NCBI GenBank assembly: GCA_035315685.1
Contig: DATFXR010000233.1
Location: 4,203-68,202, forward strand
DNA from: Vicinamibacterales bacterium
GTDB taxonomy: Bacteria > Acidobacteriota > Vicinamibacteria > Vicinamibacterales > CAVVIG01
DNA length: 64,000 nucleotides
Reading direction: 5' to 3'
Shown here: positions 1 through 64,000 of the stretch, one piece after another
Layout: every line of letters begins with the position of its first letter
Position numbering within the stretch: position 1 is the stretch's first letter
The notes under the pieces: model-generated
Told to the model about the DNA's origin: nothing
Seen by the model: only the letters and a program-made list of their open reading frames with translations
Database searches by the model: none
Translations under genes and position numbers: made by a program

Positions 1-2
1 CG

Positions 3-533
3 TCGTATCAGCACCCGCGCCGATCGAACGACGACTACGCGGTCGGCCTCGATCGGTTTTCCGCGCTGGCGATTGGAACGGCGCTGGCGGCGGTCGCGGT
101 GGATCCGAGCGTCTGGGCCGAGTTTCACACCGGCGACAACCTGATCTTCACGAGCGAGGACTTCAGGAATCCAGCCGGCTCGAAGGTCCTCGAACGATTG
201 CGATCGCTTGCCGACCCTCAGCTCCAGTCGCTGGTCGAAGGGCTCATCGCTGCCTGCGCGGCGGGGCCGCTCGAGGTCTTGCTGCCGGCACGGCCGATTT
301 CGTTGAAGCCGATAGCACGCCACGGATTCTGGTGGGTACCGGCGGCGGCCGCCGACGCGCCGCCAAGCCCACCGCGTTCAACGCCCACCGAGATCGTGTC
401 CGCGCGCGTCAACTCGGCGTTCCGCGGCATCGGCAGCGTCGTCCGCCGGACGCTCAGCCGCCGGTTCCGCATCCGCCTCACGCTGCGGCGTCCGCGGCGT
501 CTAACCGCGGAGACCGCTGAGATCGCAGAGTAG
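3..533 (+). CDS. C-terminal part of an atypical Ser/Thr-kinase-like protein (5' end outside window)
   Basis: Frame 3 is open from the window edge. The translation SYQHPRRSNDDYAVGLDRFSALAIGTALAAVAVDPSVWAEFHTGDNLIFTSEDFRNPAGSKV resembles, from memory, the C-terminal region of a class of bacterial kinase-like proteins. The last ~60 codons are low-complexity and run into repeat 503-530, so the true stop may be earlier. Confidence 0.4.
   Translation, partial: SYQHPRRSNDDYAVGLDRFSALAIGTALAAVAVDPSVWAEFHTGDNLIFTSEDFRNPAGSKVLERLRSLADPQLQSLVEGLIAACAAGPLEVLLPARPISLKPIARHGFWWVPAAAADAPPSPPRSTPTEIVSARVNSAFRGIGSVVRRTLSRRFRIRLTLRRPRRLTAETAEIAE
503..530 (+). repeat. Heptamer-arm repeat family A, copy 1 (AAC CGCGGAG AC CGCTGAG AT CGCAGAG)
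   Basis: Read directly. Near-identical copies at 571-598 (+), 809-838 (-) and 17498-17526 (-). Confidence 0.85.
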
Positions 534-570
534 CGCCCGACGCACGATGCCCTGGGCCGTCGAGCCGGTT

Positions 571-598
571 AACCGCAGAGACCGCTGAGCTCGCAGAG
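571..598 (+). repeat. Heptamer-arm repeat family A, copy 2 (AACCGCAGAGACCGCTGAGCTCGCAGAG)
   Basis: Differs from copy 1 at 2 of 28 positions. Confidence 0.85.
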
Positions 599-636
599 GC
601 GAGCGCGCGACACCGCCGGCGGAGCCGGCCGCTCGA

Positions 637-711
637 TGCAACGTGAAGAGCCTCGTAAACGCAAACCTGGAGTTCGGATCGTTTGCGTTTACGGGGGCTC
701 TTCGCGTTGCA
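637..711. repeat. Long imperfect hairpin (30-nt arms, 14-nt loop)
   Basis: TGCAACGTGAAGAGCCTCGTAAACGCAAAC (637-666) pairs with GTTTGCGTTTACGGGGGCTCTTCGCGTTGCA (681-711), with one mismatch and one bulge. Confidence 0.8.
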
Positions 712-808
712 TAGGCCCGCTTCGCGGGCCGTCGCGCGCACAGCTCTCTCATGCGCCGCATTTCTCCGGGCCACCGTGAATTTTCGTGATCTTCGTGGTT
801 TGGTTTGC

Positions 809-838
809 ATCTGCGATCTCTGCGCCCTCCGCGGTTAA
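809..838 (-). repeat. Heptamer-arm repeat family A, copy 3 (inverted)
   Basis: ATCTGCGATCTCTGCGCCCTCCGCGGTTAAC is the reverse complement of an AACCGCGGAG..CGCAGAGATCGCAGA unit. It is an inverted partner of copies 1 and 2. Confidence 0.8.
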
Positions 839-869
839 CGGTGGGGCTGCGCTAGAATGAGCAGCAGCT

Positions 870-1070
870 TTGCGGATCACCTTGAACGGCGAGCCGCACG
901 ATCTCGCCGGTCCCCTTACCGTGAGCGAACTCCTGGCGCACCTGGAGATCGACGCGCGCCGTGTTGCCGTCGAGCACAACCTGACGGTGCTCAAACGCGA
1001 TCACTTCGATCGCACGACGGTGAGCGAGGGAGACGAGATCGAGATCGTGAACTTCGTCGGCGGAGGCTGA
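870..1070 (+). CDS. thiS: Sulfur carrier protein ThiS
   Basis: 66 aa, TTG start. MRITLNGEPHDL...EIEIVNFVGGG has the characteristic C-terminal GG and sits directly upstream of thiG. Confidence 0.85.
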   Translation: MRITLNGEPHDLAGPLTVSELLAHLEIDARRVAVEHNLTVLKRDHFDRTTVSEGDEIEIVNFVGGG

Positions 1071-1077
1071 GCGCTGG

Positions 1078-1115
1078 CAATTGAGAATTAAGAATTAAGA
1101 ATTAAGAATTCGTGG
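1078..1115. repeat. AT-rich CAATT-AAGAATT repeat family, copy 1 (single arm)
   Basis: CAATTGAGAATTAAGAATTAAGAATTAAGAATTCGTGG lies between thiS and thiG. It consists of four tandem AAGAATT heptamers ending in GAATTCGTG, and is very AT-rich in a GC-rich genome. Confidence 0.85.
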
Positions 1116-1179
1116 AGAGCAATCGTAGAGAAAAAACTCCGCGGTCTGTGCGGTCGCTTTCCTTCTCGCAACACAGGAC

Positions 1180-1962
1180 TTGGCCATGGAAGACCTTCTC
1201 AAGATTGCGGATCGAACGTTTTCGTCTCGGTTGATCGTCGGCACCGGCAAGTACTCGTCGCACGCGGTGATGGTGCGCGCGCACGAGGCATCGGGCGCGG
1301 AGATGGTTACGGTCGCGGTGCGCCGCGTGAACATCTCCGACCGCACGAAAGAGTCGCTGCTCGACTACATCGACACGTCGAAGTTCGTCCTGCTGCCCAA
1401 CACCGCCGGCTGCTACACCGCGGACGAAGCGGTTCGCACCGCGCGGCTCGGCCGCGAGGCCGGGCTGTCGCACTGGGTCAAGCTCGAGGTGATCGGCGAC
1501 GAGCGGACGCTGTTCCCCGACAACGAGCAGCTGATCGAGGCGACCCGGGTGCTCGTGCGCGACGGGTTCGTCGTGCTGCCGTACACGACCGACGATCCGG
1601 TCGTCTGCCGGAAGCTCGAGGACGCCGGCGCCGCTGCGATCATGCCGCTCGGCGCGCCGATCGGATCAGGGCTGGGGATCCAGAACGTCAACAACCTGCG
1701 CATCATCCGTGAATTCGCGCGCGTGCCGCTGGTCGTCGACGCCGGGGTCGGCACGGCGTCCGACGCGGCGCTGGCGATGGAACTCGGCGCCGACGCGGTG
1801 CTGATGAATACCGCGATCGCCGGCGCTCAGGATCCGGTCGCCATGGCCGAGGCGATGAAGCTCGCGGTCCGCGCCGGCCGGCTCGCGTACGTGTCGGGCC
1901 GGATTCCGCGCAAGCTCTACGCGAACGCCAGCAGCCCGGTCGAAGGCCTGGTCGGCCGGTAG
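1180..1962 (+). CDS. thiG: Thiazole synthase ThiG
   Basis: 260 aa. [19 protein letters not shown]...[36 protein letters not shown]...[13 protein letters not shown] is the typical ThiG pattern. Confidence 0.9.
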
Positions 1963-1965
1963 ACG

Positions 1966-2610
1966 ATGCCGAGCCCGGACGATCTTGCGGCGCTCAAGGC
2001 CGAACGCGACGCAGCCGATCGGGACTACAACGAGGCGCTGACCCGCCTCGACCGGGCGATTCAGCAGCTGCCGCGCGATTTTCCGCAGCCGCCGCCGGGC
2101 GCAGACGAGCACCAGATCACGCCGCTCAACACCCTGTGGCAGATCGCGTCGCCGCCGGCCAGCGGGTTTCGTCGCGGGTTCATCGAGGGGGTGCGACGTG
2201 CCGTCGCGCCGCTGTTCGAACAGCAGCAGGCGTTCAACGCGGCCGTCGTCGATCATCTCAACCGCAATGTGCCGGTCGCGCGCGACACCCGCGAATCGAT
2301 CGCGTCAACGCTCATGGTGCTGCACGACACGATCGCCGAGCTCGTCCGCTTTCAGAGCCTGCTCGTCATGTTCCTCCAGCAGCTCACGCCGTACGTGGAC
2401 ACCCGTGACCGTGACGTCGCCGGGTTGCTGCGCGGACTCTCCGGCGCAATCAACGCCGTTGCCGACGAGGCGATGAAACGATCGGAAGCGCTGATCGCGC
2501 GCGAGCGGCGGCACGACCTGCGCGTCGGCGATCTCGAAGCGCGCGTCGCGGCGCTTCAGCAGCAGGTCGACGAGCTCCAGCAGGCGCTGGAGAAGGCGCG
2601 AGGGCGCTGA
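1966..2610 (+). CDS. Hypothetical coiled-coil protein
   Basis: 214 aa ORF starting 4 nt after thiG. Heptad-like N and C termini (LAALKAERDAADRDYNEAL; LEARVAALQQQVDELQQALEKA). No family recognised. Confidence 0.55.
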   Translation: MPSPDDLAALKAERDAADRDYNEALTRLDRAIQQLPRDFPQPPPGADEHQITPLNTLWQIASPPASGFRRGFIEGVRRAVAPLFEQQQAFNAAVVDHLNRNVPVARDTRESIASTLMVLHDTIAELVRFQSLLVMFLQQLTPYVDTRDRDVAGLLRGLSGAINAVADEAMKRSEALIARERRHDLRVGDLEARVAALQQQVDELQQALEKARGR

Positions 2611-3316
2611 TCGGGCATCTCGTCGCTGGCGTCATCGTCATGGCTTCGGTCGCGTGCTACGCACGTGGCCATGTCATCCGGCCGATCCAGATCTTCACGC
2701 TCCTCGCGGTCGCCGGAACCGTCGCGGCCGTCGCCGCGCTCGCGGGCGGCGCCGTGCCCCGGGCCTTTCTCGGGATGAGCGCAGCCCTCGCGCTCGCCGC
2801 TTCCGTCAACCGCCGGCTGACGCGCCGCCCCCGTCGTCCACTGGTCCGGCGTGCGGCGTGGATCGCCGCGGCCGCCGTCATGTTCGCGGCGTTGCCCACC
2901 GACGTTCCACGCGAGGGCGGTGTGTTCGCTGAGACCTACACGACAATCGACATTGCGACGGCGCTGATCGGGCATCTCGTCGCTGGCGTCATCGTCATGG
3001 CCGCGGTCGCGTGGTACGCACGTGGCCACGTTCTCCGGCCGATCCGGATCTTCACGCTCCTCGCGGTCGCCGGAACCGTCGCCGCGGTCGCCGCGCTCGC
3101 GGGTAGCACGGTGCCGCGGGCCGTCCTCGGGATGAGCGCGGCCCTCGCGCTCGCCGCGTCCGTCAACCGCCGGCTGACGCGCCGCCCTCGTCGTCCACTG
3201 GTCCGGCGTGCGGCGTGGATCGCCGCGGCCGCGGTCATGTTCGCGGCGTTGCCCGGCGACGTTCCGCGCGACGGCGGTGTGTTCGCTGAGACCTACACGA
3301 CGATCGACATTGCGAC
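2603..3316 (+). repeat. Tandem direct duplication, 2 x 357 bp (2603-2959 and 2960-3316)
   Basis: Both units start GGCGCTGATCGGGCATCTCGTCGCTGGCGTCATCGTCATGGC and end CGACATTGCGAC. I estimate ~90% identity by eye. The period of 357 is 119 codons, so the duplication is in frame. Confidence 0.9.
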
Positions 3317-3545
3317 TGCGGTGGTCGCGTTCGGCCTCGTCGGCATTGTCATGATCAGAATCGTCCGCGGCATCCTCGCCGATCGCGACGATCGTCTGCT
3401 CGTCGGCGCGCTCGGAGGCCTCGGCGTCTACGTCGCGATGTGGGCCGACGCGCTGCCGATCCATTCGGCCGTGTGGAACTACGCGTTCTGGATCCTGCTC
3501 GGCGCCGCGGAGGCGCGGGCCTACGGCAATATCAGACGTCCGTGA
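2640..3545 (+). CDS. Polytopic membrane protein with an internal 119-aa tandem repeat
   Basis: 301 aa, hydrophobic segments. Residues ~1-107 and ~120-226 are near-identical (…YARGHV.RPI.IFTLLAVAGTVAAVAALAG…VNRRLTRRPRRPLVRRAAWIAAAAVMFAALP…). Confidence 0.6.
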   Translation: MASVACYARGHVIRPIQIFTLLAVAGTVAAVAALAGGAVPRAFLGMSAALALAASVNRRLTRRPRRPLVRRAAWIAAAAVMFAALPTDVPREGGVFAETYTTIDIATALIGHLVAGVIVMAAVAWYARGHVLRPIRIFTLLAVAGTVAAVAALAGSTVPRAVLGMSAALALAASVNRRLTRRPRRPLVRRAAWIAAAAVMFAALPGDVPRDGGVFAETYTTIDIATAVVAFGLVGIVMIRIVRGILADRDDRLLVGALGGLGVYVAMWADALPIHSAVWNYAFWILLGAAEARAYGNIRRP

Positions 3546-3640
3546 TCACGGACCCCGGACCGCCGGGCGTCCGCTTGCGATCACCTGGAGTGCGCTCTCC
3601 GCTTGTCGTTGTACCTGGCGGGTCGCCGCGTCAGGACAGC

Positions 3641-3722
3641 GCACGAAGGCACGAAGGCGACGAAGATCGCGAAGAAGAAAACATGTACTTCAGTCTGCTT
3701 CGTGTCTTCGTGACTTCGTGGG
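3641..3722. repeat. CACGAAG-family hairpin between convergent genes
   Basis: Left arm CACGAAG G CACGAAG GC GACGAAG and right arm CTTCGTG T CTTCGTG A CTTCGTG, with a loop of roughly 20-36 nt depending on how far the left arm is extended. No U-tract follows. Confidence 0.8.
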
Positions 3723-3779
3723 CCCGGGGGCGTTCGGACGGCTCAGGCAACCACGATCGCGGGGACGCTCGCGAACGGC

Positions 3780-5711
3780 TCACGCAACCGTGATCGCAAA
3801 TCGGGCGACGAGCGGCTGCTCGAGCGGTGTCGCGCGGCGCGTCTCATCCACTTCTGCGGCCGAGAAGCTGACGCGGCAGAAGTACGTGTCGCGGATCGGC
3901 TGATACGTGACCATCGCGACGAGCGCGGCCGACGTCTTGTCCACGTCGACGGCCAGCGCGCGGCGGCTGTCGCCAAGCTCGATCCGTCCCTCGGTCACGC
4001 CGACCGCGTGGCTTGCCGACACCAGGAACGACACCGCATCGCCGTGCGCGACGCGCGTGCCGTCGAGCGGGAACGTCTCGGGCCGGACGCCGCCATTGTG
4101 CGTCCGATAGAAGAGCGACGCGCGATCGAAGGCGCCGGGCTGCAGCGTGATGTCGCCGAAGCGCAGCGATCCGATTGGAATCTCCTTCCAGTCGAACCGG
4201 TAGGTGAGCTCGACGGCGGACGCGTTCACACAGATCGTCTTCGTCATCGGTCCGAGATCGGTCGCCTGCGTGGCCTCCACGACGAGGGATCCGTCGTCGC
4301 CCTGACGAATCGCCGGCTCGACGCGGTTCAGGTCGGTGAGCTTCGGGTGACCAGGCGACTCGAAGACGACCATCGCGCTGTAGAAATCGGCCCCCCAGTG
4401 GATGTCGTCGTAGAACCCGTGCGTGAGCGTGCCGCAAAGGAGATCGCCACCGACGGCTGCGAACGCGAGCGCATGAATCGCCAGTCCGCGGCGCGCGTTC
4501 AGCACCAGCGTCACGCCCCTGGTCTTCAGGCTGATGAGAGATCCCTCACGCTGAACGCTCGGCTGAAGCCTTCGTGCGAACGCTTTAGCGGAGGGTTCGG
4601 CGGGTGGCGGCGCGATTCGCGAAAGATGCTCGCGATACGGCGACCACCGCGCCTCGGTGATGTGCGTGCGATAGTCGCTGGACCACAGCTCGCACAACTC
4701 GCGCCAGTCTTCATCTCCGCTGCCCGGATCGGCAGCGAGCTGCGCGTACCGGCGCCAGCACGCCGTGTTGATGCCGACGTCATCGCGTCCGGTCACCGCC
4801 CAGCGCGTGATGTTGTACTTGCGCTGCTTCTTGACCGGCGTCGGATCCTCCGCCGACTCGAGTTGCAAGCGACGCGACGCGGCGGCCGCGCCGGCGAGCG
4901 CCAGGACGTCGGACGGCCGAACCAGCCGGAACCGATCGTCGCCTGCGAGCGCCGCGTAGAGCTGCTCGATGCGTCCCCACTCGCTGTCACCCTCCAGCAC
5001 GGCTTCGGTGCGGTACCGGCCCGGCCGGAAGTCGAAGATCTCCGCGTCGTTCCCGTACATCGCGAGCGCACGCGGTGCCGCCGACCCGTGCCGCGCCAGA
5101 TACGCGATGTACTCCTCGAGAGACGACTCGCCGTGCGCGTACCGCTGAAACTGCTGGAACGCGATCGCCGTGTTCCAGATCAGAGGGATCGATTCACCGT
5201 GCTGGCCGCCGGCTATCTGCGGCAGATACCGCTGCTCGGCGTTCCACTCCGGATGCGCGCGAGCCGGGTTGTCCCACTCCATCACGATCGCGCGGTAGCC
5301 GGCGTCCACGTAATGTTGAATCAATCCTGCCGCGTAGGCCTGTTCGTTGACGAACGCCATGCGCGGCCGGAACCCGAGCAGGCGCTCGTACGTCCGGTGA
5401 CCGATGCGCAGATTGGCGGCGTTCACGGCCGCCGGCACCAGCGGACCGATCAGCTGCGCGTAGCCGCTGCCGACGAACTCACACCGGCCCTTGTCGACCA
5501 GCGCACGCAGCGCCGCCAGCCACGTCGGATCGGCGGCTGCCGCACGTTCGAGCGTGAATCCCGTCGCCTCGATCCCAATCGGCGCGCCGGTGCGTTCCGC
5601 CACCCGCAGCAGCGGCCAGTAGCAACGGCGCACCACCTCAGGCCGCTGCGCTTCTTCAATCGACGAATATGCCAGGTTGAGATGAAAGATCGAGAAGAGC
5701 TGCAGCATCAC
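3780..5711 (-). CDS. Glycoside hydrolase family 57-like protein
   Basis: 643 aa. The N-terminus FHLNLAYSSIEEAQRPEVVRRCYWPLL...FVGSGYAQLIGPL is as I recall for GH57-type alpha-glucan enzymes. The C-terminal half is unassigned. Confidence 0.55.
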   Translation of the reverse strand: MMLQLFSIFHLNLAYSSIEEAQRPEVVRRCYWPLLRVAERTGAPIGIEATGFTLERAAAADPTWLAALRALVDKGRCEFVGSGYAQLIGPLVPAAVNAANLRIGHRTYERLLGFRPRMAFVNEQAYAAGLIQHYVDAGYRAIVMEWDNPARAHPEWNAEQRYLPQIAGGQHGESIPLIWNTAIAFQQFQRYAHGESSLEEYIAYLARHGSAAPRALAMYGNDAEIFDFRPGRYRTEAVLEGDSEWGRIEQLYAALAGDDRFRLVRPSDVLALAGAAAASRRLQLESAEDPTPVKKQRKYNITRWAVTGRDDVGINTACWRRYAQLAADPGSGDEDWRELCELWSSDYRTHITEARWSPYREHLSRIAPPPAEPSAKAFARRLQPSVQREGSLISLKTRGVTLVLNARRGLAIHALAFAAVGGDLLCGTLTHGFYDDIHWGADFYSAMVVFESPGHPKLTDLNRVEPAIRQGDDGSLVVEATQATDLGPMTKTICVNASAVELTYRFDWKEIPIGSLRFGDITLQPGAFDRASLFYRTHNGGVRPETFPLDGTRVAHGDAVSFLVSASHAVGVTEGRIELGDSRRALAVDVDKTSAALVAMVTYQPIRDTYFCRVSFSAAEVDETRRATPLEQPLVARFAITVA

Positions 5712-6937
5712 GCGGTCCGGATCGCAATCGCGTCGACGACGCGGCAGGCCCGGGCCACGGCCTCATCACGCGTCGCGCCGGTGGTGATCACGAACCCGGC
5801 GCGCTTGGTGTGATCGGTGACGGGATATACGGTTTCGTCGCGCTGCACGAACAACCCGAGCCGATGCACCCACGGCATCCCGGCGAACTCGTCGGCGCCG
5901 TCGATCGCCGTGACTCGACCCGGCCGCGGAAAGAAGTAGCGAATCGCGACGCCGCGGTGCCATCGCGGGCGCAGCTCCTCCGCCGCCACTGGTTCGCCGA
6001 GCGCCAGGCGAATCGCGCAACCGATCAGATCGACGCCGGTCCCGAGCGGGACCTGATCGGTCGACATCCACCCACCCGACAGCCGCGCCGCGATCTCGAT
6101 CACGTATGGACCGCGATCGGTCCACACCATGTCACCCTTTACGCTGCCGCTCGTGATGCCCATCGCGCGTCCCGCGTCCATCGCCGTTGCGGCGATGCGG
6201 CGCTGCGCCGGCGGGGCGATCGCCGATGGCTGCTCGCCCCCGTTCTCGACGATGTACGGCGCAAACCTGTCGAGGTACTCATAATTGCGATCGATGAACC
6301 CGCACGTCGTCCCCTCGCCGGATACGAGCAGGCCCTCGGTGCTGATCTGCGGCCCGGTCAGGTACTCCTCGACCATCACGTCGCCGCGCCGCGACTGGCT
6401 CGTCGCGTGCGAGAAGGCCCAGGCGAGATCGGTCGTTTCGGTGAGCCGCAGGACGCCGCGGGCGCCGCGTCCATCGATCGGCTTGAGCACGAGCGGAAAG
6501 CCGCGCTCGCGCACGACGTCCGTCAATTCGCCGAGCGACTCGATCGCCTGAAACCACGGGACCGGAATGTTCGCGCGCCGGAAGGCTTCTTTCATCGCGA
6601 GCTTGTCGGCCGCGAGCCGCGCGCTCTCAATCGGAATGCCCGGAAGGTTCAGCGCCGCTGCGACACCCGCGACGGTCATCGGCACGTCCGCCGCCATGCA
6701 CATCACGCCGTCGATCGGACGCTTCGTCCGATGAAACTTCGTCGCGGCGGCGACCGTTCCATCGACGTCGTAGGTATTCGCCACGACTGCAGCGTCGGCG
6801 ACCGCGAATCCAGGCGCGTTCGGGTTCATGTCGCTGACGACGACGTGCAACCCCAGCGCGCGCGCCCGCTGGATGCCGGGGACAGCTTCAGCGCCACCAC
6901 TCACGACCCAGAGGGTTCTGTCGCGTGTCACTGTCAT
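5708..6937 (-). CDS. ATP-grasp domain carboxylate-amine ligase
   Basis: 409 aa. The pre-ATP-grasp Rossmann-like N-terminus is followed by DKLAMKEAFRRANIPVPW...FPLVLKPIDGRGARGV...VMVEEYLTGPQISTEG. ATGA overlap with the GH57-like gene at 5708-5711. Confidence 0.7.
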   Translation of the reverse strand: MTVTRDRTLWVVSGGAEAVPGIQRARALGLHVVVSDMNPNAPGFAVADAAVVANTYDVDGTVAAATKFHRTKRPIDGVMCMAADVPMTVAGVAAALNLPGIPIESARLAADKLAMKEAFRRANIPVPWFQAIESLGELTDVVRERGFPLVLKPIDGRGARGVLRLTETTDLAWAFSHATSQSRRGDVMVEEYLTGPQISTEGLLVSGEGTTCGFIDRNYEYLDRFAPYIVENGGEQPSAIAPPAQRRIAATAMDAGRAMGITSGSVKGDMVWTDRGPYVIEIAARLSGGWMSTDQVPLGTGVDLIGCAIRLALGEPVAAEELRPRWHRGVAIRYFFPRPGRVTAIDGADEFAGMPWVHRLGLFVQRDETVYPVTDHTKRAGFVITTGATRDEAVARACRVVDAIAIRTA

Positions 6938-7038
6938 GGCTGAGGGCTGATGGCTAATGGCAATGGCAGATGGTCAATGGCTAACAGCTGTTCCGTAAGC
7001 CACGATCCAGATGCCATCAGCCATGAGCCATCCGCCAT
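6936..7038. repeat. ATGGC-family imperfect palindrome
   Basis: Left arm GCTGATGGCTAATGGCAATGGCAGATGGTCAATGGCTAAC and right arm TAAGCCACGATCCAGATGCCATCAGCCATGAGCCATCCGCCAT. It fills the gap between the SDR stop and the ATP-grasp start, and overlaps the ATG at 6935-6937. Confidence 0.8.
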
Positions 7039-7052
7039 GACGCCGGTCGCCG

Positions 7053-7802
7053 TCAGGCGCCGACGAAATACATCCCGCCGTTGACGTTCAGCGTCTGACC
7101 GGTGATGTAAGACGCCTCGTCGCTGACGAGGAACGCGACGACCGATGCGACTTCGTCGGGCCGGGCGATGCGCCCGGCGGGAATGTTGCGGACCTTCTCG
7201 CGGCCGGCCGGCGTGTTGAGCTCGTTCGCGATCATCTCGGTCGCAACCAGCCCACCGGCGATGGTGTTGGCCGTGATGCCCTGTCCGCTGTACAGCTTGG
7301 CGAGCGAACGGGTGAGGTTGTTGAGCCCGGCCTTCGCGCAGGCGTAATGCACCTGCAGCACCCCGCCCCACTGCCCGCCGATCGACGAGATGTTGACGAT
7401 CCGGCCCCACTGCTGCTGCAGCATGTCGGGCAGCACTTCCTGCGCGCAGCTGAACGGGCCGCGGAGATTGACCGCGAACATGCGGTCCCAGTCGGCGTCG
7501 GTGATCTCCGGAAACGGCTTCTCCTGAGCGATCGCCGCGTTGTTGACCAGGACGCCAATCGGGCCCAGCGTACGGCGTACCTCGGCAGCGGCCGCGCGAA
7601 TGGTCGCGCGATCCTCGGCGATGAGGCGTACGGTGATCGCCTCGCCGCCGGCACTCCGAATCGCGTCGACCGCGACCCGTGCATCCCGCTCGCGCGTCGC
7701 GTAGGTCAGTGCGACGGCATGTCCGCGGGCGGCGAGCGTCGTGGCGATCGCGCGGCCGATGCCGCGGCTGCCGCCGGTGACCAGCGCCGTCCGTCGCGTC
7801 AC
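7053..7802 (-). CDS. Short-chain dehydrogenase/reductase (FabG-like)
   Basis: 249 aa. TALVTGGSRGIGRAIA (TGxxxGxG), NNAAI, and Y..AKAG (the YxxxK active-site motif). GTGA overlap with the upstream gene. Confidence 0.85.
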   Translation of the reverse strand: MTRRTALVTGGSRGIGRAIATTLAARGHAVALTYATRERDARVAVDAIRSAGGEAITVRLIAEDRATIRAAAAEVRRTLGPIGVLVNNAAIAQEKPFPEITDADWDRMFAVNLRGPFSCAQEVLPDMLQQQWGRIVNISSIGGQWGGVLQVHYACAKAGLNNLTRSLAKLYSGQGITANTIAGGLVATEMIANELNTPAGREKVRNIPAGRIARPDEVASVVAFLVSDEASYITGQTLNVNGGMYFVGA

Positions 7803-8830
7803 CGCGCCTCTTTCCGCGCGATCGCGCGGCGCGCCGCATCGGCAATCGATCGGCCGGTGAGGCCGTACTTGTCTGCGAGCTCGTCCGGCTCGCCCGATTC
7901 GCCGAACACGTCGCGCACGCCGACGAACTCGATCGGCGACGGGTTGGTCGTCGCGAGCGATTCCGCAACGGCGCCACCGAGGCCGCCGACGATGTTGTGA
8001 TCCTCGGCGGTGACGAAGGCGCCGGTCTCCCGCGCGCAGGCAGCGAGGAGGTCCCGGTCGATCGGCTTGATCGTGGACATGTTGACGACGCGGGCCGAGA
8101 TGCCGTCGCGCGCGAGCAGCGCGGCGGCCTCGAGCGCGCGCGCGACCTCGACGCCGCAGGCGACGATCGTCACGTCCAGGCCGTCGCGAATCACGCGGCC
8201 GCGCCCCAGCTCGAAGACGTAGCTGTCGTCGAGCACGCGCGCAGCCGCGCTGCGGCCGGTGCGCAGGTAGACCGGACCGTTGAAGTCGAGGATCGCCGGT
8301 ACCGCCTTCGCCATCTCGACCGGATCGGCCGGCGACACGACCGTCATCCCGGGAATCGCGCGGAACGCGGCGAGGTCTTCGAGCGCCTGCGCCGATGCGC
8401 CATCAGGGCCGGCGTCGAGGCCCGGATGGCTCGCCGCAAGCTTCACGTTCAGCCGCGGATACGCAATCGACTGGCGCACCTGCTCGATCGTCCGCAACGC
8501 GAAGACCGCGAACGTGCTCGCGACCGGCAGGCAGCCGGCGAGCGCCAGGCCGGCGGCCGCGCCGACCATGTTCTGCTCGGCAATCCCGAACTGGACGAAC
8601 CGATCCGGATGCGCGCGCCGGAAATGATGCGTCCCTGTTCCACCTGCCACGTCGGCATCGAGAACGACGAGCGACGGATAGCGGTGGGCGACCGCCGTGA
8701 GCGCCTTGCCGAACGCCTCGCGCAGCGTCTCACCGCTCGTCCCGATCAGCGACGGTACGAAGTCCGCTTCAGCCACGAAACGCGTACTCGCGCGTGCGAT
8801 CGGCAGCGACGCCAAGATCGGCGAGCGCAC
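7799..8830 (-). CDS. Transketolase, C-terminal (pyrimidine-binding) subunit
   Basis: REAFGKALTAVAHRYPSLVVLDADVAGGTGTHHF...FVQFGIAEQNMVGAAAGLA. The start is uncertain: a GTG at 8776 would give an 8-nt overlap with the upstream gene instead of 62 nt. Confidence 0.8.
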   Translation of the reverse strand: MRSPILASLPIARASTRFVAEADFVPSLIGTSGETLREAFGKALTAVAHRYPSLVVLDADVAGGTGTHHFRRAHPDRFVQFGIAEQNMVGAAAGLALAGCLPVASTFAVFALRTIEQVRQSIAYPRLNVKLAASHPGLDAGPDGASAQALEDLAAFRAIPGMTVVSPADPVEMAKAVPAILDFNGPVYLRTGRSAAARVLDDSYVFELGRGRVIRDGLDVTIVACGVEVARALEAAALLARDGISARVVNMSTIKPIDRDLLAACARETGAFVTAEDHNIVGGLGGAVAESLATTNPSPIEFVGVRDVFGESGEPDELADKYGLTGRSIADAARRAIARKEAR

Positions 8831-9587
8831 GCGCGATCTCCTCGGGCTTGAGCTTCACGCTCCCATGCCAGGAAGGCACGCCTTCCATGTAGCGGACGCC
8901 CTTGCCCTTGATCGTGTGCGCGATGATCACGGTCGGCTGATTGGGCCGGCTGCGCGCATCGGCGAACGCCGCGGCAATCGCGTCGAAGTCGTGTCCGTCG
9001 ATCGGCCGCACGTGCCAGTTGAACGCGCCCCACTTCGCGTCGAGCGGTTCCACCCGCATCGTCCGCTCGTTGAGGTCGTCGCTCTGCATCTTGTTGTAGT
9101 CGACAATCGCGCAGAGATTGCCGAGGCGATGATGGCCGGCGGCCATCGCCGCCTCCCAGACCTGCCCTTCCTGCAGTTCGCCGTCGCCGAGCATCACGAA
9201 CACCCGGCCGTCGTGCTTCCTCTGGCGGAATCCGAGCGCGAGGCCGAGCGCGATCGAGAAGCCCTGACCGAGCGAGCCGCAGGTCGCGTCGATGCCGTGG
9301 ATGGTGGTGGTCGGCGATCCCTGAAGCGTGCCGCCGAGGCGGCGGAACGACCCGAGCGTCGCGCGATCGAAGCAGCCGCGCAGGTAGAGTGCGGCGTAGA
9401 GCGCCGGACAGGCGTGGCCCTTCGACAGCACGAACCGATCGCGTCCGTCGCGCAGTTCCCGAAAGTACAGCACCGCCAGCAGATCGGCCGCCGACAGACA
9501 GCTGCCGGGATGCCCGGAGCCGGCGTCGTTGATCAGGCTGACGGCGATGCGGCGGATCTCGGTCGCGTACGCGTCGAGGTCAGACAT
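8769..9587 (-). CDS. Transketolase, N-terminal (ThDP-binding) subunit
   Basis: Start chosen at ATG 9587 (MSDLDAYATEIRRIAVSLINDAGSGHPGSCLSAADLLAVLYF...). Contains GDGELQEGQVWEA. 8-nt overlap with the DXS-like gene stop. Confidence 0.85.
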   Translation of the reverse strand: MSDLDAYATEIRRIAVSLINDAGSGHPGSCLSAADLLAVLYFRELRDGRDRFVLSKGHACPALYAALYLRGCFDRATLGSFRRLGGTLQGSPTTTIHGIDATCGSLGQGFSIALGLALGFRQRKHDGRVFVMLGDGELQEGQVWEAAMAAGHHRLGNLCAIVDYNKMQSDDLNERTMRVEPLDAKWGAFNWHVRPIDGHDFDAIAAAFADARSRPNQPTVIIAHTIKGKGVRYMEGVPSWHGSVKLKPEEIARALADLGVAADRTREYAFRG

Positions 9588-11373
9588 CGAGCTTCCAGAA
9601 CTGACGGATGCGACGCAGCACGCCCTCGACGTCGAGCTCCTGCAGCCGGCACAGCTCGTCCTGCGATCCAGGCGCGATGAATGCGCATTCGACGCCAAGG
9701 CGCAGCACGTCGCACTTGATGCGACGGTCGGCGGCGAACGCCGCGATCGCCGACCCGACGCCGCCGTCGAGCACGCCCTCTTCGATCGTCACGACGCGCC
9801 GTGCGCGGTGCAGGATGTCGGCGAGCGCTTCTTCGGGGAGCGGCTTCAGGTAGCGGAGGTTCACCAGACCGCAGTCGAGGCCCTTGCTGCGCAGCCGCTC
9901 CGCCGCGTCGCGGGCGACCTTGAACTTGTGGCCGACGGCAATGAGCGTGAGGTCCTTTCCGTCGCGGACCACTTCCGGCCGCCTGAACGCGCCACGCGTC
10001 TCGTCGAGCACCCCGGGATCGATCTCGTCAACCGGACCGTACGGCATCCCGATAATCGTCGGCCGGGTGAGCCCCTCGAGCTCATCGCGGACCATCCGAA
10101 CCAGCTCGTAGCGATCCTTCGGATAGAGCACGCGCAGGTTCGGCAGCCCGCGCCAGTAGGCGAAGTCGTAGATGCCGTGGTGCGTCGGGTTGTCGTAGCC
10201 TGCGAAGCCGCTGCGCACGGAGAGGATCAGCGTCGGCAGGCTGGCGAAGCACACGTCGTGTACCAGCTGATCGAACGCACGCTGCATGAACGTCGACTGA
10301 TAGACGATGACCGGCTTGAAGCCTTCGATGGCGAAGCCGACGGTCATCGTCATCGCGTGCTGCTCTTCCATGCCCGGATCGAAGCAGCGGTCGGGGAACT
10401 TCTTGAACACCGGCTGCAGCCCGGACGCGTACAGCGTGGACGGCGTGATCGCGACGATGCGATCGTCGCGCTCCATTTCTTCGCCGATGACCGCGGCGGC
10501 GACGTCCTGGTAGCCGGTGTAGGCGAAGCCGTCGCGGCCCTTGCCGGTTTCGGGATCGAAGGGAAACGAGAAGTGCATGCGATACGGGTGGCCGTCCGCC
10601 GCCTTCCAGCCGTGGCCTTTCTCGGTCTTCACGTGCACGAACGGGATCTGCGTCGATTCCCTGGCACGCTCGAGCGCCCGCGCCGTCGCCGCGATGTCGT
10701 GGCCGTCCACCGGTCCGATGTAGTCGAAGCCGAGGGCGGTGAACAGCTGCTCCGGTTGACGCTGATCGGGCTTCAGCGACTGGAGGTAGTTGTGCAGCGC
10801 GCCGAATCCCGGGCTGATCGCATAGCCGTTGTCGTTCAGCACGATCACCAGGTTCGTGTGCACCGCGACCGCAGCATGGTTGAGGCCTTCGAACGCCAGC
10901 CCTTCGGCCAGCGAGCCATCGCCGATGACCGCGACCACCGACCGCGTGTCGCCCTTCAACGCTCTCCCGAGCGCAATGCCGAGCGCCACCGAGATCGACG
11001 TCCCGCCGTGGCTGGCCTCGATGATGTCGTGCTCGCTCTCGGTCTTGGTGATGAAGCGGCTCATCCCGCCGAAGGTGTTCAGCGTGCGGAACCGATCGGC
11101 GCGGCCGGTGACGATCTTGTGGGTGTAGCCCTGGTGGCCGGTGTCCCAGACGATCTTGTCGCCGGGCGACTCGAACACCTTGTGAAGCGCGAGCGACAGC
11201 TCGATGGTGCCAAGGTTCGCGCCGATGTGTCCGCCGGTGACGGCGTTGCTCTCGATCAGGAACCGCCGGATCTTCGCTGCCACATCGTCGAGCTCACTGA
11301 AGCTCGCGGCGCGGACCCGGTCGGGAGTGAGCTTGGACAGCTCGACGGACAGCGCGTCCTTCTCTGTGATCAT
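9580..11373 (-). CDS. 1-deoxy-D-xylulose-5-phosphate synthase-like ThDP enzyme (probable paralogue)
   Basis: Start at ATG 11373 (MITEKDAL...). Contains GGHIGANLGTIELSLALHKVF..DKIVWDTGHQGYTHKIVTGR and IGDGSLAEGLAFEGLNHA. It deviates from canonical Dxs at EASHGGTSIS. Confidence 0.75.
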   Translation of the reverse strand: MITEKDALSVELSKLTPDRVRAASFSELDDVAAKIRRFLIESNAVTGGHIGANLGTIELSLALHKVFESPGDKIVWDTGHQGYTHKIVTGRADRFRTLNTFGGMSRFITKTESEHDIIEASHGGTSISVALGIALGRALKGDTRSVVAVIGDGSLAEGLAFEGLNHAAVAVHTNLVIVLNDNGYAISPGFGALHNYLQSLKPDQRQPEQLFTALGFDYIGPVDGHDIAATARALERARESTQIPFVHVKTEKGHGWKAADGHPYRMHFSFPFDPETGKGRDGFAYTGYQDVAAAVIGEEMERDDRIVAITPSTLYASGLQPVFKKFPDRCFDPGMEEQHAMTMTVGFAIEGFKPVIVYQSTFMQRAFDQLVHDVCFASLPTLILSVRSGFAGYDNPTHHGIYDFAYWRGLPNLRVLYPKDRYELVRMVRDELEGLTRPTIIGMPYGPVDEIDPGVLDETRGAFRRPEVVRDGKDLTLIAVGHKFKVARDAAERLRSKGLDCGLVNLRYLKPLPEEALADILHRARRVVTIEEGVLDGGVGSAIAAFAADRRIKCDVLRLGVECAFIAPGSQDELCRLQELDVEGVLRRIRQFWKLDV

Positions 11374-11395
11374 GATGTGTGTGTCGCAGCCGTCT

Positions 11396-12319
11396 TCATG
11401 CCGCTTTTCTCGCGATGACGAATACATCCCGCCCGATGCCAAGGCCGGCGAGCCGCCGGTACATCTCCTGCCGCAGCGAGCTCTTGTCGGCGCGCGCGAG
11501 CGCGAGCTCGAACCGCTTTCGCCTGGCGTGGCACGCCCGCCCGAGCTGATCGTTGCCGACGTAGTTGTCGCCCATCAGCAGAAACAAGTCGATCGGAAAC
11601 GACGTTTCCACCGACACGACCGCGAACCGCTCGGCGAGCAGCCGCTGGATCGACTCGACGTCGAAGTAGTTCACGTGGTGCGGCGGCGCCACCCACCACG
11701 GCTGCATCCCGCACGCGTCGCGCAGCGCCGCCTGAAACGGACTGTAGTCGTTCGGAACCATCAGCGCGACGAGGCCGCCCGGATCGAGCAGGCCATGGAC
11801 GAGCGTGAGCATCGCGCGCGGATCGGGCAGATGCTCGAGCACCTCGTTCATGTGCACGACGTCGAAGGTCCCAAGCGCCGCCGCCGTGCCTGCGTCGAGA
11901 AATCCCTGCGTGACGTCGAGGCCGAGCCCGCGGCTGTGCGCAACCGCCTGCGACGCCGGCTCGATGCCGCGGAGGTCCCAGCCGCCGCGCCCGGCGCCAT
12001 GCAGGAGAAACAAACCCGGTCCCGAGCCGACGTCGAGCAGCCGCCTGCGGGTGCCGGCGGCGCCGAGCAGCCGCGCGAACGCGTCGAATCGCTCCGCGTA
12101 CACCAGATCGAGCCACTCGCGATCCTCGAGGTGACGCTGAATGTAGAGCGGCTTCTCGGTCGCGTAGTACTCGTGCCCGTATACGTGCTCCAGCTCCGCC
12201 GGCGTCGGGATTGGAACGATGTGCTTGAACCTGCAGGCGTCACATTCGATAACCGTGAATCCATTGGCGGCGTCGAGCGCCTCGCCGGCGTGGTCCTGCC
12301 ACGCAATCTGCTTCGTCAT
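11396..12319 (-). CDS. Class I SAM-dependent methyltransferase
   Basis: 307 aa. N-terminal CDAC..FKH zinc-ribbon-like segment, then RLLDVGSGPGLFL (motif I) and DVVHMNEVLEHLPDP. Confidence 0.8.
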   Translation of the reverse strand: MTKQIAWQDHAGEALDAANGFTVIECDACRFKHIVPIPTPAELEHVYGHEYYATEKPLYIQRHLEDREWLDLVYAERFDAFARLLGAAGTRRRLLDVGSGPGLFLLHGAGRGGWDLRGIEPASQAVAHSRGLGLDVTQGFLDAGTAAALGTFDVVHMNEVLEHLPDPRAMLTLVHGLLDPGGLVALMVPNDYSPFQAALRDACGMQPWWVAPPHHVNYFDVESIQRLLAERFAVVSVETSFPIDLFLLMGDNYVGNDQLGRACHARRKRFELALARADKSSLRQEMYRRLAGLGIGRDVFVIARKAA

Positions 12320-12378
12320 CTACAGCTGTGTCTGGAGGGACCGGACGAATCCGGAAATTGTACACTGAAGCCCCGTTG

Positions 12379-14250
12379 ATGCTCCTGTTCGTCGTCGAAG
12401 ACCGCCGCGCCGAGCGGCCGCTGCGCGACGCGCTTGCCTCAGCGGCACGGTCGGCCACAGCCGTCGCGGTCTTGACGGCCGATGCGGTCCTGGCGCTGCA
12501 ACTCCGGCGCGAGGGCCTCGACGCACGGCTGACCACCGATGGCCTGACTCGCGAGCGAGTGGACGCCCTCGATCGTCTCGCGCTGGACGGCGTGGCGGCC
12601 GCGTACGACGCCGGTTCGGGACGGCGGTACGCGTCCGTTCACGGCGTGCCGTTCGGCGCGTTCCTGGAATACACGTTGATCCCGTCGTTCGTGCGCGCGG
12701 TCCGCAACGTCGCCGCCGTCGACGCAGCCCTGAATGCCTCGGCGGCGCCCGCTTCGCTGGTGCTGGTCGGCGGCGGCGCACTCGTGGCGGCGGCGCGCCT
12801 GGTCTCCAGGCACCGGGGGACGCGGACTTCATCGATCGCTGGCGATCCGATTCGGCGCGCGATCCACGCGGTGGCGCGCCTGACGGCCGGTCGCACCACG
12901 AAATGGGTGAACTCGGATTTCCGGGCGCTCGTGCTCGAACCGGGATTCATCTGGCTGCTGTTCCTCAAGGGATTCTGGCGCCGGTTCGTCGCGGCGGCGC
13001 CGCGTGCCGGTGACGCAGCGCTCATCGTGATCGGCGATCGCTTCACGGCCGACGTCGTGCACCGGCTACGCGGCGCGCGCCGGATCGTGCTCGCCGGCGC
13101 GACGCAGCCCGGCCGCGCGATGTTCGAGCAGTCTGCGGATCTGCAGCCGATCGAATCCTTCAGCGAGCCGCGCGATCTCCTGCGCTGGCTGGGGTCGTGT
13201 TCGGAAGCTGTGGCGGACACGATCGCGATGTGGAGCGACCGCGATCATGGCAGGCGGTTCATGCTTGCCGGCGTGCCGTGCTGGCCGCTCGTGCGGCGCA
13301 GCGTGGTGCTGCACATGCCGGCGTGGCTACCTGCGCTTCGGCATCTGCAGCTGCTGGCGATGCGCGCCGCTGCGGCAGCGCCTCGAACGGCGCTGCTCAC
13401 GTCGACCGACGTCACGGCTTACAACCGGCTGGTCGTCGACACGCTCGGGCGAGCGGGGATCGCTTCGACAGGAATTCAGCACGGCATTGTCGGCCAGGCG
13501 AACGGCCACGACTCGGTGCAGGTGGATCGGTTCGCCACGTGGGGCACGGAAACGGCGGCCAGGTATCGAGAATGGGCGGCGACGCGCTCGCGCGTGACGA
13601 TTCGCGGACGATTCATCGTCACCGGGAACCCGCGGTTCGACGCGCTCGCGCGCCGCATCCGCGAGCGCTGCACCGGCGCGGCCCGTGAACCGCGCGCGAA
13701 CGGCCGCTTTACGATCACCGTGTGCACCGGCTTCGTCAGCGACTTCTCGGTGCTCGCCACAGACGAGGAGAACCTGCTGATGCTGGATGAAGTGCTCGCA
13801 TGGGCAGGTCAGCATCCGGATGTGAAGGTGATCCACAAGATGCATCCGGGAGAAGAGTTCGAGCACTACGCGCTCGCGGCGCGCGCGCTCGGGTGGGATA
13901 CGGGGATGCTCGAAACGATTCGCGAGCCGATTCTGTATGACGTGCTGCTGCAGTCGGACGTCATGGTCGCTGGGTATTCGACCACGATTCTCGAGTCGGC
14001 CGCACTCGGGACGCCGGCAATCGTCGTCGACGCGGTCGCCGACGGCGGCTACCGACTGCTGCCGCTCGACACCATCCGCGGCGTGTCGATCGCGAAGTCG
14101 CGCGCCGACTTGAGGGCGCAGCTCACCGCACACGTCACTGGTGCCAACCAGGCCGTGCCAAATCCTGACGACCCGGCGCTCATCGGGTATATTGGTTCGC
14201 TCGACGGCGAGGCCGCGGCGCGGATCGCGCAGCTGATCGATGTCGCGTAA
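12379..14250 (+). CDS. Hypothetical GT-B-fold-like protein (capsule/teichoic-type transferase-like C-terminal domain)
   Basis: Start taken at ATG 12379. The C-terminal part VIHKMHPGEE...VMVAGYSTTILESAALGTPAIVV looks like a GT-B C-terminal domain. The function is not established. Confidence 0.45.
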   Translation: MLLFVVEDRRAERPLRDALASAARSATAVAVLTADAVLALQLRREGLDARLTTDGLTRERVDALDRLALDGVAAAYDAGSGRRYASVHGVPFGAFLEYTLIPSFVRAVRNVAAVDAALNASAAPASLVLVGGGALVAAARLVSRHRGTRTSSIAGDPIRRAIHAVARLTAGRTTKWVNSDFRALVLEPGFIWLLFLKGFWRRFVAAAPRAGDAALIVIGDRFTADVVHRLRGARRIVLAGATQPGRAMFEQSADLQPIESFSEPRDLLRWLGSCSEAVADTIAMWSDRDHGRRFMLAGVPCWPLVRRSVVLHMPAWLPALRHLQLLAMRAAAAAPRTALLTSTDVTAYNRLVVDTLGRAGIASTGIQHGIVGQANGHDSVQVDRFATWGTETAARYREWAATRSRVTIRGRFIVTGNPRFDALARRIRERCTGAAREPRANGRFTITVCTGFVSDFSVLATDEENLLMLDEVLAWAGQHPDVKVIHKMHPGEEFEHYALAARALGWDTGMLETIREPILYDVLLQSDVMVAGYSTTILESAALGTPAIVVDAVADGGYRLLPLDTIRGVSIAKSRADLRAQLTAHVTGANQAVPNPDDPALIGYIGSLDGEAAARIAQLIDVA

Positions 14251-16144
14251 CATGCTCGTCGCGCCGATGAATGCATCGCACGCGTCTTCGGTGGCGGGCA
14301 ACCCGAACCGGCTGCGCTACCGATGCGCACTGCTTGCACTCTCGTGGCTGGTGCCTTCATCTGCGTTCGCGCAGACTCCGCAGACCTATCAGGTGTTCGT
14401 CGGCCGCTGTGGATCCTGTCATGCGGCGACAAGCAGCACCGCCACGCGTGCGCCGAGCCGGCGCGACCTCGGTCAGAGAACGCCCGAATTGATTCTGGAC
14501 GCGATCACGACCGGCACCATGGCCCCGCACGCGCGAGGTTTGAACGACACGCAGATGCGCGAACTCGCCGTCATGCTGGCGGGGAGGCCGTTCGGCGCGG
14601 CGAAGTCCCGCGACGCTGACGCGATGCCGAACCGCTGCAGCCGCGACGCCGCGTTTGCCGATTCCCTCGACGGTCCGCAATGGAATGGCTGGGGCGCGGA
14701 CGTCGAGAACTCGCGCGCGCAGAGTGCGGCGTTCGCCGCGCTGCCGGCAGACGCGGTGCCGCGGCTGACGCTGAAATGGGCGTTCGGCTTCCCCGGCGGC
14801 GAGTCGGCCTATGGCCAGCCGACCGTGGTCGGGAGCCGCGTCTACATCGGATCCGACAACGGGTTCGTCTACTCGCTCGACGCGGCAACCGGCTGCGTGT
14901 ACTGGTCGTTCCACGCGCAGGCGGGCGTGCGGACCGCGATCAGCATCGGCCGCATCGGGACCGGTGATTCGGAGCGCGCTGCCGCGTACTTCGGCGATCT
15001 GAAGGCGAACGTTTACGCGATCGATGCCGCGTCCGGACGGCAGATCTGGATGCAGCGCGCCGACGAGCATGCGCTGGCGCGCATCACCGGCGCGCCAACG
15101 CTCTGGGACGGCCGCTTGTACGTTCCGATCGCGTCGACGGAAGAACTGGTTGGCGGCCATCCCCAGTACGAATGCTGTACGTTCCGCGGCAGCGTGGTCG
15201 CGTACGACGCGGCCGACGGCAAGGTGCTGTGGAGGCAGCCGACGATCGCGCAGCCGCTCGCGCGGACGGGCAAGACGTCGACCGGCACGCAGTTGTGGGG
15301 GCCGGCCGGTGCGGCGATCTGGTCGGCGCCGACCATCGACGCCCATCGGAGTCTGATCTACATCGCGACCGGCGACGCCTACACGGCGCCGGCGGCGCCG
15401 GAGTCGGACGCGGTCATGGCACTCGATCTCGCCACCGGCCGCGGGTCGTGGACCAGGCAGCTCACGTCGGACGACGCGTTCGTGTGGCCGTGCGAGCGGG
15501 ACAATTTTTCGGAAACCTGTCCGTCGAAGCCAGGCCCTGATTTCGACTTCGGCATGTCGCCGATGCTGCGCCATGCCGACGGACGCGATCTCATCATCAT
15601 CGGACAGAAATCGGGCGCCGCGTGGGCACTCGATCCGGACAAGAACGGCGCGATACTGTGGCAGCACCGCGTCGGCAAGGGCAGCTGGGACGGCGGGCTG
15701 ATGTGGGGAGGCGCGGCGGACGACAGGCGCGCCTATTTCCCGAACGTCGATTCGTACTACGGCCCGGAGACCGCTGGCGGGCTGGCGGCGCTCGACCTCG
15801 CCACGGGAGAGCAGGCGTGGTTCACGCGCCCGCCCGCCCGATCGTGCGGCGACGTGTCGTGCAGTCAGCCGCAGTCGGCGGCCGTGACGGTCATTCCCGG
15901 CGTCGTGTTTTCCGGCAGCACCAACGGCATCATGCGCGCGTACCGGACCACCGACGGCGCCATTGTCTGGGAGTACGACACCGCACAGCGCTTCACGACT
16001 GTCAACGGCGTCGATGCGCACGGCGGAAGCCTCGACGGCCCCGGACCGACCATCGTGAACGGAATGCTGTTCCTCAGCTCCGGCTACGCGGCCGTCGGCG
16101 GCCGCAAACCGGGCAACGTCCTGCTCGCGTTCGCCGTGCCGTAG
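14240..16144 (+). CDS. Cytochrome c / PQQ-repeat beta-propeller dehydrogenase (polyvinyl-alcohol-dehydrogenase-like)
   Basis: Signal-like LLALSWLVPSSAFAQ, heme motif CGSCHA, then repeated PQQ/BamB-like blades (VYIGSDNGFVYSLDAATG; ANVYAIDAASGRQIW; GIMRAYRTTDGAIVW). Alternative starts at 14252 and 14267. Confidence 0.7.
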   Translation: MSRNMLVAPMNASHASSVAGNPNRLRYRCALLALSWLVPSSAFAQTPQTYQVFVGRCGSCHAATSSTATRAPSRRDLGQRTPELILDAITTGTMAPHARGLNDTQMRELAVMLAGRPFGAAKSRDADAMPNRCSRDAAFADSLDGPQWNGWGADVENSRAQSAAFAALPADAVPRLTLKWAFGFPGGESAYGQPTVVGSRVYIGSDNGFVYSLDAATGCVYWSFHAQAGVRTAISIGRIGTGDSERAAAYFGDLKANVYAIDAASGRQIWMQRADEHALARITGAPTLWDGRLYVPIASTEELVGGHPQYECCTFRGSVVAYDAADGKVLWRQPTIAQPLARTGKTSTGTQLWGPAGAAIWSAPTIDAHRSLIYIATGDAYTAPAAPESDAVMALDLATGRGSWTRQLTSDDAFVWPCERDNFSETCPSKPGPDFDFGMSPMLRHADGRDLIIIGQKSGAAWALDPDKNGAILWQHRVGKGSWDGGLMWGGAADDRRAYFPNVDSYYGPETAGGLAALDLATGEQAWFTRPPARSCGDVSCSQPQSAAVTVIPGVVFSGSTNGIMRAYRTTDGAIVWEYDTAQRFTTVNGVDAHGGSLDGPGPTIVNGMLFLSSGYAAVGGRKPGNVLLAFAVP

Positions 16145-16197
16145 ACGACGCCTTCGATCAGCCGACGCTCGCCTGAAGGATTCGCGCTACGTTGTCG

Positions 16198-17409
16198 TCA
16201 CCTCTTGCGCGCGACGATGACGGTGTTCTGGCCGCGGGGATCGCCGGGCACGCTGACCAGTCCCTGTTTCAGGCCGATCGTCTCCGTGATCGTGAAGTGT
16301 CGGCTGACCAGCGCGGTGATCTGCTCGAGACTGTACTCGCGCTCGTGCATGTAGGTGACCGGGATGTGCCCCTGCGAGTTCTGCGGCGTGCTCAGCACGA
16401 GGACGCCGCCGGGCGCGAGGACGCGGTGCAGCTCGGCGACGAATCGCCCCTCGTTTTCGACGTGCTCGATCGTTTCCATCGACAGCACCGCGTCGAATGC
16501 TCCAGCCTCGAAGCCGGTCGCCGTGCCATCGACGATGTGGTAGAAGGCGTTGCCGTCGGAGGTCGCGGCGCGTGCTTCCGCGACCGTCGCGGCATCCACG
16601 TCGCCGCCGTGCGCCTCGCGCACCGATCCGGCGATTGCGCGCACTCCGTGGCCGGCGCCGCACGCGAGATCGAGCACCTTCATCTGAGGCGTCAGATGAC
16701 GCAGCGCGATCTCGTAGTGATAGCCGATCTGATCAGCGGACCAGGTGCGCCGTCCGTTCACCTCCTGCCGCGGCTCGCGGTAGATCTGCCGCGCGGTCTC
16801 GCGCGCCCGCCGCAGCGTCGCTTCGTCGTAGAACGGCGCGTCCGGCAGGTAGCGGCAACGAAACGACTCGGGATGTTGAAACAGGAAGAATTTCGGGTGG
16901 ATCCGGAAGATGTCGCCGTCGTGCCCCGCCGGCAGCATCGCCTCCGCCCGGCGCAACCCGCCGACGCGGTAGACGTCAGCGGTGAACTGCGCGGGAAAAT
17001 CGTCCGGCAGCTTCACGCAGTCGAGCGAATCGGTGCGCGCCATCCGGAGCATGTCCCGGCTCGCCGCGACGTCGAAAAACATGTGCAGGCCGTCGACACG
17101 CAGCACATGCACGCCTGCGTCGAGCGCCGCGGTCGCCGCCACCATGCGCGCCAGCGGGCTCTCGTCGTGGCCGAAGAACGTCGCGACGCGTCCGCCTGGA
17201 AACCTCGACGCGGCGTTCGCGAACGCTCCCGATGCATCGGTCGACGGCGCCGCGAGAATCACGCGGCTCCCTTCGATTTCGGCGAGGACCTTGGCCACCG
17301 TCCGCCACACGACCGGCACGCCGTCCACTTCGTTCATGCACATGTCCGGCGCGCCCGACCACGACATCGAGCTCGCCTGGACGATCACGTATTGATCCAT
17401 CTCGGTCAC
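16198..17409 (-). CDS. Fusion: cytidylyltransferase-like (SpsF/FlmC-like) N-domain + class I SAM methyltransferase
   Basis: The N-terminus YVIVQASSMSWSGAPDMCMNEVDGVPVVWRT resembles IIQAR.gS.RLPgK but lacks the R/K residues. The C-terminus has VLDLACGAGHG and VLSMETIEHVEN...LAPGGVLVLSTP. GTG start at 17409 or ATG at 17400. Confidence 0.6.
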   Translation of the reverse strand: MTEMDQYVIVQASSMSWSGAPDMCMNEVDGVPVVWRTVAKVLAEIEGSRVILAAPSTDASGAFANAASRFPGGRVATFFGHDESPLARMVAATAALDAGVHVLRVDGLHMFFDVAASRDMLRMARTDSLDCVKLPDDFPAQFTADVYRVGGLRRAEAMLPAGHDGDIFRIHPKFFLFQHPESFRCRYLPDAPFYDEATLRRARETARQIYREPRQEVNGRRTWSADQIGYHYEIALRHLTPQMKVLDLACGAGHGVRAIAGSVREAHGGDVDAATVAEARAATSDGNAFYHIVDGTATGFEAGAFDAVLSMETIEHVENEGRFVAELHRVLAPGGVLVLSTPQNSQGHIPVTYMHEREYSLEQITALVSRHFTITETIGLKQGLVSVPGDPRGQNTVIVARKR

Positions 17410-17418
17410 ATGATAGCG

Positions 17419-17452
17419 GGTCGGGCGGGTCAGGCAGGTCAGGCAGGTCGGA
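17419..17452. repeat. G-rich octamer repeat (GGGTCGG GCGGGTCA GGCAGGTCA GGCAGGTCGG)
   Basis: Read directly, immediately upstream of the 17409 start on the minus strand. Confidence 0.8.
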
Positions 17453-17497
17453 CATAGCGTACGTCAGCAGGTTGAGCGTGTATCCGTAAGAAAGAAC

Positions 17498-17526
17498 TCT
17501 GCGATCTCTGCGGTCTCTGCGGTTGC
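17498..17526 (-). repeat. Heptamer-arm repeat family A, copy 4
   Basis: CTCTGCGATCTCTGCGGTCTCTGCGGTTGC is the reverse complement of GCAACCGCAGAGACCGCAGAGATCGCAGAG. It lies just downstream of the esterase stop at 17531. Confidence 0.85.
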
Positions 17527-17530
17527 TTTC

Positions 17531-18334
17531 TCACTCGAGCAGAAAACGTAGCGCACTTTCGAGACGGCGCGCCCATGACGCTTCGTTGTGGCGGCCGCCC
17601 GGGTCCTCGACGTAGCGGACCCGTGGCTTGCCTTCGTGCCGCCCGCGTCGATCGACGCCGTCGTATGCCGCCCGGGTCCGGCGCGCGCGGCGGTCGCGGG
17701 CGAATCCCTTTCGCGCGAGCAGCCGTCCCAGCCGCCGCGCGTCGCGCAGCGTGCCGGTCCCTTCATGCAGACCGACGTCCACGTAGAGGCGCCCGTGCGG
17801 CGTGCGCGCATCCCGCACGAAATCGAGAATCGCGCCCTGACCGAACCAGATCGACGGGCTCATCGCGCCGGCGCGGCCGAAGATCGACGGAAACCGGAAA
17901 TACGCGTACAGGCTGACCAGGCCGCCCATCGACGAGCCCAGCATCGCCGTCTCGTCGCGATCGACGCGTGTACGAAACAGCCGATCGATGCGCGGCTTGA
18001 TGGTCGCGGTCAGAAACTCGAGATAGGCGTCGGCGCAGCCGCCGCCGTGCCGTCGGTCGGGAAAGGGACTGTACTCGGCCAGCCGCGCGTCGCCCATGTT
18101 GTGGATGCCGACGACGATCGCCTCGAGTCCGGATCCGGCAAGGCGTTCGAGGGTGACGTCGAGATCCCATGTGCCGGCGAACGCGGTGGCGGGGTCCGAC
18201 AGGTTCTGGCCGTCCTGCATGTAGACGACCGGATAGCGGCGGCCGCTCGGATAAGACGAAGGCAGATAGACGTCGATGGTGCGGCGATTCTTCAGTTGCG
18301 GCGACCAGACGCGCTCGAGCGTGCGCTTCGTCAT
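17531..18334 (-). CDS. Esterase-family alpha/beta hydrolase (PF00756-like 'putative esterase')
   Basis: 267 aa. IDVYLPSSYPSGRRYPVVYMQDGQN...MLGSSMGGLVSL (GxSxG). ATGA overlap with the upstream ATP-grasp gene. Confidence 0.75.
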   Translation of the reverse strand: MTKRTLERVWSPQLKNRRTIDVYLPSSYPSGRRYPVVYMQDGQNLSDPATAFAGTWDLDVTLERLAGSGLEAIVVGIHNMGDARLAEYSPFPDRRHGGGCADAYLEFLTATIKPRIDRLFRTRVDRDETAMLGSSMGGLVSLYAYFRFPSIFGRAGAMSPSIWFGQGAILDFVRDARTPHGRLYVDVGLHEGTGTLRDARRLGRLLARKGFARDRRARRTRAAYDGVDRRGRHEGKPRVRYVEDPGGRHNEASWARRLESALRFLLE

Positions 18335-19560
18335 TCGAGCGGACGCTCGGGTGGCGGCGCCGTCGCGAAGAAGTCGCGGTAGAAGCGCGTGGCGTAGTCG
18401 GCGACGAGCGCCTCGACCCGCTGCGCGTCGGGTGACGCCACGATCACGCCCGCGTGATGCTCTTTGCGAATCGTCTTCGCGATCTCACGATCGGTGTACG
18501 CCGACATGTCCGGCGTCTCCTGCCGGGCGAGCGTCAGGACGATGGCTGAGAAATCGGCGCGCCGTGGCGGCACGACGTAGTCGTCTCCACCGACTTCGAT
18601 CTTCGCCCATTCATGCCACAGGTTGATACCGGTCGCCGCCTCGATCGTGTCCACGATGAACGCCCCGCCAACGCGCGCGGACGTTTCGAGAAACACGAAT
18701 CCTCGGTCCGGCTGAAGCCGGACTTCTGCCCCTCCTGCCCCTCCCGCCTCTCCTGCCCCTCCCGCCCGAATGAACTCCGAGTGCGAGACGCCGCGCTGCA
18801 GGCCGAGCATCGCCTGCAGCCGGCGATTCAGCGCCAGCAGGGCCGCCCCTTCCTCCGAGTCGTCTGCCAGCCGCCGGGTGATGAACAGCCCGCCTTCGTG
18901 CGCGATCTCCATCGGCGGCCGGCCGTACTTGAAGGCGGTGGCGAACACGACCGCTCCGTTCCAGACAATCGAGTCCACGTGGTAGACGTCGCCGGCGACG
19001 AACTGCTCGAGGACGGTGTTCGATCGACCGTCGCCGGCGGCGTGGAGCGCCGGCCACAGCTCTTCGTGCGACCGGACTTTTCTGATGCCGATCGCCGCAG
19101 CCGACGAGCGCGGCTTCAGCACCCACGGCGGCGGCACCCGCGCCGCCCACGCGTTGACCGACTCGTCGTTGAACGTCGCGGTGAATTCGGGCACCGGAAT
19201 GCCCGCTCCGCGTGCGGCGATCCGCATCGCCAGCTTGTCGCGAAAGCGGCTCGCTGTAGTCCGGCCCATGCCGCTGACCTGCAGGTGGTCGCGGATCATC
19301 GCGGCCAGCTCGACGTCGAAGTCGTCGAGCGCGGCAACGCGATCGATCGCGTGGCGACGCGCGATCTCGTCGACGCGCCGCTTCACGCCCGCCTCGTTTG
19401 CGTCACGCGCGATGGTATGAAGCTCCGCGATCGAGTCGCGCGGCCATGCGGCGTTCGCGAGCGAATCGGCGGTGAGCAGCAGCACCGTCGCACCCAGACG
19501 GTTCGCCTCGCGCAGGAATGGGTCACCCTTGAAGTAGGTCGCGATACAGAGGATCGTCAT
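18331..19560 (-). CDS. ATP-grasp domain ligase
   Basis: 409 aa. DKLAMRIAARGAGIPVPEF...PWVLKPRSSAAAIGIRKV...LEQFVAGDVYHVDSIV...SHSEF...FLETSARVGGAFI. Confidence 0.75.
   Translation of the reverse strand: MTILCIATYFKGDPFLREANRLGATVLLLTADSLANAAWPRDSIAELHTIARDANEAGVKRRVDEIARRHAIDRVAALDDFDVELAAMIRDHLQVSGMGRTTASRFRDKLAMRIAARGAGIPVPEFTATFNDESVNAWAARVPPPWVLKPRSSAAAIGIRKVRSHEELWPALHAAGDGRSNTVLEQFVAGDVYHVDSIVWNGAVVFATAFKYGRPPMEIAHEGGLFITRRLADDSEEGAALLALNRRLQAMLGLQRGVSHSEFIRAGGAGEAGGAGGAEVRLQPDRGFVFLETSARVGGAFIVDTIEAATGINLWHEWAKIEVGGDDYVVPPRRADFSAIVLTLARQETPDMSAYTDREIAKTIRKEHHAGVIVASPDAQRVEALVADYATRFYRDFFATAPPPERPLE
18726..18767. repeat. C-rich nonamer repeat inside the ATP-grasp CDS (encodes AGGAGEAGGAGGA)
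   Basis: CTGCCCCTC CTGCCCCTCCCGCCTCTC CTGCCCCTCCCGCCC. It is in frame and located between the SHSEF and FLETSARVGG motifs. Confidence 0.85.
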
Positions 19561-19604
19561 ATACTGACGCTCGGCTGAGGCCTTCGCGCTACCTTACGCC
19601 CGCC

Positions 19605-20333
19605 ATGCACCGCGAATTTCACCGCTGGTACTCCGACCGCCTCGGTCGCGACATGGGCATCGTCGTCCACGGCCACTGGGGACCGCCGATGATCCTGTTC
19701 CCGACCACCGGCGGCGACGAGTGGGAGTACGAGCGCCAGTCGATGATCGGCGCACTCGCGGAGTTCATCGACGCGGGGCGGATCAAGACGTTCTCGGTCA
19801 CCGTCAATCACGGTGATTCGTTCGGCAACCGCCGCGCGCATCCGCTGCACCGCAGCTGGATGCAGCGGCAGTATGATGCCTACGTCCGCTACGAAGTCGT
19901 TCCGTTCGTCCGCAATCACTGCCGCTCCGGTGACATCGGCATCTGGACGATGGGGGCGTCGCTCGGCGGGTATCACGCCGCGAATACGCTGTTCAAATAC
20001 CCCGACGTCGTCAAGCGCTGCTTCGCGCTGTCGGGCGTGTACGACATGAAACAGTTCATGGACGGCGCCTACGACGACAACTTCTACTTCAACAACCCGG
20101 TCGATTACATGGCGAGCGCGTCGGATCCATGGCAGCTCGGCCATCTGACGTCGTGCGATATTCATCTCGTCACCGGCAGCGGCCCGTGGGAGAAGAGCGA
20201 CGAGGCATACCGGATGTCGCACATCCTCGCAAGCCGCGGCATCCACCATCATCTGGACGACTGGGGCCCGCTCGGCGGCCACGACTGGCCTTACTGGAAG
20301 CATCAGCTCCGCGAATATCTTTCGCGGAGCTGA
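19605..20333 (+). CDS. Esterase-family alpha/beta hydrolase (second copy, divergent from the ATP-grasp gene)
   Basis: 242 aa. GIVVHGHWGPPMILFPTTGG...TMGASLGGYHAAN (GxSxG)...HDWPYW. Confidence 0.7.
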   Translation: MHREFHRWYSDRLGRDMGIVVHGHWGPPMILFPTTGGDEWEYERQSMIGALAEFIDAGRIKTFSVTVNHGDSFGNRRAHPLHRSWMQRQYDAYVRYEVVPFVRNHCRSGDIGIWTMGASLGGYHAANTLFKYPDVVKRCFALSGVYDMKQFMDGAYDDNFYFNNPVDYMASASDPWQLGHLTSCDIHLVTGSGPWEKSDEAYRMSHILASRGIHHHLDDWGPLGGHDWPYWKHQLREYLSRS

Positions 20334-20339
20334 TGCGCG

Positions 20340-21380
20340 TCAGAGATCGAAGCGGCTCAGATTGTAGCGGCCGCTTTCGATTACCTGTTCGTCATCGATC
20401 CACACGTTGCATTCGCGGGTGAGCACGTCGATGTGCGTGCGCGACTTCCACGGCGCGCCGGTCTGGCTGCCATACGGATCGCCGAACGCGAGATGGACGC
20501 CCGGCACCTTCTCGTCCTGCAGCAGGACGCCGATCATGTCGTCGAGCGCGATGTTGGTGCCGAACGCGAGCTCGCCGACGCGGTCGCTGTGCTCGTCGGT
20601 GTGGCAGTACGCCCAGAACTCCTGCTCCAGATCTTGGCGCACGCAGTGCGCCGCCCGCAGACGACCGCCGCGGATCTCGAGCGTGAGCGGCGTCGCGCGC
20701 AGGTCGCCGTACTTCGGACCGAAGTAGTCGCCGGCAGTGCCGTCGCAGACGAACACACCGTCCACGCTCTTCGGCGTCGTGAACACCTCGCCAGCCGGAA
20801 GATTCGACCAGTAGCGGCGGTTGATCAGGCCGCTGGTCTTCACCCACGTGTAGCTCCGATCGAAGGCGGCGGTGAGCGCGGTGCCGCCGGGCGTTTCGAC
20901 GCGCAGCCGCCGGGCGCGCGTCATGCGCTCGCACAACCGCTGGCTGAGCCGATCGACGAGGCGGTAGTCGGCGCGCATCCCCTGCTGCATGATCTGCGGC
21001 GTCACTCCGACCATGTGCGCGTAGCGGATCCCGCGGCGCTCGACCACCGACACAATCGACATTCGAGCGCCGAGCTCGCCCTGTTGCGGCTGCACGCACA
21101 GGATCCCGGCGTCGGCCTGCTCGAGCGCGTCGAGGACCTCCGGCGGCGCGGCCGTCATCGGCCGATTGGCGACCCTCTCGATGAGGACGCCCTGCCACGG
21201 CGCGCCGACTTCGTCGAGCGCCGCGGCGATGCTCGCGGCGACGTCGCCGCTCGCTTCGTCGGCGATCAATGCGACCCGCTCGTCGGGCTGAATCGCCAGG
21301 CAGACCGAGATCGCGTTCCGCGCGCCCGCTTCGAGGGCGGGCGTGACCGTTCCGAACATCGCTGGGCTCATGCGATCCAT
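20340..21380 (-). CDS. Aminopeptidase, M29 (aminopeptidase T/PepS)-like
   Basis: Start at ATG 21380 (or 21371). GGTALTAAFDRSYTWVKTSG...LPAGEVFTTP...GELAFGTN...EKVPGVHLAFGDPY...HIDVL. Confidence 0.7.
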   Translation of the reverse strand: MDRMSPAMFGTVTPALEAGARNAISVCLAIQPDERVALIADEASGDVAASIAAALDEVGAPWQGVLIERVANRPMTAAPPEVLDALEQADAGILCVQPQQGELGARMSIVSVVERRGIRYAHMVGVTPQIMQQGMRADYRLVDRLSQRLCERMTRARRLRVETPGGTALTAAFDRSYTWVKTSGLINRRYWSNLPAGEVFTTPKSVDGVFVCDGTAGDYFGPKYGDLRATPLTLEIRGGRLRAAHCVRQDLEQEFWAYCHTDEHSDRVGELAFGTNIALDDMIGVLLQDEKVPGVHLAFGDPYGSQTGAPWKSRTHIDVLTRECNVWIDDEQVIESGRYNLSRFDL

Positions 21381-21390
21381 TGTACGGAGG

Positions 21391-21459
21391 GTGTGGGACC
21401 GATCGGCCCATGGGGCGGGTCCTCCCCCTACCCAGCCTATGGGCCCATCGGTCCTACAC
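21391..21459. repeat. Imperfect 23-nt-arm hairpin
   Basis: GTGTGGGACCGATCGGCCCATGG (21391-21413) against CTATGGGCCCATCGGTCCTACAC (21437-21459), 20 of 23 complementary. The right arm overlaps the TAG stop of the upstream gene. Confidence 0.8.
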
Positions 21460-22806
21460 TCCTGAGGACCCCACCGCAAACGCCGCGACCTGGCCTCCGC
21501 CCGATGTGACGTTCGCAAGGCCGCTCGAACTCAGTCGCGTGAGAAAACCCGCGAGCTTGCCGCGAAACACGTACGGCGCGAAATCGACCAGCATGTCGCG
21601 CATCGCGACGCCGCCGCCGTCGCAGATCGGAAACAACTCGCGGCGGACGGCGATCTTCTCCTGCGCGACCCAGCCGCGCGACCGCTCGGCGATCGCGCGG
21701 GCGATTGCCGCATCCCACTCTGCTTCGGTCGTCTCCCAGCCGAGCGTCACGCCGGTGCCGCCGTACTCGTCATTCGGCTTGATCACGAACCGATCGCGGT
21801 GCTCGCGCAGATGGGGCACCAGATCGATCGACGCGCCATGGCGACTGATGCGGCGTTCTTCGACGAGCGCCGTCCACGGGACATGCCGGCGAATCATCGC
21901 GCGCTCGTCATCGGAGAAGAGCGGCGCGTAGCGCTCGTCGGTGAGCACCGCGAAGAACGCTTTCTTGTGTGGAATCTTGCAGCGCAGCGTGTTGGCAACG
22001 CAGACCGCGCGCGCCTCGTAAGCCTGCAGCAGCGCGCGGCACTCCGCCTCGCGCGCGAGGATGTCGTTGATCAGCACACGCCGGTAGACGAGATCGATCG
22101 CGATACCGTCGGCAATCAGACGGCCACGATCGAACACGAGGTCGCGCGGGTCGCAGATTGTCGTCGGCACGCCAGCCGCCGTGAAGGCGTCGCGCAACAG
22201 CTCGAACTCGCTGTAGGTCGGCACGTCGCGCCAGTCGACGATCGCCATCTGCGGTGTGGCGGCGGTGCCTCCCCATTCGCGATAGCTGGCAACGAGCGCC
22301 GGCAGGATCGCATCGACGGGTCGATACAGGCGAGCGTCGATCTGTTCACGGAACCCCGTCATCAGCGGCAGCTCCGCGAACAGCTCGGCGAGTCCCTGGC
22401 TGTAGGCCGGACCGGCTGGCGACTCGGCGTTGTACTCTGCAAACTGCAGTGACTCCGGCAGGATGAACGCATCGGCTCGGGCTGCCGTGCTCGTCGTGTT
22501 GTAGCCGGGATCGATCCGTGCGAGCCTGATCTCGTCGTCGCTCAGCGCGAGATCCGCGAGCAGCCCCGGCCGCTCCAACGCCGCACTGGCCACCCGTTCG
22601 CCCAGCGTCCACAACATCTCGACCACCGTCCTCACGCGCGCCTCGTCGGCGGCGGTCAGAAAGAAAGGACGGAGGAATGGACAGAGGACGCGGTCGCCAA
22701 AGCGCAGCCGCCGCTCGCGCTGGGCCGTAGTGATGCGGGTACAGAGAGCTCCCGCGTCTTCACGGCTCAACAGATCGTTCCACGTCGTGGCGGCGTCGAG
22801 CATCAT
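21454..22806 (-). CDS. Circularly permuted type-2 ATP-grasp protein
   Basis: 450 aa. ADAFILPESLQFAEYNAESPAGPAY...VIKPNDEYGGTGVTLGW...WVAQEKI match my memory of the CP_ATPgrasp_2 family. Confidence 0.7.
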   Translation of the reverse strand: MMLDAATTWNDLLSREDAGALCTRITTAQRERRLRFGDRVLCPFLRPFFLTAADEARVRTVVEMLWTLGERVASAALERPGLLADLALSDDEIRLARIDPGYNTTSTAARADAFILPESLQFAEYNAESPAGPAYSQGLAELFAELPLMTGFREQIDARLYRPVDAILPALVASYREWGGTAATPQMAIVDWRDVPTYSEFELLRDAFTAAGVPTTICDPRDLVFDRGRLIADGIAIDLVYRRVLINDILAREAECRALLQAYEARAVCVANTLRCKIPHKKAFFAVLTDERYAPLFSDDERAMIRRHVPWTALVEERRISRHGASIDLVPHLREHRDRFVIKPNDEYGGTGVTLGWETTEAEWDAAIARAIAERSRGWVAQEKIAVRRELFPICDGGGVAMRDMLVDFAPYVFRGKLAGFLTRLSSSGLANVTSGGGQVAAFAVGSSGV

Positions 22807-22807
22807 G

Positions 22808-22946
22808 CAATTTAAGAATTAGGAAGTAAGAAGTAAGAATTCGTGAACTCAGTTCGGCACATTCGCGAGATCAACGATGTCGCTGGCTGCCCTTGTCTTC
22901 GAACGGATGTACGAATTCTAAATTCTTAATTCCAAATTCTTAATTC
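22808..22946. repeat. AT-rich CAATT-AAGAATT palindromic element, copy 2 (complete)
   Basis: Left arm CAATTTAAGAATTAGGAAGTAAGAAGTAAGAATTCGTG (22808-22845) and right arm TACGAATTCTAAATTCTTAATTCCAAATTCTTAATTC (22910-22946). It fills the whole 138-nt gap between two ATP-grasp genes. Confidence 0.9.
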
Positions 22947-23898
22947 ACACCGGCGTCCCCGTGCCCATGCCGGTCATGGCAGCCCACTGCGGCCACGATT
23001 GCTGGGGCGCGCCGTGCAGGGTGCGATCGATGGCGAGCTCCGCCATCTTCTGGACGGCGAGCTCGAAATAGTGCGGCGTGATCCGGTCGCGCTCGAAGTC
23101 GGGCGCCGGATTCAGAAAGTCGATCGCATACGGCACGCCGTCCTCGACCGCGAACTCGATCGTGTTCATCTCGTAGCCGAGCGCGGTGTTCAGCGTGCGG
23201 GCATCGCGGACGATCCGCTCGCCGAGCTCCGCCGAGAGATACGCGTGGTTCACGTTGTAGCGCCGCTGGTGCGGATCGTAGGCGACCGGAATGATGTCGG
23301 TCTTGCCGAACGTGAAGCAGCGCACGTACTGATCGAAGTGGATGAACTGCTGGAGCGTCATGCAGTATGGCGCGGTGCCGTCGTAGGCGCGAATCAGCTC
23401 GTCCCGATCGTTGACCTTGTACACGTGTTTCCACCCGCCGCCCGAGTACGGCTTCAGGATCGCGGGGCGGCCGACGTAGTCGAGCAGCCCGTCCCAGTCG
23501 ATCGGATAGCCGAGGTTGTGCAGCGACTCGGCCGTGAGATCGATGTCGGGCGGATAGGCCTTCTGCGGCAGCACGACCGTCTTCGGGACCGCGACGCCGA
23601 GCTTCTGCGCCACCGAGTAGTTGAAGAACTTGTCGTCGGCGGTCCACCAGAACGGGTTGTTGATCACATAGCTGCCTTCGAGCACCGCGTGCTTCAGATA
23701 GGCACGGAAGTATTCGATCTCGTGCGAGATCCGGTCGACGATCACGTGATAGCCGGACGGCTCGCCCATCTTCGTGCCGGCGAGCGTCACGAACTCCGCG
23801 GTGATCCCGTGCTCGCGGCCGAGCGTGTTCACGCGATCGAGGAACGCCGGCGGAAACGCGTACTCGCGGCCGCACAACAATCCGACCTTTGCGCTCAT
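22945..23898 (-). CDS. ATP-grasp ligase (RimK/glutathione-synthetase-like)
   Basis: 317 aa. DKFFNYSVAQKLGVAVPKTV...GRPAILKPYSGGGWKHVYKV...MTLQQFI...NTIEFAVEDGVPYAIDFLNP. Confidence 0.7.
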   Translation of the reverse strand: MSAKVGLLCGREYAFPPAFLDRVNTLGREHGITAEFVTLAGTKMGEPSGYHVIVDRISHEIEYFRAYLKHAVLEGSYVINNPFWWTADDKFFNYSVAQKLGVAVPKTVVLPQKAYPPDIDLTAESLHNLGYPIDWDGLLDYVGRPAILKPYSGGGWKHVYKVNDRDELIRAYDGTAPYCMTLQQFIHFDQYVRCFTFGKTDIIPVAYDPHQRRYNVNHAYLSAELGERIVRDARTLNTALGYEMNTIEFAVEDGVPYAIDFLNPAPDFERDRITPHYFELAVQKMAELAIDRTLHGAPQQSWPQWAAMTGMGTGTPV

Positions 23899-25022
23899 AC
23901 TCTGTACGCCCTCGCCGACTGCTCCACGCTCTCACGAGTCTCTTCGACCAGCGATTGCACGACCGCCCGGAGGTCGCCGGTGTGGCGATACACCTCCACC
24001 TGGCGCTCGGCGCTGGTGCCGTCCGACAGAATCTTCTTCACGTACTCGATTTCGCGCCGGCTCCCGAGCTGATCGACGGCATCGTCGACGAACTCGAGCA
24101 GCTCGAGCGCCAGATCGCGCATCGGCACCTCACGGCGCTTGCCGAAGTCGATCAGCTTGCCGTCGATGCCCCACCGCGCGGCACGCCATTTGTTCTCTTC
24201 GATCAACGCGCGATGATACCGGCGGAAGCCCAGGTTCCTTTCACGCAGCTTGTAGAGCTTGACGATGATTGCCTGCGCGAGCGCGGCAATCGCGATCGAT
24301 GCCCGCGGCGCCGTCGGCACGTCGCAGATGCGGAACTCCAGCGTGCCGAACAGCGGATGCGGGCGCAGATCCCACCAGATCTTCTTGGCGTTGTCGATGC
24401 AGTGCAGCTCGACGAGCATCTCGACGTAGCCCTCGTACTCGCTCCACGACCGGAAATTGTCGGGGATGCCGGTGCGCGGGAAACGGCGGAACACCGTTGT
24501 CCGGAACGACTTCAGCCCGGTGTCGCGCCCCAGCCAGAACGGCGAGCTCGTCGACAACGCCAGCAGGTGCGGCAGGAAGTAGCGCGCCTCGTTCATCAGA
24601 TCGATCATCGTCTGTCGATCGGGCACCGCGACGTGCACGTGCAGGCCGAAGATCAGCAGCGATCGCGCGAGCTGCTGCAGCTCCTCGACGATGTGCTCGT
24701 AGCGCTCGCCCGGCGAGATTACCTGATCCACCCAGTTCGAGAACGGATGCGTGCCGGCGGCGGCGATGCGCAGCCCGGTGCGTTCGGCCGCGTCCGCGAG
24801 ATCGCGGCGGTTGCGGATGATCTCTTCGGCCAGCTCGGCGACGTTGGCGCAGATCTTCGTGCCGACCTCGACGATCGACTGATGCATCTCGCGCTTGATC
24901 GCGTCGCCGAACGCCGGCGCGCTCGACGCGAGCAGCTCGGAGACGTGCGAGCGCAGCTCCCACGTATTCGGATCGACGATCTGGAATTCTTCCTCGACAC
25001 CGACGGTGAAGGCGTGGTCCAC
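23895..25022 (-). CDS. Carboxylate-amine ligase, GCS2/YbdK family
   Basis: 375 aa. The N-terminus FTVGVEEEFQIVDPNTWEL...MHQSIVEVGT...AAGTHPF...GLHVHVAVPD is the typical GCS2 pattern. ATGA overlap with the downstream ATP-grasp gene. Confidence 0.8.
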   Translation of the reverse strand: MDHAFTVGVEEEFQIVDPNTWELRSHVSELLASSAPAFGDAIKREMHQSIVEVGTKICANVAELAEEIIRNRRDLADAAERTGLRIAAAGTHPFSNWVDQVISPGERYEHIVEELQQLARSLLIFGLHVHVAVPDRQTMIDLMNEARYFLPHLLALSTSSPFWLGRDTGLKSFRTTVFRRFPRTGIPDNFRSWSEYEGYVEMLVELHCIDNAKKIWWDLRPHPLFGTLEFRICDVPTAPRASIAIAALAQAIIVKLYKLRERNLGFRRYHRALIEENKWRAARWGIDGKLIDFGKRREVPMRDLALELLEFVDDAVDQLGSRREIEYVKKILSDGTSAERQVEVYRHTGDLRAVVQSLVEETRESVEQSARAYRV

Positions 25023-25031
25023 GGCCGCCTA

Positions 25032-26078
25032 TCATAGCGCCGCGGCAACGAGGGCGGCCACGCGCGCCGCGCCGCGGCCGTCGACGAGCTGGCTCGCGCG
25101 CCGAGCCATCTGACCGCGCCGATCGGCGCGGCCGATCAACCGTCGAATCGGATCGCTCAGCCGCTGCGGCGTGAGCCGGTCGAACACCCCGGCCGTCACC
25201 GCAGCGCCTTCCTGATCGAACGCTGACGAGGAGCGCGCGTGGTCGTCGGTGAGGCAGACATGGACCGCGGGCACGCCGCAGGCCGCCAGCTCGTACGCGC
25301 TGACGCCGAACGCGGCCACCGCAAGACGGCTCGCGCGCATCAGCGGCGCCAGAGACGCGGGTGCGCTGGCGATGCGGATGGCGTGCGTCGAGCGCACGAC
25401 GGCGGCGCTCAACGGACCCTCCCGCGCGAATGCCGGACCGATGACCACACAGACGGCGAGCGGCATCGGCAGCAGGTCGAGCGCAGCAAGCGCGAACTCC
25501 GTCATGCCGGCCGGATCGCTGCCGCCCATCGTGACGAGGACATCGATCGCCGGCGACCTGCCGCTGAGCTCCGGCGAGGAGAAGTTGTCGGTGACGAACT
25601 CACGCCGCAGCAGCACCCAGTCCCAACCCGCGTATCGCCTGCCGGCGAACCCGGTCCAGTTCATCTCGTCCGCCTGCGGGACCGGCGGATAGAACGCCAG
25701 GTCGGCCGCAAGCCGGCGATCAGTCCCTTCGTCGATGGCCACAATCCGCATGCCGCGTCCGCGAATCGCCTCGAGTGAGCCGCGTGACAACGCGTCTCGA
25801 ACGTCGACGACGAGAGCCGAGGCAGCCTGTGCGGACGCGATCGCGCGCAGCTCCTCGCCGTAGTCGGCGTTCGAGTCGGCAGTGACCGCGTCGACGGCAA
25901 ACCCGGCCGCCCGTGCAGCGGCCGCGCCCGCACTCTCGAGGCCTCGCATCGCAAACCTCACCGTGCAGCGCTCGCGGTCGCGGAGTTCATCGGCGAGCGC
26001 GAGGCAGCGCGACACGTGTCCCATGCCGATGTCATGGTTGCCGTCGCAGCGGATCAGGACATTCACGGGATCGGCCAT
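25032..26078 (-). CDS. pseG: PseG-like UDP-sugar hydrolase (pseudaminic acid pathway)
   Basis: 348 aa. VLIRCDGNHDIGMGHVSRCLALADEL...VLVTMGGSDP. GT-B/MurG-like fold pattern as in PseG/SpsG. Confidence 0.7.
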   Translation of the reverse strand: MADPVNVLIRCDGNHDIGMGHVSRCLALADELRDRERCTVRFAMRGLESAGAAAARAAGFAVDAVTADSNADYGEELRAIASAQAASALVVDVRDALSRGSLEAIRGRGMRIVAIDEGTDRRLAADLAFYPPVPQADEMNWTGFAGRRYAGWDWVLLRREFVTDNFSSPELSGRSPAIDVLVTMGGSDPAGMTEFALAALDLLPMPLAVCVVIGPAFAREGPLSAAVVRSTHAIRIASAPASLAPLMRASRLAVAAFGVSAYELAACGVPAVHVCLTDDHARSSSAFDQEGAAVTAGVFDRLTPQRLSDPIRRLIGRADRRGQMARRASQLVDGRGAARVAALVAAAL

Positions 26079-27013
26079 CGCGACGGGTCGAGCAGCGCAT
26101 CGTCGCTCACGGCGAGTCGAGCCGAGGCCGCGAACGTGGCGGCATCGAGCGGACCGACGGCTTCGGCGGCGAGCGCCGACTCGAGTTCCGCACGCGTCCG
26201 CGCGCCGGTGAGAACGCTGGCCACGTACGGCACCGAGAGGCAGAACCGCATCGCCGCTTCAGGCAGTGCGTCCCACGATCCGCCCGCGATCAGATCGCGT
26301 GCGCGAGCGGCCGCGGCGCGCACCGGCGCCAGCGTCTCCGGCAGCCATTGGGCTTTTGGCGTCAGCGCGCCCTTGAGAAATGCGGAACGGACGACGACGC
26401 CCACACCAGCCGCAGCGGCGGTTGGCAGCACGCTGTGGCGCCCGCGCTGGTCGAGGGCGTTCAATGCGATCTGCACGACGCCGTACTCGCCTGACGTGAT
26501 CACCGCCAGCGCCGCGTCCTCACCGTAGACGGAGGCACCGATCACACGCACCATTCCTCGCTGCTTCGCGTCGAGCAGCGCGTCCGTGATGGCGCGGTTT
26601 TCGATCGTCTCGCGCGTCGCATTGTGGATCTGGACGATGTCGATCGCGTCGCGGCGGATCGCGCGGCGCGACGATTCGAGCGAAGCGGCGACGATGCTCG
26701 AGAGGTCAGACACCCCCGGCGCTTCTGCAGCGGACGGCAAGGTGATCTTCGTGGCGATGATCGCCCGTGGATCGCGGCCGGCGGCGACACCGACGATGCG
26801 CTCGCTGTCGCCGTACGCCGGCGCCGTATCGATCAACGTGATGCCGCGATCGAGCGCCGCACCGATCAACGCGAGGGCGTCACGCTCGTCGGGCGGCCCG
26901 AATTCCCCCGGCGCTGCAATACCGTAATCGACGCCGAGCGAGACGGTGCCGAGCGACAGGGCGCTCACGACGAGACCGGTGTTGCCCAGCGGGCGGAAAT
27001 CCACGGCAGGCAA
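26063..27013 (-). CDS. Aldo/keto reductase
   Basis: FRPLGNTGLVVSALSLGT...LIDTAPAYGDSE...VQIHN. The start is either the TTG at 27013 inside the AT-rich repeat or the GTG at 27004. Confidence 0.8.
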   Translation of the reverse strand: MPAVDFRPLGNTGLVVSALSLGTVSLGVDYGIAAPGEFGPPDERDALALIGAALDRGITLIDTAPAYGDSERIVGVAAGRDPRAIIATKITLPSAAEAPGVSDLSSIVAASLESSRRAIRRDAIDIVQIHNATRETIENRAITDALLDAKQRGMVRVIGASVYGEDAALAVITSGEYGVVQIALNALDQRGRHSVLPTAAAAGVGVVVRSAFLKGALTPKAQWLPETLAPVRAAAARARDLIAGGSWDALPEAAMRFCLSVPYVASVLTGARTRAELESALAAEAVGPLDAATFAASARLAVSDDALLDPSRWPIP

Positions 27014-27110
27014 TTAAGAATTAGGAAGTAAGAATTAGGAATTCGTGCATCTGTTCTGCAGCGCTTTTGAGTTCACGCATTCTTAATTCTTACTTCTTAA
27101 TTCTTAATTA
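27011..27110. repeat. AT-rich CAATT-AAGAATT palindromic element, copy 3 (complete)
   Basis: Left arm CAATTAAGAATTAGGAAGTAAGAATTAGGAATTCGTG and right arm CACGCATTCTTAATTCTTACTTCTTAATTCTTAATTA, 33 of 37 complementary. It overlaps the TAA stop at 27108-27110 and the candidate TTG start at 27013. Confidence 0.9.
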
Positions 27111-28445
27111 CGACGTCAGCCGATAAAACCCGCGGCGCGCGCAGGGCCCCTTCAGCCGCGACGCGGCATTGCCGGCACCAATCGCGTCAGCGACCGTCGC
27201 GAAGACGGCCTCCACCGCTGTCATGTAGGCGCCCACATGCGACGACTGATGCGCGAACGACGGCTTGAACTGGCTGTAGGCGAGATATCCCCGCTCGAGC
27301 ATCTCCTGCGTGAACAGCGTCGTCAGCGTCGGCTCGTCCGGATGGTCGAAACCGAAATGCGTGAGGCTTGGCAGACCTTCGGTGTGGATCGTCACACCGG
27401 TCTTCACGGCCGCACGTTTCCACCCGTCGAAGGTGAGGTTGCCGATGATCTTCAGATGATCGGCGACCCGCTCGCGCCTGAACTTGCCAATCGTCGCCAG
27501 CGCCGCGACGGTCCCGACGCGCTCGGTCCAGTTCGTGCTGCTGATGAACGTGGATTGCGCAGCCTCCATCACCTCCGCGCGTCCGATCACTGCCGCCATC
27601 GGGTACCCGTTGGCCATCGACTTCGCGAACACGGCGATGTCCGGATTCACGCCGAGGAGCAGGTGGATGCCGCCGTCGGCCATGCGGAACCCGGTCGTGA
27701 CCTCGTCGAAGACGAGCACGGCGCCGATGTCGTCGGCGATCTCGCGCACCGATTCCAGGAAGCCCGGCTCCGGCGATTCACTGCGCTGCGGTTCCATCAC
27801 GATGACGCCAAGCTCACCGCGATGCGCGTCGACAATCGCCTTCAGCTGATCGAGCCGGTTGTAGTGAAACGGCAGGGCCGATCCCTTCAGCCCTCGCGGC
27901 ACCCCCGCTGGATCGAGCCCCGGCATCAGCTGACCGTCGAGGGCGCGGTCGTCGGCAAGGTTTGCCGCGAGATACCAGTCGCACCAGCCGTGGTATCCGG
28001 AGAACGCGACGATGTCGCGGCCGGTGTGCGCGCGCGCGATGCGGACGGCAACCATCATCGCCTCACCGCCGGATCGCGCAAAGCGCACCATCTCCGCCCA
28101 CGGATGCAGCTCGCACAACAGGTCCGCGAGCTCGACTTCTTCCGGCGCGTTCAGCGTTGACGCCGAACCGGCATCGATTGCGGCCTTCACCGCGGCATCG
28201 ACCTCGGGATCCGCGTAGCCGAGGACACATGCGCCGATCGCCATCATCGACATGTCGACGTAGGTGTTGCCGTCGACGTCCGTCACCTCGACGCCGCGCG
28301 CCCGCGAAAAGTACGACGGCCACTGCTCGGGCAGAAACATTTCCGGCCGCTTCGACAGAAGCTGCGTTCCGCCGGGAATGCGCCTCTTCGCGCGCCGATA
28401 CAGCTCCTGCCCTTTTGCCGTCGACAATTTGACGTTCAGACTCAT
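27108..28445 (-). CDS. Class-III (GSA-aminomutase-like) PLP aminotransferase
   Basis: 445 aa. GGTQLLSKRPE...ARSGGEAMMVAVRIARAHTGR...LVFDEVTTGFR...DIAVFAKSMANG. Confidence 0.8.
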   Translation of the reverse strand: MSLNVKLSTAKGQELYRRAKRRIPGGTQLLSKRPEMFLPEQWPSYFSRARGVEVTDVDGNTYVDMSMMAIGACVLGYADPEVDAAVKAAIDAGSASTLNAPEEVELADLLCELHPWAEMVRFARSGGEAMMVAVRIARAHTGRDIVAFSGYHGWCDWYLAANLADDRALDGQLMPGLDPAGVPRGLKGSALPFHYNRLDQLKAIVDAHRGELGVIVMEPQRSESPEPGFLESVREIADDIGAVLVFDEVTTGFRMADGGIHLLLGVNPDIAVFAKSMANGYPMAAVIGRAEVMEAAQSTFISSTNWTERVGTVAALATIGKFRRERVADHLKIIGNLTFDGWKRAAVKTGVTIHTEGLPSLTHFGFDHPDEPTLTTLFTQEMLERGYLAYSQFKPSFAHQSSHVGAYMTAVEAVFATVADAIGAGNAASRLKGPCARRGFYRLTS

Positions 28446-28532
28446 AGTCCTTCGCGCGAAGAGGTCCGGCTAACGCCGGACACTACGTAAGGCTTCGTGA
28501 GCCGCGCCTCACACGCGGCCGACGCTGCCCAG

Positions 28533-28586
28533 ACCCAAGAACCGAGAACCGTGAACTCCGAACCGCGAACCCCGAACCCCGAACCC
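28533..28586. repeat. GAACC heptamer run (7-8 tandem degenerate units, single arm)
   Basis: ACCCAAGAACC GAGAACC GTGAACT CCGAACC GCGAACC CCGAACC CCGAACC C. It abuts the TAA stop of the NeuB-like gene. Confidence 0.85.
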
Positions 28587-29444
28587 TTACGGAGTCCACG
28601 TCGCGCGCACTGCGCGCGTGGGCCGCAGTCCATCGCGCGGATCCGCACGCCATGGACGGTCCGCAACTTCGGCCTCGACCGGCCGCTTGTCCCCCGTTCC
28701 GTCGGCGGCCACACCGTGATGAATCGCTTCGATCACCGGCGCAATCTGTCGCGGCAGCCAGCAATGCCCCCCGCTGAACTCGGCACCGGTGCCGTCCAGA
28801 TCGAGATGGAACTCGACCATTTCCGCACGCCAGTGGTGCACCGCTCGATAGATCACCGCGGGACTGACGCTGTGATCCGACCATCCCACACGCGTATGCG
28901 TCGCAGCGCGAATCGTGTCGATTGCCGCGAGGTTGCACTGCTCGACCGGTGTCGGATATCCGGAGGTGCAGTGGAGCAGTACCGGGTCGGCGCATCCAGC
29001 GTCGCGGAGCACGTCGGCGGCATGGGACACTTCGTCTATCGTGGCCATGCCGGTCGCCGCGACGACCGGCTTGCCGGTTGCAGCACACGCACGCAACAGG
29101 TCGTCCCACACCAGCTCGTACGACGCGACCTTGTAAAAGTCGACGTGCCGGGCGAGCACCTCCACCGCGCGAAGCGAAAACGGCGTGCACGCGAACTGGA
29201 TGCCGAGCTCACGGCTCCGCGCCGCCAGCGGCGCGAGAAATTCCTCGGGCAGCTCCCATTGCGCGCGCGCGCGATGCGTCGGGCTCTTCGCGAGAATCTC
29301 CGGCGCGAACAGCTCGTCGACCTTGAATAGCTGGAACTTCACGCCTGCGCAACCGATCCGGGACGCGGTCTCGACGAACGCGAGCGATCGACCGAGGTCG
29401 CGGCCGTGATTGCTCGACACTTCGGCGACGAACCGCACCGCCAT
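28587..29444 (-). CDS. NeuB/PseI-family nonulosonic acid synthase-like protein, without a SAF domain
   Basis: FVAEVSSNHGRDL...GVKFQLF...FYKVASYEL...GKPVVAATGMATIDE...LLHCTSGYPTP...VGWSDHS. About 285 aa with no C-terminal SAF-like segment. TGATG junction with pseC. Confidence 0.7.
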   Translation of the reverse strand: MAVRFVAEVSSNHGRDLGRSLAFVETASRIGCAGVKFQLFKVDELFAPEILAKSPTHRARAQWELPEEFLAPLAARSRELGIQFACTPFSLRAVEVLARHVDFYKVASYELVWDDLLRACAATGKPVVAATGMATIDEVSHAADVLRDAGCADPVLLHCTSGYPTPVEQCNLAAIDTIRAATHTRVGWSDHSVSPAVIYRAVHHWRAEMVEFHLDLDGTGAEFSGGHCWLPRQIAPVIEAIHHGVAADGTGDKRPVEAEVADRPWRADPRDGLRPTRAVRATWTP

Positions 29445-30664
29445 CAACGGTACGCGGAGACGACCTTCGTCACCGCCTCCACGACGTCACTGATGTCGGC
29501 GGTCGTCATCGCCGGGAACAGCGGCAGCGTCACGATCTGTTCGTAGGCGGCTTCCGCGATCGGACAGAGGCCGGGACCGGTGCCGAATCTCTGCCGGTAG
29601 AACGGGTGATAGTGAATCGGAATGTAGTGGACGTTGACGCCGATGTTCTCGCGCCGCATCGCGGTGAAGAACGTCGCGCGATCGCAGGTGAGCGCATTCG
29701 TATCGACGCGCACCACATACAGGTGATGGGCGTGGGACACGCGCGGCCGGACGGCCAGCGGTGTGACTTCGGGTATCTGCGCGAATGCCGCGTCGTAGTC
29801 ACGGGCAATCGCCTGCCGCCGCGCGATGTTCGCCGGCAGCTTCGCCAGCTGGCTGCGGCCGAGCGCGGACTGGATGTCGGTCAACCGGTAGTTGTAGCCG
29901 AGCTCGACGATCTCGTAGATCCAGGATCCGCGAGCGCTCCGGTCGCGATGATCGGCCGTGATGCCATGGTTGCGAAACGACCGCATGCGCGACGCGAGCG
30001 CTTCGTGGTCCGTCACGATCCCGCCGCCTTCGCCGGTCGAGACGTGCTTGACTGGATGAAAGCTGAACACCGACAGATCCGCCAGCGTCCCGACCAGCGC
30101 GCCGCCGGCGTCTCGCGCGCCAATCGAATGACACGCATCGGCGACGATGCGGACCGGGGAATCGGCGCGTGCACGTGCCGCGATCGCGCGAAGGCGATCG
30201 TACTCGCACGGTTGACCGCCATAGTCGACGGCGACAATCGCTCGCGTCCGCGGTGTGATCAGCTCCGCGACGGCGTCGGGATCGATCAGCAGCGTGCGCG
30301 GATCGACGTCGGCGAAGATCGGCGTGCCGCCCTGGTAGACAACGGCGTTGGCCGACGCCGCGAAGGTGATCGGCGGAACGATCACTTCGTCGCCCGGACC
30401 GATGCCGAGCGCGAACATCGCCGTGTGGAGTGCCGCCGTGCCGTTGCTGACGACGACGGCGTGCGCGGCGCCGGTCGCGCTGGCGAGCGCCGATTCGAAG
30501 TCGGCGACGGTCGGTCCGCTGGTCAGCCAGTCCGATCGCAGCACTCGCACGACGGCGGCGACATCGTCATCGTCTATCGAGTGCCGTCCGTACGGCAGCA
30601 GTTCGGTGCGGACCGGTGTTCCGCCATGCAGCGCCAGCTGCGCGACTTTCAGATCCTCGGGCAC
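29444..30664 (-). CDS. pseC: DegT/DnrJ/EryC1-family sugar aminotransferase (PseC-like)
   Basis: GTG start at 30664 (VPEDLKVAQLALHGGTPVRTELLPYGRHSIDDDDVAAVVRVLRSDWLTSGP...). Contains SFHPVKHVSTGEGG. The 973-aa track ORF is an upstream read-through artefact. Confidence 0.8.
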   Translation of the reverse strand: MPEDLKVAQLALHGGTPVRTELLPYGRHSIDDDDVAAVVRVLRSDWLTSGPTVADFESALASATGAAHAVVVSNGTAALHTAMFALGIGPGDEVIVPPITFAASANAVVYQGGTPIFADVDPRTLLIDPDAVAELITPRTRAIVAVDYGGQPCEYDRLRAIAARARADSPVRIVADACHSIGARDAGGALVGTLADLSVFSFHPVKHVSTGEGGGIVTDHEALASRMRSFRNHGITADHRDRSARGSWIYEIVELGYNYRLTDIQSALGRSQLAKLPANIARRQAIARDYDAAFAQIPEVTPLAVRPRVSHAHHLYVVRVDTNALTCDRATFFTAMRRENIGVNVHYIPIHYHPFYRQRFGTGPGLCPIAEAAYEQIVTLPLFPAMTTADISDVVEAVTKVVSAYR

Positions 30665-30704
30665 GTGGTCTAGCTTACCGCGGCGGCGGCGGCCGGTTGA
30701 ACGG

Positions 30705-30710
30705 TATAGT
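30705..30710 (+). promoter_or_regulatory. Candidate -10 box (TATAGT) for a leaderless or near-leaderless wzx transcript
   Basis: TATAGT lies 8 nt upstream of the GTG start at 30719 in a 54-nt divergent intergenic region. No good -35 element at 17-nt spacing. Confidence 0.25.
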
Positions 30711-30718
30711 GTACGAGC

Positions 30719-32245
30719 GTGAACCGATTGCTCGCGCGCCTCGGCGTGCATCGACGCGAACACATCTCGGTCGCGCGCGACTTCTCGATCTACTCCGCCG
30801 TCAACATCTTCTCGCTCGTACTGCTGTTCAGCACGAACCTCTGGCTGCGGCGCTTCGTCGGACCGTACGTCGCCGGCCTGTGGACGGCACTCGAGCTGCT
30901 GCCCGGCTATGCGACCTACGCGCATCTCGGCATCATCAATGCGGCCGAGCGCGAGTTGCCGTTCCTTCTCGGCGCGGGCCGCACGCGCGACTTCGACGGA
31001 CTGAAAGACACGCTGTTCTGGGCGACGAACGCGCTGGGTGGTGCGCTCGCGGCGCTCACGCTCGGAGCCGCGCTGCTGTTCCGCGACCGCCTGTCGCATG
31101 ACACGTTCGTCGGTCTGCTGGCGTACGCGCCGTGCGTGTGGGCGCAGCTGGTTGCGACCTACTTGGTGGTCCTCTACCGGGCGCGCAAACGCTTCGTCGA
31201 GTTGAGCGGACGTCAGGGTGCCGCCAATCTCGCGAAGGCGTTGCTGCTGATCTCCGCGGGGACTGCGTTCGGTCTGTACGGCATACTCGCTGCGGAGCTG
31301 GCAAGCTTCGCGGTCCTCATCGCGATGCTGGCAGGCGGCCTCCGCGAGACGTTCGCGCGTGTCTTCGAGTCTGCGCGATTGCCGGCGCTGGTCGCTGGCG
31401 GGCTGCCGATCCTCGCCGGCGGGCTTGCCTTCGAAACGCTGCGGCCCGGCGGCGCCAGCGGGGCGGATCAGACGGTCATCCTTGCCACGCTCGGCAAGAC
31501 GCCGCTCGGCGTCTACAGCATCGCCTCGATCGTCTGCCAGGGTCTGTATTACCTGCCCAACGCGCTCTCGATCGTGATGTATCCGCGCTTTCAGGAGCGC
31601 TACGGGCAGACGCAGTCGACCGACTCGCTGCGGCGATTCGTCGAGCTGCAGCTGCACGTGCTCGCGGACGTCCTGCTCGCAGCGATCGCGGTCCTCTTCG
31701 TCGCGCTGCCGGCGGCGATCCGCGCGTTCTTTCCGGCCGACTGGAGCGGCGCGATCGCGCCGCTGCGCGTGATGCTCGTCGCGACCTACTTCATCTCGCT
31801 CGCGCCGCCAGGCGGTCAGCTGCTGCTGACGATCCGCAAGCAGATGCAGGTGCTGCTGCTGGCGCTGCCATGCACCGGGCTTGGTTTCGCCGCGGCGTAC
31901 GTGGGCGCGGCGTACGGGCTTGTCGGCGTCGCCACCGGCATTGCGCTGGCGTGCTTCGCCGAGTTCCTCGCGGTCAACGCGTACGCGCTGTCGCATTTTG
32001 CGCGCGCGCAGACGGTCGCTGTCGAGATTGGCCGGCTGACGGTTACGGCGGCGGCATGGCTGGGTGCGGCGGTGCTGATCGAGCGGCTGGTCCCGCCGGG
32101 ACCGTGGCCGGCGAACACGCTCGGCGGCTGGCCGCTGCTCATCGTCGGTCTGGTGAGCCTGCCCCTTCTGCGGCGCGCGCTCCGGCGAATCCAGTCTCCG
32201 CAGTTTTCCACAGGTCCGCAGTTTTCCACAGGGGGTCGGGAATAG
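30719..32245 (+). CDS. wzx: Polysaccharide flippase (Wzx/MOP superfamily)
   Basis: 508 aa with about 12-14 hydrophobic helices and typical oligosaccharide-flippase composition. The last ~15 codons (SPQFSTGPQFSTGGRE) are encoded by the repeat array. Confidence 0.65.
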   Translation: MNRLLARLGVHRREHISVARDFSIYSAVNIFSLVLLFSTNLWLRRFVGPYVAGLWTALELLPGYATYAHLGIINAAERELPFLLGAGRTRDFDGLKDTLFWATNALGGALAALTLGAALLFRDRLSHDTFVGLLAYAPCVWAQLVATYLVVLYRARKRFVELSGRQGAANLAKALLLISAGTAFGLYGILAAELASFAVLIAMLAGGLRETFARVFESARLPALVAGGLPILAGGLAFETLRPGGASGADQTVILATLGKTPLGVYSIASIVCQGLYYLPNALSIVMYPRFQERYGQTQSTDSLRRFVELQLHVLADVLLAAIAVLFVALPAAIRAFFPADWSGAIAPLRVMLVATYFISLAPPGGQLLLTIRKQMQVLLLALPCTGLGFAAAYVGAAYGLVGVATGIALACFAEFLAVNAYALSHFARAQTVAVEIGRLTVTAAAWLGAAVLIERLVPPGPWPANTLGGWPLLIVGLVSLPLLRRALRRIQSPQFSTGPQFSTGGRE

Positions 32246-32505
32246 TTTTCGAGTGGGGCCGAAAACTATTCCCGACCCCTTGTGGAAAACCCGAGGGCGG
32301 CAGCCGTCCACAGGGGGTCGGGAATCGTTTTTTTCGATTGCGACAAAATCGGCCGGAAATCTCACGTCGGACCGTCCGCGAACAAGGTTTCCACAGGGGG
32401 TCGGGAACAGTTTTCGATTCCGCGGTGTCAGGACTCGAAACGATTCCCGACCCCCCTGTGGAAAACTGCGTGCCGCGAAAACGATTCCCGACCCCCTGTG
32501 GAAAA
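32198..32505. repeat. Cluster of 6 full and 1 partial ~30-nt units GTTTTCCACAGGGGGTCGGGAAT.GTTTTCGA in mixed orientation (REP/BIME-like)
   Basis: Units: 32198-32214 (+, partial), 32221-32252 (+), 32260-32290 (-), 32307-32337 (+), 32387-32417 (+), 32435-32466 (-), 32476-32505 (-). The pairs 32221/32260 and 32387/32435 form hairpins. Confidence 0.9.
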
Positions 32506-32592
32506 TGGGCGGCGGTCCGTTGACAACCGTTCGCTACGGCCACTAACATTCCGTCGTCGCTCCGACACCGTAAACCTAGCTGTTTCAGGCCT

Positions 32593-33663
32593 TTGACTGA
32601 TTCCAATCACGCTGCCCGCCGTCCGTACATCGGATCGCTGAACCTCGCGGACATCGCTCACGGCTGCTTTGCCGGCAAGTCCGTGCTCATTACCGGCGGG
32701 ACCGGATCCTTCGGCCGCCGCTTCACCGAGATCGCCCTCGAATACGCGAACCCGCGCCGCTTCGTCGTCCTCAGCCGTGACGAGCTGAAGCAAAGCGAGA
32801 TGGCGCAGCACTTCGATCACGATCCGCGGCTGCGCTTCTTCCTCGGCGACGTCCGCGAACCCGGCCGGCTGCGCCGCGCGTTTCAGGACGTCGACGTGGT
32901 GATTCACGCGGCCGCGCTCAAACAGGTCCCGGCGGCCGAGTACAACCCGTTCGAGTTCGTGAAAACGAACGTGCTCGGCGCGCAGAACGTGATCGACGCC
33001 GCCCTCGACGTCGGCGTTCCGAAGGTCGTCGCGCTCAGCACCGACAAGGCGGCAAACCCGATCAACGTCTACGGCGCGACGAAGTTGTGCGCCGACAAGC
33101 TGTTCGTCGCCGGCAACTCGTACGGTGGTGCCGCCGGATCGCGATTCAGCTGCGTCCGTTACGGCAACGTCGTCGGCAGCCGCGGCAGCGTGATTCCGTT
33201 CTTCCTGTCGCGCCGCGCGTCCGGCGTGCTGCCGATCACGCATCCGGACATGACGCGCTTCTGGATCACGCTCGACCAGGGCGTCGCGCTCGTCCTCGCC
33301 GCGCTGCAGTGGATGCGCGGCGGCGAGATCTTCGTGCCGAAGATTCCGAGCATGAAGGTGATCGATCTCGCGCGCGCGATCGCCCCGTCGTGCCGGCTCG
33401 AGGTGGTCGGCATCCGACCGGGGGAAAAGCTGCACGAGGTGATGATCCCCGCCGACGAGTCGCGGACGACCTTCGAGTACGACACCCACTATGTGATCGC
33501 ACCCGCGCACCACGAGTGGACGACGTTCGACCACACCGCGAACGGCGCGCGGACCGTCGAGCAGGGCTTCGCCTACGCCAGCGATCGCAATGAGCACTGG
33601 CTCACCATCGACGAACTGCGCGAGATGGCCGGCGAACCGGTCTCGGCGATTCCCGGACCCTAG
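32593..33663 (+). CDS. pseB: UDP-N-acetylglucosamine 4,6-dehydratase (inverting), PseB/FlaA1-like
   Basis: GKSVLITGGTGSFGRRF...VIHAAALKQVPAAEYNPFEFVKTNVLGAQNVIDAA...STDKAANPINVYGATKLCADKLF...RYGNVVGSRGSVIPFF. TTG start as in the track, so the start is uncertain. Confidence 0.85.
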   Translation: MTDSNHAARRPYIGSLNLADIAHGCFAGKSVLITGGTGSFGRRFTEIALEYANPRRFVVLSRDELKQSEMAQHFDHDPRLRFFLGDVREPGRLRRAFQDVDVVIHAAALKQVPAAEYNPFEFVKTNVLGAQNVIDAALDVGVPKVVALSTDKAANPINVYGATKLCADKLFVAGNSYGGAAGSRFSCVRYGNVVGSRGSVIPFFLSRRASGVLPITHPDMTRFWITLDQGVALVLAALQWMRGGEIFVPKIPSMKVIDLARAIAPSCRLEVVGIRPGEKLHEVMIPADESRTTFEYDTHYVIAPAHHEWTTFDHTANGARTVEQGFAYASDRNEHWLTIDELREMAGEPVSAIPGP

Positions 33664-33667
33664 CCGG

Positions 33668-34348
33668 ATGCCAACCACCCGGCCGTCCTCACCGGCCGAG
33701 CGGTGCCTGCGCGCGCTGTGGACCGAGCGCGTTGCCTTCCTGATCGTCGTGTTCGGGACCATGGCCGCCGCAGCGCTCGTGACGACGACACAGCCGACTT
33801 TGTACGCATCGCAGGCGCTCCTCAGCGTGAAGCCGCCGGCGGAGGTCGTCGCCGAGGCACTCCGCACGAAGCGTCCGTATCTCGGACCCGACGGCCACCT
33901 CTACGACGCGAACGATCCGGAGCGGCAGACCGGACCGGGACGGTACGCGCCGCGGCTGACGGCGCCGGGCCTTGTCACGCTCGCGGCGCACGACGCCGGG
34001 ATTCTCCCCGCCGGCGCCTCGCTCGACGATCAGCAGGCGGCGCGCTGGGTGACGGCCGAACGCATCGAAGGCGCAGATCTGATTCGTCTCGTCGTCTGGC
34101 AGCCGACTGCCGACGCCGCACACCAACTTGCGGACGCGATCGTCGCTCGCGGGCTCGCAATCAACCAGCGCGACGAGGCCAACGTCGCGCCCCCGGAACT
34201 GCGCCGCATCATGATGGTGGTCGATCCACCGACGCTGCCCTCGGCGCCGGGGTATCCACGGCTCGGCGTCAACCTCAGCGTCGGCTTTGCGCTCGGCGTG
34301 CTCGCCGCGAGCGCGCTCGTCGCGATTCGACAGACGACGCACGGCTGA
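33668..34348 (+). CDS. Wzz-like chain-length determinant (two-TM periplasmic protein)
   Basis: ATG at 33668. N-terminal TM VAFLIVVFGTMAAAALV, C-terminal TM FALGVLAASALVAI, with a soluble segment in between. Sits between pseB and the wzy-like gene. Confidence 0.5.
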   Translation: MPTTRPSSPAERCLRALWTERVAFLIVVFGTMAAAALVTTTQPTLYASQALLSVKPPAEVVAEALRTKRPYLGPDGHLYDANDPERQTGPGRYAPRLTAPGLVTLAAHDAGILPAGASLDDQQAARWVTAERIEGADLIRLVVWQPTADAAHQLADAIVARGLAINQRDEANVAPPELRRIMMVVDPPTLPSAPGYPRLGVNLSVGFALGVLAASALVAIRQTTHG

Positions 34349-35646
34349 TGGCATACACCACTCTGTTCCTGGCCTCGGTGGCGGGCGCCGCGTGTGAGCT
34401 GCTGCGCGTCAGACGGATCTGGGCGTTCCTGATTCTCTTCATCGCGTTGATGCCGAAAGTCGCAGTGGCAGTCGTGCCCGGCAACACGACGCCCCTGCGC
34501 GTGGACGACCTCGTGCTCGCCGTCGTGATCGGTGCGTGGATGGTGCAGCGCCTGTTCGCGCCATCGTGCGACAGCCAGCCAGCCATCCCGCCGTCGCCCG
34601 CCTCGCTCTTCCTGCTGCTCTACTGGGGCATCGCCGCCGCGTGCACGCTCGTCGGCATCGCGGCGCTGACGACCACTCCGCTCACCGGCATGCTGCATAT
34701 CGGCCGGCTGATTGAGTACGGCTTGCTGTACTACCTCTTCTACACGTCGATCGGCCCCGACGAGCTCCCACAGTTCGTCGAGGTCGTGTGCGTCGCGCTC
34801 CTCCTCGTCGTGGCGATCTGGATCGGCCAGCACTGGGCGCACGCACCGGCGAACGCCGCCACGCCATGGGCAACGCTCTACCCCACGTTCTCGGCGACCT
34901 ACGACTTCGGCGGCTTCGTGATGCTGACGACGGTGCTGCTCTACGCGGTGTGGAGCACAGGCGCAAACCGCAGCCTCGCGATGACGGTCGCGCTCGCCGC
35001 CGGCGCCTTCGTGACCATCAATTCCGAATCGCGGGCGTCGCTGCTCGGCCTTGCCGTCGTCGTCGCCATCGATGTCGCGCTGCGCGCGCGCTGGTGGGCG
35101 GTCGCTGCGATCGGCGCTGCGGCGATTGCCGCGCCCTACCTCGTCCGCTCGCGCAAGATGCTCACCCTCGTCAGCGGCGTGGTCGCACTGGTGACGACCT
35201 TCAAGCTCGACGTGATCAGGCAGGCATTCGCCACCGATCCGAGCCTCGCGCTGCGGCTCCGCAACTGGTCGTTCGCGATCGATCACTGGCGGGCGCGGCC
35301 GTGGGCCGGCGACGGACTCGGCGGTTACCTGTCGTACACGAGGCAGTACGATCTGCCGGCGTCACCCGACGGCTGGTACATACGCGTGCTTGCGGACACC
35401 GGAGTGCTGGGGCTCGCCGCGTTCCTGCTGCTGATCGGCGCGCTCGCCTGGGTGCTGTTCGCGGGCGTCCGCCGGGAAACGGTCGCGATGCGGCGTGCTA
35501 TCGTGTATGCGGCCGCGCTTGCGGTGGTGGCCGCGTCGGTCAGCGCGGTGCTCGTCGACACGTTCGTCTCCTACAAAATCATGGGCATGTTCTGGACGAT
35601 TGTCGCGTGCGGCACCCGAGTGACCGCGAGAGAGGCGGCGGCCTGA
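34348..35646 (+). CDS. O-antigen ligase/polymerase family membrane protein (Wzy-like)
   Basis: TGATG junction at 34346-34350. About 10-12 TM helices. INSESRASLLGLAVVV and the large loop W.ARPWAGDGLGGY are typical of the Wzy_C domain. Confidence 0.65.
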   Translation: MAYTTLFLASVAGAACELLRVRRIWAFLILFIALMPKVAVAVVPGNTTPLRVDDLVLAVVIGAWMVQRLFAPSCDSQPAIPPSPASLFLLLYWGIAAACTLVGIAALTTTPLTGMLHIGRLIEYGLLYYLFYTSIGPDELPQFVEVVCVALLLVVAIWIGQHWAHAPANAATPWATLYPTFSATYDFGGFVMLTTVLLYAVWSTGANRSLAMTVALAAGAFVTINSESRASLLGLAVVVAIDVALRARWWAVAAIGAAAIAAPYLVRSRKMLTLVSGVVALVTTFKLDVIRQAFATDPSLALRLRNWSFAIDHWRARPWAGDGLGGYLSYTRQYDLPASPDGWYIRVLADTGVLGLAAFLLLIGALAWVLFAGVRRETVAMRRAIVYAAALAVVAASVSAVLVDTFVSYKIMGMFWTIVACGTRVTAREAAA

Positions 35647-37025
35647 TGGTCCCGACGCCGCGCACGCAGATGACCGTGCGGACGCTCGCCCTGGTCTCGC
35701 TCGACCTCGCCGCGATCTTCGCCGGCTGGATTCTCGCGTCGAACTGGCGACTTGGATCGTACTGGGGGAACGAGTTCCGCCTGAACCACCAGACGCAGTT
35801 CGCCCTCCATGCGGCGATCTTCCTGGTCGCAGCGATCCTGTTCGAAACCTACGATCCGCGCCGCCCGTACGCGAGCTTCACCGAGATGCGCAAGCTGGTC
35901 GGCGGCTACCTGCTGGCGGGATTGATCGAACTGCTGATCTTCTTCTTCCGCCCGGAGCCGCTGGTCGGCCGCGGTATCTTTGCATTGAACGTCGCCGTGT
36001 TCATTGCGATCGCGGCGATCGGTCGCGCCGGGTACAGCCTGTTCGGGACCGACTTCTTCAAGCGGCAGGCCCTCGTCGTCACATCGGGCGGCGTTGGCGC
36101 GCAACTGCTCGGCGAGCTGAAACGCGCGGCGGCGTCGGTCTATCAGATTCAGGGTTACGTTGCGCCAGCGCGGGACATGAGCGCGCCCAACACGGCGCCG
36201 TGGCTCGGGGCCGGCGCCGACCTGAACGATCTGATCGAGCGGCGCAGGATCGACACGGTGATCGTCAGCAGCAGCATGGACTGCTGGAACCGTTATCTGC
36301 AGCCGCTCATCATCGCGCGCAGCCGCGGCGTCGAGATCGTCGACCTGGCGACGGTGTGCGAGCGATTCCTGAACCGGATCCCCTGCGATCAAATCACCGA
36401 GCTATGGCTGCTGTGGGGGCTGATGGGACGCTCGTCTCTCTATGTGACGCGCCTGAAACGGCTGGTCGATTTCACGCTGGCGACCGTGCTGCTGATCGTG
36501 TCGCTGCCGCTGCTGCTGGCGATCGCCGTCGCGATCAGGCTGTCGAGCCGTGGGCCGATGCTGTTTCGCCAGGAGCGGATCGGCCTGCACAATCGCCCGT
36601 TCACGGTCGTCAAGTTCCGCTCGATGGTCGACGGCGCCGAAGACGAATCGGGTCCGGTGTGGGCGGCCGAGCGCGATCCGCGCGTGACGCCGATCGGCCG
36701 CTGGCTTCGCCGCTGGCGCCTCGACGAGCTGCCGCAATTGTGGAACGTGATCAAGGGCGACATGAGCCTGGTCGGCCCGCGGCCCGAGCGCAGCGTGTTC
36801 GTCAACGAGTTCCTCACCGCCGTGCCGATGTACAACCAGCGTCACGGGCTGCGCCCGGGCATCACCGGCTGGGGGCAGATTCACTACGACTACGCCGCGT
36901 CGCGCGAGCAGACGCGCGAGAAGCTCGAGTACGATCTGTTCTACGTGAAGAACGCTTCGTTCCTGCTCGATCTTGCAATCCTGCTGCGAACGACGCGGAC
37001 CCTCGTCGCCGCGCGAGGCAGATGA
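35646..37025 (+). CDS. Polyprenyl-phosphate glycosylphosphotransferase (WbaP/EpsB-like, Bac_transf domain)
   Basis: TGATG junction at 35644-35648. The C-terminus has KRLVDFTLATVLLIVSLPLLL...GPMLFRQERIGLHNRPFTVVKFRSM...DELPQLWNVIKGDMSLVGPRP. Confidence 0.85.
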   Translation: MVPTPRTQMTVRTLALVSLDLAAIFAGWILASNWRLGSYWGNEFRLNHQTQFALHAAIFLVAAILFETYDPRRPYASFTEMRKLVGGYLLAGLIELLIFFFRPEPLVGRGIFALNVAVFIAIAAIGRAGYSLFGTDFFKRQALVVTSGGVGAQLLGELKRAAASVYQIQGYVAPARDMSAPNTAPWLGAGADLNDLIERRRIDTVIVSSSMDCWNRYLQPLIIARSRGVEIVDLATVCERFLNRIPCDQITELWLLWGLMGRSSLYVTRLKRLVDFTLATVLLIVSLPLLLAIAVAIRLSSRGPMLFRQERIGLHNRPFTVVKFRSMVDGAEDESGPVWAAERDPRVTPIGRWLRRWRLDELPQLWNVIKGDMSLVGPRPERSVFVNEFLTAVPMYNQRHGLRPGITGWGQIHYDYAASREQTREKLEYDLFYVKNASFLLDLAILLRTTRTLVAARGR

Positions 37026-37069
37026 AGCGTGGTGTGACCTAGCGAGGGCTTCAGCCGAGCGTCAGCGCC

Positions 37070-37963
37070 GTGAAACTTTCCATCGTCATCCCGACCTATA
37101 ACGCGCACGAGTGGATCCAGGGTTGCATCGACTCGATCAGGCTGCACCGCCCCTCGTGCGACTACGAGATCATTGTCGTCGACGATCGCTCGAGCGACGA
37201 CACGGTGGAGATCGTGCGGCGGATGTATCCGGACATCCTGGTGTTTGCCAACGAACGGAACATCGGCTTCGGCAAGACGGTCAACGCCGGCCTGGGCGCC
37301 GCCCGCGGCGAGTACGTCCTCGTGTTGAACAACGACACCTGGATGCATGAGGACGCGCTCGACGCGATGATCGGCTACCTCGACGCGCACCGCGACACCG
37401 GCATCGTCGGACCCAGAGTGCTGAACAGCGACGGTTCGCTGCAGCAGCAGTGCCGCCGGCGCATTCCGACGCCGGGCGCTGCCCTCCTCTATTTCAGCGG
37501 CGTCGCGAAACTGTTTCCGAAGAACCCGCGCATCGCCGGCTACCTGATGACGGCGGCCGACGAACATCAGACGACCGAAGTCGATTCGGTGTCAGGCGCC
37601 TGCCTGATGGTGCGGCGCGAGGTGCTCGACGCGATTCACGGCTTCGACCCGGAGTACTACCTGTACGGCGAAGACATGGATTTCTGCTGGCGGACGAAAC
37701 TGGCGGGCTGGAAGGTGGTGTACTTTCCCGGCGCCGCGATCACGCATTTCGGTGGCCAGGGCGGCACCGGGAAGAAGAAGATCTACGCGACGATCGAGTG
37801 GCACCGTGCGATGTGGATCTTCTACCGCAAGCACCGCGCGCCGACGGTCGCGTTTCCAGAGCGCGCCCTGGTCTACTCCGGCATTGCGCTGAAGACCGCG
37901 GTCGCCGTCGCGCTCAATGCCGTCAGGCGATCCGGAACGCCGGGAACGGCGAAGCCGCAGTAA
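37070..37963 (+). CDS. Glycosyltransferase family 2
   Basis: KLSIVIPTYNAHEWI...IIVVDDRSSDDT...LNNDT...YGEDMDFCWR. Confidence 0.85.
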   Translation: MKLSIVIPTYNAHEWIQGCIDSIRLHRPSCDYEIIVVDDRSSDDTVEIVRRMYPDILVFANERNIGFGKTVNAGLGAARGEYVLVLNNDTWMHEDALDAMIGYLDAHRDTGIVGPRVLNSDGSLQQQCRRRIPTPGAALLYFSGVAKLFPKNPRIAGYLMTAADEHQTTEVDSVSGACLMVRREVLDAIHGFDPEYYLYGEDMDFCWRTKLAGWKVVYFPGAAITHFGGQGGTGKKKIYATIEWHRAMWIFYRKHRAPTVAFPERALVYSGIALKTAVAVALNAVRRSGTPGTAKPQ

Positions 37964-37970
37964 GCGACGC

Positions 37971-40064
37971 ATGCGAGCCGCGCGCGCGACGTGGGTGTGG
38001 GCGCTCGCGGCGGCTGCCGCACTCCTCTATCCCGACCATATTGCCGGCGCGTTCGACGGTGTGCCGCTCGATCGCGTCGCCGAAGCGCTCATCGTCGGCG
38101 GCCTGGTCCCCGCGTTGTGGTGGTTCTACCCGAGCTTTCTCGCCACACGGCGCGCGCGCGTGTGCATTCTCACTCTCGCTGCCTGGCGGATCGCATCGAG
38201 CCTGCTGTTCGTGCAGGACGGCTGGTGCGTGCAGTTCGTCCCGGCGAGGCCGTTCGCGAAAGACGCGGGCCACGTGCCGCACGCGTGGGACCTCCGCGCC
38301 GACTGGCGATCGTTCGAGCCGGCCTGCTCCGCGATCATGACGCGGAGCTACCACGCCTTCGAAGATTTCCCGGCCTGGTTCTTCAACCTGCCGCCGCCGA
38401 ACGAGAGCTGGCCGCAGGCGATCGACATTCCGCCGGGCGCGACGACGCCGATGTACGTGCGCGGGTATCTGACGCCGGCGACGGGCGGGACGCTCGATTT
38501 CGAGGGCGCGTCCGGTGTCACCGGCACCGTGAGCCTCGACGGTCGGGTGACGCCATGGCCGGTGCACGTCGACGCGGGCACGCACACGATCGCGGCCGAC
38601 GCGGTGCTCAACTACAACAAGTGGGCGCTGATCACGAAGTGGAACGGCCGCGACCTGTGGAGCAGCGGCGTGACCGCGACCGTGGAGCGTCCGTCGCCGA
38701 TCGACATGCTGGTGCGGCCGTGGATCGGATTGATCCCGACGCTGCTGACGGTCGCCTTCGTCGGATCGTGGGTGGTTGCGGCAGCGAGCGCCGTGGGGAG
38801 TCCGATGACGATCGCGTGGGCCGCGGCATCGGCGGCGACAATCGCGACAGTCGTCTCCGCGGCGCCACCGGAAGCGGCGCGCTGGGTGATTCCCGCGATC
38901 GCGCTCGCCGCGTTCCTGCCGGTCCCGCCGCGGCTGCAGAACATCGCCGGCGCGTACGCGCTGGTCGGTGTGCCGTGGCTCGCCTTCGTGCTTGCCGGCG
39001 GGATTCCGCTGATCGGCAAGTTCATCCTGTACGAATTCGGCAACGACTACTGGATGTATCAGCGCTACGGATATCGAATCGTGATGCAGGGCTACTGGCT
39101 CGAGGGCGGCTCGCCGCTGTTCTACTTTCAGCCGCTGTACCGATGGATCACGGGCCTGCTGCATCTCGTCTTCGGCGATTCGAGCGTCGGCGAGCGATTC
39201 TGGGACGGCATGTGCCTGCTGGCGGGCGCGCTCGTGAGCTTCCGCATCGTGCGTTCGTTCGCCGGATTCAGATGGGCGATCGTCGCCGCGGTGCTGTCGC
39301 TCTCGGTCTTCGCGCTCGGCACGGCGCGATATCTGATGGGGTTTGGTCTGAGCGAGATTTCGTCCGCCGGGCTCTTCTACATGGCGGCGCTGTGCGCGAT
39401 GCGGAGTCGTGCGCCGCATGCGCGGGTCTGTGCGATCGGCGCGGGCGTGCTCGCGACGCTGGCGTTCTACACGCGGCTGAACAACGGCATCATGTCGTTC
39501 GGCGTCGCGTGCTTCGCGTTGTCGCTCACCGTGCCGGTGCGGGCCCTCGCTTCCCCATGGCGATCGGGGCTGTGGCGCCGCATCTCGTGGTGGACGGTGG
39601 CGGGCGTCTGGGGCGGGGTCGCGTGCGGCCTGATTGCCTTCGCGTGGCGGACGTGGCACTACACCGGCGTGTTCAGTGTCCTGCACGGCACGTCGGGCTC
39701 CCTCCTCGCGATCTTCAAGCCTGATTCGCCAATGCGCGCGAACTTCGATCGCCTCTTCACGAACCTGGCGAGCGTGCTCACAGTCAACGACCCGCCGCGG
39801 TTCGATGTCTACGCGCTGCCGGTCATGACGGGCGCGCTGGTCGCTGTCCTGTCGCTGGCTGGCGTAGCGAAGCTGCGCGATCTGCCGGCGGCCGCCGTTC
39901 TGTTCTTCGCGTCAGCGATCGCCGCGCAGTTCGTCGTCGCCGGCTCGGCATATCCCGGCCGCTTCTCGATCCACCTGCTGCCGGTCACGTCGGCGCTGAC
40001 CGTGTGTGCCGTGGCGAGGATCGCGGGCGCTTCTAAAGGGCTGCGCGATCGGAAGTCCCGCTGA
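37971..40064 (+). CDS. Large polytopic membrane protein with an N-terminal PA14-like beta-sandwich segment (GT-C-like?)
   Basis: ATG at 37971. YVRGYLTPATGGTLDFEGASGVTGTVSLDGRV...AGTHTIAADAVLNYNKWALITKWNGRDLW looks PA14-like. It is followed by more than 10 hydrophobic helices. Confidence 0.5.
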   Translation: MRAARATWVWALAAAAALLYPDHIAGAFDGVPLDRVAEALIVGGLVPALWWFYPSFLATRRARVCILTLAAWRIASSLLFVQDGWCVQFVPARPFAKDAGHVPHAWDLRADWRSFEPACSAIMTRSYHAFEDFPAWFFNLPPPNESWPQAIDIPPGATTPMYVRGYLTPATGGTLDFEGASGVTGTVSLDGRVTPWPVHVDAGTHTIAADAVLNYNKWALITKWNGRDLWSSGVTATVERPSPIDMLVRPWIGLIPTLLTVAFVGSWVVAAASAVGSPMTIAWAAASAATIATVVSAAPPEAARWVIPAIALAAFLPVPPRLQNIAGAYALVGVPWLAFVLAGGIPLIGKFILYEFGNDYWMYQRYGYRIVMQGYWLEGGSPLFYFQPLYRWITGLLHLVFGDSSVGERFWDGMCLLAGALVSFRIVRSFAGFRWAIVAAVLSLSVFALGTARYLMGFGLSEISSAGLFYMAALCAMRSRAPHARVCAIGAGVLATLAFYTRLNNGIMSFGVACFALSLTVPVRALASPWRSGLWRRISWWTVAGVWGGVACGLIAFAWRTWHYTGVFSVLHGTSGSLLAIFKPDSPMRANFDRLFTNLASVLTVNDPPRFDVYALPVMTGALVAVLSLAGVAKLRDLPAAAVLFFASAIAAQFVVAGSAYPGRFSIHLLPVTSALTVCAVARIAGASKGLRDRKSR

Positions 40065-40102
40065 CGCACGGCTGAAGCCGTCGCGCGGCATCGCGGCCGC
40101 GT

Positions 40103-40891
40103 TTACATCCAGCCGCGGAGGCGGTAGTACAAGGTCGCGGCGGCGTCGTAGACCACGCTGTCGAAGAGCAGCAGGCCGAAGTCGCTCGGCATCCAGCGCA
40201 ACTTCTCCGACCAGTGATCCGGCTTGATCGGTGCCGCGGACGGGATCACATCGAGGCCGGCCGCGCGAAAGACGGCGAGCGAGCGCGCCATATGCGTCAG
40301 CGAGGTGACCAGGACGATCGGCCGGGACGGTTTTCCGGCAAGCGTGCGCGCAATCAGCAACGCCTCTTCGCGCGTCGTCTTCGACTCTGCCTCGATCGTC
40401 ACGCGATCGGGCGGAACGCCGAGCTGGACGATCGCATTCCGCATGGCCTCTGCTTCCGCCCGGGCACCTTTGCGGCGCTCGGTCACGCCGCCCGACACCA
40501 GAATCGTCGGACCGTCGAGCAGCCGGTACAGCCGTGCGCCTTCGAGCAGGCGGAGTCCCGCGCGCAGGGACACCTGGTTGATCACGAGATCGCCGATCCG
40601 CATCGTGCTGTTGCCCGCGCCCAGCACGATCACCAGCCTCGCGCCCCGCGCGTCGGCGGCGCTGGCGAGCGGCTGATAGGCGCGGCCCTGCCAGCGCACG
40701 AGCCGCTCGGCGCACGCGGGCGACGCGAGCACCCAGTACGATACGAGAATGGCGGCGAAGTACCAGCGCGCGCCACGCTGGGTCCGCCGCCAGAACGAGA
40801 GCGCGACGCCGATCGCCAGCAGCGCGATGAAGAACGTCAGCGAGGCTGGACTCGCGTACAGCTTTGCGGCGTCCACGAGAGCGTCGATCAT
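40103..40891 (-). CDS. DUF218 (YdcF/ElyC/SanA-like) protein with an N-terminal TM helix
   Basis: ATG at 40891 makes an ATGA overlap with the symporter stop. LVIVLGAGNS...TTREEALLIARTL...IVLVTSLTHMARS. Confidence 0.7.
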   Translation of the reverse strand: MIDALVDAAKLYASPASLTFFIALLAIGVALSFWRRTQRGARWYFAAILVSYWVLASPACAERLVRWQGRAYQPLASAADARGARLVIVLGAGNSTMRIGDLVINQVSLRAGLRLLEGARLYRLLDGPTILVSGGVTERRKGARAEAEAMRNAIVQLGVPPDRVTIEAESKTTREEALLIARTLAGKPSRPIVLVTSLTHMARSLAVFRAAGLDVIPSAAPIKPDHWSEKLRWMPSDFGLLLFDSVVYDAAATLYYRLRGWM

Positions 40892-42468
40892 ACGGCGCGC
40901 TGCACGGCCGGCTCTGCCATCACGCCGCGCCACGTGAGCCGCAACGCTCCCTCGGACGGGCGCTCAGGAAGGACGAACCCGAGCGCCCAGCCGGACAGCA
41001 GCGTCGCGGCAAGGCCGAACGTCGACGGCCACATGAACCCGATCGACGTGTGATACGCGACCACGTAGCTCGCGATCGTGCCGATCGTTCCGGCCGCCAG
41101 CGTCGCGAGGCTCGCCGCGCGCCGGCTGAACATCGCCAGCAGATAGATCCCGAACAGCGGGCCGGTGAACGCGTTGATCAACTTGTTCGCGATCTCGAGC
41201 AGGCTGCCGATCTTCGAGACGTTCACCGCGAGCAGCGTGCCAAGCCCTCCGAACACGAACGTCGCCACGCGCGACACCCGCACCTGGCGATCCTGCTCGG
41301 TTGCGGTCAGCGCGACGCCGGAGGTCTGCCGTCCGAGGACCAGTCGATTGTAGAAGTCGACCACCACGACCGACGTGCACGAATTGATCGCCGAGTCCAC
41401 GCTCGACAGCGACGCCGCCATCAGCGACGCGATCACCAGGCCGACGGCGCCGGCGGGGAACGTCTGCAGCATGAAGTACGGGAGGATGCGATCGGTCGCA
41501 AAGTCCGGCGGCAGAGCATGGCTCTGAAAGTATGCGAACAGCGCCAGGCCGACGAACGAGAGCGCGAACATCCACACGATGTCGCCCGCGGCGTTGACGA
41601 CGAACGCCCGCCGCGCTTCCGGCAGCGAGCGCGTCGTCTGCAGCCGCTGCACCATGATCTGATCGCCGACGTACGCCGCCATGCGGCCGGTCAGCAGCGA
41701 CGCCATGATCGCGACGATGCTGAGCGGCTGTTCGAAGAAGACGCGCACCTGCGCCAGGAAGCCGCCGCCGGGCGCGGTTGCGAACGGCGCGATCAGCGTC
41801 GTCCTGCCAGCGGTCGCCGCGATCTGCCAGATCTGCGGCAGCCCGCCCGCCACCGATCGCGTGGCGATGACGACGACGGCGGCGAGGCCGCTGAAGCGCA
41901 CGCAGAACTGCACCACGTCGTTCCAGATCACCGCCTTCACACCGCCGAGCGCGGTGTAGACGGTCACGACCACGCCGAGGACGAGCACCGTCCACGTGAC
42001 CGGCAACGCGCCGGACGAAGCGACTTCGACGGCCAGACAAGGCACGTAGGTCGCGGTTGCCATCCAGCCGAGCCGCCAGACGATGAAGATGCCGGCCGCG
42101 AGGCTGCGCACGCGAACGTCGAAGCGCGCCTCGAGGTACTCATAGGCGGTGAAGTAATTCAGGCGGCGGTAGAACGGCAGCGTCACGCGAGCGACCCACG
42201 GGTACAGCAGCAGCCACGACGTCGTGCCGGTGAGCAGCACGAGCCCATACCTGATCGTGGACGACGGCTGCATCAAATAGTCGATCGCGCTGTCGAGCGC
42301 CGCCATCAGCGACAACCCGACCGGGAGCCACGTCATCGACTGGTGTGCGAGGAAGAAATCGTCGAGCGATCGCTGCCGCCGCGAGAAGTACACGCCGACG
42401 CCGGTGAGCGCGGCGAGGTAGGCGACGATGATCACGGCGTCGTAGACGCGGAAGGAGCCGGTGGTCAT
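40888..42468 (-). CDS. Sodium:solute symporter family (SSS) transporter
   Basis: ATG at 42468 (MTTGSFRVYDAVIIVAYLAALTGVGVYFSRRQRSLDDFFLA...). About 13 TM helices. ATGA overlaps at both ends. Confidence 0.75.
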   Translation of the reverse strand: MTTGSFRVYDAVIIVAYLAALTGVGVYFSRRQRSLDDFFLAHQSMTWLPVGLSLMAALDSAIDYLMQPSSTIRYGLVLLTGTTSWLLLYPWVARVTLPFYRRLNYFTAYEYLEARFDVRVRSLAAGIFIVWRLGWMATATYVPCLAVEVASSGALPVTWTVLVLGVVVTVYTALGGVKAVIWNDVVQFCVRFSGLAAVVVIATRSVAGGLPQIWQIAATAGRTTLIAPFATAPGGGFLAQVRVFFEQPLSIVAIMASLLTGRMAAYVGDQIMVQRLQTTRSLPEARRAFVVNAAGDIVWMFALSFVGLALFAYFQSHALPPDFATDRILPYFMLQTFPAGAVGLVIASLMAASLSSVDSAINSCTSVVVVDFYNRLVLGRQTSGVALTATEQDRQVRVSRVATFVFGGLGTLLAVNVSKIGSLLEIANKLINAFTGPLFGIYLLAMFSRRAASLATLAAGTIGTIASYVVAYHTSIGFMWPSTFGLAATLLSGWALGFVLPERPSEGALRLTWRGVMAEPAVQRAV

Positions 42469-44804
42469 GATGGAATGATCCCGATCGGCTGGCCCGGCCC
42501 GATGTCGTACCCCACCCACACGCCGAAGTAGGCGTCATAGCGCCCGGGCGGCAGCTCGAAGCTCGCCCAGGCGAGCTGGCCGGGTTTCCAGATCATCGGC
42601 GCGAGCGTCGGCACGATGTCGAGGTATTCGCGGCGATCGGCAACCGGGTACGCGTGCATCCACAGCCGGCGGCTCGTCGAGTCGACGTGCGGCGTGAAAT
42701 AGACGATCACCTGCGTGGCACCGCCAGCCAACGGGCGGTGGGTGACTCCTTCGACGATGAGCTCGCCGTTGCGCAGCCGTGCCCCGATACGGACGCCGCC
42801 TCCCGCCGCGATCGGACGCGTTGCGGCGTCGGGCGCGGCGCCGCCGCCCTCGACCGCGAGCCGGAGCAAAGCCGCCGGCTCGGCGAGATCCTGCCGCCGT
42901 TCGGCCTGCTGCAGCGTCGCGGCGACCGCGTCCGACTCGCGCCACGCCGCTGCGGACGGATTGCCTGCCGCTTCGTAGGCGAGCATGAACAGCGAATCCG
43001 GATCGTCGATCGACTGACCGCGTGCGATGCGCGACCAGAGCCGTGTCAGCGACGGGGTGTCGCTGCGGCCGACGAGCAGCCGCGGCGCTGCATCGCCGAG
43101 CGCTCGCAGCTCGACCGACTCGGGATATGACGCAACGGCCGACGCAAACAAATCGGCCGCGGCGGACGTCCTGCCCGCGTCCAGATAGCTCCTCACCTGA
43201 GCGTCGTAGTCGGCAGGGGTCATCTGCGAGTACAACGGCCGCACGACCGTCGCGACAGTCATGACGTTCGCGGCCACGACGCCGACGACCGGCGCAGTGA
43301 TCGAGACGCGCGTGATCGCCGGCCACGTCGCGGCAGCGGCGACCGCAGCCGCGACGAATGCGAAAGCCAATGGCAGGTCGCGGGTGACATCGACAAACCG
43401 CGCGACGTCGCCATAGTGGTGCGTCGCGATCGCCGCGCGCAGGACCGCTCCAGGCGACGCAAGCCACAGTGCCGCGGCCGCGGCGGCGACACACGCCAGC
43501 GCCGCGCTCACCGGGCGAGCATGATCGCGCGCGAATGCAATGAACCGTTCCAATCCGAGAACGAATCCAATCGTGAGCGGCCCGAGCATCGCGAACAGCC
43601 ACCGACCGTACCAGAGGTTGCGGCCGGCGACCGACGGCCCGTACAGAATCGGCAGGATCATCAGGCCCACGCCGATCGCCTGAAGCGCCCGCGCGCGCCG
43701 ACGACCCGCGTCGTCGTCGACGATCGCGAGAGCGCGCCGTACAGGCGTCAAGGTCCCGATCACCGCGAAGATCGTGAGGACGCCGATGAACGCAAACTGC
43801 CACGCCGGGAGCAGCAGACTCGGTTGGCCGAGCCAGCCCCAGAATCCGGTAAACAGCTTCGGCAGAAACTCGAACAGGTAGTACGCGAGGTCGGGCGGCG
43901 TCGTTCCGCGCCCGGGATCGGCCGCGAACAACGGGCGCAGCGGATGGCGGGCGGCCTGGAGCCAGGGGCCAAAGTCGGTGCCGGCCTCGGTGTGGCGCGT
44001 GAGGATGATCACGGCGGTCACCAACGGCAGGATGACTGCCACGGCCGCGGTCGCGCGGCCTTTCCACGATCGCTCGACGGCGATCAGGCTGATTGCCGCC
44101 CACGGCGCGAGAAACAGGGCTTGTCGATCGGCGAACGGCACGATCGCGATTCCGGCGAGCAGCGCCGACCACACCAGCCATCGCGGTGCGCGCTCGGTCG
44201 CACCGGCGACGACAACCAGCGTGACCGCGGCAGCGAGGAGACGCGTCGCTGCCTCCGGATGAACGACGGCGTTCACGAAGCTCGATTGCGGGATGCAGAT
44301 GCAGACCGCCGCCACCAGCAGGGCACGGCGCGCGTCACCCAGCGACAGCAGCGCAATCGCATAGATGATCGCCATCGTCGCCGCAGCGAGGAGCGCCGTC
44401 AGGACGCGCAGCGCGATCAGCGTGCGAACGTGCTCGCGCGGCGCGACGCTGCGATCGAGAACGAAACGATTGACCTCACCCCGCCGGTTGCCGACGAACT
44501 GGAACGCCGGGTTGTACCTGGGCTGAGGAAGGCCTGCGTCCGGCGACATCGCGCGAATGATCGGTCCGGCGAGCCGGAAGTACACGTTCTCGCGGCGCTC
44601 GGGTGTAGCCGCCAGCTGGCGCGCGCGGTTGTAGAAGAACAGCTCGTCGGGCCCTTCGAACGGCGGCACCGACACAATCCACAGCGTCGCCACGAGCATC
44701 GACAGCCCCGACACGAACAAAACGTCTCGGCGGATGCCTGAAGCGACGAGCGGGCGCATCGCGGTCACCGAGCCGGTGTCGTTCATTGCGAGGCTACCCA
44801 CCAT
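42465..44804 (-). CDS. Large GT-C-like membrane protein with a C-terminal soluble (TPR-like plus beta) region
   Basis: The first loop PPFEGPDELFFYNRARQLA (a DE motif as in ArnT/PMT/DUF2142-type enzymes), many TM helices, then a ~270-aa soluble tail. Alternative start at 44786. Confidence 0.5.
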   Translation of the reverse strand: MVGSLAMNDTGSVTAMRPLVASGIRRDVLFVSGLSMLVATLWIVSVPPFEGPDELFFYNRARQLAATPERRENVYFRLAGPIIRAMSPDAGLPQPRYNPAFQFVGNRRGEVNRFVLDRSVAPREHVRTLIALRVLTALLAAATMAIIYAIALLSLGDARRALLVAAVCICIPQSSFVNAVVHPEAATRLLAAAVTLVVVAGATERAPRWLVWSALLAGIAIVPFADRQALFLAPWAAISLIAVERSWKGRATAAVAVILPLVTAVIILTRHTEAGTDFGPWLQAARHPLRPLFAADPGRGTTPPDLAYYLFEFLPKLFTGFWGWLGQPSLLLPAWQFAFIGVLTIFAVIGTLTPVRRALAIVDDDAGRRRARALQAIGVGLMILPILYGPSVAGRNLWYGRWLFAMLGPLTIGFVLGLERFIAFARDHARPVSAALACVAAAAAALWLASPGAVLRAAIATHHYGDVARFVDVTRDLPLAFAFVAAAVAAAATWPAITRVSITAPVVGVVAANVMTVATVVRPLYSQMTPADYDAQVRSYLDAGRTSAAADLFASAVASYPESVELRALGDAAPRLLVGRSDTPSLTRLWSRIARGQSIDDPDSLFMLAYEAAGNPSAAAWRESDAVAATLQQAERRQDLAEPAALLRLAVEGGGAAPDAATRPIAAGGGVRIGARLRNGELIVEGVTHRPLAGGATQVIVYFTPHVDSTSRRLWMHAYPVADRREYLDIVPTLAPMIWKPGQLAWASFELPPGRYDAYFGVWVGYDIGPGQPIGIIPS

Positions 44805-46734
44805 TGCCCGCCGGTGTTGTCGCGACCGACCCTGGCACGAACCGCGTCGTCCGGCGCCAACCGGCGAGCAACTGCAGCCAGCGCTCGTAGGTCAGGAGCG
44901 CCCACAGTTGCGGACCGACGTTCGCGCGGCCGGAGAGGTGCTGGTCGACGAGCCGTTCCACGAACGAACCAGACAGCGAGTCACGGTATTTCGCATTCGG
45001 CGCACGCAGCACGTCTTGCACGTACTCGCGGAGCTGGCCGCGGAACCACGTTCCGAGCGGAACGCCAAACCCCATCTTCGGTCGGCGATCGATTTCCGGC
45101 GGTATGAGATCGGCGAACGCGTCCCGCAGAATTGCCTTCGAGACCGGGCCGCGCAGCTTGAACGTGTCAGGCAGCCGCGCGACGTATTCGACCAGCTCTC
45201 GATCGAGGAACGGGCTGCGCGCCTCGAGCGAGTTCGCCATCGTGGCGCGATCCGTCTTCACGAGCAGGTCGTCGGGCAGGTAGGTCGTGAAGTTCGAATA
45301 CAGCAACCGGCCGAGCGGCGACGCGTCGCACGGGGGCGCCTGGACACCGCGGCCTGCTACAGCGACCGCATCGAGGTGGACGTCAGTTCGAACCAGCGCG
45401 TTCAGCTCGTCGAAAAACACCGAGTTCCACATCGTCACGCGATCGTCGATCCGGAGACGCCGTGCGCGGACGAATCGCCGCAGCTCGGCGAGCCGGCTGC
45501 GCTCGTGGCGAGGGTGCGGCAACGCGGCCGTCAGCACATCTCCGGCCGCGGCCGCGAACGCCGGAATGCGCTCGGATACGAGCGCGGCCCGGAACCGGCG
45601 GTACCCTGCGAACACTTCGTCGCCGCCGTCGCCAGTCAGCGCGACGGTGACGTGCTGCCTGGCGAGCTGCGACACGAGATAGGTGGGAATCGCCGACGAA
45701 TCTCCAAACGGCCCGTCGTGGTGCCAGACCAGCGTGTCGACCAGGTCGACCGCCGACGGCGCGACCCGAAACTCGGTGTGCTCCGTCGAAAATGTCCTCG
45801 CCGCAATCCGGGCGTAGGCGGTTTCGTCATACGCCGAATCGCCCTCGAAGCCGATGCTGAAGGTCTTTACCGGGGCGCCGGTCAGCCGACTCATCACGCC
45901 GACGACGATCGTCGAGTCGAGGCCTCCGCTGAGGAAAGCGCCGAGCGGCACATCGCTGACGAGCCGCCGCTCCACCGCCCGCGTCACGAAATCGCGGACG
46001 GCGGCAGCCGCATCGCGCGCCGGGACATCGGGCACGTCACGGCGCGGCGGAAATTCGAGGCGCCAGTAGCGCCGCGATGCAGCGCGCCGGCGTGCATCGA
46101 TCGTCATCAGCGAGCCGGGCTCGATCTGTCGCACGCCCTTGTAAAAAGTCGACGGCCCGGGAACATATCCCCTGAGGAGGTAGTCGGGCAGCACGTCCGT
46201 ATCCACGTCCATCGCGATTTCCGGCAGCGCGAAGAACGCCTTCATCTCCGACGCAAATGCGAACAGCGATTCGGACTGGACGTAGAAGAGCGGTTTCTTT
46301 CCCGCGCGATCGCGGGCCAGCGTCAGGCAACGCTGTCGATCGTCCCAGATCGCGATCGCGAACATCCCGTCGAGCTCGGCGATGCAGTCGGCGCCACGCT
46401 CCTCGTACAGGTGCACGATCGTCTCGGTGTCGCTGTGCGATCGGAAGCGGTGGCCGCGCCCCTCGAGGCCACGCCGCAGCGCCATGAAGTTGTAGATCTC
46501 GCCGTTGAAGACGACGTGCACCGAGCCGTCTTCATTCGTCATCGGCTGGTTGGCGTGGGGTGACAGATCGATGATCCGCAGACGGCGAAATCCGAGGCCG
46601 GCGCGACCGTCCGGCGCAAGGTACGACCCGGCGCTGTCCGGTCCGCGGTGCGTCAGTTGATCGCGCATCACCGCGAGACGGCCGGCGTCAACCGGCGCTT
46701 CGTCGAAGCGGAGCTCGCCACAGATGCCGCACAT
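44794..46734 (-). CDS. asnB: Asparagine synthase (glutamine-hydrolysing), AsnB/WbpS-like amidotransferase
   Basis: Start at ATG 46734 (MCGICGELRF...). N-terminal nucleophile Cys2 and SGGLDSTIVV (the PP-loop motif). Confidence 0.85.
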   Translation of the reverse strand: MCGICGELRFDEAPVDAGRLAVMRDQLTHRGPDSAGSYLAPDGRAGLGFRRLRIIDLSPHANQPMTNEDGSVHVVFNGEIYNFMALRRGLEGRGHRFRSHSDTETIVHLYEERGADCIAELDGMFAIAIWDDRQRCLTLARDRAGKKPLFYVQSESLFAFASEMKAFFALPEIAMDVDTDVLPDYLLRGYVPGPSTFYKGVRQIEPGSLMTIDARRRAASRRYWRLEFPPRRDVPDVPARDAAAAVRDFVTRAVERRLVSDVPLGAFLSGGLDSTIVVGVMSRLTGAPVKTFSIGFEGDSAYDETAYARIAARTFSTEHTEFRVAPSAVDLVDTLVWHHDGPFGDSSAIPTYLVSQLARQHVTVALTGDGGDEVFAGYRRFRAALVSERIPAFAAAAGDVLTAALPHPRHERSRLAELRRFVRARRLRIDDRVTMWNSVFFDELNALVRTDVHLDAVAVAGRGVQAPPCDASPLGRLLYSNFTTYLPDDLLVKTDRATMANSLEARSPFLDRELVEYVARLPDTFKLRGPVSKAILRDAFADLIPPEIDRRPKMGFGVPLGTWFRGQLREYVQDVLRAPNAKYRDSLSGSFVERLVDQHLSGRANVGPQLWALLTYERWLQLLAGWRRTTRFVPGSVATTPAGNGG

Positions 46735-46783
46735 CAGCGCATCCCAGCCATCATCGCGTCCGCCGCGGGGCACCGCTCGGCGA

Positions 46784-48016
46784 TCATGCGAGCGCTCCAT
46801 ACGTCAGCAGGACCTGCTGCAGCCAGAGCAGCCACCGCATCGACCAGCGGGACGCGGCAGTGGCGGTCCGCGTCTCGAGGACGATGCTGTTGTTCGTCCG
46901 GTTCAAGTCCAGCAGCAGCCGCATCTCCGGATCGATCTCGGCGGCGGTCGCGCGCGCGGCGCTGCGATAGGTGAACGTCTTACGGCGATCGCGTCCGTCC
47001 CAGGTGTCGACGATGCGATCGCCATCCGTGAAGGTCGTGAGGATGGTCAGGCCGCGGCCGCTGTCGAACGGACCGGTGCGCGGCGACGCCGCGCCCGTGA
47101 ACTGGCCGGCGCCGCGGCGCTCGACCGTGACCACCGTGTCGAAGCGGCCGCCAGCTGCGGCATCGCTGTGCAGTTCGGCGACCGCGTAGTCGTAGGTCAC
47201 CGACTCGCTCAGCATCGGCGTGAGCATCCAGGACAGGTCCTGTCCCGCGGCAGACGAGGCGACGGCGGTGAAATCAGCGAGCACGACCGGCCGCGCATGC
47301 GCCTGTCGCGCGAACTCAGCCAGCGCGGCGTCGAACGCGGGGCGTCCGATCCAGCGGTCCAGTGTATTCAACGTGAGAAGGGCCTTGCCGTCGAGACTCG
47401 GATCTCCGTCTACACGGGCGGAACTCGGATCAACGCGCGGCTGCCGTCGGTACGCCGGCAACGCGTCAGCGGTGCCCGTGGCGTCGAGGCGGATGCGAAT
47501 CCGCCATGGCACGTAGCCGCCGAAGTAGCGCATGTCGAGCATGGCGAATCCCGGCGGCAGATTCGATCGCTGAAACAGCGGCGTGACTGCGCGCCGCGCG
47601 GTGTACTCAACCAGGCCGTCAACGAACCAGGCCGGAATCGAGGAAGCGCCGGTCGCCTCCGACCAGGCGTGCCGCGCGAGAGCGCGTGCCGCCGCCAGCT
47701 CGGAGACCATCGCCGTCGACGAGGACCACCAGGGCGTCGCCTCGAGGACGATCTGGTTGCGATCGGATGGTGTTGCACCGCTGCGCGGCGGATCGATCGC
47801 CGCAGTCTCGCCCCGCGGCGCGATGCCGAATGCCTCGAGCGTGCGCACGCATTCGATCGCCCCATCCAGGAAACGGCGTGCGTCGCGCGCGTGCTCGCCC
47901 CGCAGCACCATGCGAACCGGCACGCGCCGGTCCGCGCCCGTCACGACCGTGTCGCCGACGTCAGCGGATGTCGGACTGCAGCCAACAGGACCCGCGCACG
48001 CAAGCATCGTCATCAT
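46784..48016 (-). CDS. Secreted or lipoprotein-like protein resembling an M1-peptidase catalytic domain with degenerate zinc motif
   Basis: Start guessed at ATG 48016 (MMTMLACAGPVGCSP...). MVSELAAARALARHAW...WFVDGLVEYTA aligns by eye to HExxH...WLNEGFA, with the His and Glu ligands replaced. Confidence 0.4.
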   Translation of the reverse strand: MMTMLACAGPVGCSPTSADVGDTVVTGADRRVPVRMVLRGEHARDARRFLDGAIECVRTLEAFGIAPRGETAAIDPPRSGATPSDRNQIVLEATPWWSSSTAMVSELAAARALARHAWSEATGASSIPAWFVDGLVEYTARRAVTPLFQRSNLPPGFAMLDMRYFGGYVPWRIRIRLDATGTADALPAYRRQPRVDPSSARVDGDPSLDGKALLTLNTLDRWIGRPAFDAALAEFARQAHARPVVLADFTAVASSAAGQDLSWMLTPMLSESVTYDYAVAELHSDAAAGGRFDTVVTVERRGAGQFTGAASPRTGPFDSGRGLTILTTFTDGDRIVDTWDGRDRRKTFTYRSAARATAAEIDPEMRLLLDLNRTNNSIVLETRTATAASRWSMRWLLWLQQVLLTYGALA

Positions 48017-48033
48017 GGCCAGCGCAGAGCACG

Positions 48034-49749
48034 TTGATACAATCCCCGGAGGTGTCCTCGTCACGCGATGCTCGGTGGAACCGGCGCAGGTTTCTTCGAA
48101 CGGCGGCCGCCGGAGCCGTCGGCTTCTGGCAGAGCCAGCAGTGGTCTCTAGGAGCGCTCGATGCGGCGAGCCCACAGCTACTGTACAACGGGATCAGGCT
48201 GAGCAGCCCGTGGCCGCCGCGGTACCGGTCGCTGTCGGCGACGCCGATCACGCCGCCCTATCTGATCGCGCCACCGGCCGTGATTCCGATCGACGTCGGC
48301 AGGCAGCTGTTCGTCGACGACTTTCTCATCGAGCAGACATCGCTGTCGCGGACGTTTCACCGGGCTGAATACTACGGCGGCAACCCGGTCCTGCAACCGT
48401 CCACGGACTGGGAGAAGTTCGACGAATACGCCGTCAGGACGAAGAGCCGGCCGAATCCGGCGGCGATGCCGTTCAGCGACGGCGTCTTCTACGACCCGCG
48501 CGACCGCGTGTTCAAGATGTGGTACATGGGCGGCTACGGCCAGAACACGTGCTATGCCGTCTCGCACGACGGCATCGCCTGGGACAAACCGGCGCTCGAC
48601 GTCGTCGCCGGCACGAACATGGTGACTCACGGCGTCCGTGATTCGTCGACGGTGTGGCTCGACCTCGACGAGTCCGATCGCAGCCGCCGCTACAAGATGG
48701 CGCGTTGGTACGATCACTACATGGAGCTGCTGTCCTCGTCCGACGGCATCCATTGGCGCGAAATGGGCCGTACGGGGCTGACCGGCGATCGCACGACGTT
48801 TTTCTTCAATCCGTTCCGACGCGTGTGGGTCTACAGCCTGCGTGGCGAGAGCCTGCCGAACGGCATCGGCCGCCATCGGCGCTACTGGGAAACGCCTGAC
48901 CTCTTCGCCAACGTCGGCTGGGGACCGGAAGAGCCGCCAATGTGGGTCGGCGCCGACGGCGAGGATCCGCGGCGGGCCGACCTCGATCTGCCGTGCGAGC
49001 TGTACAACCTCGACTGCGTCGCGTACGAGAGCCTCGTGCTCGGCCTGTTCACCATCTTCCGCGGCGAGCGCAACGATCGCGAGAAGCCGAACGACCTGTG
49101 CGTCGGCTTCAGCCGCGACGGATTCCACTGGTCGCGGCCGGACCGCCGGCCGTTCCTGACCGTGTCGGAGCGCGTCGGCGCCTGGAACTGGGCCAACGTG
49201 CAGTCCGCTGGCGGCTGCTGCCTGGTTGTCGGCGATGAGCTGTATTTCTATGTCAGCGGCCGGCGCGGTCTGCCCGGCACCAATGAGCCCGGCGTGTGCA
49301 GCACCGGGCTCGCGAAATTGCGCCGTGACGGGTTCGTCTCGATGGATGCAGGTGGGCCAGCGCCCGCGGTCGAGCGCGTGTCGCCGGCGGTCGCGCCGGG
49401 GACGCTCACGACGCGGCCAGTCCGGTTCGACGGCCGCCACCTGTTCGCGAACGTCGATGCGTCCGCTGGAGAATTGCGCGTCGAGATGCTCGACGCCGAC
49501 GCGCGGCCGATTCCTGGATTCACGGCCGACGCGTGCGTGGCCGTCCGGATGAACAGCACGCATGCCCCGGTCACGTGGTCGGGCAGCGCGGACCTCGCCA
49601 GACTGTCCGGTGAAACGGTCCGCTTCCGCTTTCACCTGACGCGTGGAAGCCTCTACGCGTTCTGGGTGAGCGCGTCAACTCAGGGCGCCAGTGACGGCTA
49701 CCTCGGCGCCGGCGGCCCCGGATATTCCGGCGTCCGGGATCGGTCCTGA
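48034..49749 (+). CDS. Tat-signal beta-propeller glycoside-hydrolase-like protein
   Basis: Twin-arginine motif NRRRFLRTAAAGAVGF. Repeated S.DG..W blades (SHDGIAW, SSDGIHW, SRDGFHW). Start candidates: ATG 47968, TTG 48034, GTG 48052. Confidence 0.5.
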   Translation: MIQSPEVSSSRDARWNRRRFLRTAAAGAVGFWQSQQWSLGALDAASPQLLYNGIRLSSPWPPRYRSLSATPITPPYLIAPPAVIPIDVGRQLFVDDFLIEQTSLSRTFHRAEYYGGNPVLQPSTDWEKFDEYAVRTKSRPNPAAMPFSDGVFYDPRDRVFKMWYMGGYGQNTCYAVSHDGIAWDKPALDVVAGTNMVTHGVRDSSTVWLDLDESDRSRRYKMARWYDHYMELLSSSDGIHWREMGRTGLTGDRTTFFFNPFRRVWVYSLRGESLPNGIGRHRRYWETPDLFANVGWGPEEPPMWVGADGEDPRRADLDLPCELYNLDCVAYESLVLGLFTIFRGERNDREKPNDLCVGFSRDGFHWSRPDRRPFLTVSERVGAWNWANVQSAGGCCLVVGDELYFYVSGRRGLPGTNEPGVCSTGLAKLRRDGFVSMDAGGPAPAVERVSPAVAPGTLTTRPVRFDGRHLFANVDASAGELRVEMLDADARPIPGFTADACVAVRMNSTHAPVTWSGSADLARLSGETVRFRFHLTRGSLYAFWVSASTQGASDGYLGAGGPGYSGVRDRS

Positions 49750-49820
49750 CGAAGGAGTCGCCACGAAGGCACGCAGCTTGGTAACCAAGAAGAAGAGATT
49801 CTTCTCGTGTCTTCGTGGCG
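49748..49820. repeat. CACGAAG-family hairpin between convergent genes, copy 2
   Basis: GACGAAGGAGTCGCCACGAAGGCACG ... CGTGTCTTCGTGGCG, with the inner small stems CTTGG-TAA-CCAAG and AGAAG..CTTCT. Confidence 0.75.
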
Positions 49821-49824
49821 TGCT

Positions 49825-50820
49825 CTACGCGCTCGCAGTTGTCTGACCGCCGAATCCGGCGAGGCGGCGGCGGCTCGCGCCGTCGATGACGTCGAGGAAC
49901 ACCACCCAGAACGCGGCGAGCACGATCGGCAGCACTTCGCCGTAGATCCTCAGCTCGATGATGAACCCGACGAAGAACATGCCGGCGATGAAGACCGGCA
50001 CCGTCCACAGTGTCCTTCTCAGGAACGGATCGCGGATGCGCTTGTGCCAGATGACCACCGCCATCCACAGGCAGCCCCACGTCGCGAGCGCGATCACCGC
50101 CTTCAGCGGCCGCTCCACCAGCGTGGCGAGATTCACTTTCAGCTGGAACTGATAGAGGCCGTATCCCATCCAGCGATTGTCGGCGTAGATCACCCACAGC
50201 GCCGCTTTGATCGCCGTCCAGATCGCAATTTGCGATCCGGCGAGGAGCGCGAGCACTCGCGGCGATACGCGATCGAACAGCACGAACACGGTGACGACGG
50301 TGAGAAAGATGCTGGTCTCGCGATTGATGGTCGCCGCGACGAACAGCGGATAGAACCAGCGCCACTTCCGGTCGTAGATGAGCGGCAGGCCGAGCGTGAA
50401 GAACAGCACCGACGGGATATCGTACGGGTAGTACGGCAGGTTGAAGTAGTTGAACGGCAGCACGGCGAACAACGTCAGCGCTGCCGTCGAGCAGACGACG
50501 GAATCGGGAACGAACCGCGACAGATAGGCACGAAAGACCAAGGCCAGCAGGACGAGCGCGACCACCTGGATGACGGCGAACGCGATCATCTGCGTGTTGG
50601 CGTCGACCACGTGCGCGAACAGCAGGCCACGGACCATCAGTGGTACGAGAACGCGGTACTGGTACGGCGTGGACGCAGTGCCGGCGACCAGCGACTCGGG
50701 AGAATCGAGGCCGTGATCCGGCGGCGGAATACACACGCGCAGCTCGTACGGCACGGTGTGCAGCGAGAGCACCACCGCCGCCGCCAGAAATACCAGGTCG
50801 GTTCGTGTGGCCTTCGTCAA
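49825..50820 (-). CDS. Polytopic membrane protein, unknown family
   Basis: 331 aa with 8-9 hydrophobic helices. It is the last gene of the GT-C/GT2/WecA-like operon. Confidence 0.55.
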   Translation of the reverse strand: MTKATRTDLVFLAAAVVLSLHTVPYELRVCIPPPDHGLDSPESLVAGTASTPYQYRVLVPLMVRGLLFAHVVDANTQMIAFAVIQVVALVLLALVFRAYLSRFVPDSVVCSTAALTLFAVLPFNYFNLPYYPYDIPSVLFFTLGLPLIYDRKWRWFYPLFVAATINRETSIFLTVVTVFVLFDRVSPRVLALLAGSQIAIWTAIKAALWVIYADNRWMGYGLYQFQLKVNLATLVERPLKAVIALATWGCLWMAVVIWHKRIRDPFLRRTLWTVPVFIAGMFFVGFIIELRIYGEVLPIVLAAFWVVFLDVIDGASRRRLAGFGGQTTASA

Positions 50821-50839
50821 CGGCGCATCACGAGCGGGT

Positions 50840-52693
50840 TCACACGGAGCGGATGTTCCGGCTGGAAGCTGGACGTTCGTCGCGGCGCTCCGCGGAGTCG
50901 ACTTCGACCAGCGATTCGAATCCGACGCGCAGGCGCTTCAGCCCGACGTTGTAGGTACTGCACAACACTTCGAGGTTGTTGAGCCGCTCCGGCGGCAACG
51001 TCCGCGTGCTGATCACGACAGAGTCGACCGACGCGGCGTGGATCAGGACCGACAGCGCCGAGTATCCGCCAAGGACCGGATACCCCATCACCCGGATGCC
51101 AGCCTTCCGCGGATCGTCGTCGATGAAGCCCGAGATCCGGATGTCGCCATCGCCTGCCAGCAGTTCGCGGATCACCAGTCCGCCGCCGTCGCCGGCGCCA
51201 TAGACGACCACCCGGCGGCCCGCCCGCCGCTGGCGGCGCAGGAATTCGCCGACCAGGCGGAACGACGCACGTGACAGCGACACGGCAATCAACAGCAGCA
51301 CCGCGTAGATGGCGAAGACCGTCCGCGAGTACGCGAAGAAGCGGTAGACGCCGAGAATCACCACCAGCGTCGACGCGACCCCGAGCATCACGCCGCGCGC
51401 GACGACGAGCGTGTCCATCAGCCCGAAGTAGCGCCAGACGCCGCGGTAGACGCCGACCGCGAAGAACGCGACCATCTGCGACGCGACGATCACCGGCAGC
51501 GACCGCGAGAAGGTCGGAAAATTGACCATGAACTCGACCGGGTCCTCGAAGCGCATCCGGTACGCGGCGTAGTAGCACATCACGACCAGACAGAAGTCGA
51601 GCAGCACCTCGGCGACGCGCCGCTTGTACATGAACTCGACGACCAGCGGCGTCAGCTCGGATCCGCTCGCCGTCACGTCTTCGTAGACGCGAATGTTGCC
51701 GAGATAGGCGGCAAACAGGACCATCGCGAGCAGGAACGAGGAGGCAAACAGCAGCACCGTGGCGTTCTGGCCGAAGTTGCCGACACCGATGCCGAGCATG
51801 CCGCCGATTGCAGCGAGGCCCCACAGCAGCGCGACCGCGCGCCGTTCGGACAAACCGATCGCGACGAGCCGATGCGACGAGTGATCGCGGCCGCCCTGCG
51901 ACGCGCGCCGGCCCGACAGGCGGCGGGACACGGTCACCAGCGTCGTATCGAAGATCGGGATCAGCAGCACCAGCACGGGCCCGGCGACGATCGACAGCAC
52001 GTCGGAGCGTCCCGGCGCCGGATGGCCGGCGCTGAGCGTCATCGCCGCGAAGCTGAAGCCGAGCAGCAGGCTGCCGCCGTCCCCCATGAAGATCGACGCG
52101 GGGTAGAGGTTGTAGACGAGGAATCCGCCGGTCGCGCCGAGCAGGATCGCGAGATAGCGCACCTCGTACAGCGCGCGGGTGCCCGCGGCGCCAGGCAGCA
52201 GATCGATCAGCAGCGAGGCGCCGGCGATGATCGCGATGCCGGCGCAGAGGCCATCCATGTTGTCGATCAGGTTGAACGCGTTGGTGAGGCCGACAATCCA
52301 GACGAGCGTCAACAGCGCGTCGATGGTCGTCGAATTCACCCAGTTGAGCCGGTAGTCGAAGAACAGGAGCACCGACGCCAGGGCGATCTGCGCGACCAGC
52401 TTGGTCGACGGCTTCAGCGAGAGCACGTCGTCGACGACACCGGTGACGAACATGGCCGCGGCGCTGATGGTGAGAACCGGCAACTGCGCCGCGACGCCGA
52501 AGCCGGCAAGGCAGCTGAAGAACACGAGCGCGATGCCGACGCCGCCGAACAACGCGACCGGGCGGCGGTGCCAGCGATCTTCGCGGGGACGCGCGACGTA
52601 GCCGGACCGCACGGCCAGCATCCGGCAGAGCGGGACGACGCCGAGCGACAGCGCCAGCGCCGTCGCAAACGGCGCGACGATCAGGGTCAGCAT
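50840..52693 (-). CDS. Fusion: WecA/MraY-family (GT4-type) polyprenyl-phosphate HexNAc-1-P transferase + WbpM/PglF-N-terminal-like 4-TM/Rossmann module
   Basis: The N-terminal half has NAFNLIDNMDGLCAG and IFMGDGGSLLLG. The C-terminal half has four TM helices, then RRVVVYGAGDGGGLVIRELL...FIDDDPRKAG...VLGG. Confidence 0.7.
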   Translation of the reverse strand: MLTLIVAPFATALALSLGVVPLCRMLAVRSGYVARPREDRWHRRPVALFGGVGIALVFFSCLAGFGVAAQLPVLTISAAAMFVTGVVDDVLSLKPSTKLVAQIALASVLLFFDYRLNWVNSTTIDALLTLVWIVGLTNAFNLIDNMDGLCAGIAIIAGASLLIDLLPGAAGTRALYEVRYLAILLGATGGFLVYNLYPASIFMGDGGSLLLGFSFAAMTLSAGHPAPGRSDVLSIVAGPVLVLLIPIFDTTLVTVSRRLSGRRASQGGRDHSSHRLVAIGLSERRAVALLWGLAAIGGMLGIGVGNFGQNATVLLFASSFLLAMVLFAAYLGNIRVYEDVTASGSELTPLVVEFMYKRRVAEVLLDFCLVVMCYYAAYRMRFEDPVEFMVNFPTFSRSLPVIVASQMVAFFAVGVYRGVWRYFGLMDTLVVARGVMLGVASTLVVILGVYRFFAYSRTVFAIYAVLLLIAVSLSRASFRLVGEFLRRQRRAGRRVVVYGAGDGGGLVIRELLAGDGDIRISGFIDDDPRKAGIRVMGYPVLGGYSALSVLIHAASVDSVVISTRTLPPERLNNLEVLCSTYNVGLKRLRVGFESLVEVDSAERRDERPASSRNIRSV

Positions 52694-52721
52694 CGAAGAG
52701 AGCCCGGGTATCGTACCACAG

Positions 52722-53420
52722 TCATTTCCGGGCGAATCGGCACTTCAGGAGCACGTACACGGCGTCGATCCCGTCGGTCCAGCGAATCTTCTTGCCCTCG
52801 TCCATGCGCCGTGGATTGTAGCGGACCGGTACCTCGACGATACCTTTGCCGGCAAGCAGGAACTTGGCGGTGAGCTCGGGTTCGAAGTCGAAGCCGACGC
52901 AGCGCAGGCGGATGCCATCGAGCGACTCGCGGCGGAACACTTTGTAGGCGGTCTCCATGTCCGTGAGGCGCGCGCCGAACAGCACGTTGGTGAGCGCCGT
53001 CAGCAGCCGGTTGCCGACGCGCGCCCGAAACGACACGCGGCCGCTCGGCTTCATGAAGCGCGAGCCGTAGACCACATCCGACCGTCCGGCGAGCAGCGGC
53101 TCGAGCAGGCCGGCGTACTCGGCGGGGTCGAGCTCCAGGTCGGCGTCCTGAATGAGGATGATGTCGCCGGTCGCGTACTTCATGCCGACGCGGACCGCCG
53201 CCCCCTTTCCGACGTTGATCGGATTGTCGTAGGTCCGGATGCGCGGATCGGCGAACCAGTGGCTCGTCTCGATCGCAGCTCGCGTGCCGTCGCTCGATCC
53301 GTCGTTGGCGATGATGATCTCTTTCTCGATGTCCCCGATTTCGACCGCGCGCACGCGCTCGACGACCTCGCTGATCGTCTGCGCCTCGTTGTAGACGGGA
53401 ATGATGACCGAGAGCTTCAT
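52722..53420 (-). CDS. GT2 polyprenyl-phosphate glycosyltransferase (Dpm1/ArnC/GtrB-like)
   Basis: 232 aa. KLSVIIPVYNEAQTI...IIANDGSSDGT...ILIQDADLELDP...VYGSRF. Confidence 0.8.
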   Translation of the reverse strand: MKLSVIIPVYNEAQTISEVVERVRAVEIGDIEKEIIIANDGSSDGTRAAIETSHWFADPRIRTYDNPINVGKGAAVRVGMKYATGDIILIQDADLELDPAEYAGLLEPLLAGRSDVVYGSRFMKPSGRVSFRARVGNRLLTALTNVLFGARLTDMETAYKVFRRESLDGIRLRCVGFDFEPELTAKFLLAGKGIVEVPVRYNPRRMDEGKKIRWTDGIDAVYVLLKCRFARK

Positions 53421-53427
53421 CCGCGGA

Positions 53428-55083
53428 TCACCGTTCGAGGACGATGAAGGACGGAACGCCGTTCGGTTCCGCGATGCGATCGATCGGGCGCAGCACGGCC
53501 AGCCCTGGATTCATCTGCGCTAGACCGGCCTCGGAGAGCTCGACCAGGACCAGGCTCCGCGCCGGCACTTCGTCCACGTTCAGGGTCTTGGGGTCGAAAT
53601 AGCGGGTCCGCTCGGTCAGATAGGTGCGGTGATCCTTCAGCAGGTAGAACTTCCAGTACGCGTCGATCCACGGGATGCTGGTCGGGAGGTACACCGCCGG
53701 GCGCGGCTCGTGCGCGTCGCGCTCCTCGATGTTCGTCAGCGCACCGCGGATGTTCCGCTCGAACCAGGTGCTCGAGCGGATGCGGTAGTCGCCGAAGTAA
53801 TCGCCATAGAAGCGCGCGAACTGCAGCGGCATGGCGAGGAGCGCGACGCAGACGATCGCGCGGCCGGCACGCGGCGACGTCTTCCACAGGTAGCCGACGC
53901 CGCGCGTCGCCAGCAGAATCACGAACGGCACCATCACCAGCACGCGATCGACGGCATACGCCCCGAGGACGAGGGCCGCCGCGACCGGGGCTGCGGCAAG
54001 GCCGGCGATGAGCAACAGGTTCGCCCATGAGCGGGGCGGCTGCAGCGCCGCGTAGATCCCGGCCGGCAGCAGCAGGGCGATCGGAACGAGGAACACACCC
54101 GCCTGCCGTGTCGAGTTGGTCAGGCTCGAGCCGCCGGCGAGAAACAGGAATGACGGGTTGAAGTAGTCCCAGTACACCGACAGCCGCGCGCTCAGGCCGA
54201 CATGACTCAGGATCTCCTTGACCCCCTGCAGCGGACCGAAGCGCGACGCATCGTACAAGTTGTAGCGCGCGACCTGCGCCGCGTACGCCGACGGGTGCAG
54301 CGTCAGCCACGCCGCCAGCAGACTGAACGGCACGAGGAATCCCGCCGCGGCGGCGGCATAGCGCCGCAACGACACGCCTCGCGACGGCACGGCGAAGAGG
54401 CAGGTGATCAGGAGCAGCAGCGGCATCACGACGATGGAAGCGATGTACGAGTAGATGCCGACGCCGAGCGTCGTGGTCGCAGCCCACAGCGCGGCGAGCC
54501 GTCCCTGCTGCTCGAAGCGCGCCACCCACAGCAGCCAGATCACGACGAACAGGACGGCGTAGATCGGATCGACGCCCATCCGGCTGTGAATCACGTGGGC
54601 CGGCGTCATCGCGAGCATGGTGGCGGCGATCGCGCCGCGGACCGGGCTGCGTTCGAAGCGCGCCGCCACGAAATACATCAGCACGATCGCCGCCACGCCA
54701 ACCAGGACCGACGGCGCGCGGATCGACCACTCGGTGAGCGGCAGCACGGCGAGGGACGCCGCCGTCGCGTACACGAGGAGCGGCTGCGCCCAGTAATTCG
54801 CGGTGATCTGAAAGTACAGCGGCAGCAGCCGCCCGTTCAGGTCATGACCGGTCGTCGCGATCGCCTGCGCGTGCAGCGCGAACAGGACTTCGTCGTGCGA
54901 AAGGTAAATCGGCGCATCGGCGAGGCGCCACGCGTACATCGCGGCGAGGGCGACGGCCGCGACGGCAAGCAGCGCAGCGCCACGGTATGATCGTGCAGCG
55001 ATGGACGTGCGGGGGGCCGGATCGATGCCGCGGATCGTGGTCGCATCAGCCGCAGCCTCGCTGGTGCTCGGTCTAACGTTCAT
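53428..55083 (-). CDS. GT-C glycosyltransferase (ArnT/PMT family 39-like)
   Basis: 551 aa. The first loop is PIYLSHDEVLFALHAQAIATTGHD. About 11-12 TM helices and a C-terminal periplasmic domain. Confidence 0.65.
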   Translation of the reverse strand: MNVRPSTSEAAADATTIRGIDPAPRTSIAARSYRGAALLAVAAVALAAMYAWRLADAPIYLSHDEVLFALHAQAIATTGHDLNGRLLPLYFQITANYWAQPLLVYATAASLAVLPLTEWSIRAPSVLVGVAAIVLMYFVAARFERSPVRGAIAATMLAMTPAHVIHSRMGVDPIYAVLFVVIWLLWVARFEQQGRLAALWAATTTLGVGIYSYIASIVVMPLLLLITCLFAVPSRGVSLRRYAAAAAGFLVPFSLLAAWLTLHPSAYAAQVARYNLYDASRFGPLQGVKEILSHVGLSARLSVYWDYFNPSFLFLAGGSSLTNSTRQAGVFLVPIALLLPAGIYAALQPPRSWANLLLIAGLAAAPVAAALVLGAYAVDRVLVMVPFVILLATRGVGYLWKTSPRAGRAIVCVALLAMPLQFARFYGDYFGDYRIRSSTWFERNIRGALTNIEERDAHEPRPAVYLPTSIPWIDAYWKFYLLKDHRTYLTERTRYFDPKTLNVDEVPARSLVLVELSEAGLAQMNPGLAVLRPIDRIAEPNGVPSFIVLER

Positions 55084-56992
55084 CTTCGTCCGGTCGCCGC
55101 ATCCGTGGGGATGGGAAGGCTTCGACCATTACCACGACCTCGGCCTCGCGCTCGCGCGCGGCGCGCCCTTCCCGACCACCGACGTGCCATGGGGATATGC
55201 GTATGTGCTGTCGCTGGTGTATCGGGTCGTCGGCGACCGTCCGTGGGTACCGCTCAGCCTCCAGGCGATCGTCAATGCGGCTGTGCCAGTGCTGGTCTAC
55301 GATCTCGTCGCGCGTGAGCTCGGCCGCCGCGTCGCCATCGTTGCGGCGGTCCTGACCGGGCTCTTCTCGTTCAACACGGTCTACGCGTCGACGCAGTCAT
55401 CGGACGCGTTGTGCACGGTGACGTTCCTCGCCAGCATCGCCCTCTTCGCGCGCGGGCTCGACCGGCCGCGCACGGGCACCTACCTGGCGAGCGGCCTGCT
55501 CTGCGGCATCGCGACGCAGTTTCGTCCGAATCTCCTGTTGTTCCCCACGGCGCTGGCGCTGGTCGCCATGCTGCGACTGCGACCGCGCGCGCGACCGGTC
55601 GACGCGGTGGTCTACGTCCTGGCCGCAATATCGGTGACGGTGCCATGGGCGATTCACGCGTATCGCCTGACCGGCGAGCTTTTGCCGACCAGCACGCACG
55701 GCGGCATTCAGCTGTGGTACGGATCACTGCAGACCGGCACGCACCTGACGAGCCGGGCACATAATCCACGCTCGATCTTCGAGACGCCGTCGTTCGACTA
55801 CACCAGCCTGGGCGATCGATCGATCGTCGTCGAGGCGCTGTGCGACAGCGTCAAACCGGCGCGTGTCGACCTGGTGTTCTGGAGCGATCGCGCGCCGGCG
55901 CCGGTGCACGTGCGCGGCGCGCCGACACCGCACACCATCGAGTTCACGCTGCCCGGGCAGCCGCTCCGTTCGGTGCTCTACTACTACTTCGCCTCGGCAG
56001 ACGGGGCCGGCACGGAGACGTTCACTCCTGCGCGCGGCCCGCGCGATCCGTACGTTTTCTTCGTGGACGATCGCCATCTCGACGATCTGGACGCCCGCGG
56101 CAACCTGCTCGACGGCTTCGATTTCGTGAAGGCGGCGCGCGCCGCCGCGTGGCAGGAAGCGGCGCCGCCGGCTGCGGATCTCGACCACGACGGACACTTC
56201 ACCGAGGCGGACGTGCGCCTTGCTGCCGCGGCGCTTGCTACGACGGGAGAGCATCGCGGCATCTACGGACCGCCCGTCGTCGAGGCGATGACGGCGACAG
56301 ACGAGGCGATCGCGATCCGGTTCATCGACGGGTCCGCACTCGACATTCCGCGTGCGTGGCACGAGCGGATCACCGACATCACGCCGATCGGCAAGGTTGG
56401 ATCGCTGGCCGCGCAGGTGCTCACTGGCCGGCGCCGGGTCGCGTCGCTTCCCGAACCGTCGGCCGCGGACGGCCCGGTCGCCTGCCTGCGAAGCGAGAAC
56501 ATCCGCGTGAACGAGGTCTTCTATCGCCGCGAGCCTCACCTGATGCACCGCTATACGGCGCTTGCGTTCGACAACATCTCACGCGATCCCGTCGGATTCG
56601 TCGGGGCGTCCCTGTTCCGCGCGCTCCGCCTGTTCGTCGTCGCGGGCACGGAAGATGTCGATACGGCGCAGCAGTTCGCCGGGAGCGGGTGGATTTACCG
56701 GTTCGCGACGCTCGCATCGGTGGCGTACCTTGCGCTCGCCACCATCGGCGTGGCGATCGCCGCCGTGCGATACCGCCGCGTCGGCGTGCTGCTCACTCCG
56801 ATTCTGTACGTCCCGGCGACGATCTGCTTCGTCCTGACCAACATGCGCTACACGGTCACGGTGCAGCCGTTCCTGTTCGCATTTGCCGCCGTTCCGCTCA
56901 CCGCCGTGCTCGAACGTTGGAGCCGGGAGCGCCCGATTCGTGGCCACTCAGAAGTTGCCGCGACAGGAACCCGAACAGGACGTCGGCCTTGA
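55025..56992 (+). CDS. GT-C glycosyltransferase-like membrane protein (second ArnT/PMT-like)
   Basis: ATG at 55025 (55001 is also possible). TM helices flank a ~250-aa central soluble domain. Its 5' end overlaps the divergent gene and its 3' end overlaps the convergent SGNH gene. Confidence 0.55.
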   Translation: MPRIVVASAAASLVLGLTFIFVRSPHPWGWEGFDHYHDLGLALARGAPFPTTDVPWGYAYVLSLVYRVVGDRPWVPLSLQAIVNAAVPVLVYDLVARELGRRVAIVAAVLTGLFSFNTVYASTQSSDALCTVTFLASIALFARGLDRPRTGTYLASGLLCGIATQFRPNLLLFPTALALVAMLRLRPRARPVDAVVYVLAAISVTVPWAIHAYRLTGELLPTSTHGGIQLWYGSLQTGTHLTSRAHNPRSIFETPSFDYTSLGDRSIVVEALCDSVKPARVDLVFWSDRAPAPVHVRGAPTPHTIEFTLPGQPLRSVLYYYFASADGAGTETFTPARGPRDPYVFFVDDRHLDDLDARGNLLDGFDFVKAARAAAWQEAAPPAADLDHDGHFTEADVRLAAAALATTGEHRGIYGPPVVEAMTATDEAIAIRFIDGSALDIPRAWHERITDITPIGKVGSLAAQVLTGRRRVASLPEPSAADGPVACLRSENIRVNEVFYRREPHLMHRYTALAFDNISRDPVGFVGASLFRALRLFVVAGTEDVDTAQQFAGSGWIYRFATLASVAYLALATIGVAIAAVRYRRVGVLLTPILYVPATICFVLTNMRYTVTVQPFLFAFAAVPLTAVLERWSRERPIRGHSEVAATGTRTGRRP

Positions 56993-58097
56993 CCACGTTC
57001 GCGTTGCCGATCGAGTGGCCGTCCGCGTTCGGCATCTGTGACGGCACGGTGTGCAGGAATGCCTCGTAGCAACTGACGACGGGCGTACGCGCGCCGAGTA
57101 CCGCGAGGAAGAACTCGTGCATCGCTCTGGCGCCGTCGTAGTAGTAGTCGCCGTCGGGACAGATCGGCGGCGCATCATTGACGAAGAACACCACGCGGAA
57201 GCGGCCGGCGCTGTCGAGACGCTGCAGCTCGCGGACGGCGGCCAGCCAGTCCTTGTAGCCCGGCTCGCGTTGCATCGCCGGAAGGAGCTCCGCGCTCGGC
57301 TTCATGCCGCCGATGCACCTGATCGATGCGACTTGATCGTCGGACAGCCTCGTGAAGTCGGTCAGCTGCTGCTCGCGAAGCACGCTCGCGTCGGATGTAC
57401 GCGCCAGCAGCCCTTCCTCGGTGCCGAGGTGCTCCACTCGCCGGCGGTACTCGTCGGACCCGCTGAGACGCCATCGCGCGGTGAGGTACACCTGCTTGTA
57501 GAGCTCGAGCGAGTACAGATGACGCCTGGCGTACGACAGCAGCCGATACGCGGCCACCGTCAGTCGACCGGGATGCGGAATCGGCGCGTTGTCGGTCAGA
57601 TCGTTGACGAAGAAGCCGACGATGACGAGATCGGGACGAAAGCGATCGCCAACCTCCAGCAGGTGCGCCAGCTCCTGGCTGGTGTTGTAGCCGGGAACCG
57701 CCGCGTTCCAGACCTGCCAGTCGATCTCCGGCCGCCAGCGCTTCAGCCGCTGCTCGAGCAGGTACGGATACGTCGTCTCGTACAGCGATCCGTGGCCGAA
57801 CGTCACCGAATCGCCGAGGACGAGAATGCGGAACGTATTCGGCCGCTTCGCCAGCGCGTACTCGCGCGGATCGCGGAGCTCGAGGCGGTTGGTGTGCACC
57901 GGCACACCGGCAAACCAGCCGTCGTAGTTCGCGGCCAGACGCTGTCCGCGGACCGGGTCGGACAGGAAGAACCCCGGACGGCCGCGACGCGGATCCCACC
58001 GCGCGCGGACCCACAGCTCAATCGCCGTCTGTGCAAACACGGCGGCGATCAGCGCGGCGGGCACGCTGACGGTGAACAGCTTGCGCCAGCCGGTCAT
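56898..58097 (-). CDS. SGNH/GDSL-family hydrolase with an N-terminal TM anchor
   Basis: FRILVLGDSVTFGHG (block I GDS)...AVPGYNT...VIVGFFVNDL. Confidence 0.75.
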   Translation of the reverse strand: MTGWRKLFTVSVPAALIAAVFAQTAIELWVRARWDPRRGRPGFFLSDPVRGQRLAANYDGWFAGVPVHTNRLELRDPREYALAKRPNTFRILVLGDSVTFGHGSLYETTYPYLLEQRLKRWRPEIDWQVWNAAVPGYNTSQELAHLLEVGDRFRPDLVIVGFFVNDLTDNAPIPHPGRLTVAAYRLLSYARRHLYSLELYKQVYLTARWRLSGSDEYRRRVEHLGTEEGLLARTSDASVLREQQLTDFTRLSDDQVASIRCIGGMKPSAELLPAMQREPGYKDWLAAVRELQRLDSAGRFRVVFFVNDAPPICPDGDYYYDGARAMHEFFLAVLGARTPVVSCYEAFLHTVPSQMPNADGHSIGNANVVKADVLFGFLSRQLLSGHESGAPGSNVRARR

Positions 58098-58098
58098 C

Positions 58099-59940
58099 TC
58101 ACAGCCATCCGTGCCGCCAGTACGCGAAGATCGCCACGTACTCCTGCGCGAGGCCGCGGACCTGCTCGAGCGTCGCGCCGCGAGTGTGATCGTAGAACTG
58201 GCTGACGGTCGCCGGCGTGGGGATGACGGTGATCGCGGGCGCCTGCCTGCGCCAGACGAGGAGCGCCCGGCGCATGTGGTACGGCGAGCTGACCAGCAGG
58301 ATGCGCCGCCAGTGGTGATCCCGAAGGATATCGTCGACGAACCGCACGTTCTGATAGGTGTTGGTCGCGTGCTCCTCGAGCGCGATCGCGGAGGCCGGCA
58401 CGCCCTGATCGACGGCGAGGGCGCGCATCGCCTCGGCCTCGTGGAAGCTGTAGACGAAGCCTGACGACAGCACGAGGTACGGCGCGTAGCCGGCGCGGTA
58501 GAGATCGATCGCCTGCTTGAGACGCTCCTGCGCGCCGCCGCCTGCGCGTCCCGATTCGCCGACGCCGCCGGCGAACACCACGATCGCGTCGGCCTTCGCA
58601 GGGGGCGCCGTCACCTTCAGCGGCTCGGCAAGCCACCACACGGCGTTGGTCTCGAACACGATGCCGTAGATCGCCGCAATCGCCAGCGCCACGGCAACGG
58701 CGCGCCACCGTGTGCGGCGGTAGACGCGCCGCAGCCGCTCGTCCCATCGCACGTCCCGGGTGCGCCGGTCGAGCGCTTCGTCGATGAGCACGGTCATCGC
58801 CGCGATGCGGCTCTCCCAGCTGTTCTGCGCGGCCACCGCGACGCGGCGCTCGACGTCCGCCGGCAGCGAGTCGTTGATCGCGGCGCGGATGGCCTTTCCG
58901 AAGCCGTCCGCGTCGGCCGCGACGCCGACGATTTCGCCGTGCTGCGCGTTGAAGCGGCGGATCTCCGGCAGATCGGTCGCCACCACCGGGATGCCCATCG
59001 AGAGGTACTCGTTCAGCTTCGTCGGGTAGACGTTCGCGGTGTACTCGGTGAGCCGATACGGCACGATGCCGACGTCGAAGGCCTTGACATAGCGCGGGAG
59101 CTCTTCGTGTGGCCGGAGCCCGAGCAGACGGATATTCGGGCAGGTCCGCAGCGTCGACAGGTCCGTCTGCTCGGGGCCGACGAGAGCGAACGTCGCCTCC
59201 GGCATCGAGCGCGCCACGCGCGCCAGCAGATCCTGATCGACCCACTGGTGCAGGCCGCCGACGTAGCCGACCACCGGTCGAGCCAGCGAACCGACGTCGG
59301 CAGGCGCAGCATCGTTGCGCCGCCGCTCCGCCGCGAAGCGCTCCAGGCTGACGCCGAACGGGAACACGTGCACGCGATCGCTGAAGCGCGCGGCGCGCTC
59401 GCGCAGCCGTTCCGAGGTGACGAATACGAGGTCGGCGTCCCTGAACAGCTGCTCTTCGCTCGCGGTGATCCGCTGCGCGCCGGCCGAGCTCGACGCGAGA
59501 TCGTCGATGCAGTAGTAGATGGTCAGCTGCGGATCGAATGCGCCGACGAGATCGCGCGCCAGCGGCGTCGGCAGGAACGTCCAGACGATCGGCTGGCTGA
59601 AACCGGTGGCGCGCATCCACCGGCGAATCGCGCGGCCGAGCGCGACGCGGTTGATCCAGCGCGATGGCCGCAGGTACGGCCACGGCAGCACCAGCGGCGA
59701 GTAGACGAACAGGTTGGGCCGCTCTTCGCGGAACCCGTTGGTGCCGCGCCACCAGTTCTGGATTCGCCGCCGTACGCGCGGCAGGTCGCGCATCTGCGGA
59801 GTCCGGACGCCGGTGTTCTCGACGAACAGCACGCGGTGGCCGGCCGCGGCGAGCCGCGACATGATTTCCTGATGGCCCTGCCAGATGAAGTCCCAGTCGA
59901 TCGACGAGACGCAGACGATGTCCGGCAGCCTCGGCGTCAT
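58099..59940 (-). CDS. Fusion: GT4-like glycosyltransferase - TM helix - DUF218 (YdcF/ElyC-like)
   Basis: ATG at 59940 (MTPRLPDIVCVSSIDWDF...). PTKLNEYLSMGIPVVATD (GT-B C-domain), TM AVAVALAIAAIYGIVF, then AIVVFAGG...LVSSPYHMRRA (DUF218). Confidence 0.7.
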   Translation of the reverse strand: MTPRLPDIVCVSSIDWDFIWQGHQEIMSRLAAAGHRVLFVENTGVRTPQMRDLPRVRRRIQNWWRGTNGFREERPNLFVYSPLVLPWPYLRPSRWINRVALGRAIRRWMRATGFSQPIVWTFLPTPLARDLVGAFDPQLTIYYCIDDLASSSAGAQRITASEEQLFRDADLVFVTSERLRERAARFSDRVHVFPFGVSLERFAAERRRNDAAPADVGSLARPVVGYVGGLHQWVDQDLLARVARSMPEATFALVGPEQTDLSTLRTCPNIRLLGLRPHEELPRYVKAFDVGIVPYRLTEYTANVYPTKLNEYLSMGIPVVATDLPEIRRFNAQHGEIVGVAADADGFGKAIRAAINDSLPADVERRVAVAAQNSWESRIAAMTVLIDEALDRRTRDVRWDERLRRVYRRTRWRAVAVALAIAAIYGIVFETNAVWWLAEPLKVTAPPAKADAIVVFAGGVGESGRAGGGAQERLKQAIDLYRAGYAPYLVLSSGFVYSFHEAEAMRALAVDQGVPASAIALEEHATNTYQNVRFVDDILRDHHWRRILLVSSPYHMRRALLVWRRQAPAITVIPTPATVSQFYDHTRGATLEQVRGLAQEYVAIFAYWRHGWL

Positions 59941-61109
59941 CGGTACAGCGCCGCCTCGTAGGCGGAGAGCCAGCTCCCGGCGGTCCGCTCCATCGAATAC
60001 CGTTCGACGACAGTCGCCCGCGCCGCGCGGCCGAGACGCGCCGTCAGCGCGCGATCGCGCAGCAACCGACACAGCGCCGCCGCGAGGCCGCGGCGATCGT
60101 CCTTCTCGACCAGCAGCCCGTTCACCTCCGGCTCGATCATCGTATCGGTCGAACCGGACAGTCGTGTCGCGATCGCCGCGAGGCCGCTGGCCATCGCCTC
60201 GAGCAGCGCAATCGACAGCCCTTCGCGGATCGACGGCAGCACGTAGACATCCGCGGCGCGGAAGTAGCGCTCGATCTCGAGCGTCGGCTCGACGAACCGC
60301 ACGAGATCGGCGTGTCCACCGGCGCCCGCGCGCTCGCGGATCGCCGCCGCGATCGTGTCGTCCACTTCGTGATACACCGACTGCGTCGCTCCCACGAACA
60401 GGAGCAGCGACCGGCCGGCGCCAAGCGTCTCCGTCCACGCGTCGTACAACAGATCGGGACGCTTGTCGCGCGAGAAAAAGCCGACGAACAACACGATTGG
60501 CAGATCCACCGGCAGCCCGAGCTCGCGGCGGAGCTGGTCGCGCTCGCCGTCGCGCGCCGGCCGGAACCGCTCCGTCTCGATCGCGTTGCAGACCTGACGC
60601 AGGCGCTCCACCGGTAGACCCGCATCGAGGTACGCGCGCGACAGGCCGGGGCTGACGCTCAGGTACAGATCCGCGCTGCGGTAGGCCCAGTACGCCGCGG
60701 CGCCGGTGGCGCGGACACCGTCCGGTTCGTCGTGCCCGCCGGTCTGCAGCGTGAGAAGGAACGGCTTCCTGAACAACCGGCAGAGTGCGACGAGCAGGAT
60801 CGCCTTGCGCGAAAAGCCGTGGAGGTTGACGACGTCGATGCGTGGTGCGCGGCGCGCGAAGGCGAACGCGAGGCGTGCTCCGGCCGTCAGCTTGGACGCG
60901 ACGCTGGTCATGTCGACCATGATCCGTCGGATCGCCACACCGTCGTCCGACGCGACCGGCGGCAACCGTGGATCGACCGAGGTCGTAAGGATCGAGAAAT
61001 CGACCGCGCGCTGCAGCGCGTGCACGATGCGACGCGCCTGCAGGCCGCCGCCGCTCAACTCCGGGTAGTACGCGCCGGTGACCATCAGCACGCGCGGCTT
61101 CACGCGCAT
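59937..61109 (-). CDS. Glycosyltransferase family 4
   Basis: ATG at 61109 (MRVKPRVLMVTGAYYPELSGGG...). EGLSIALLEAMASGLAAIATRLSG (the E(x7)E motif region). Confidence 0.8.
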   Translation of the reverse strand: MRVKPRVLMVTGAYYPELSGGGLQARRIVHALQRAVDFSILTTSVDPRLPPVASDDGVAIRRIMVDMTSVASKLTAGARLAFAFARRAPRIDVVNLHGFSRKAILLVALCRLFRKPFLLTLQTGGHDEPDGVRATGAAAYWAYRSADLYLSVSPGLSRAYLDAGLPVERLRQVCNAIETERFRPARDGERDQLRRELGLPVDLPIVLFVGFFSRDKRPDLLYDAWTETLGAGRSLLLFVGATQSVYHEVDDTIAAAIRERAGAGGHADLVRFVEPTLEIERYFRAADVYVLPSIREGLSIALLEAMASGLAAIATRLSGSTDTMIEPEVNGLLVEKDDRRGLAAALCRLLRDRALTARLGRAARATVVERYSMERTAGSWLSAYEAALYR

Positions 61110-62329
61110 CGCGCGAGGATCTCGGCGAACGCCGCTGCCGTGCGGCGGATGTCGTACCGGGCAGCCGTCTCTGCGTGAGTCGGGGAAGGCTTCACCGGTC
61201 GTTGGTCGAGCAGCCGCTCGATCGCGGCGGCGATCGCCGGCACCTCGTCTGGCGCGATCACAGGATACCCGAGCTGACGCACGAGATCGGCCGACGCGCC
61301 GCGCGACGGAGTCAGCGCGAGAATCGGCTTGCCCGCGGGCAGGTAGTCGATGAGTTTGCTCGGCAGGAACAGATTCTCGTCTGCCGGCGCGTCGATCAGC
61401 AGCAGCACGTCGGCCGCGGCCACCCACGCGGCGCTCGCGGCGAACGACAGCCGGCCGGTGAACTCGACGACGGCGGACAGACCGAGAGCTACGGCGAGAC
61501 GGCGATCCGCGGGCACTTCGGTGCCGACGAACACCAGGCGCAACGCATCGTCGAGCCGGCGTCGCGCGCGAATCGATGCGAGCGCGTGCAGCAGCGGCCC
61601 GGGCGTCCGGATGCCGGCGTAGAAGCGGCCGGTGTAGACGACCGTCAGCCGATCGTCCCGCGACGCAGGTGCCGCCGTGCGCAGGTCATCGCAATCGAAG
61701 CCATGAGGCACGACATGGGCCTTGCGCCGCCACGCGTCGGGGTAGTTCCGCATCACGCGGTCGGCGGTCTGCGCGTTCACGAACACCAGCGCGTCGGCGT
61801 CGCGAACGACGTCGGCTTCCATTCGCCGCCAGATCTTTTTCTGCCAGGCAGTGCCACGCAGGTAGGGACTGTCGGTCCATGGATCACTGAAGTGGGCGAT
61901 CCACGGCAGCCCGGTTTCACGGTGAAGGCGACGGCCGATCAGATGGTCGGACCAGGGCTGTGCGAACGACACGATCCGATCGACGCGCTGCTCGTGGACG
62001 ACGCGGCGGCCGGCGCGCGTCGCCGCCGGGATCCAGACCCATTTTTCGTCGGGCAGCAGCTTCGCGGGCGGCGCGATCCGCCAGAGCGCGCGGAAGACGA
62101 ACCGTTCCTCTGGCGAGCGCACGGGAACGAGCCTCACGCCTGCCGGCGCCTGCAGCCGTCGCGCGAGGTCCTCGTCCTGGTTGTAACGTCGGGAGCGGGG
62201 CGCGAAGCAGACGACCGACGACTCCCAGCCGAGTGGAACGAGGTGCTTGAGAGTCCGGCTCACCTGCACGGCGCGCGGTCCCGACAACGGCGGCATGTCC
62301 CAGCAGATCGCCAGGATGCGGCCGCTCAT
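61100..62329 (-). CDS. Glycosyltransferase (GT-B, GT4-like)
   Basis: ATG at 62329 (MSGRILAICWDMPPLSGP...). LPSKLIDYLPAGKPILAL. ATGA overlap upstream and 10-nt overlap downstream. Confidence 0.7.
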   Translation of the reverse strand: MSGRILAICWDMPPLSGPRAVQVSRTLKHLVPLGWESSVVCFAPRSRRYNQDEDLARRLQAPAGVRLVPVRSPEERFVFRALWRIAPPAKLLPDEKWVWIPAATRAGRRVVHEQRVDRIVSFAQPWSDHLIGRRLHRETGLPWIAHFSDPWTDSPYLRGTAWQKKIWRRMEADVVRDADALVFVNAQTADRVMRNYPDAWRRKAHVVPHGFDCDDLRTAAPASRDDRLTVVYTGRFYAGIRTPGPLLHALASIRARRRLDDALRLVFVGTEVPADRRLAVALGLSAVVEFTGRLSFAASAAWVAAADVLLLIDAPADENLFLPSKLIDYLPAGKPILALTPSRGASADLVRQLGYPVIAPDEVPAIAAAIERLLDQRPVKPSPTHAETAARYDIRRTAAAFAEILARCA

Positions 62330-63933
62330 GCGGCAGGGACACCGACGCGGGAGGCGACGGCCGCGAGGATGCGATCCACGTGTGCGTGCCACGTGTGGTG
62401 CGCGAGCGCGTCGGCGCGCGCCGCCATCCCGAGCGCTGCACGTAGCGGCGTGTCGTCGATGAGCCGGCGCAGTCCTGCGGCGAGGGCGTTCACGTCGGCA
62501 GGCGGCACCATCCACGCCGTCTCGCCATGGTGAAGTACCTCGGAAATCTGATCGAGATCCGACGCGACGATCGCCTTTCCCATCGCCATGTACTCGAACA
62601 GCTTGGTCGGCGATCCGAAGAACGGCGTGCCGTCGGCATTGGGCAGGTGCGGCGACGCGAGCAGGTCGCACGCCGCGAGATGCTGCGGTCCATCGGCCTG
62701 CTCGATGAGACCGGTGAATCGCACGCAGTCCTGCAGGCCGGCCGACTCGACGATCTGACGCGTGACGGCCAGCCAGGGACCGGCGCCGATCATCAGCAGC
62801 CTGACGCGATCGCGGCAGGCGGGCGTCTGCTGCAGCAGCCGGACGAACGCCTGCGCGAGTACTTGCGCGCCGTGCCAGGGTTGAAACGTCGAGATGAAGC
62901 CGACGACGATGAAGCCGGCGATACCGTGGCGCTGCCGGACCGCGGAGCCGTCAATCGACGGCGAGTAGCGATCGGGGTCGACGCCGTTCGGGTTCACCAG
63001 AATCCGATCGGCGAGCGCTCCGCGTGAGACCAGCTCGTCGCGCATCGCGCGGCTCACCACCACCACGAGGTCGGCGCCGTTCACGTTCAACATCTCGATC
63101 CGGTTCGCGAGCGCCTCGTGCTGCAAGGGTCGAGCCCAGTGGCGGCTCATCCAGATCTCGGAGCCGTTGTACTCGAGGACGAACGGCGCGCCGAGCTCGC
63201 GCGCGAGCGCGAGCCCGGCGTAGTTGTTCAGGCTGTAGCGCTGGTAGATCAGCGAGACGCCGCGGCCGGCGAGCGCACGACGCGCTTCGGCCCCGCAGGC
63301 ATCGTTCAACACGATCGACGGCAGTTCGCTGAAGTTCCAGAACGCTTCGGGTGCACTCACGAGATGGGTTTCGACGCGGCGATCGACCGTCGGCACAGGC
63401 GCGGTCGTCAGCAGCACCGGCGATCGGCCGCGCCGGAACAGTTCGTTGATGACGCCGGCGATGTGACCGACCGATCCGCCGGCGCGGACGCCAAAGCTGA
63501 GGTCGCTCCTGAGATACAACAGCACGCCCCGAGACGCCGTCGCCACCCGCGCGGGCGGCGCCGCCTCGAGCGACGCGATCATCTGCTCGACGCGCCGCAT
63601 CAGTCGGCCGCGCCCGGCAAATTCCCGAGCGAGCTCGGTTGTCCACCGCAGCAGCAGCGGCAGCGAGACGATTCGCTCGCGGCTCTCGGCGTCGACGATC
63701 GAACAGCGCCGCGCCATCAGCCAGAGCGCCCACATCATCATCGGCCGGCCGGAGGTCGCCAGCCGCTCGGTGACCAGTCGCGCCGCGGCGTAGCGGCGCA
63801 CGCGAAACAGTACGCGCCCGCTCAGCGCCCACTGCCGCAGCTCGGTATCGGATACGACCACTTCTCCCGGAGCGGGCTGTGGCAGCGGCAGCCCGCTGCG
63901 GATGACTGTCAGGTGAGAACGCACCGGAGACAA
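62326..63933 (-). CDS. Glycosyltransferase family 4 with a ~130-aa N-terminal extension
   Basis: GGSVGHIAGVINEL...FGSPTKLFEYMAMGKAIVASD. The start is either the TTG at 63933 inside the AT-rich repeat or the GTG at 63924. Confidence 0.75.
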   Translation of the reverse strand: MSPVRSHLTVIRSGLPLPQPAPGEVVVSDTELRQWALSGRVLFRVRRYAAARLVTERLATSGRPMMMWALWLMARRCSIVDAESRERIVSLPLLLRWTTELAREFAGRGRLMRRVEQMIASLEAAPPARVATASRGVLLYLRSDLSFGVRAGGSVGHIAGVINELFRRGRSPVLLTTAPVPTVDRRVETHLVSAPEAFWNFSELPSIVLNDACGAEARRALAGRGVSLIYQRYSLNNYAGLALARELGAPFVLEYNGSEIWMSRHWARPLQHEALANRIEMLNVNGADLVVVVSRAMRDELVSRGALADRILVNPNGVDPDRYSPSIDGSAVRQRHGIAGFIVVGFISTFQPWHGAQVLAQAFVRLLQQTPACRDRVRLLMIGAGPWLAVTRQIVESAGLQDCVRFTGLIEQADGPQHLAACDLLASPHLPNADGTPFFGSPTKLFEYMAMGKAIVASDLDQISEVLHHGETAWMVPPADVNALAAGLRRLIDDTPLRAALGMAARADALAHHTWHAHVDRILAAVASRVGVPAA

Positions 63934-63966
63934 TTAAGAAGTAAGAATTTAGAAGTAAGAATTCCT
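63931..63966. repeat. AT-rich CAATT-AAGAATT element, copy 4 (left arm; the window ends before any partner arm)
   Basis: CAATTAAGAAGTAAGAATTTAGAAGTAAGAATTCC lies immediately upstream (minus strand) of the first glycosyltransferase gene. Confidence 0.85.
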
Positions 63967-64000
63967 GTCATGCAGTATTTGCACGTTCCAGACGTAGCGC

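Follow-up and report, generated by a model that had tools for sequence, protein, structure and literature searches.

The locus considered here lies within a 64,000-nt stretch of Vicinamibacterales DNA (the window) and raises two questions: whether a group of closely packed ligase and hydrolase genes belongs together and, if so, what such a group makes. The preliminary description had proposed a seven-gene island for stepwise amide assembly, and the analysis below addresses its gene content, its conservation, and its probable function in turn.

Composition and Packing of the Module

Third-position GC in this 67% GC window marks exactly seven open reading frames of the region as coding (Table 1), in agreement with the seven frames and two ATGA overlaps described previously. 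The GCS2 stop codon overlaps the ATG of the orphan ATP-grasp gene (Rk) at 23895-23898, and the stop codon of the L-amino-acid-ligase-like (Lal-like) gene AG overlaps the ATG of Est1 at 18331-18334; apart from these 4-nt overlaps, the spacing between module genes is 6–138 nt. Est2 is indeed divergent from AG, whose start at 19560 lies 44 nt away, and runs toward the M29 gene in convergent orientation. This packing is operon-like. The module comprises seven soluble enzymes, of which four are ATP-dependent ligases that form amide bonds and three are hydrolases; the N-termini of the latter show no signal peptide on inspection by eye. No transporter, carrier, or precursor gene is found within the module, and the intergenic gaps are too short to hold a carrier or precursor gene. 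Catalytic residues are invariant in all seven proteins across the 35–76 relatives compared.

Table 1. Features of the amidoligase module, in order of descending window position.
Feature	Position	Strand	Length and remarks
GCS2/YbdK-family carboxylate-amine ligase	23895..25022	-	375 aa; PF04107, NF010039; first module gene
Orphan non-permuted ATP-grasp ligase (Rk)	22945..23898	-	317 aa; remote ATP-grasp similarity; ATGA overlap with GCS2
AT-rich palindromic repeat element	22807..22944		7-nt GAATTAA-type units; between the Rk and CP grasp genes
Circularly permuted ATP-grasp ligase (CP grasp)	21454..22806	-	450 aa; PF14403; eukaryotic-glutathione-synthetase/glutathionylspermidine-synthetase-like fold
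Divergent M29-fold metallo-aminopeptidase-like protein	20340..21380	-	346 aa; PF02073
Esterase-family alpha/beta hydrolase (Est2)	19605..20333	+	242 aa; PF00756; sole plus-strand module gene
L-amino-acid-ligase-like (Lal-like) ATP-grasp (AG)	18331..19560	-	409 aa; remote ATP-grasp similarity; accessory gene
Esterase-family alpha/beta hydrolase (Est1)	17531..18334	-	267 aa; PF00756; ATGA overlap with AG; accessory gene

Ligases of the Module

Family searches placed the GCS2 ligase, the CP grasp, the M29 protein, and both esterases as expected from the preliminary description, whereas AG remained sub-threshold and Rk had no Pfam match. The GCS2/YbdK assignment is strongly borne out by scores of 214 bits against PF04107 and 527 bits against NF010039 (cut-off 371), and by alignment with the YbdK structures 1r8g and 1tt4 at E values of about 1e-50; the protein is 70–96% identical across 73 related loci, with a nearly invariant EEE motif at its N-terminus. 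The circularly permuted ATP-grasp was likewise recognized correctly, scoring 39.9 bits against CP_ATPgrasp_2 (PF14403, cut-off 32), with 167 of its 450 positions at least 95% conserved among 76 sequences. Its AlphaFold model (pLDDT 85.8) retrieved human, yeast, and plant glutathione or homoglutathione synthetases as the best Foldseek matches (TM 0.66–0.72, E 1e-19 to 1e-16), followed by 3n6x, E. coli GspS, YjfC/YgiC, Cp1B, and TryS; its nearest relatives by structure (glutathione and homoglutathione synthetase, GspS, TryS, YgiC/YjfC, and Cp1B) all couple a small peptide or acid, through its carboxylate, to an amino acid or polyamine.

The RimK/GshB-like label given earlier to Rk proved over-specific, because this protein reaches only 32 bits (E 7e-8) against the TIGR00768 rimK_fam model with its cut-off of 143, is also distantly similar to TIGR02144, and matches no Pfam family even at E<10, the Pfam RimK model being silent. 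It is nevertheless an ATP-grasp enzyme, on the strength of that sub-cut-off TIGR00768 similarity, a match to the D-Ala-D-Ala ligase 3r23 (Ddl; E 6e-5) in which the K-P, SGGG, and E...D..N motifs are aligned, and an hhalign comparison with AG (72% probability, E 3e-5). All 53 sequences compared retain K149, S152, E248, D260, and N263, and the structure model is of low confidence (pLDDT 52.8). With identities of 69–95% within Acidobacteriota, 66% at locus L085, and 46% in Chloroflexi, Rk is the most conserved component of the module; at least 7997 metagenomic homologues exist, with no Pfam family and with one generic ATP-grasp label as their sole functional naming.

The description of AG as an ATP-grasp enzyme holds for its structural relatives but not at the level of Pfam, where its ATPgrasp_N and ATP-grasp_4 matches are both sub-threshold; NF002563 gives 58 bits. 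Its best PDB relatives are the L-amino acid ligases 4wd3 (E 9e-12) and 30vh, followed by Ddl/VanA and BacD. The gene is present at 46 of 80 loci, and K149, E262, E292, and R296 are the same in all 43 sequences compared.

Hydrolases of the Module

Membership of the M29 family is upheld at 41.1 bits against Peptidase_M29 (PF02073, cut-off 27), with PDB matches to NicX (7cn3, E 7e-5) and, weakly, to AmpS (1zjc). A start at 21380 yields 346 residues, in agreement with a homologue of 348 aa, and the positions corresponding to the AmpS metal ligands (E198, E270, H296, H316, D318, and Y303) are invariant in 64–65 of 65 relatives. The gene is present at 74 of the 80 loci and is lacking from the Chloroflexi operon.

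Both putative PF00756 esterases exceed the family cut-off of 22, Est1 with 116 bits and Est2 with 54 bits. The nearest structures to Est1 are IroE-like/fusarinine C esterases, ferric enterobactin esterase, BES, and feruloyl esterases (E 2e-10 to 1e-6); its nucleophile motif GSSMG is invariant in 35 sequences, and its gene is found at 53 of the 80 loci, with the order relative to AG inverted in Terriglobia. Est2, for which no PDB sequence relatives were found, carries the nucleophile elbow GASLG without exception in 60 sequences and occurs at 71 of the 80 loci; it belongs to the core shared across phyla, its counterparts in the operons of Chloroflexi and L085 being 32–37% identical.

Conservation and Spread

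Conservation was assessed at 80 related loci in total, including 51 related genomes with full flanks. The GCS2, Rk, CP grasp, M29, and divergent esterase genes are kept in order in 49 of these 51, and all seven genes in 33, across Vicinamibacterales, Acidiferrales, and Terriglobales; when all neighboring open reading frames were clustered, the seven module genes were the only recurrent ones. The gene association is beyond chance, because the same genes stand in the same order in 49 of 51 full-flank relatives, and conservation of the neighborhood, as anticipated in the preliminary description, is thus very strong. However, the seven-gene island is a conserved block rather than one indivisible unit: a four-gene core (esterase, Rk, CP grasp, and GCS2) forms an operon in the Chloroflexi AL-W and Roseiflexaceae-type genomes. 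The same core is present in L085, where a GAT-II amidohydrolase takes the place of the acidobacterial M29 enzyme, a replacement that fits an add-then-remove logic. The older part is this four-gene core, to which the Acidobacteriota added the M29, Lal-like ligase, and first esterase genes.

The repeat element of Table 1 forms a long predicted hairpin (dG -50.2 kcal/mol, z -5.4), and its repeat unit is found again at three further intergenic sites (16 matches, 0 expected). In the corresponding gap, some relatives have palindromes of their own that differ by species, and others have none; the element is an insertion and is not conserved within the module.

Proposed Function and Alternatives

The favored reading, to which a probability of about 55% is given, is a self-contained cytoplasmic amidoligase module, independent of non-ribosomal peptide synthetases, that first assembles a small metabolite, a gamma-glutamyl-type oligopeptide or amide, and later trims it or turns it over. 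We infer the reaction steps and their order from family chemistry. The GCS2/YbdK-type ligase would form an acyl-phosphate on a carboxylate, which is most likely glutamate's gamma-carboxyl, and couple it to another amino acid through the latter's amine; the glutathione-synthetase-like CP grasp would then activate the new C-terminal carboxylate and add an amine (amino acid or polyamine), and Rk would add a further residue. In Acidobacteriota, the Lal-type ligase may supply or add another (di)peptide unit, and deprotection, proof-reading, or recycling of the product may fall to the esterases together with the M29-like enzyme. A stepwise assembly of this kind, as put forward in the preliminary description, is the most economical explanation because the families are present, the neighborhood is conserved, and the search found no characterized pathway of matching composition, as the same description had surmised; its product and step order stay conjectural. 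The suggested gamma-glutamyl or thiol-analogue product gains some support from the position of the eukaryotic-glutathione-synthetase-like CP grasp model beside GCS2, but gamma-Glu-Cys ligation by YbdK-type GCS2 enzymes is poor. Set against a small-peptide product are the three hydrolases among seven genes, which also suit a catabolic or salvage role, the absence of any transporter or regulator from the conserved block, and a cross-class identity so high as to be unusual for secondary metabolism, such that the substrate could be macromolecular.

In this window the GCS2 gene begins 9 nt past a PseG-like gene, and the block, on the same strand as genes of the NeuB, DegT, and aminotransferase types, lies in a glycan region that spans about 60 kb; given the 9-nt gap, the block and the glycan genes are probably co-transcribed in this lineage. 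The earlier option of an amino-acyl decoration of the neighboring nonulosonic (pseudaminic-acid-like) sugar, in which the ligases would load amino acids onto a free amino group of the sugar and the hydrolases would act as editors, draws on this arrangement and on the repeated abutment of Pse genes in locus L002 and the metagenome contig P0045. It is nonetheless very improbable: any Pse gene lies within 10 kb at only 1 of the 80 related loci, the block occurs in unrelated contexts in other Vicinamibacterales, Terriglobia, and Chloroflexi, in the last of which no sugar genes lie near the core, and the window holds better N-acylation candidates outside the block, namely a LAL-type ligase (5708-6937) and an asparagine-synthase-like amidotransferase (44794-46800). 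The place inside a pseudaminic-acid/polysaccharide island is lineage-specific and does not reflect a general function. An EgtB-like gene about 10 kb from the module in one contig is probably coincidental.

RimK adds amino acids to ribosomal protein S6, and the ligases could similarly tag the C-terminus of a conserved protein or peptide encoded elsewhere, for example with glutamates, while the M29 enzyme and the esterases untag it. Cross-class conservation of this degree is typical of enzymes that recognize a conserved macromolecule, Rk keeps 66% identity against only 44% for the CP grasp, peptidases are encoded alongside, an exporter is absent from the conserved block, and Rk retains its distant RimK/LysX similarity. 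However, tagging is unlikely, as Rk falls well short of the cut-offs of the RimK and LysX models, the module and its flanks contain neither a conserved gene for a target, carrier, or small protein nor a gap long enough for one, and the enzymes structurally closest to the CP grasp are all small-molecule enzymes. Similarly doubtful is a salvage route in which the esterases and the aminopeptidase hydrolyze an imported amine, peptide, or ester-linked compound, and the fragments are assimilated or detoxified after gamma-glutamylation or re-ligation, much as amine utilization can proceed by way of gamma-glutamylation. The proportion of hydrolases, the nearness of Est1 to siderophore and feruloyl esterases, and a Nitrospinota relative (30% identical) beside an oligopeptide-type ABC importer and GshB all point in that direction, as do the MFS transporters that border the module in two distinct lineages and that also hint weakly at a small-molecule product. 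These transporters, however, are each specific to a lineage and represent two MFS types that are unrelated. Neither an oxidoreductase nor an aminotransferase is among the conserved neighbors of the block, a catabolic role would scarcely call for three or four ATP-consuming ligases, and the Chloroflexi core consists of three ligases and one hydrolase only.

Comparison with Known Systems

Several characterized systems resemble parts of the proposed assembly module. In ergothioneine biosynthesis, the GCS2 ligase EgtA attaches a gamma-glutamyl group that the GAT-II amidohydrolase EgtC later strips. The pairing of a GCS2 ligase with an amide hydrolase recurs here, and L085 has a GAT-II amidohydrolase inside its module; however, the block lacks EgtB and EgtD, and in the window the place of the hydrolase is taken by an M29-like enzyme. 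Glutathione biosynthesis pairs a gamma-glutamylcysteine ligase with a glutathione synthetase (eukaryotic type: 2hgs, 1m0w, and 3kal); here a GS-superfamily enzyme of the gamma-Glu-Cys-ligase type (GCS2) is encoded together with the CP grasp, whose model is nearest to eukaryotic glutathione and homoglutathione synthetases. The sequence identity, however, is only about 15%, the glutathione synthetase Pfam families give no match, and that pathway has nothing equivalent to the other two ligases or the three hydrolases. The L-amino acid ligases RizA (4wd3) and BacD (3vmm), to which AG is closest, couple unprotected amino acids without a carrier, whereas AG falls below the Pfam cut-offs and lacks the LAL_C2 domain, and its block is conserved across the phylum while theirs are sporadic antibiotic clusters.

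The previously predicted system concerns the core itself: Iyer, Abhiman, Burroughs, and Aravind reportedly proposed in 2009, in silico, a peptide-synthesis system of CP_ATPgrasp_2, GCS2, and alpha/beta hydrolase proteins, and we take Roseiflexus RoseRS_2616 to be the PF14403 prototype. A CP type-2 ATP-grasp adjoins GCS2 and an alpha/beta-fold hydrolase in Roseiflexaceae-type Chloroflexi, in L085, and in this window alike. That system is a computational prediction, and to our knowledge the orphan 317-aa ATP-grasp, the best-conserved partner in the present module, forms no part of its description; the acidobacterial version differs in having an M29-like enzyme instead of M20 or GAT-II and in adding a Lal-type ligase and a second esterase.

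For the CP grasp, GspS, TryS, YgiC, and YjfC belong to the same permuted ATP-grasp fold class and join a peptide C-terminal carboxylate to an amine, the E. coli enzymes YgiC and YjfC being peptide-spermidine ligases (PMC12568646). GspS moreover pairs synthesis with a hydrolase, whereas the CP grasp has neither a CHAP amidase domain nor a GSP_synth Pfam match, and the hydrolases of the module are separate genes of other folds. Cp1B (PDB 9cjn), a structural neighbor of the CP grasp (Foldseek E 5.5e-13), differs in being fungal, in using epoxysuccinate, and in having as partners an amide-bond synthetase and an oxygenase, neither of which is in this module; it is the E-64 ligase, a stand-alone glutathione-synthetase-like ATP-grasp that works in NRPS-independent amide assembly (PMC12568646).

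Organization of the block

The window has a GC content of 64-70% throughout, and the best named matches of its proteins are from Vicinamibacterales, Acidobacteriota; a third-position GC filter was used, many spurious open reading frames (ORFs) appearing at such a GC content. Exactly the seven ORFs that the preliminary description had listed between 17531 and 25022 pass this filter, and the finer details of that description hold as well: both ATGA overlaps are present at 4 nt each, between the genes for the GCS2 ligase and the orphan ATP-grasp Rk (23895-23898) and between those for the Lal-like ligase AG and the esterase Est1 (18331-18334), and the gene for the second esterase, Est2, is divergent from that of AG, with the two starts lying 44 nt apart. 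The intergenic gaps of the block are 6, 9, 44, 73, 121, and 138 nt.

Among the ORFs of at least 90 aa in 80 related loci, no recurrent cluster of a small precursor or carrier was found, and a shorter gene of this kind inside the block is excluded because the gaps (6-138 nt) are too short. An ATP-grasp RiPP pathway (graspetide or microviridin) or a LysW-type carrier pathway was considered; no small precursor or carrier gene is adjacent, and the idea was dropped since none of the gaps could contain one. An Rfam scan of the whole window gave zero matches, and hence no riboswitch pointing to a metabolite, while a promoter and terminator scan of the window returned counts equal to the shuffle expectation. 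Signal peptides are absent, as judged by eye, from the N-termini of the M29-like protein, Est1, and Est2.

An AT-rich repeat palindrome fills the largest gap, and further intergenic palindromes of this type, with 7-nt GAATTAA-type tandem units, lie elsewhere in the window (see the table). For the GAATTAA-type repeats, 0 matches would be expected in a genome of 67% GC and 16 were counted, and the palindrome between the two module genes forms a long hairpin (dG -50 kcal/mol, z -5.4). The same gap in the relatives L002, L004, L007, L010, and L011 holds other, species-specific 7-nt-repeat palindromes; these elements look like REP- or MITE-type elements with fast turnover.

Features of the window, with strand and assignment (bit scores with cut-offs in brackets)
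Feature	Coordinates	Strand	Assignment
Palindrome	1085-1110		AT-rich, intergenic
ThiG	1180-1962		
Fifth ATP-grasp ligase, outside the block	5708-6937	-	LAL-type; LAL_C2 domain 66 bits
Est1	17531-18334	-	PF00756 116 bits (22)
AG	18331-19560	-	Lal-like ligase
Est2	19605-20333	+	PF00756 54 bits (22)
M29-like	20340-21380	-	Peptidase_M29 41.1 bits (27)
CP grasp	21454-22806	-	circularly permuted; PF14403 39.9 bits (32)
Palindrome	22807-22944		AT-rich, intergenic, 138 nt
Rk	22945-23898	-	orphan ATP-grasp
GCS2	23895-25022	-	PF04107 214 bits (21); NF010039 527 bits (371); full-length
Palindrome	27011-27110		AT-rich, intergenic
973-aa ORF	29444-32365	-	high-GC artefact; only last ~370 aa a DegT/PseC-type aminotransferase
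508-aa protein	30719-32245	+	no Pfam match; opposite the artefact
PMT_2 paralogue	37917-40064		membrane glycosyltransferase
PMT_2 paralogue	42465-44804		membrane glycosyltransferase
Amidotransferase	44794-46800	-	asparagine-synthase type; Asn_synthase 351 bits and GATase domain
PMT_2 paralogue	53428-55083		membrane glycosyltransferase
PMT_2 paralogue	55001-56992		membrane glycosyltransferase
Palindrome	63938-63963		AT-rich, intergenic

Family assignment of the ligases

The four proteins proposed as ATP-dependent ligases fared unequally in family searches. The GCS2 assignment is clear, and the protein is of the YbdK type, with YbdK structures matching at E 1e-50. The circularly permuted ATP-grasp was likewise recognized by its Pfam model, in an alignment that spans only residues 207-417; its AlphaFold model (pLDDT 85.8) returned full-length Foldseek matches to 2hgs, 8fbz, 1m0w, 3kal, 3n6x, and 2io7 at a probability of 1.00, and thus the modeled protein has the permuted ATP-grasp fold of the eukaryotic glutathione synthetase or GspS type. 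In structure, it comes closest to eukaryotic glutathione and homoglutathione synthetases (TM 0.66-0.72), followed by the putative GspS 3n6x, Escherichia coli GspS, YjfC/YgiC, Cp1B, and trypanothione synthetase. Membership among eukaryotic-type glutathione synthetases was nevertheless rejected, with no match to a glutathione synthetase Pfam model at E<10 and ~15% identity in the structural alignment; the CP grasp is not a glutathione synthetase by sequence, though it may work similarly.

In contrast, the RimK/GshB-like label first given to Rk was not upheld: PF08443 has no match at E<10, TIGR00768 reaches only 32 bits against a cut-off of 143, and no Pfam family at all matches even at E<10. Rk aligns with the D-Ala-D-Ala ligase 3r23 (E 6e-5) across the lysine, the Gly-rich loop, and the Mg-binding acidic/Asn motifs, and with AG by hhalign (72% probability, E 3e-5); these ATP-grasp motif residues are invariant among relatives. 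On this alignment evidence, Rk is a predicted ATP-grasp superfamily member from a family without a Pfam model. Its AlphaFold model (pLDDT 52.8, from an input alignment in which all sequences were >=85% identical) was left out of the fold search. As for AG, its ATP-grasp assignment is weaker than first stated: family models give only sub-threshold hits (ATPgrasp_N 23.8 bits vs a cut-off of 27, no LAL_C2 match), and among solved proteins the L-amino acid ligases come closest to it (4wd3, E 9e-12).

Family assignment of the hydrolases

The M29 and PF00756 assignments made earlier for the three hydrolases were all recovered. The M29-like protein is divergent, with NicX and AmpS as its nearest relatives; it retains the residues that align with the presumed metal ligands of AmpS (E, E, H, H, and D, together with Y), and its relatives show no variation at these positions. 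It is accordingly placed in the Peptidase M29 family as a predicted peptidase with conserved putative dinuclear-metal ligands. The G-x-S-x-G nucleophile motif is invariant in the two esterases, as GSSMG and GASLG. Est1 most resembles siderophore esterases (IroE-like, fusarinine C esterase, Fes, and BES) and feruloyl esterases, and Est2 had no solved sequence relative. A role like that of S-formylglutathione hydrolase was rejected for both, no such PDB relatives being found at E<0.01.

Conservation in Acidobacteriota

Relatives were sought by scanning the CP grasp against one genome per GTDB species, which yielded 318 relatives, and the best 80 loci were compared by mapping the window proteins onto them; order counts rest on the 51 loci with full 10-kb flanks. 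The best 80 comprise 79 loci of Acidobacteriota (Vicinamibacterales, Acidiferrales, and Terriglobales) and one contig binned as Dormibacterota. The genes for GCS2, Rk, the CP grasp, M29, and the opposite-strand esterase keep the same order in 49/51 full-flank loci, and all seven module genes occur in 33/51; the neighborhood is thus strongly conserved. AG and Est1 travel together, with their order swapped in Terriglobia. Identities to the window proteins are 70-96% for GCS2, 69-95% for Rk, 59-87% for the CP grasp, and 65-93% for M29, which is high for class-level distances, and none of the seven proteins varies at its predicted catalytic residues among the 35-76 relatives aligned. When the other ORFs of >=90 aa were clustered over the 80 loci, none beyond the module genes recurred in more than ~10 loci; the extra neighbors shared by up to ~10 loci are lineage synteny. 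The CP grasp and Rk each have thousands of near-identical metagenome homologues, which carry only generic family labels as annotation.

Some loci of this survey have peculiarities of their own. L039 and L045 are contigs of one metagenome-assembled genome (MFD02671.bin.1.46), each with a complete module and the same neighbors; the module is either truly duplicated or the bin mixes two strains. The sole non-acidobacterial locus of the best 80, L031, is labeled Candidatus Dormiibacterota (CP grasp 61%, GCS2 71%); a recent transfer or a mis-binned contig is suggested, because its similarity to the query equals that of Acidiferrales.

The four-gene core in distant genomes

The CP grasp family is widespread: below E 1e-30, a search of 1.8 billion representative proteins gave 592 clusters. 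Chloroflexi bacterium AL-W and Roseiflexaceae-type genomes (L082, L088, and L089) carry an operon of esterase (239 aa), Rk (~315 aa), CP grasp, and GCS2, from which M29 is absent. The L082 CP grasp is 36% identical to that of the window (tblastn), and a related cluster representative, P0281, is 38% identical; the L082 partners are 32% (Est2), 46% (Rk), and 57% (GCS2) identical, and those of L088 and L089 are assigned only by Pfam family and size. L085 (CP grasp 44%) has the same four genes (Rk 66%, GCS2 59%) along with a GAT-II amidohydrolase and an inserted toxin-antitoxin pair. L084 (39%) keeps only Rk and the CP grasp; in L087 (31%) the CP grasp is adjoined by a different alpha/beta hydrolase; and in L083 (Nitrospinota, 30%) it stands with GshB and an oligopeptide-type ABC importer. 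The more diverse Rk homologues have identities of 46-66%. From these contexts, the evolutionary unit is therefore the esterase, Rk, CP grasp, and GCS2, to which M29, the Lal-like ligase, and a further esterase were added in Acidobacteriota.

In L082, L088, and L089, the core is always flanked upstream by a double-zinc-ribbon (DZR) protein of ~200 aa, with a ~400-aa unannotated protein downstream, and tandem Flp/Fap pilin genes also flank it. The toxin-antitoxin pair of L085 is of the PIN / Phd-YefM type and lies in mid-module (5657-6330 of that locus), between the GAT-II and CP grasp genes.

Surrounding sugar genes

The block sits within a large glycan region, in which the upstream genes of the same strand encode a PseG-like protein (at 9 nt from the block), an aldo-keto reductase, a class-III aminotransferase, NeuB, and DegT, with a PseB-like gene and a Wzy gene farther out; methyltransferases, glycosyltransferases, and PMT_2 proteins flank the block on both sides. 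The closest relative, L002, and a 218-kb metagenome contig show the same abutment on pseudaminic-acid (Pse) genes. The earlier suggestion that the block decorates the neighboring nonulosonic acid finds no backing in the wider survey, where any Pse gene occurs within 10 kb in only 1/80 loci (PseG 1/80; NeuB, DegT, and PseB 0/80) and the block's neighbors in other Vicinamibacterales are unrelated; the placement is lineage-specific for these reasons. Similarly, the module was rejected as part of the pseudaminic acid pathway (PseB, C, H, G, I, F), the genes failing to co-occur across genomes. Better candidates than the module for sugar N-acylation are the fifth ATP-grasp ligase and the amidotransferase inside the glycan region, the latter presumably of the kind that PseA-like enzymes use for acetamidino groups on pseudaminic acid.

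Several further features of the window were recorded. The fifth ligase, which is also a better candidate than the module for attaching amino acids to the sugar or modifying it in another way, is accompanied by a GH57-like gene, an SDR, a split transketolase, a DXS-like gene, and a methyltransferase. Opposite the 973-aa artefact, where the window has a 508-aa protein, a relative has a Polysacc_synt (Wzx-type) flippase. The four large PMT_2 paralogues are ArnT / protein-mannosyltransferase-like and are accompanied by two DUF218 proteins, and neither a CMP-sugar synthetase (PseF) nor PseH was seen among the window genes scanned. On the JGI contig of P0045, ~10 kb downstream of the module, ThiG and ThiS are followed by a DinB_2 and FGE-sulfatase protein (an EgtB/OvoA-like sulfoxide synthase); an equivalent of this protein possibly lies just off the left edge of the window, because ThiG is found near that edge. 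Any link of this gene to the GCS2 ligase is probably coincidental.

Proposed mechanism and alternatives

Building on the family assignments, the intact active sites, and the linkage of the genes, we infer substrates, an order of steps, and a product: the block would assemble a small peptide or amide of the gamma-glutamyl type in the cytoplasm and without a carrier, a reading that we put at roughly 55%. GCS2 would form the first amide bond, probably gamma-glutamyl; the glutathione-synthetase-like CP grasp would add an amino acid or polyamine to the new C-terminus; Rk might attach another residue; and, in Acidobacteriota, the Lal-type ligase could contribute a further unit. The hydrolases would then deprotect, edit, or recycle the product, following the logic of the GspS synthetase/amidase and of EgtA/EgtC, which the GAT-II amidohydrolase of L085, standing where Acidobacteriota have M29, also fits. 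The preliminary description had interpreted the genes as a stepwise assembly line of ligases with trimming and release enzymes; this central interpretation is reasonable but unproven, and its sugar option is unsupported. A bolder version, of low probability, makes the core the source of a new gamma-glutamyl low-molecular-weight thiol or peptidyl-amine, an analogue of glutathione or glutathionylspermidine. In Acidobacteriota and filamentous Chloroflexi, this compound would be a major buffer of redox state or metals inside the cell, and the extra acidobacterial genes would extend and recycle it.

Other roles can be drawn from the same genes. The extreme conservation would suit a protein-tagging system, yet the block comes without any target gene, and tagging is unlikely. 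Three hydrolases and occasional MFS neighbors recall salvage or catabolism, a role that is doubtful for a block whose three or four ATP-dependent ligases are hard to reconcile with it. The resemblance of Est1 to IroE, Fes, and BES, together with an EntS-like MFS gene in ~10 loci, hints at a siderophore link; as receptor and transporter genes are not conserved alongside the block, this idea is retained only as a sub-possibility. The survey of gene contexts contradicts a decoration of the nonulosonic acid, which is very improbable.

The retention of three or four ATP-dependent ligases at 60-95% identity across classes, with a core common to Chloroflexi, points to an important and so far overlooked metabolite or modification; as the module is set apart from the sugar genes, the search should be directed at the cytoplasmic metabolome rather than at polysaccharide, and the core, with only four genes, could be expressed heterologously or reconstituted in vitro in a direct way. 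The block is an attractive and tractable target in Acidobacteriota, which rank among the most abundant bacteria of soil.

Comparison with known systems

The structural neighbors of the CP grasp all join a small peptide or acid, through its carboxylate, to an amino acid or polyamine; for instance, YgiC/YjfC ligate peptides to spermidine, and Cp1B, the fungal E-64 ligase, couples epoxysuccinate with an amino acid (PMC12568646). The tagging system of CP ATP-grasp, Alpha-E, and transglutaminase was rejected as a match, since no Alpha-E, transglutaminase, or NTN peptidase is present among the window genes or recurrent neighbors. On these tests, the block falls outside the glutathione synthetase, RimK, Alpha-E-linked, RiPP, and Pse systems, and a literature search found no characterized pathway of this composition, nor any paper on the function of PF14403 proteins.

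A survey by the Aravind group (Iyer et al. 2009) reportedly linked CP_ATPgrasp_2 to a GCS2 ligase, an alpha/beta hydrolase, a GAT-II amidohydrolase, and an M20 peptidase, and the Pfam entry of that family presumably takes a Roseiflexus protein as its prototype, with the same partner genes. The adjacency of CP_ATPgrasp_2, GCS2, and alpha/beta hydrolase that defines this system is found in the window, in 49/51 full-flank relatives, in Chloroflexi, and in L085. In contrast, neither the GAT-II nor the M20 partner occurs in the window, which has the M29-like protein instead, and GAT-II is found in L085 only. The general idea was anticipated, a block of this kind having already been predicted computationally; the present block is real, strongly conserved, and uncharacterized. 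Beyond the earlier association, the present survey adds Rk, which is the partner with the highest conservation, the seven-gene form elaborated in Acidobacteriota, and the near-universal order within the sampled Acidobacteriota.
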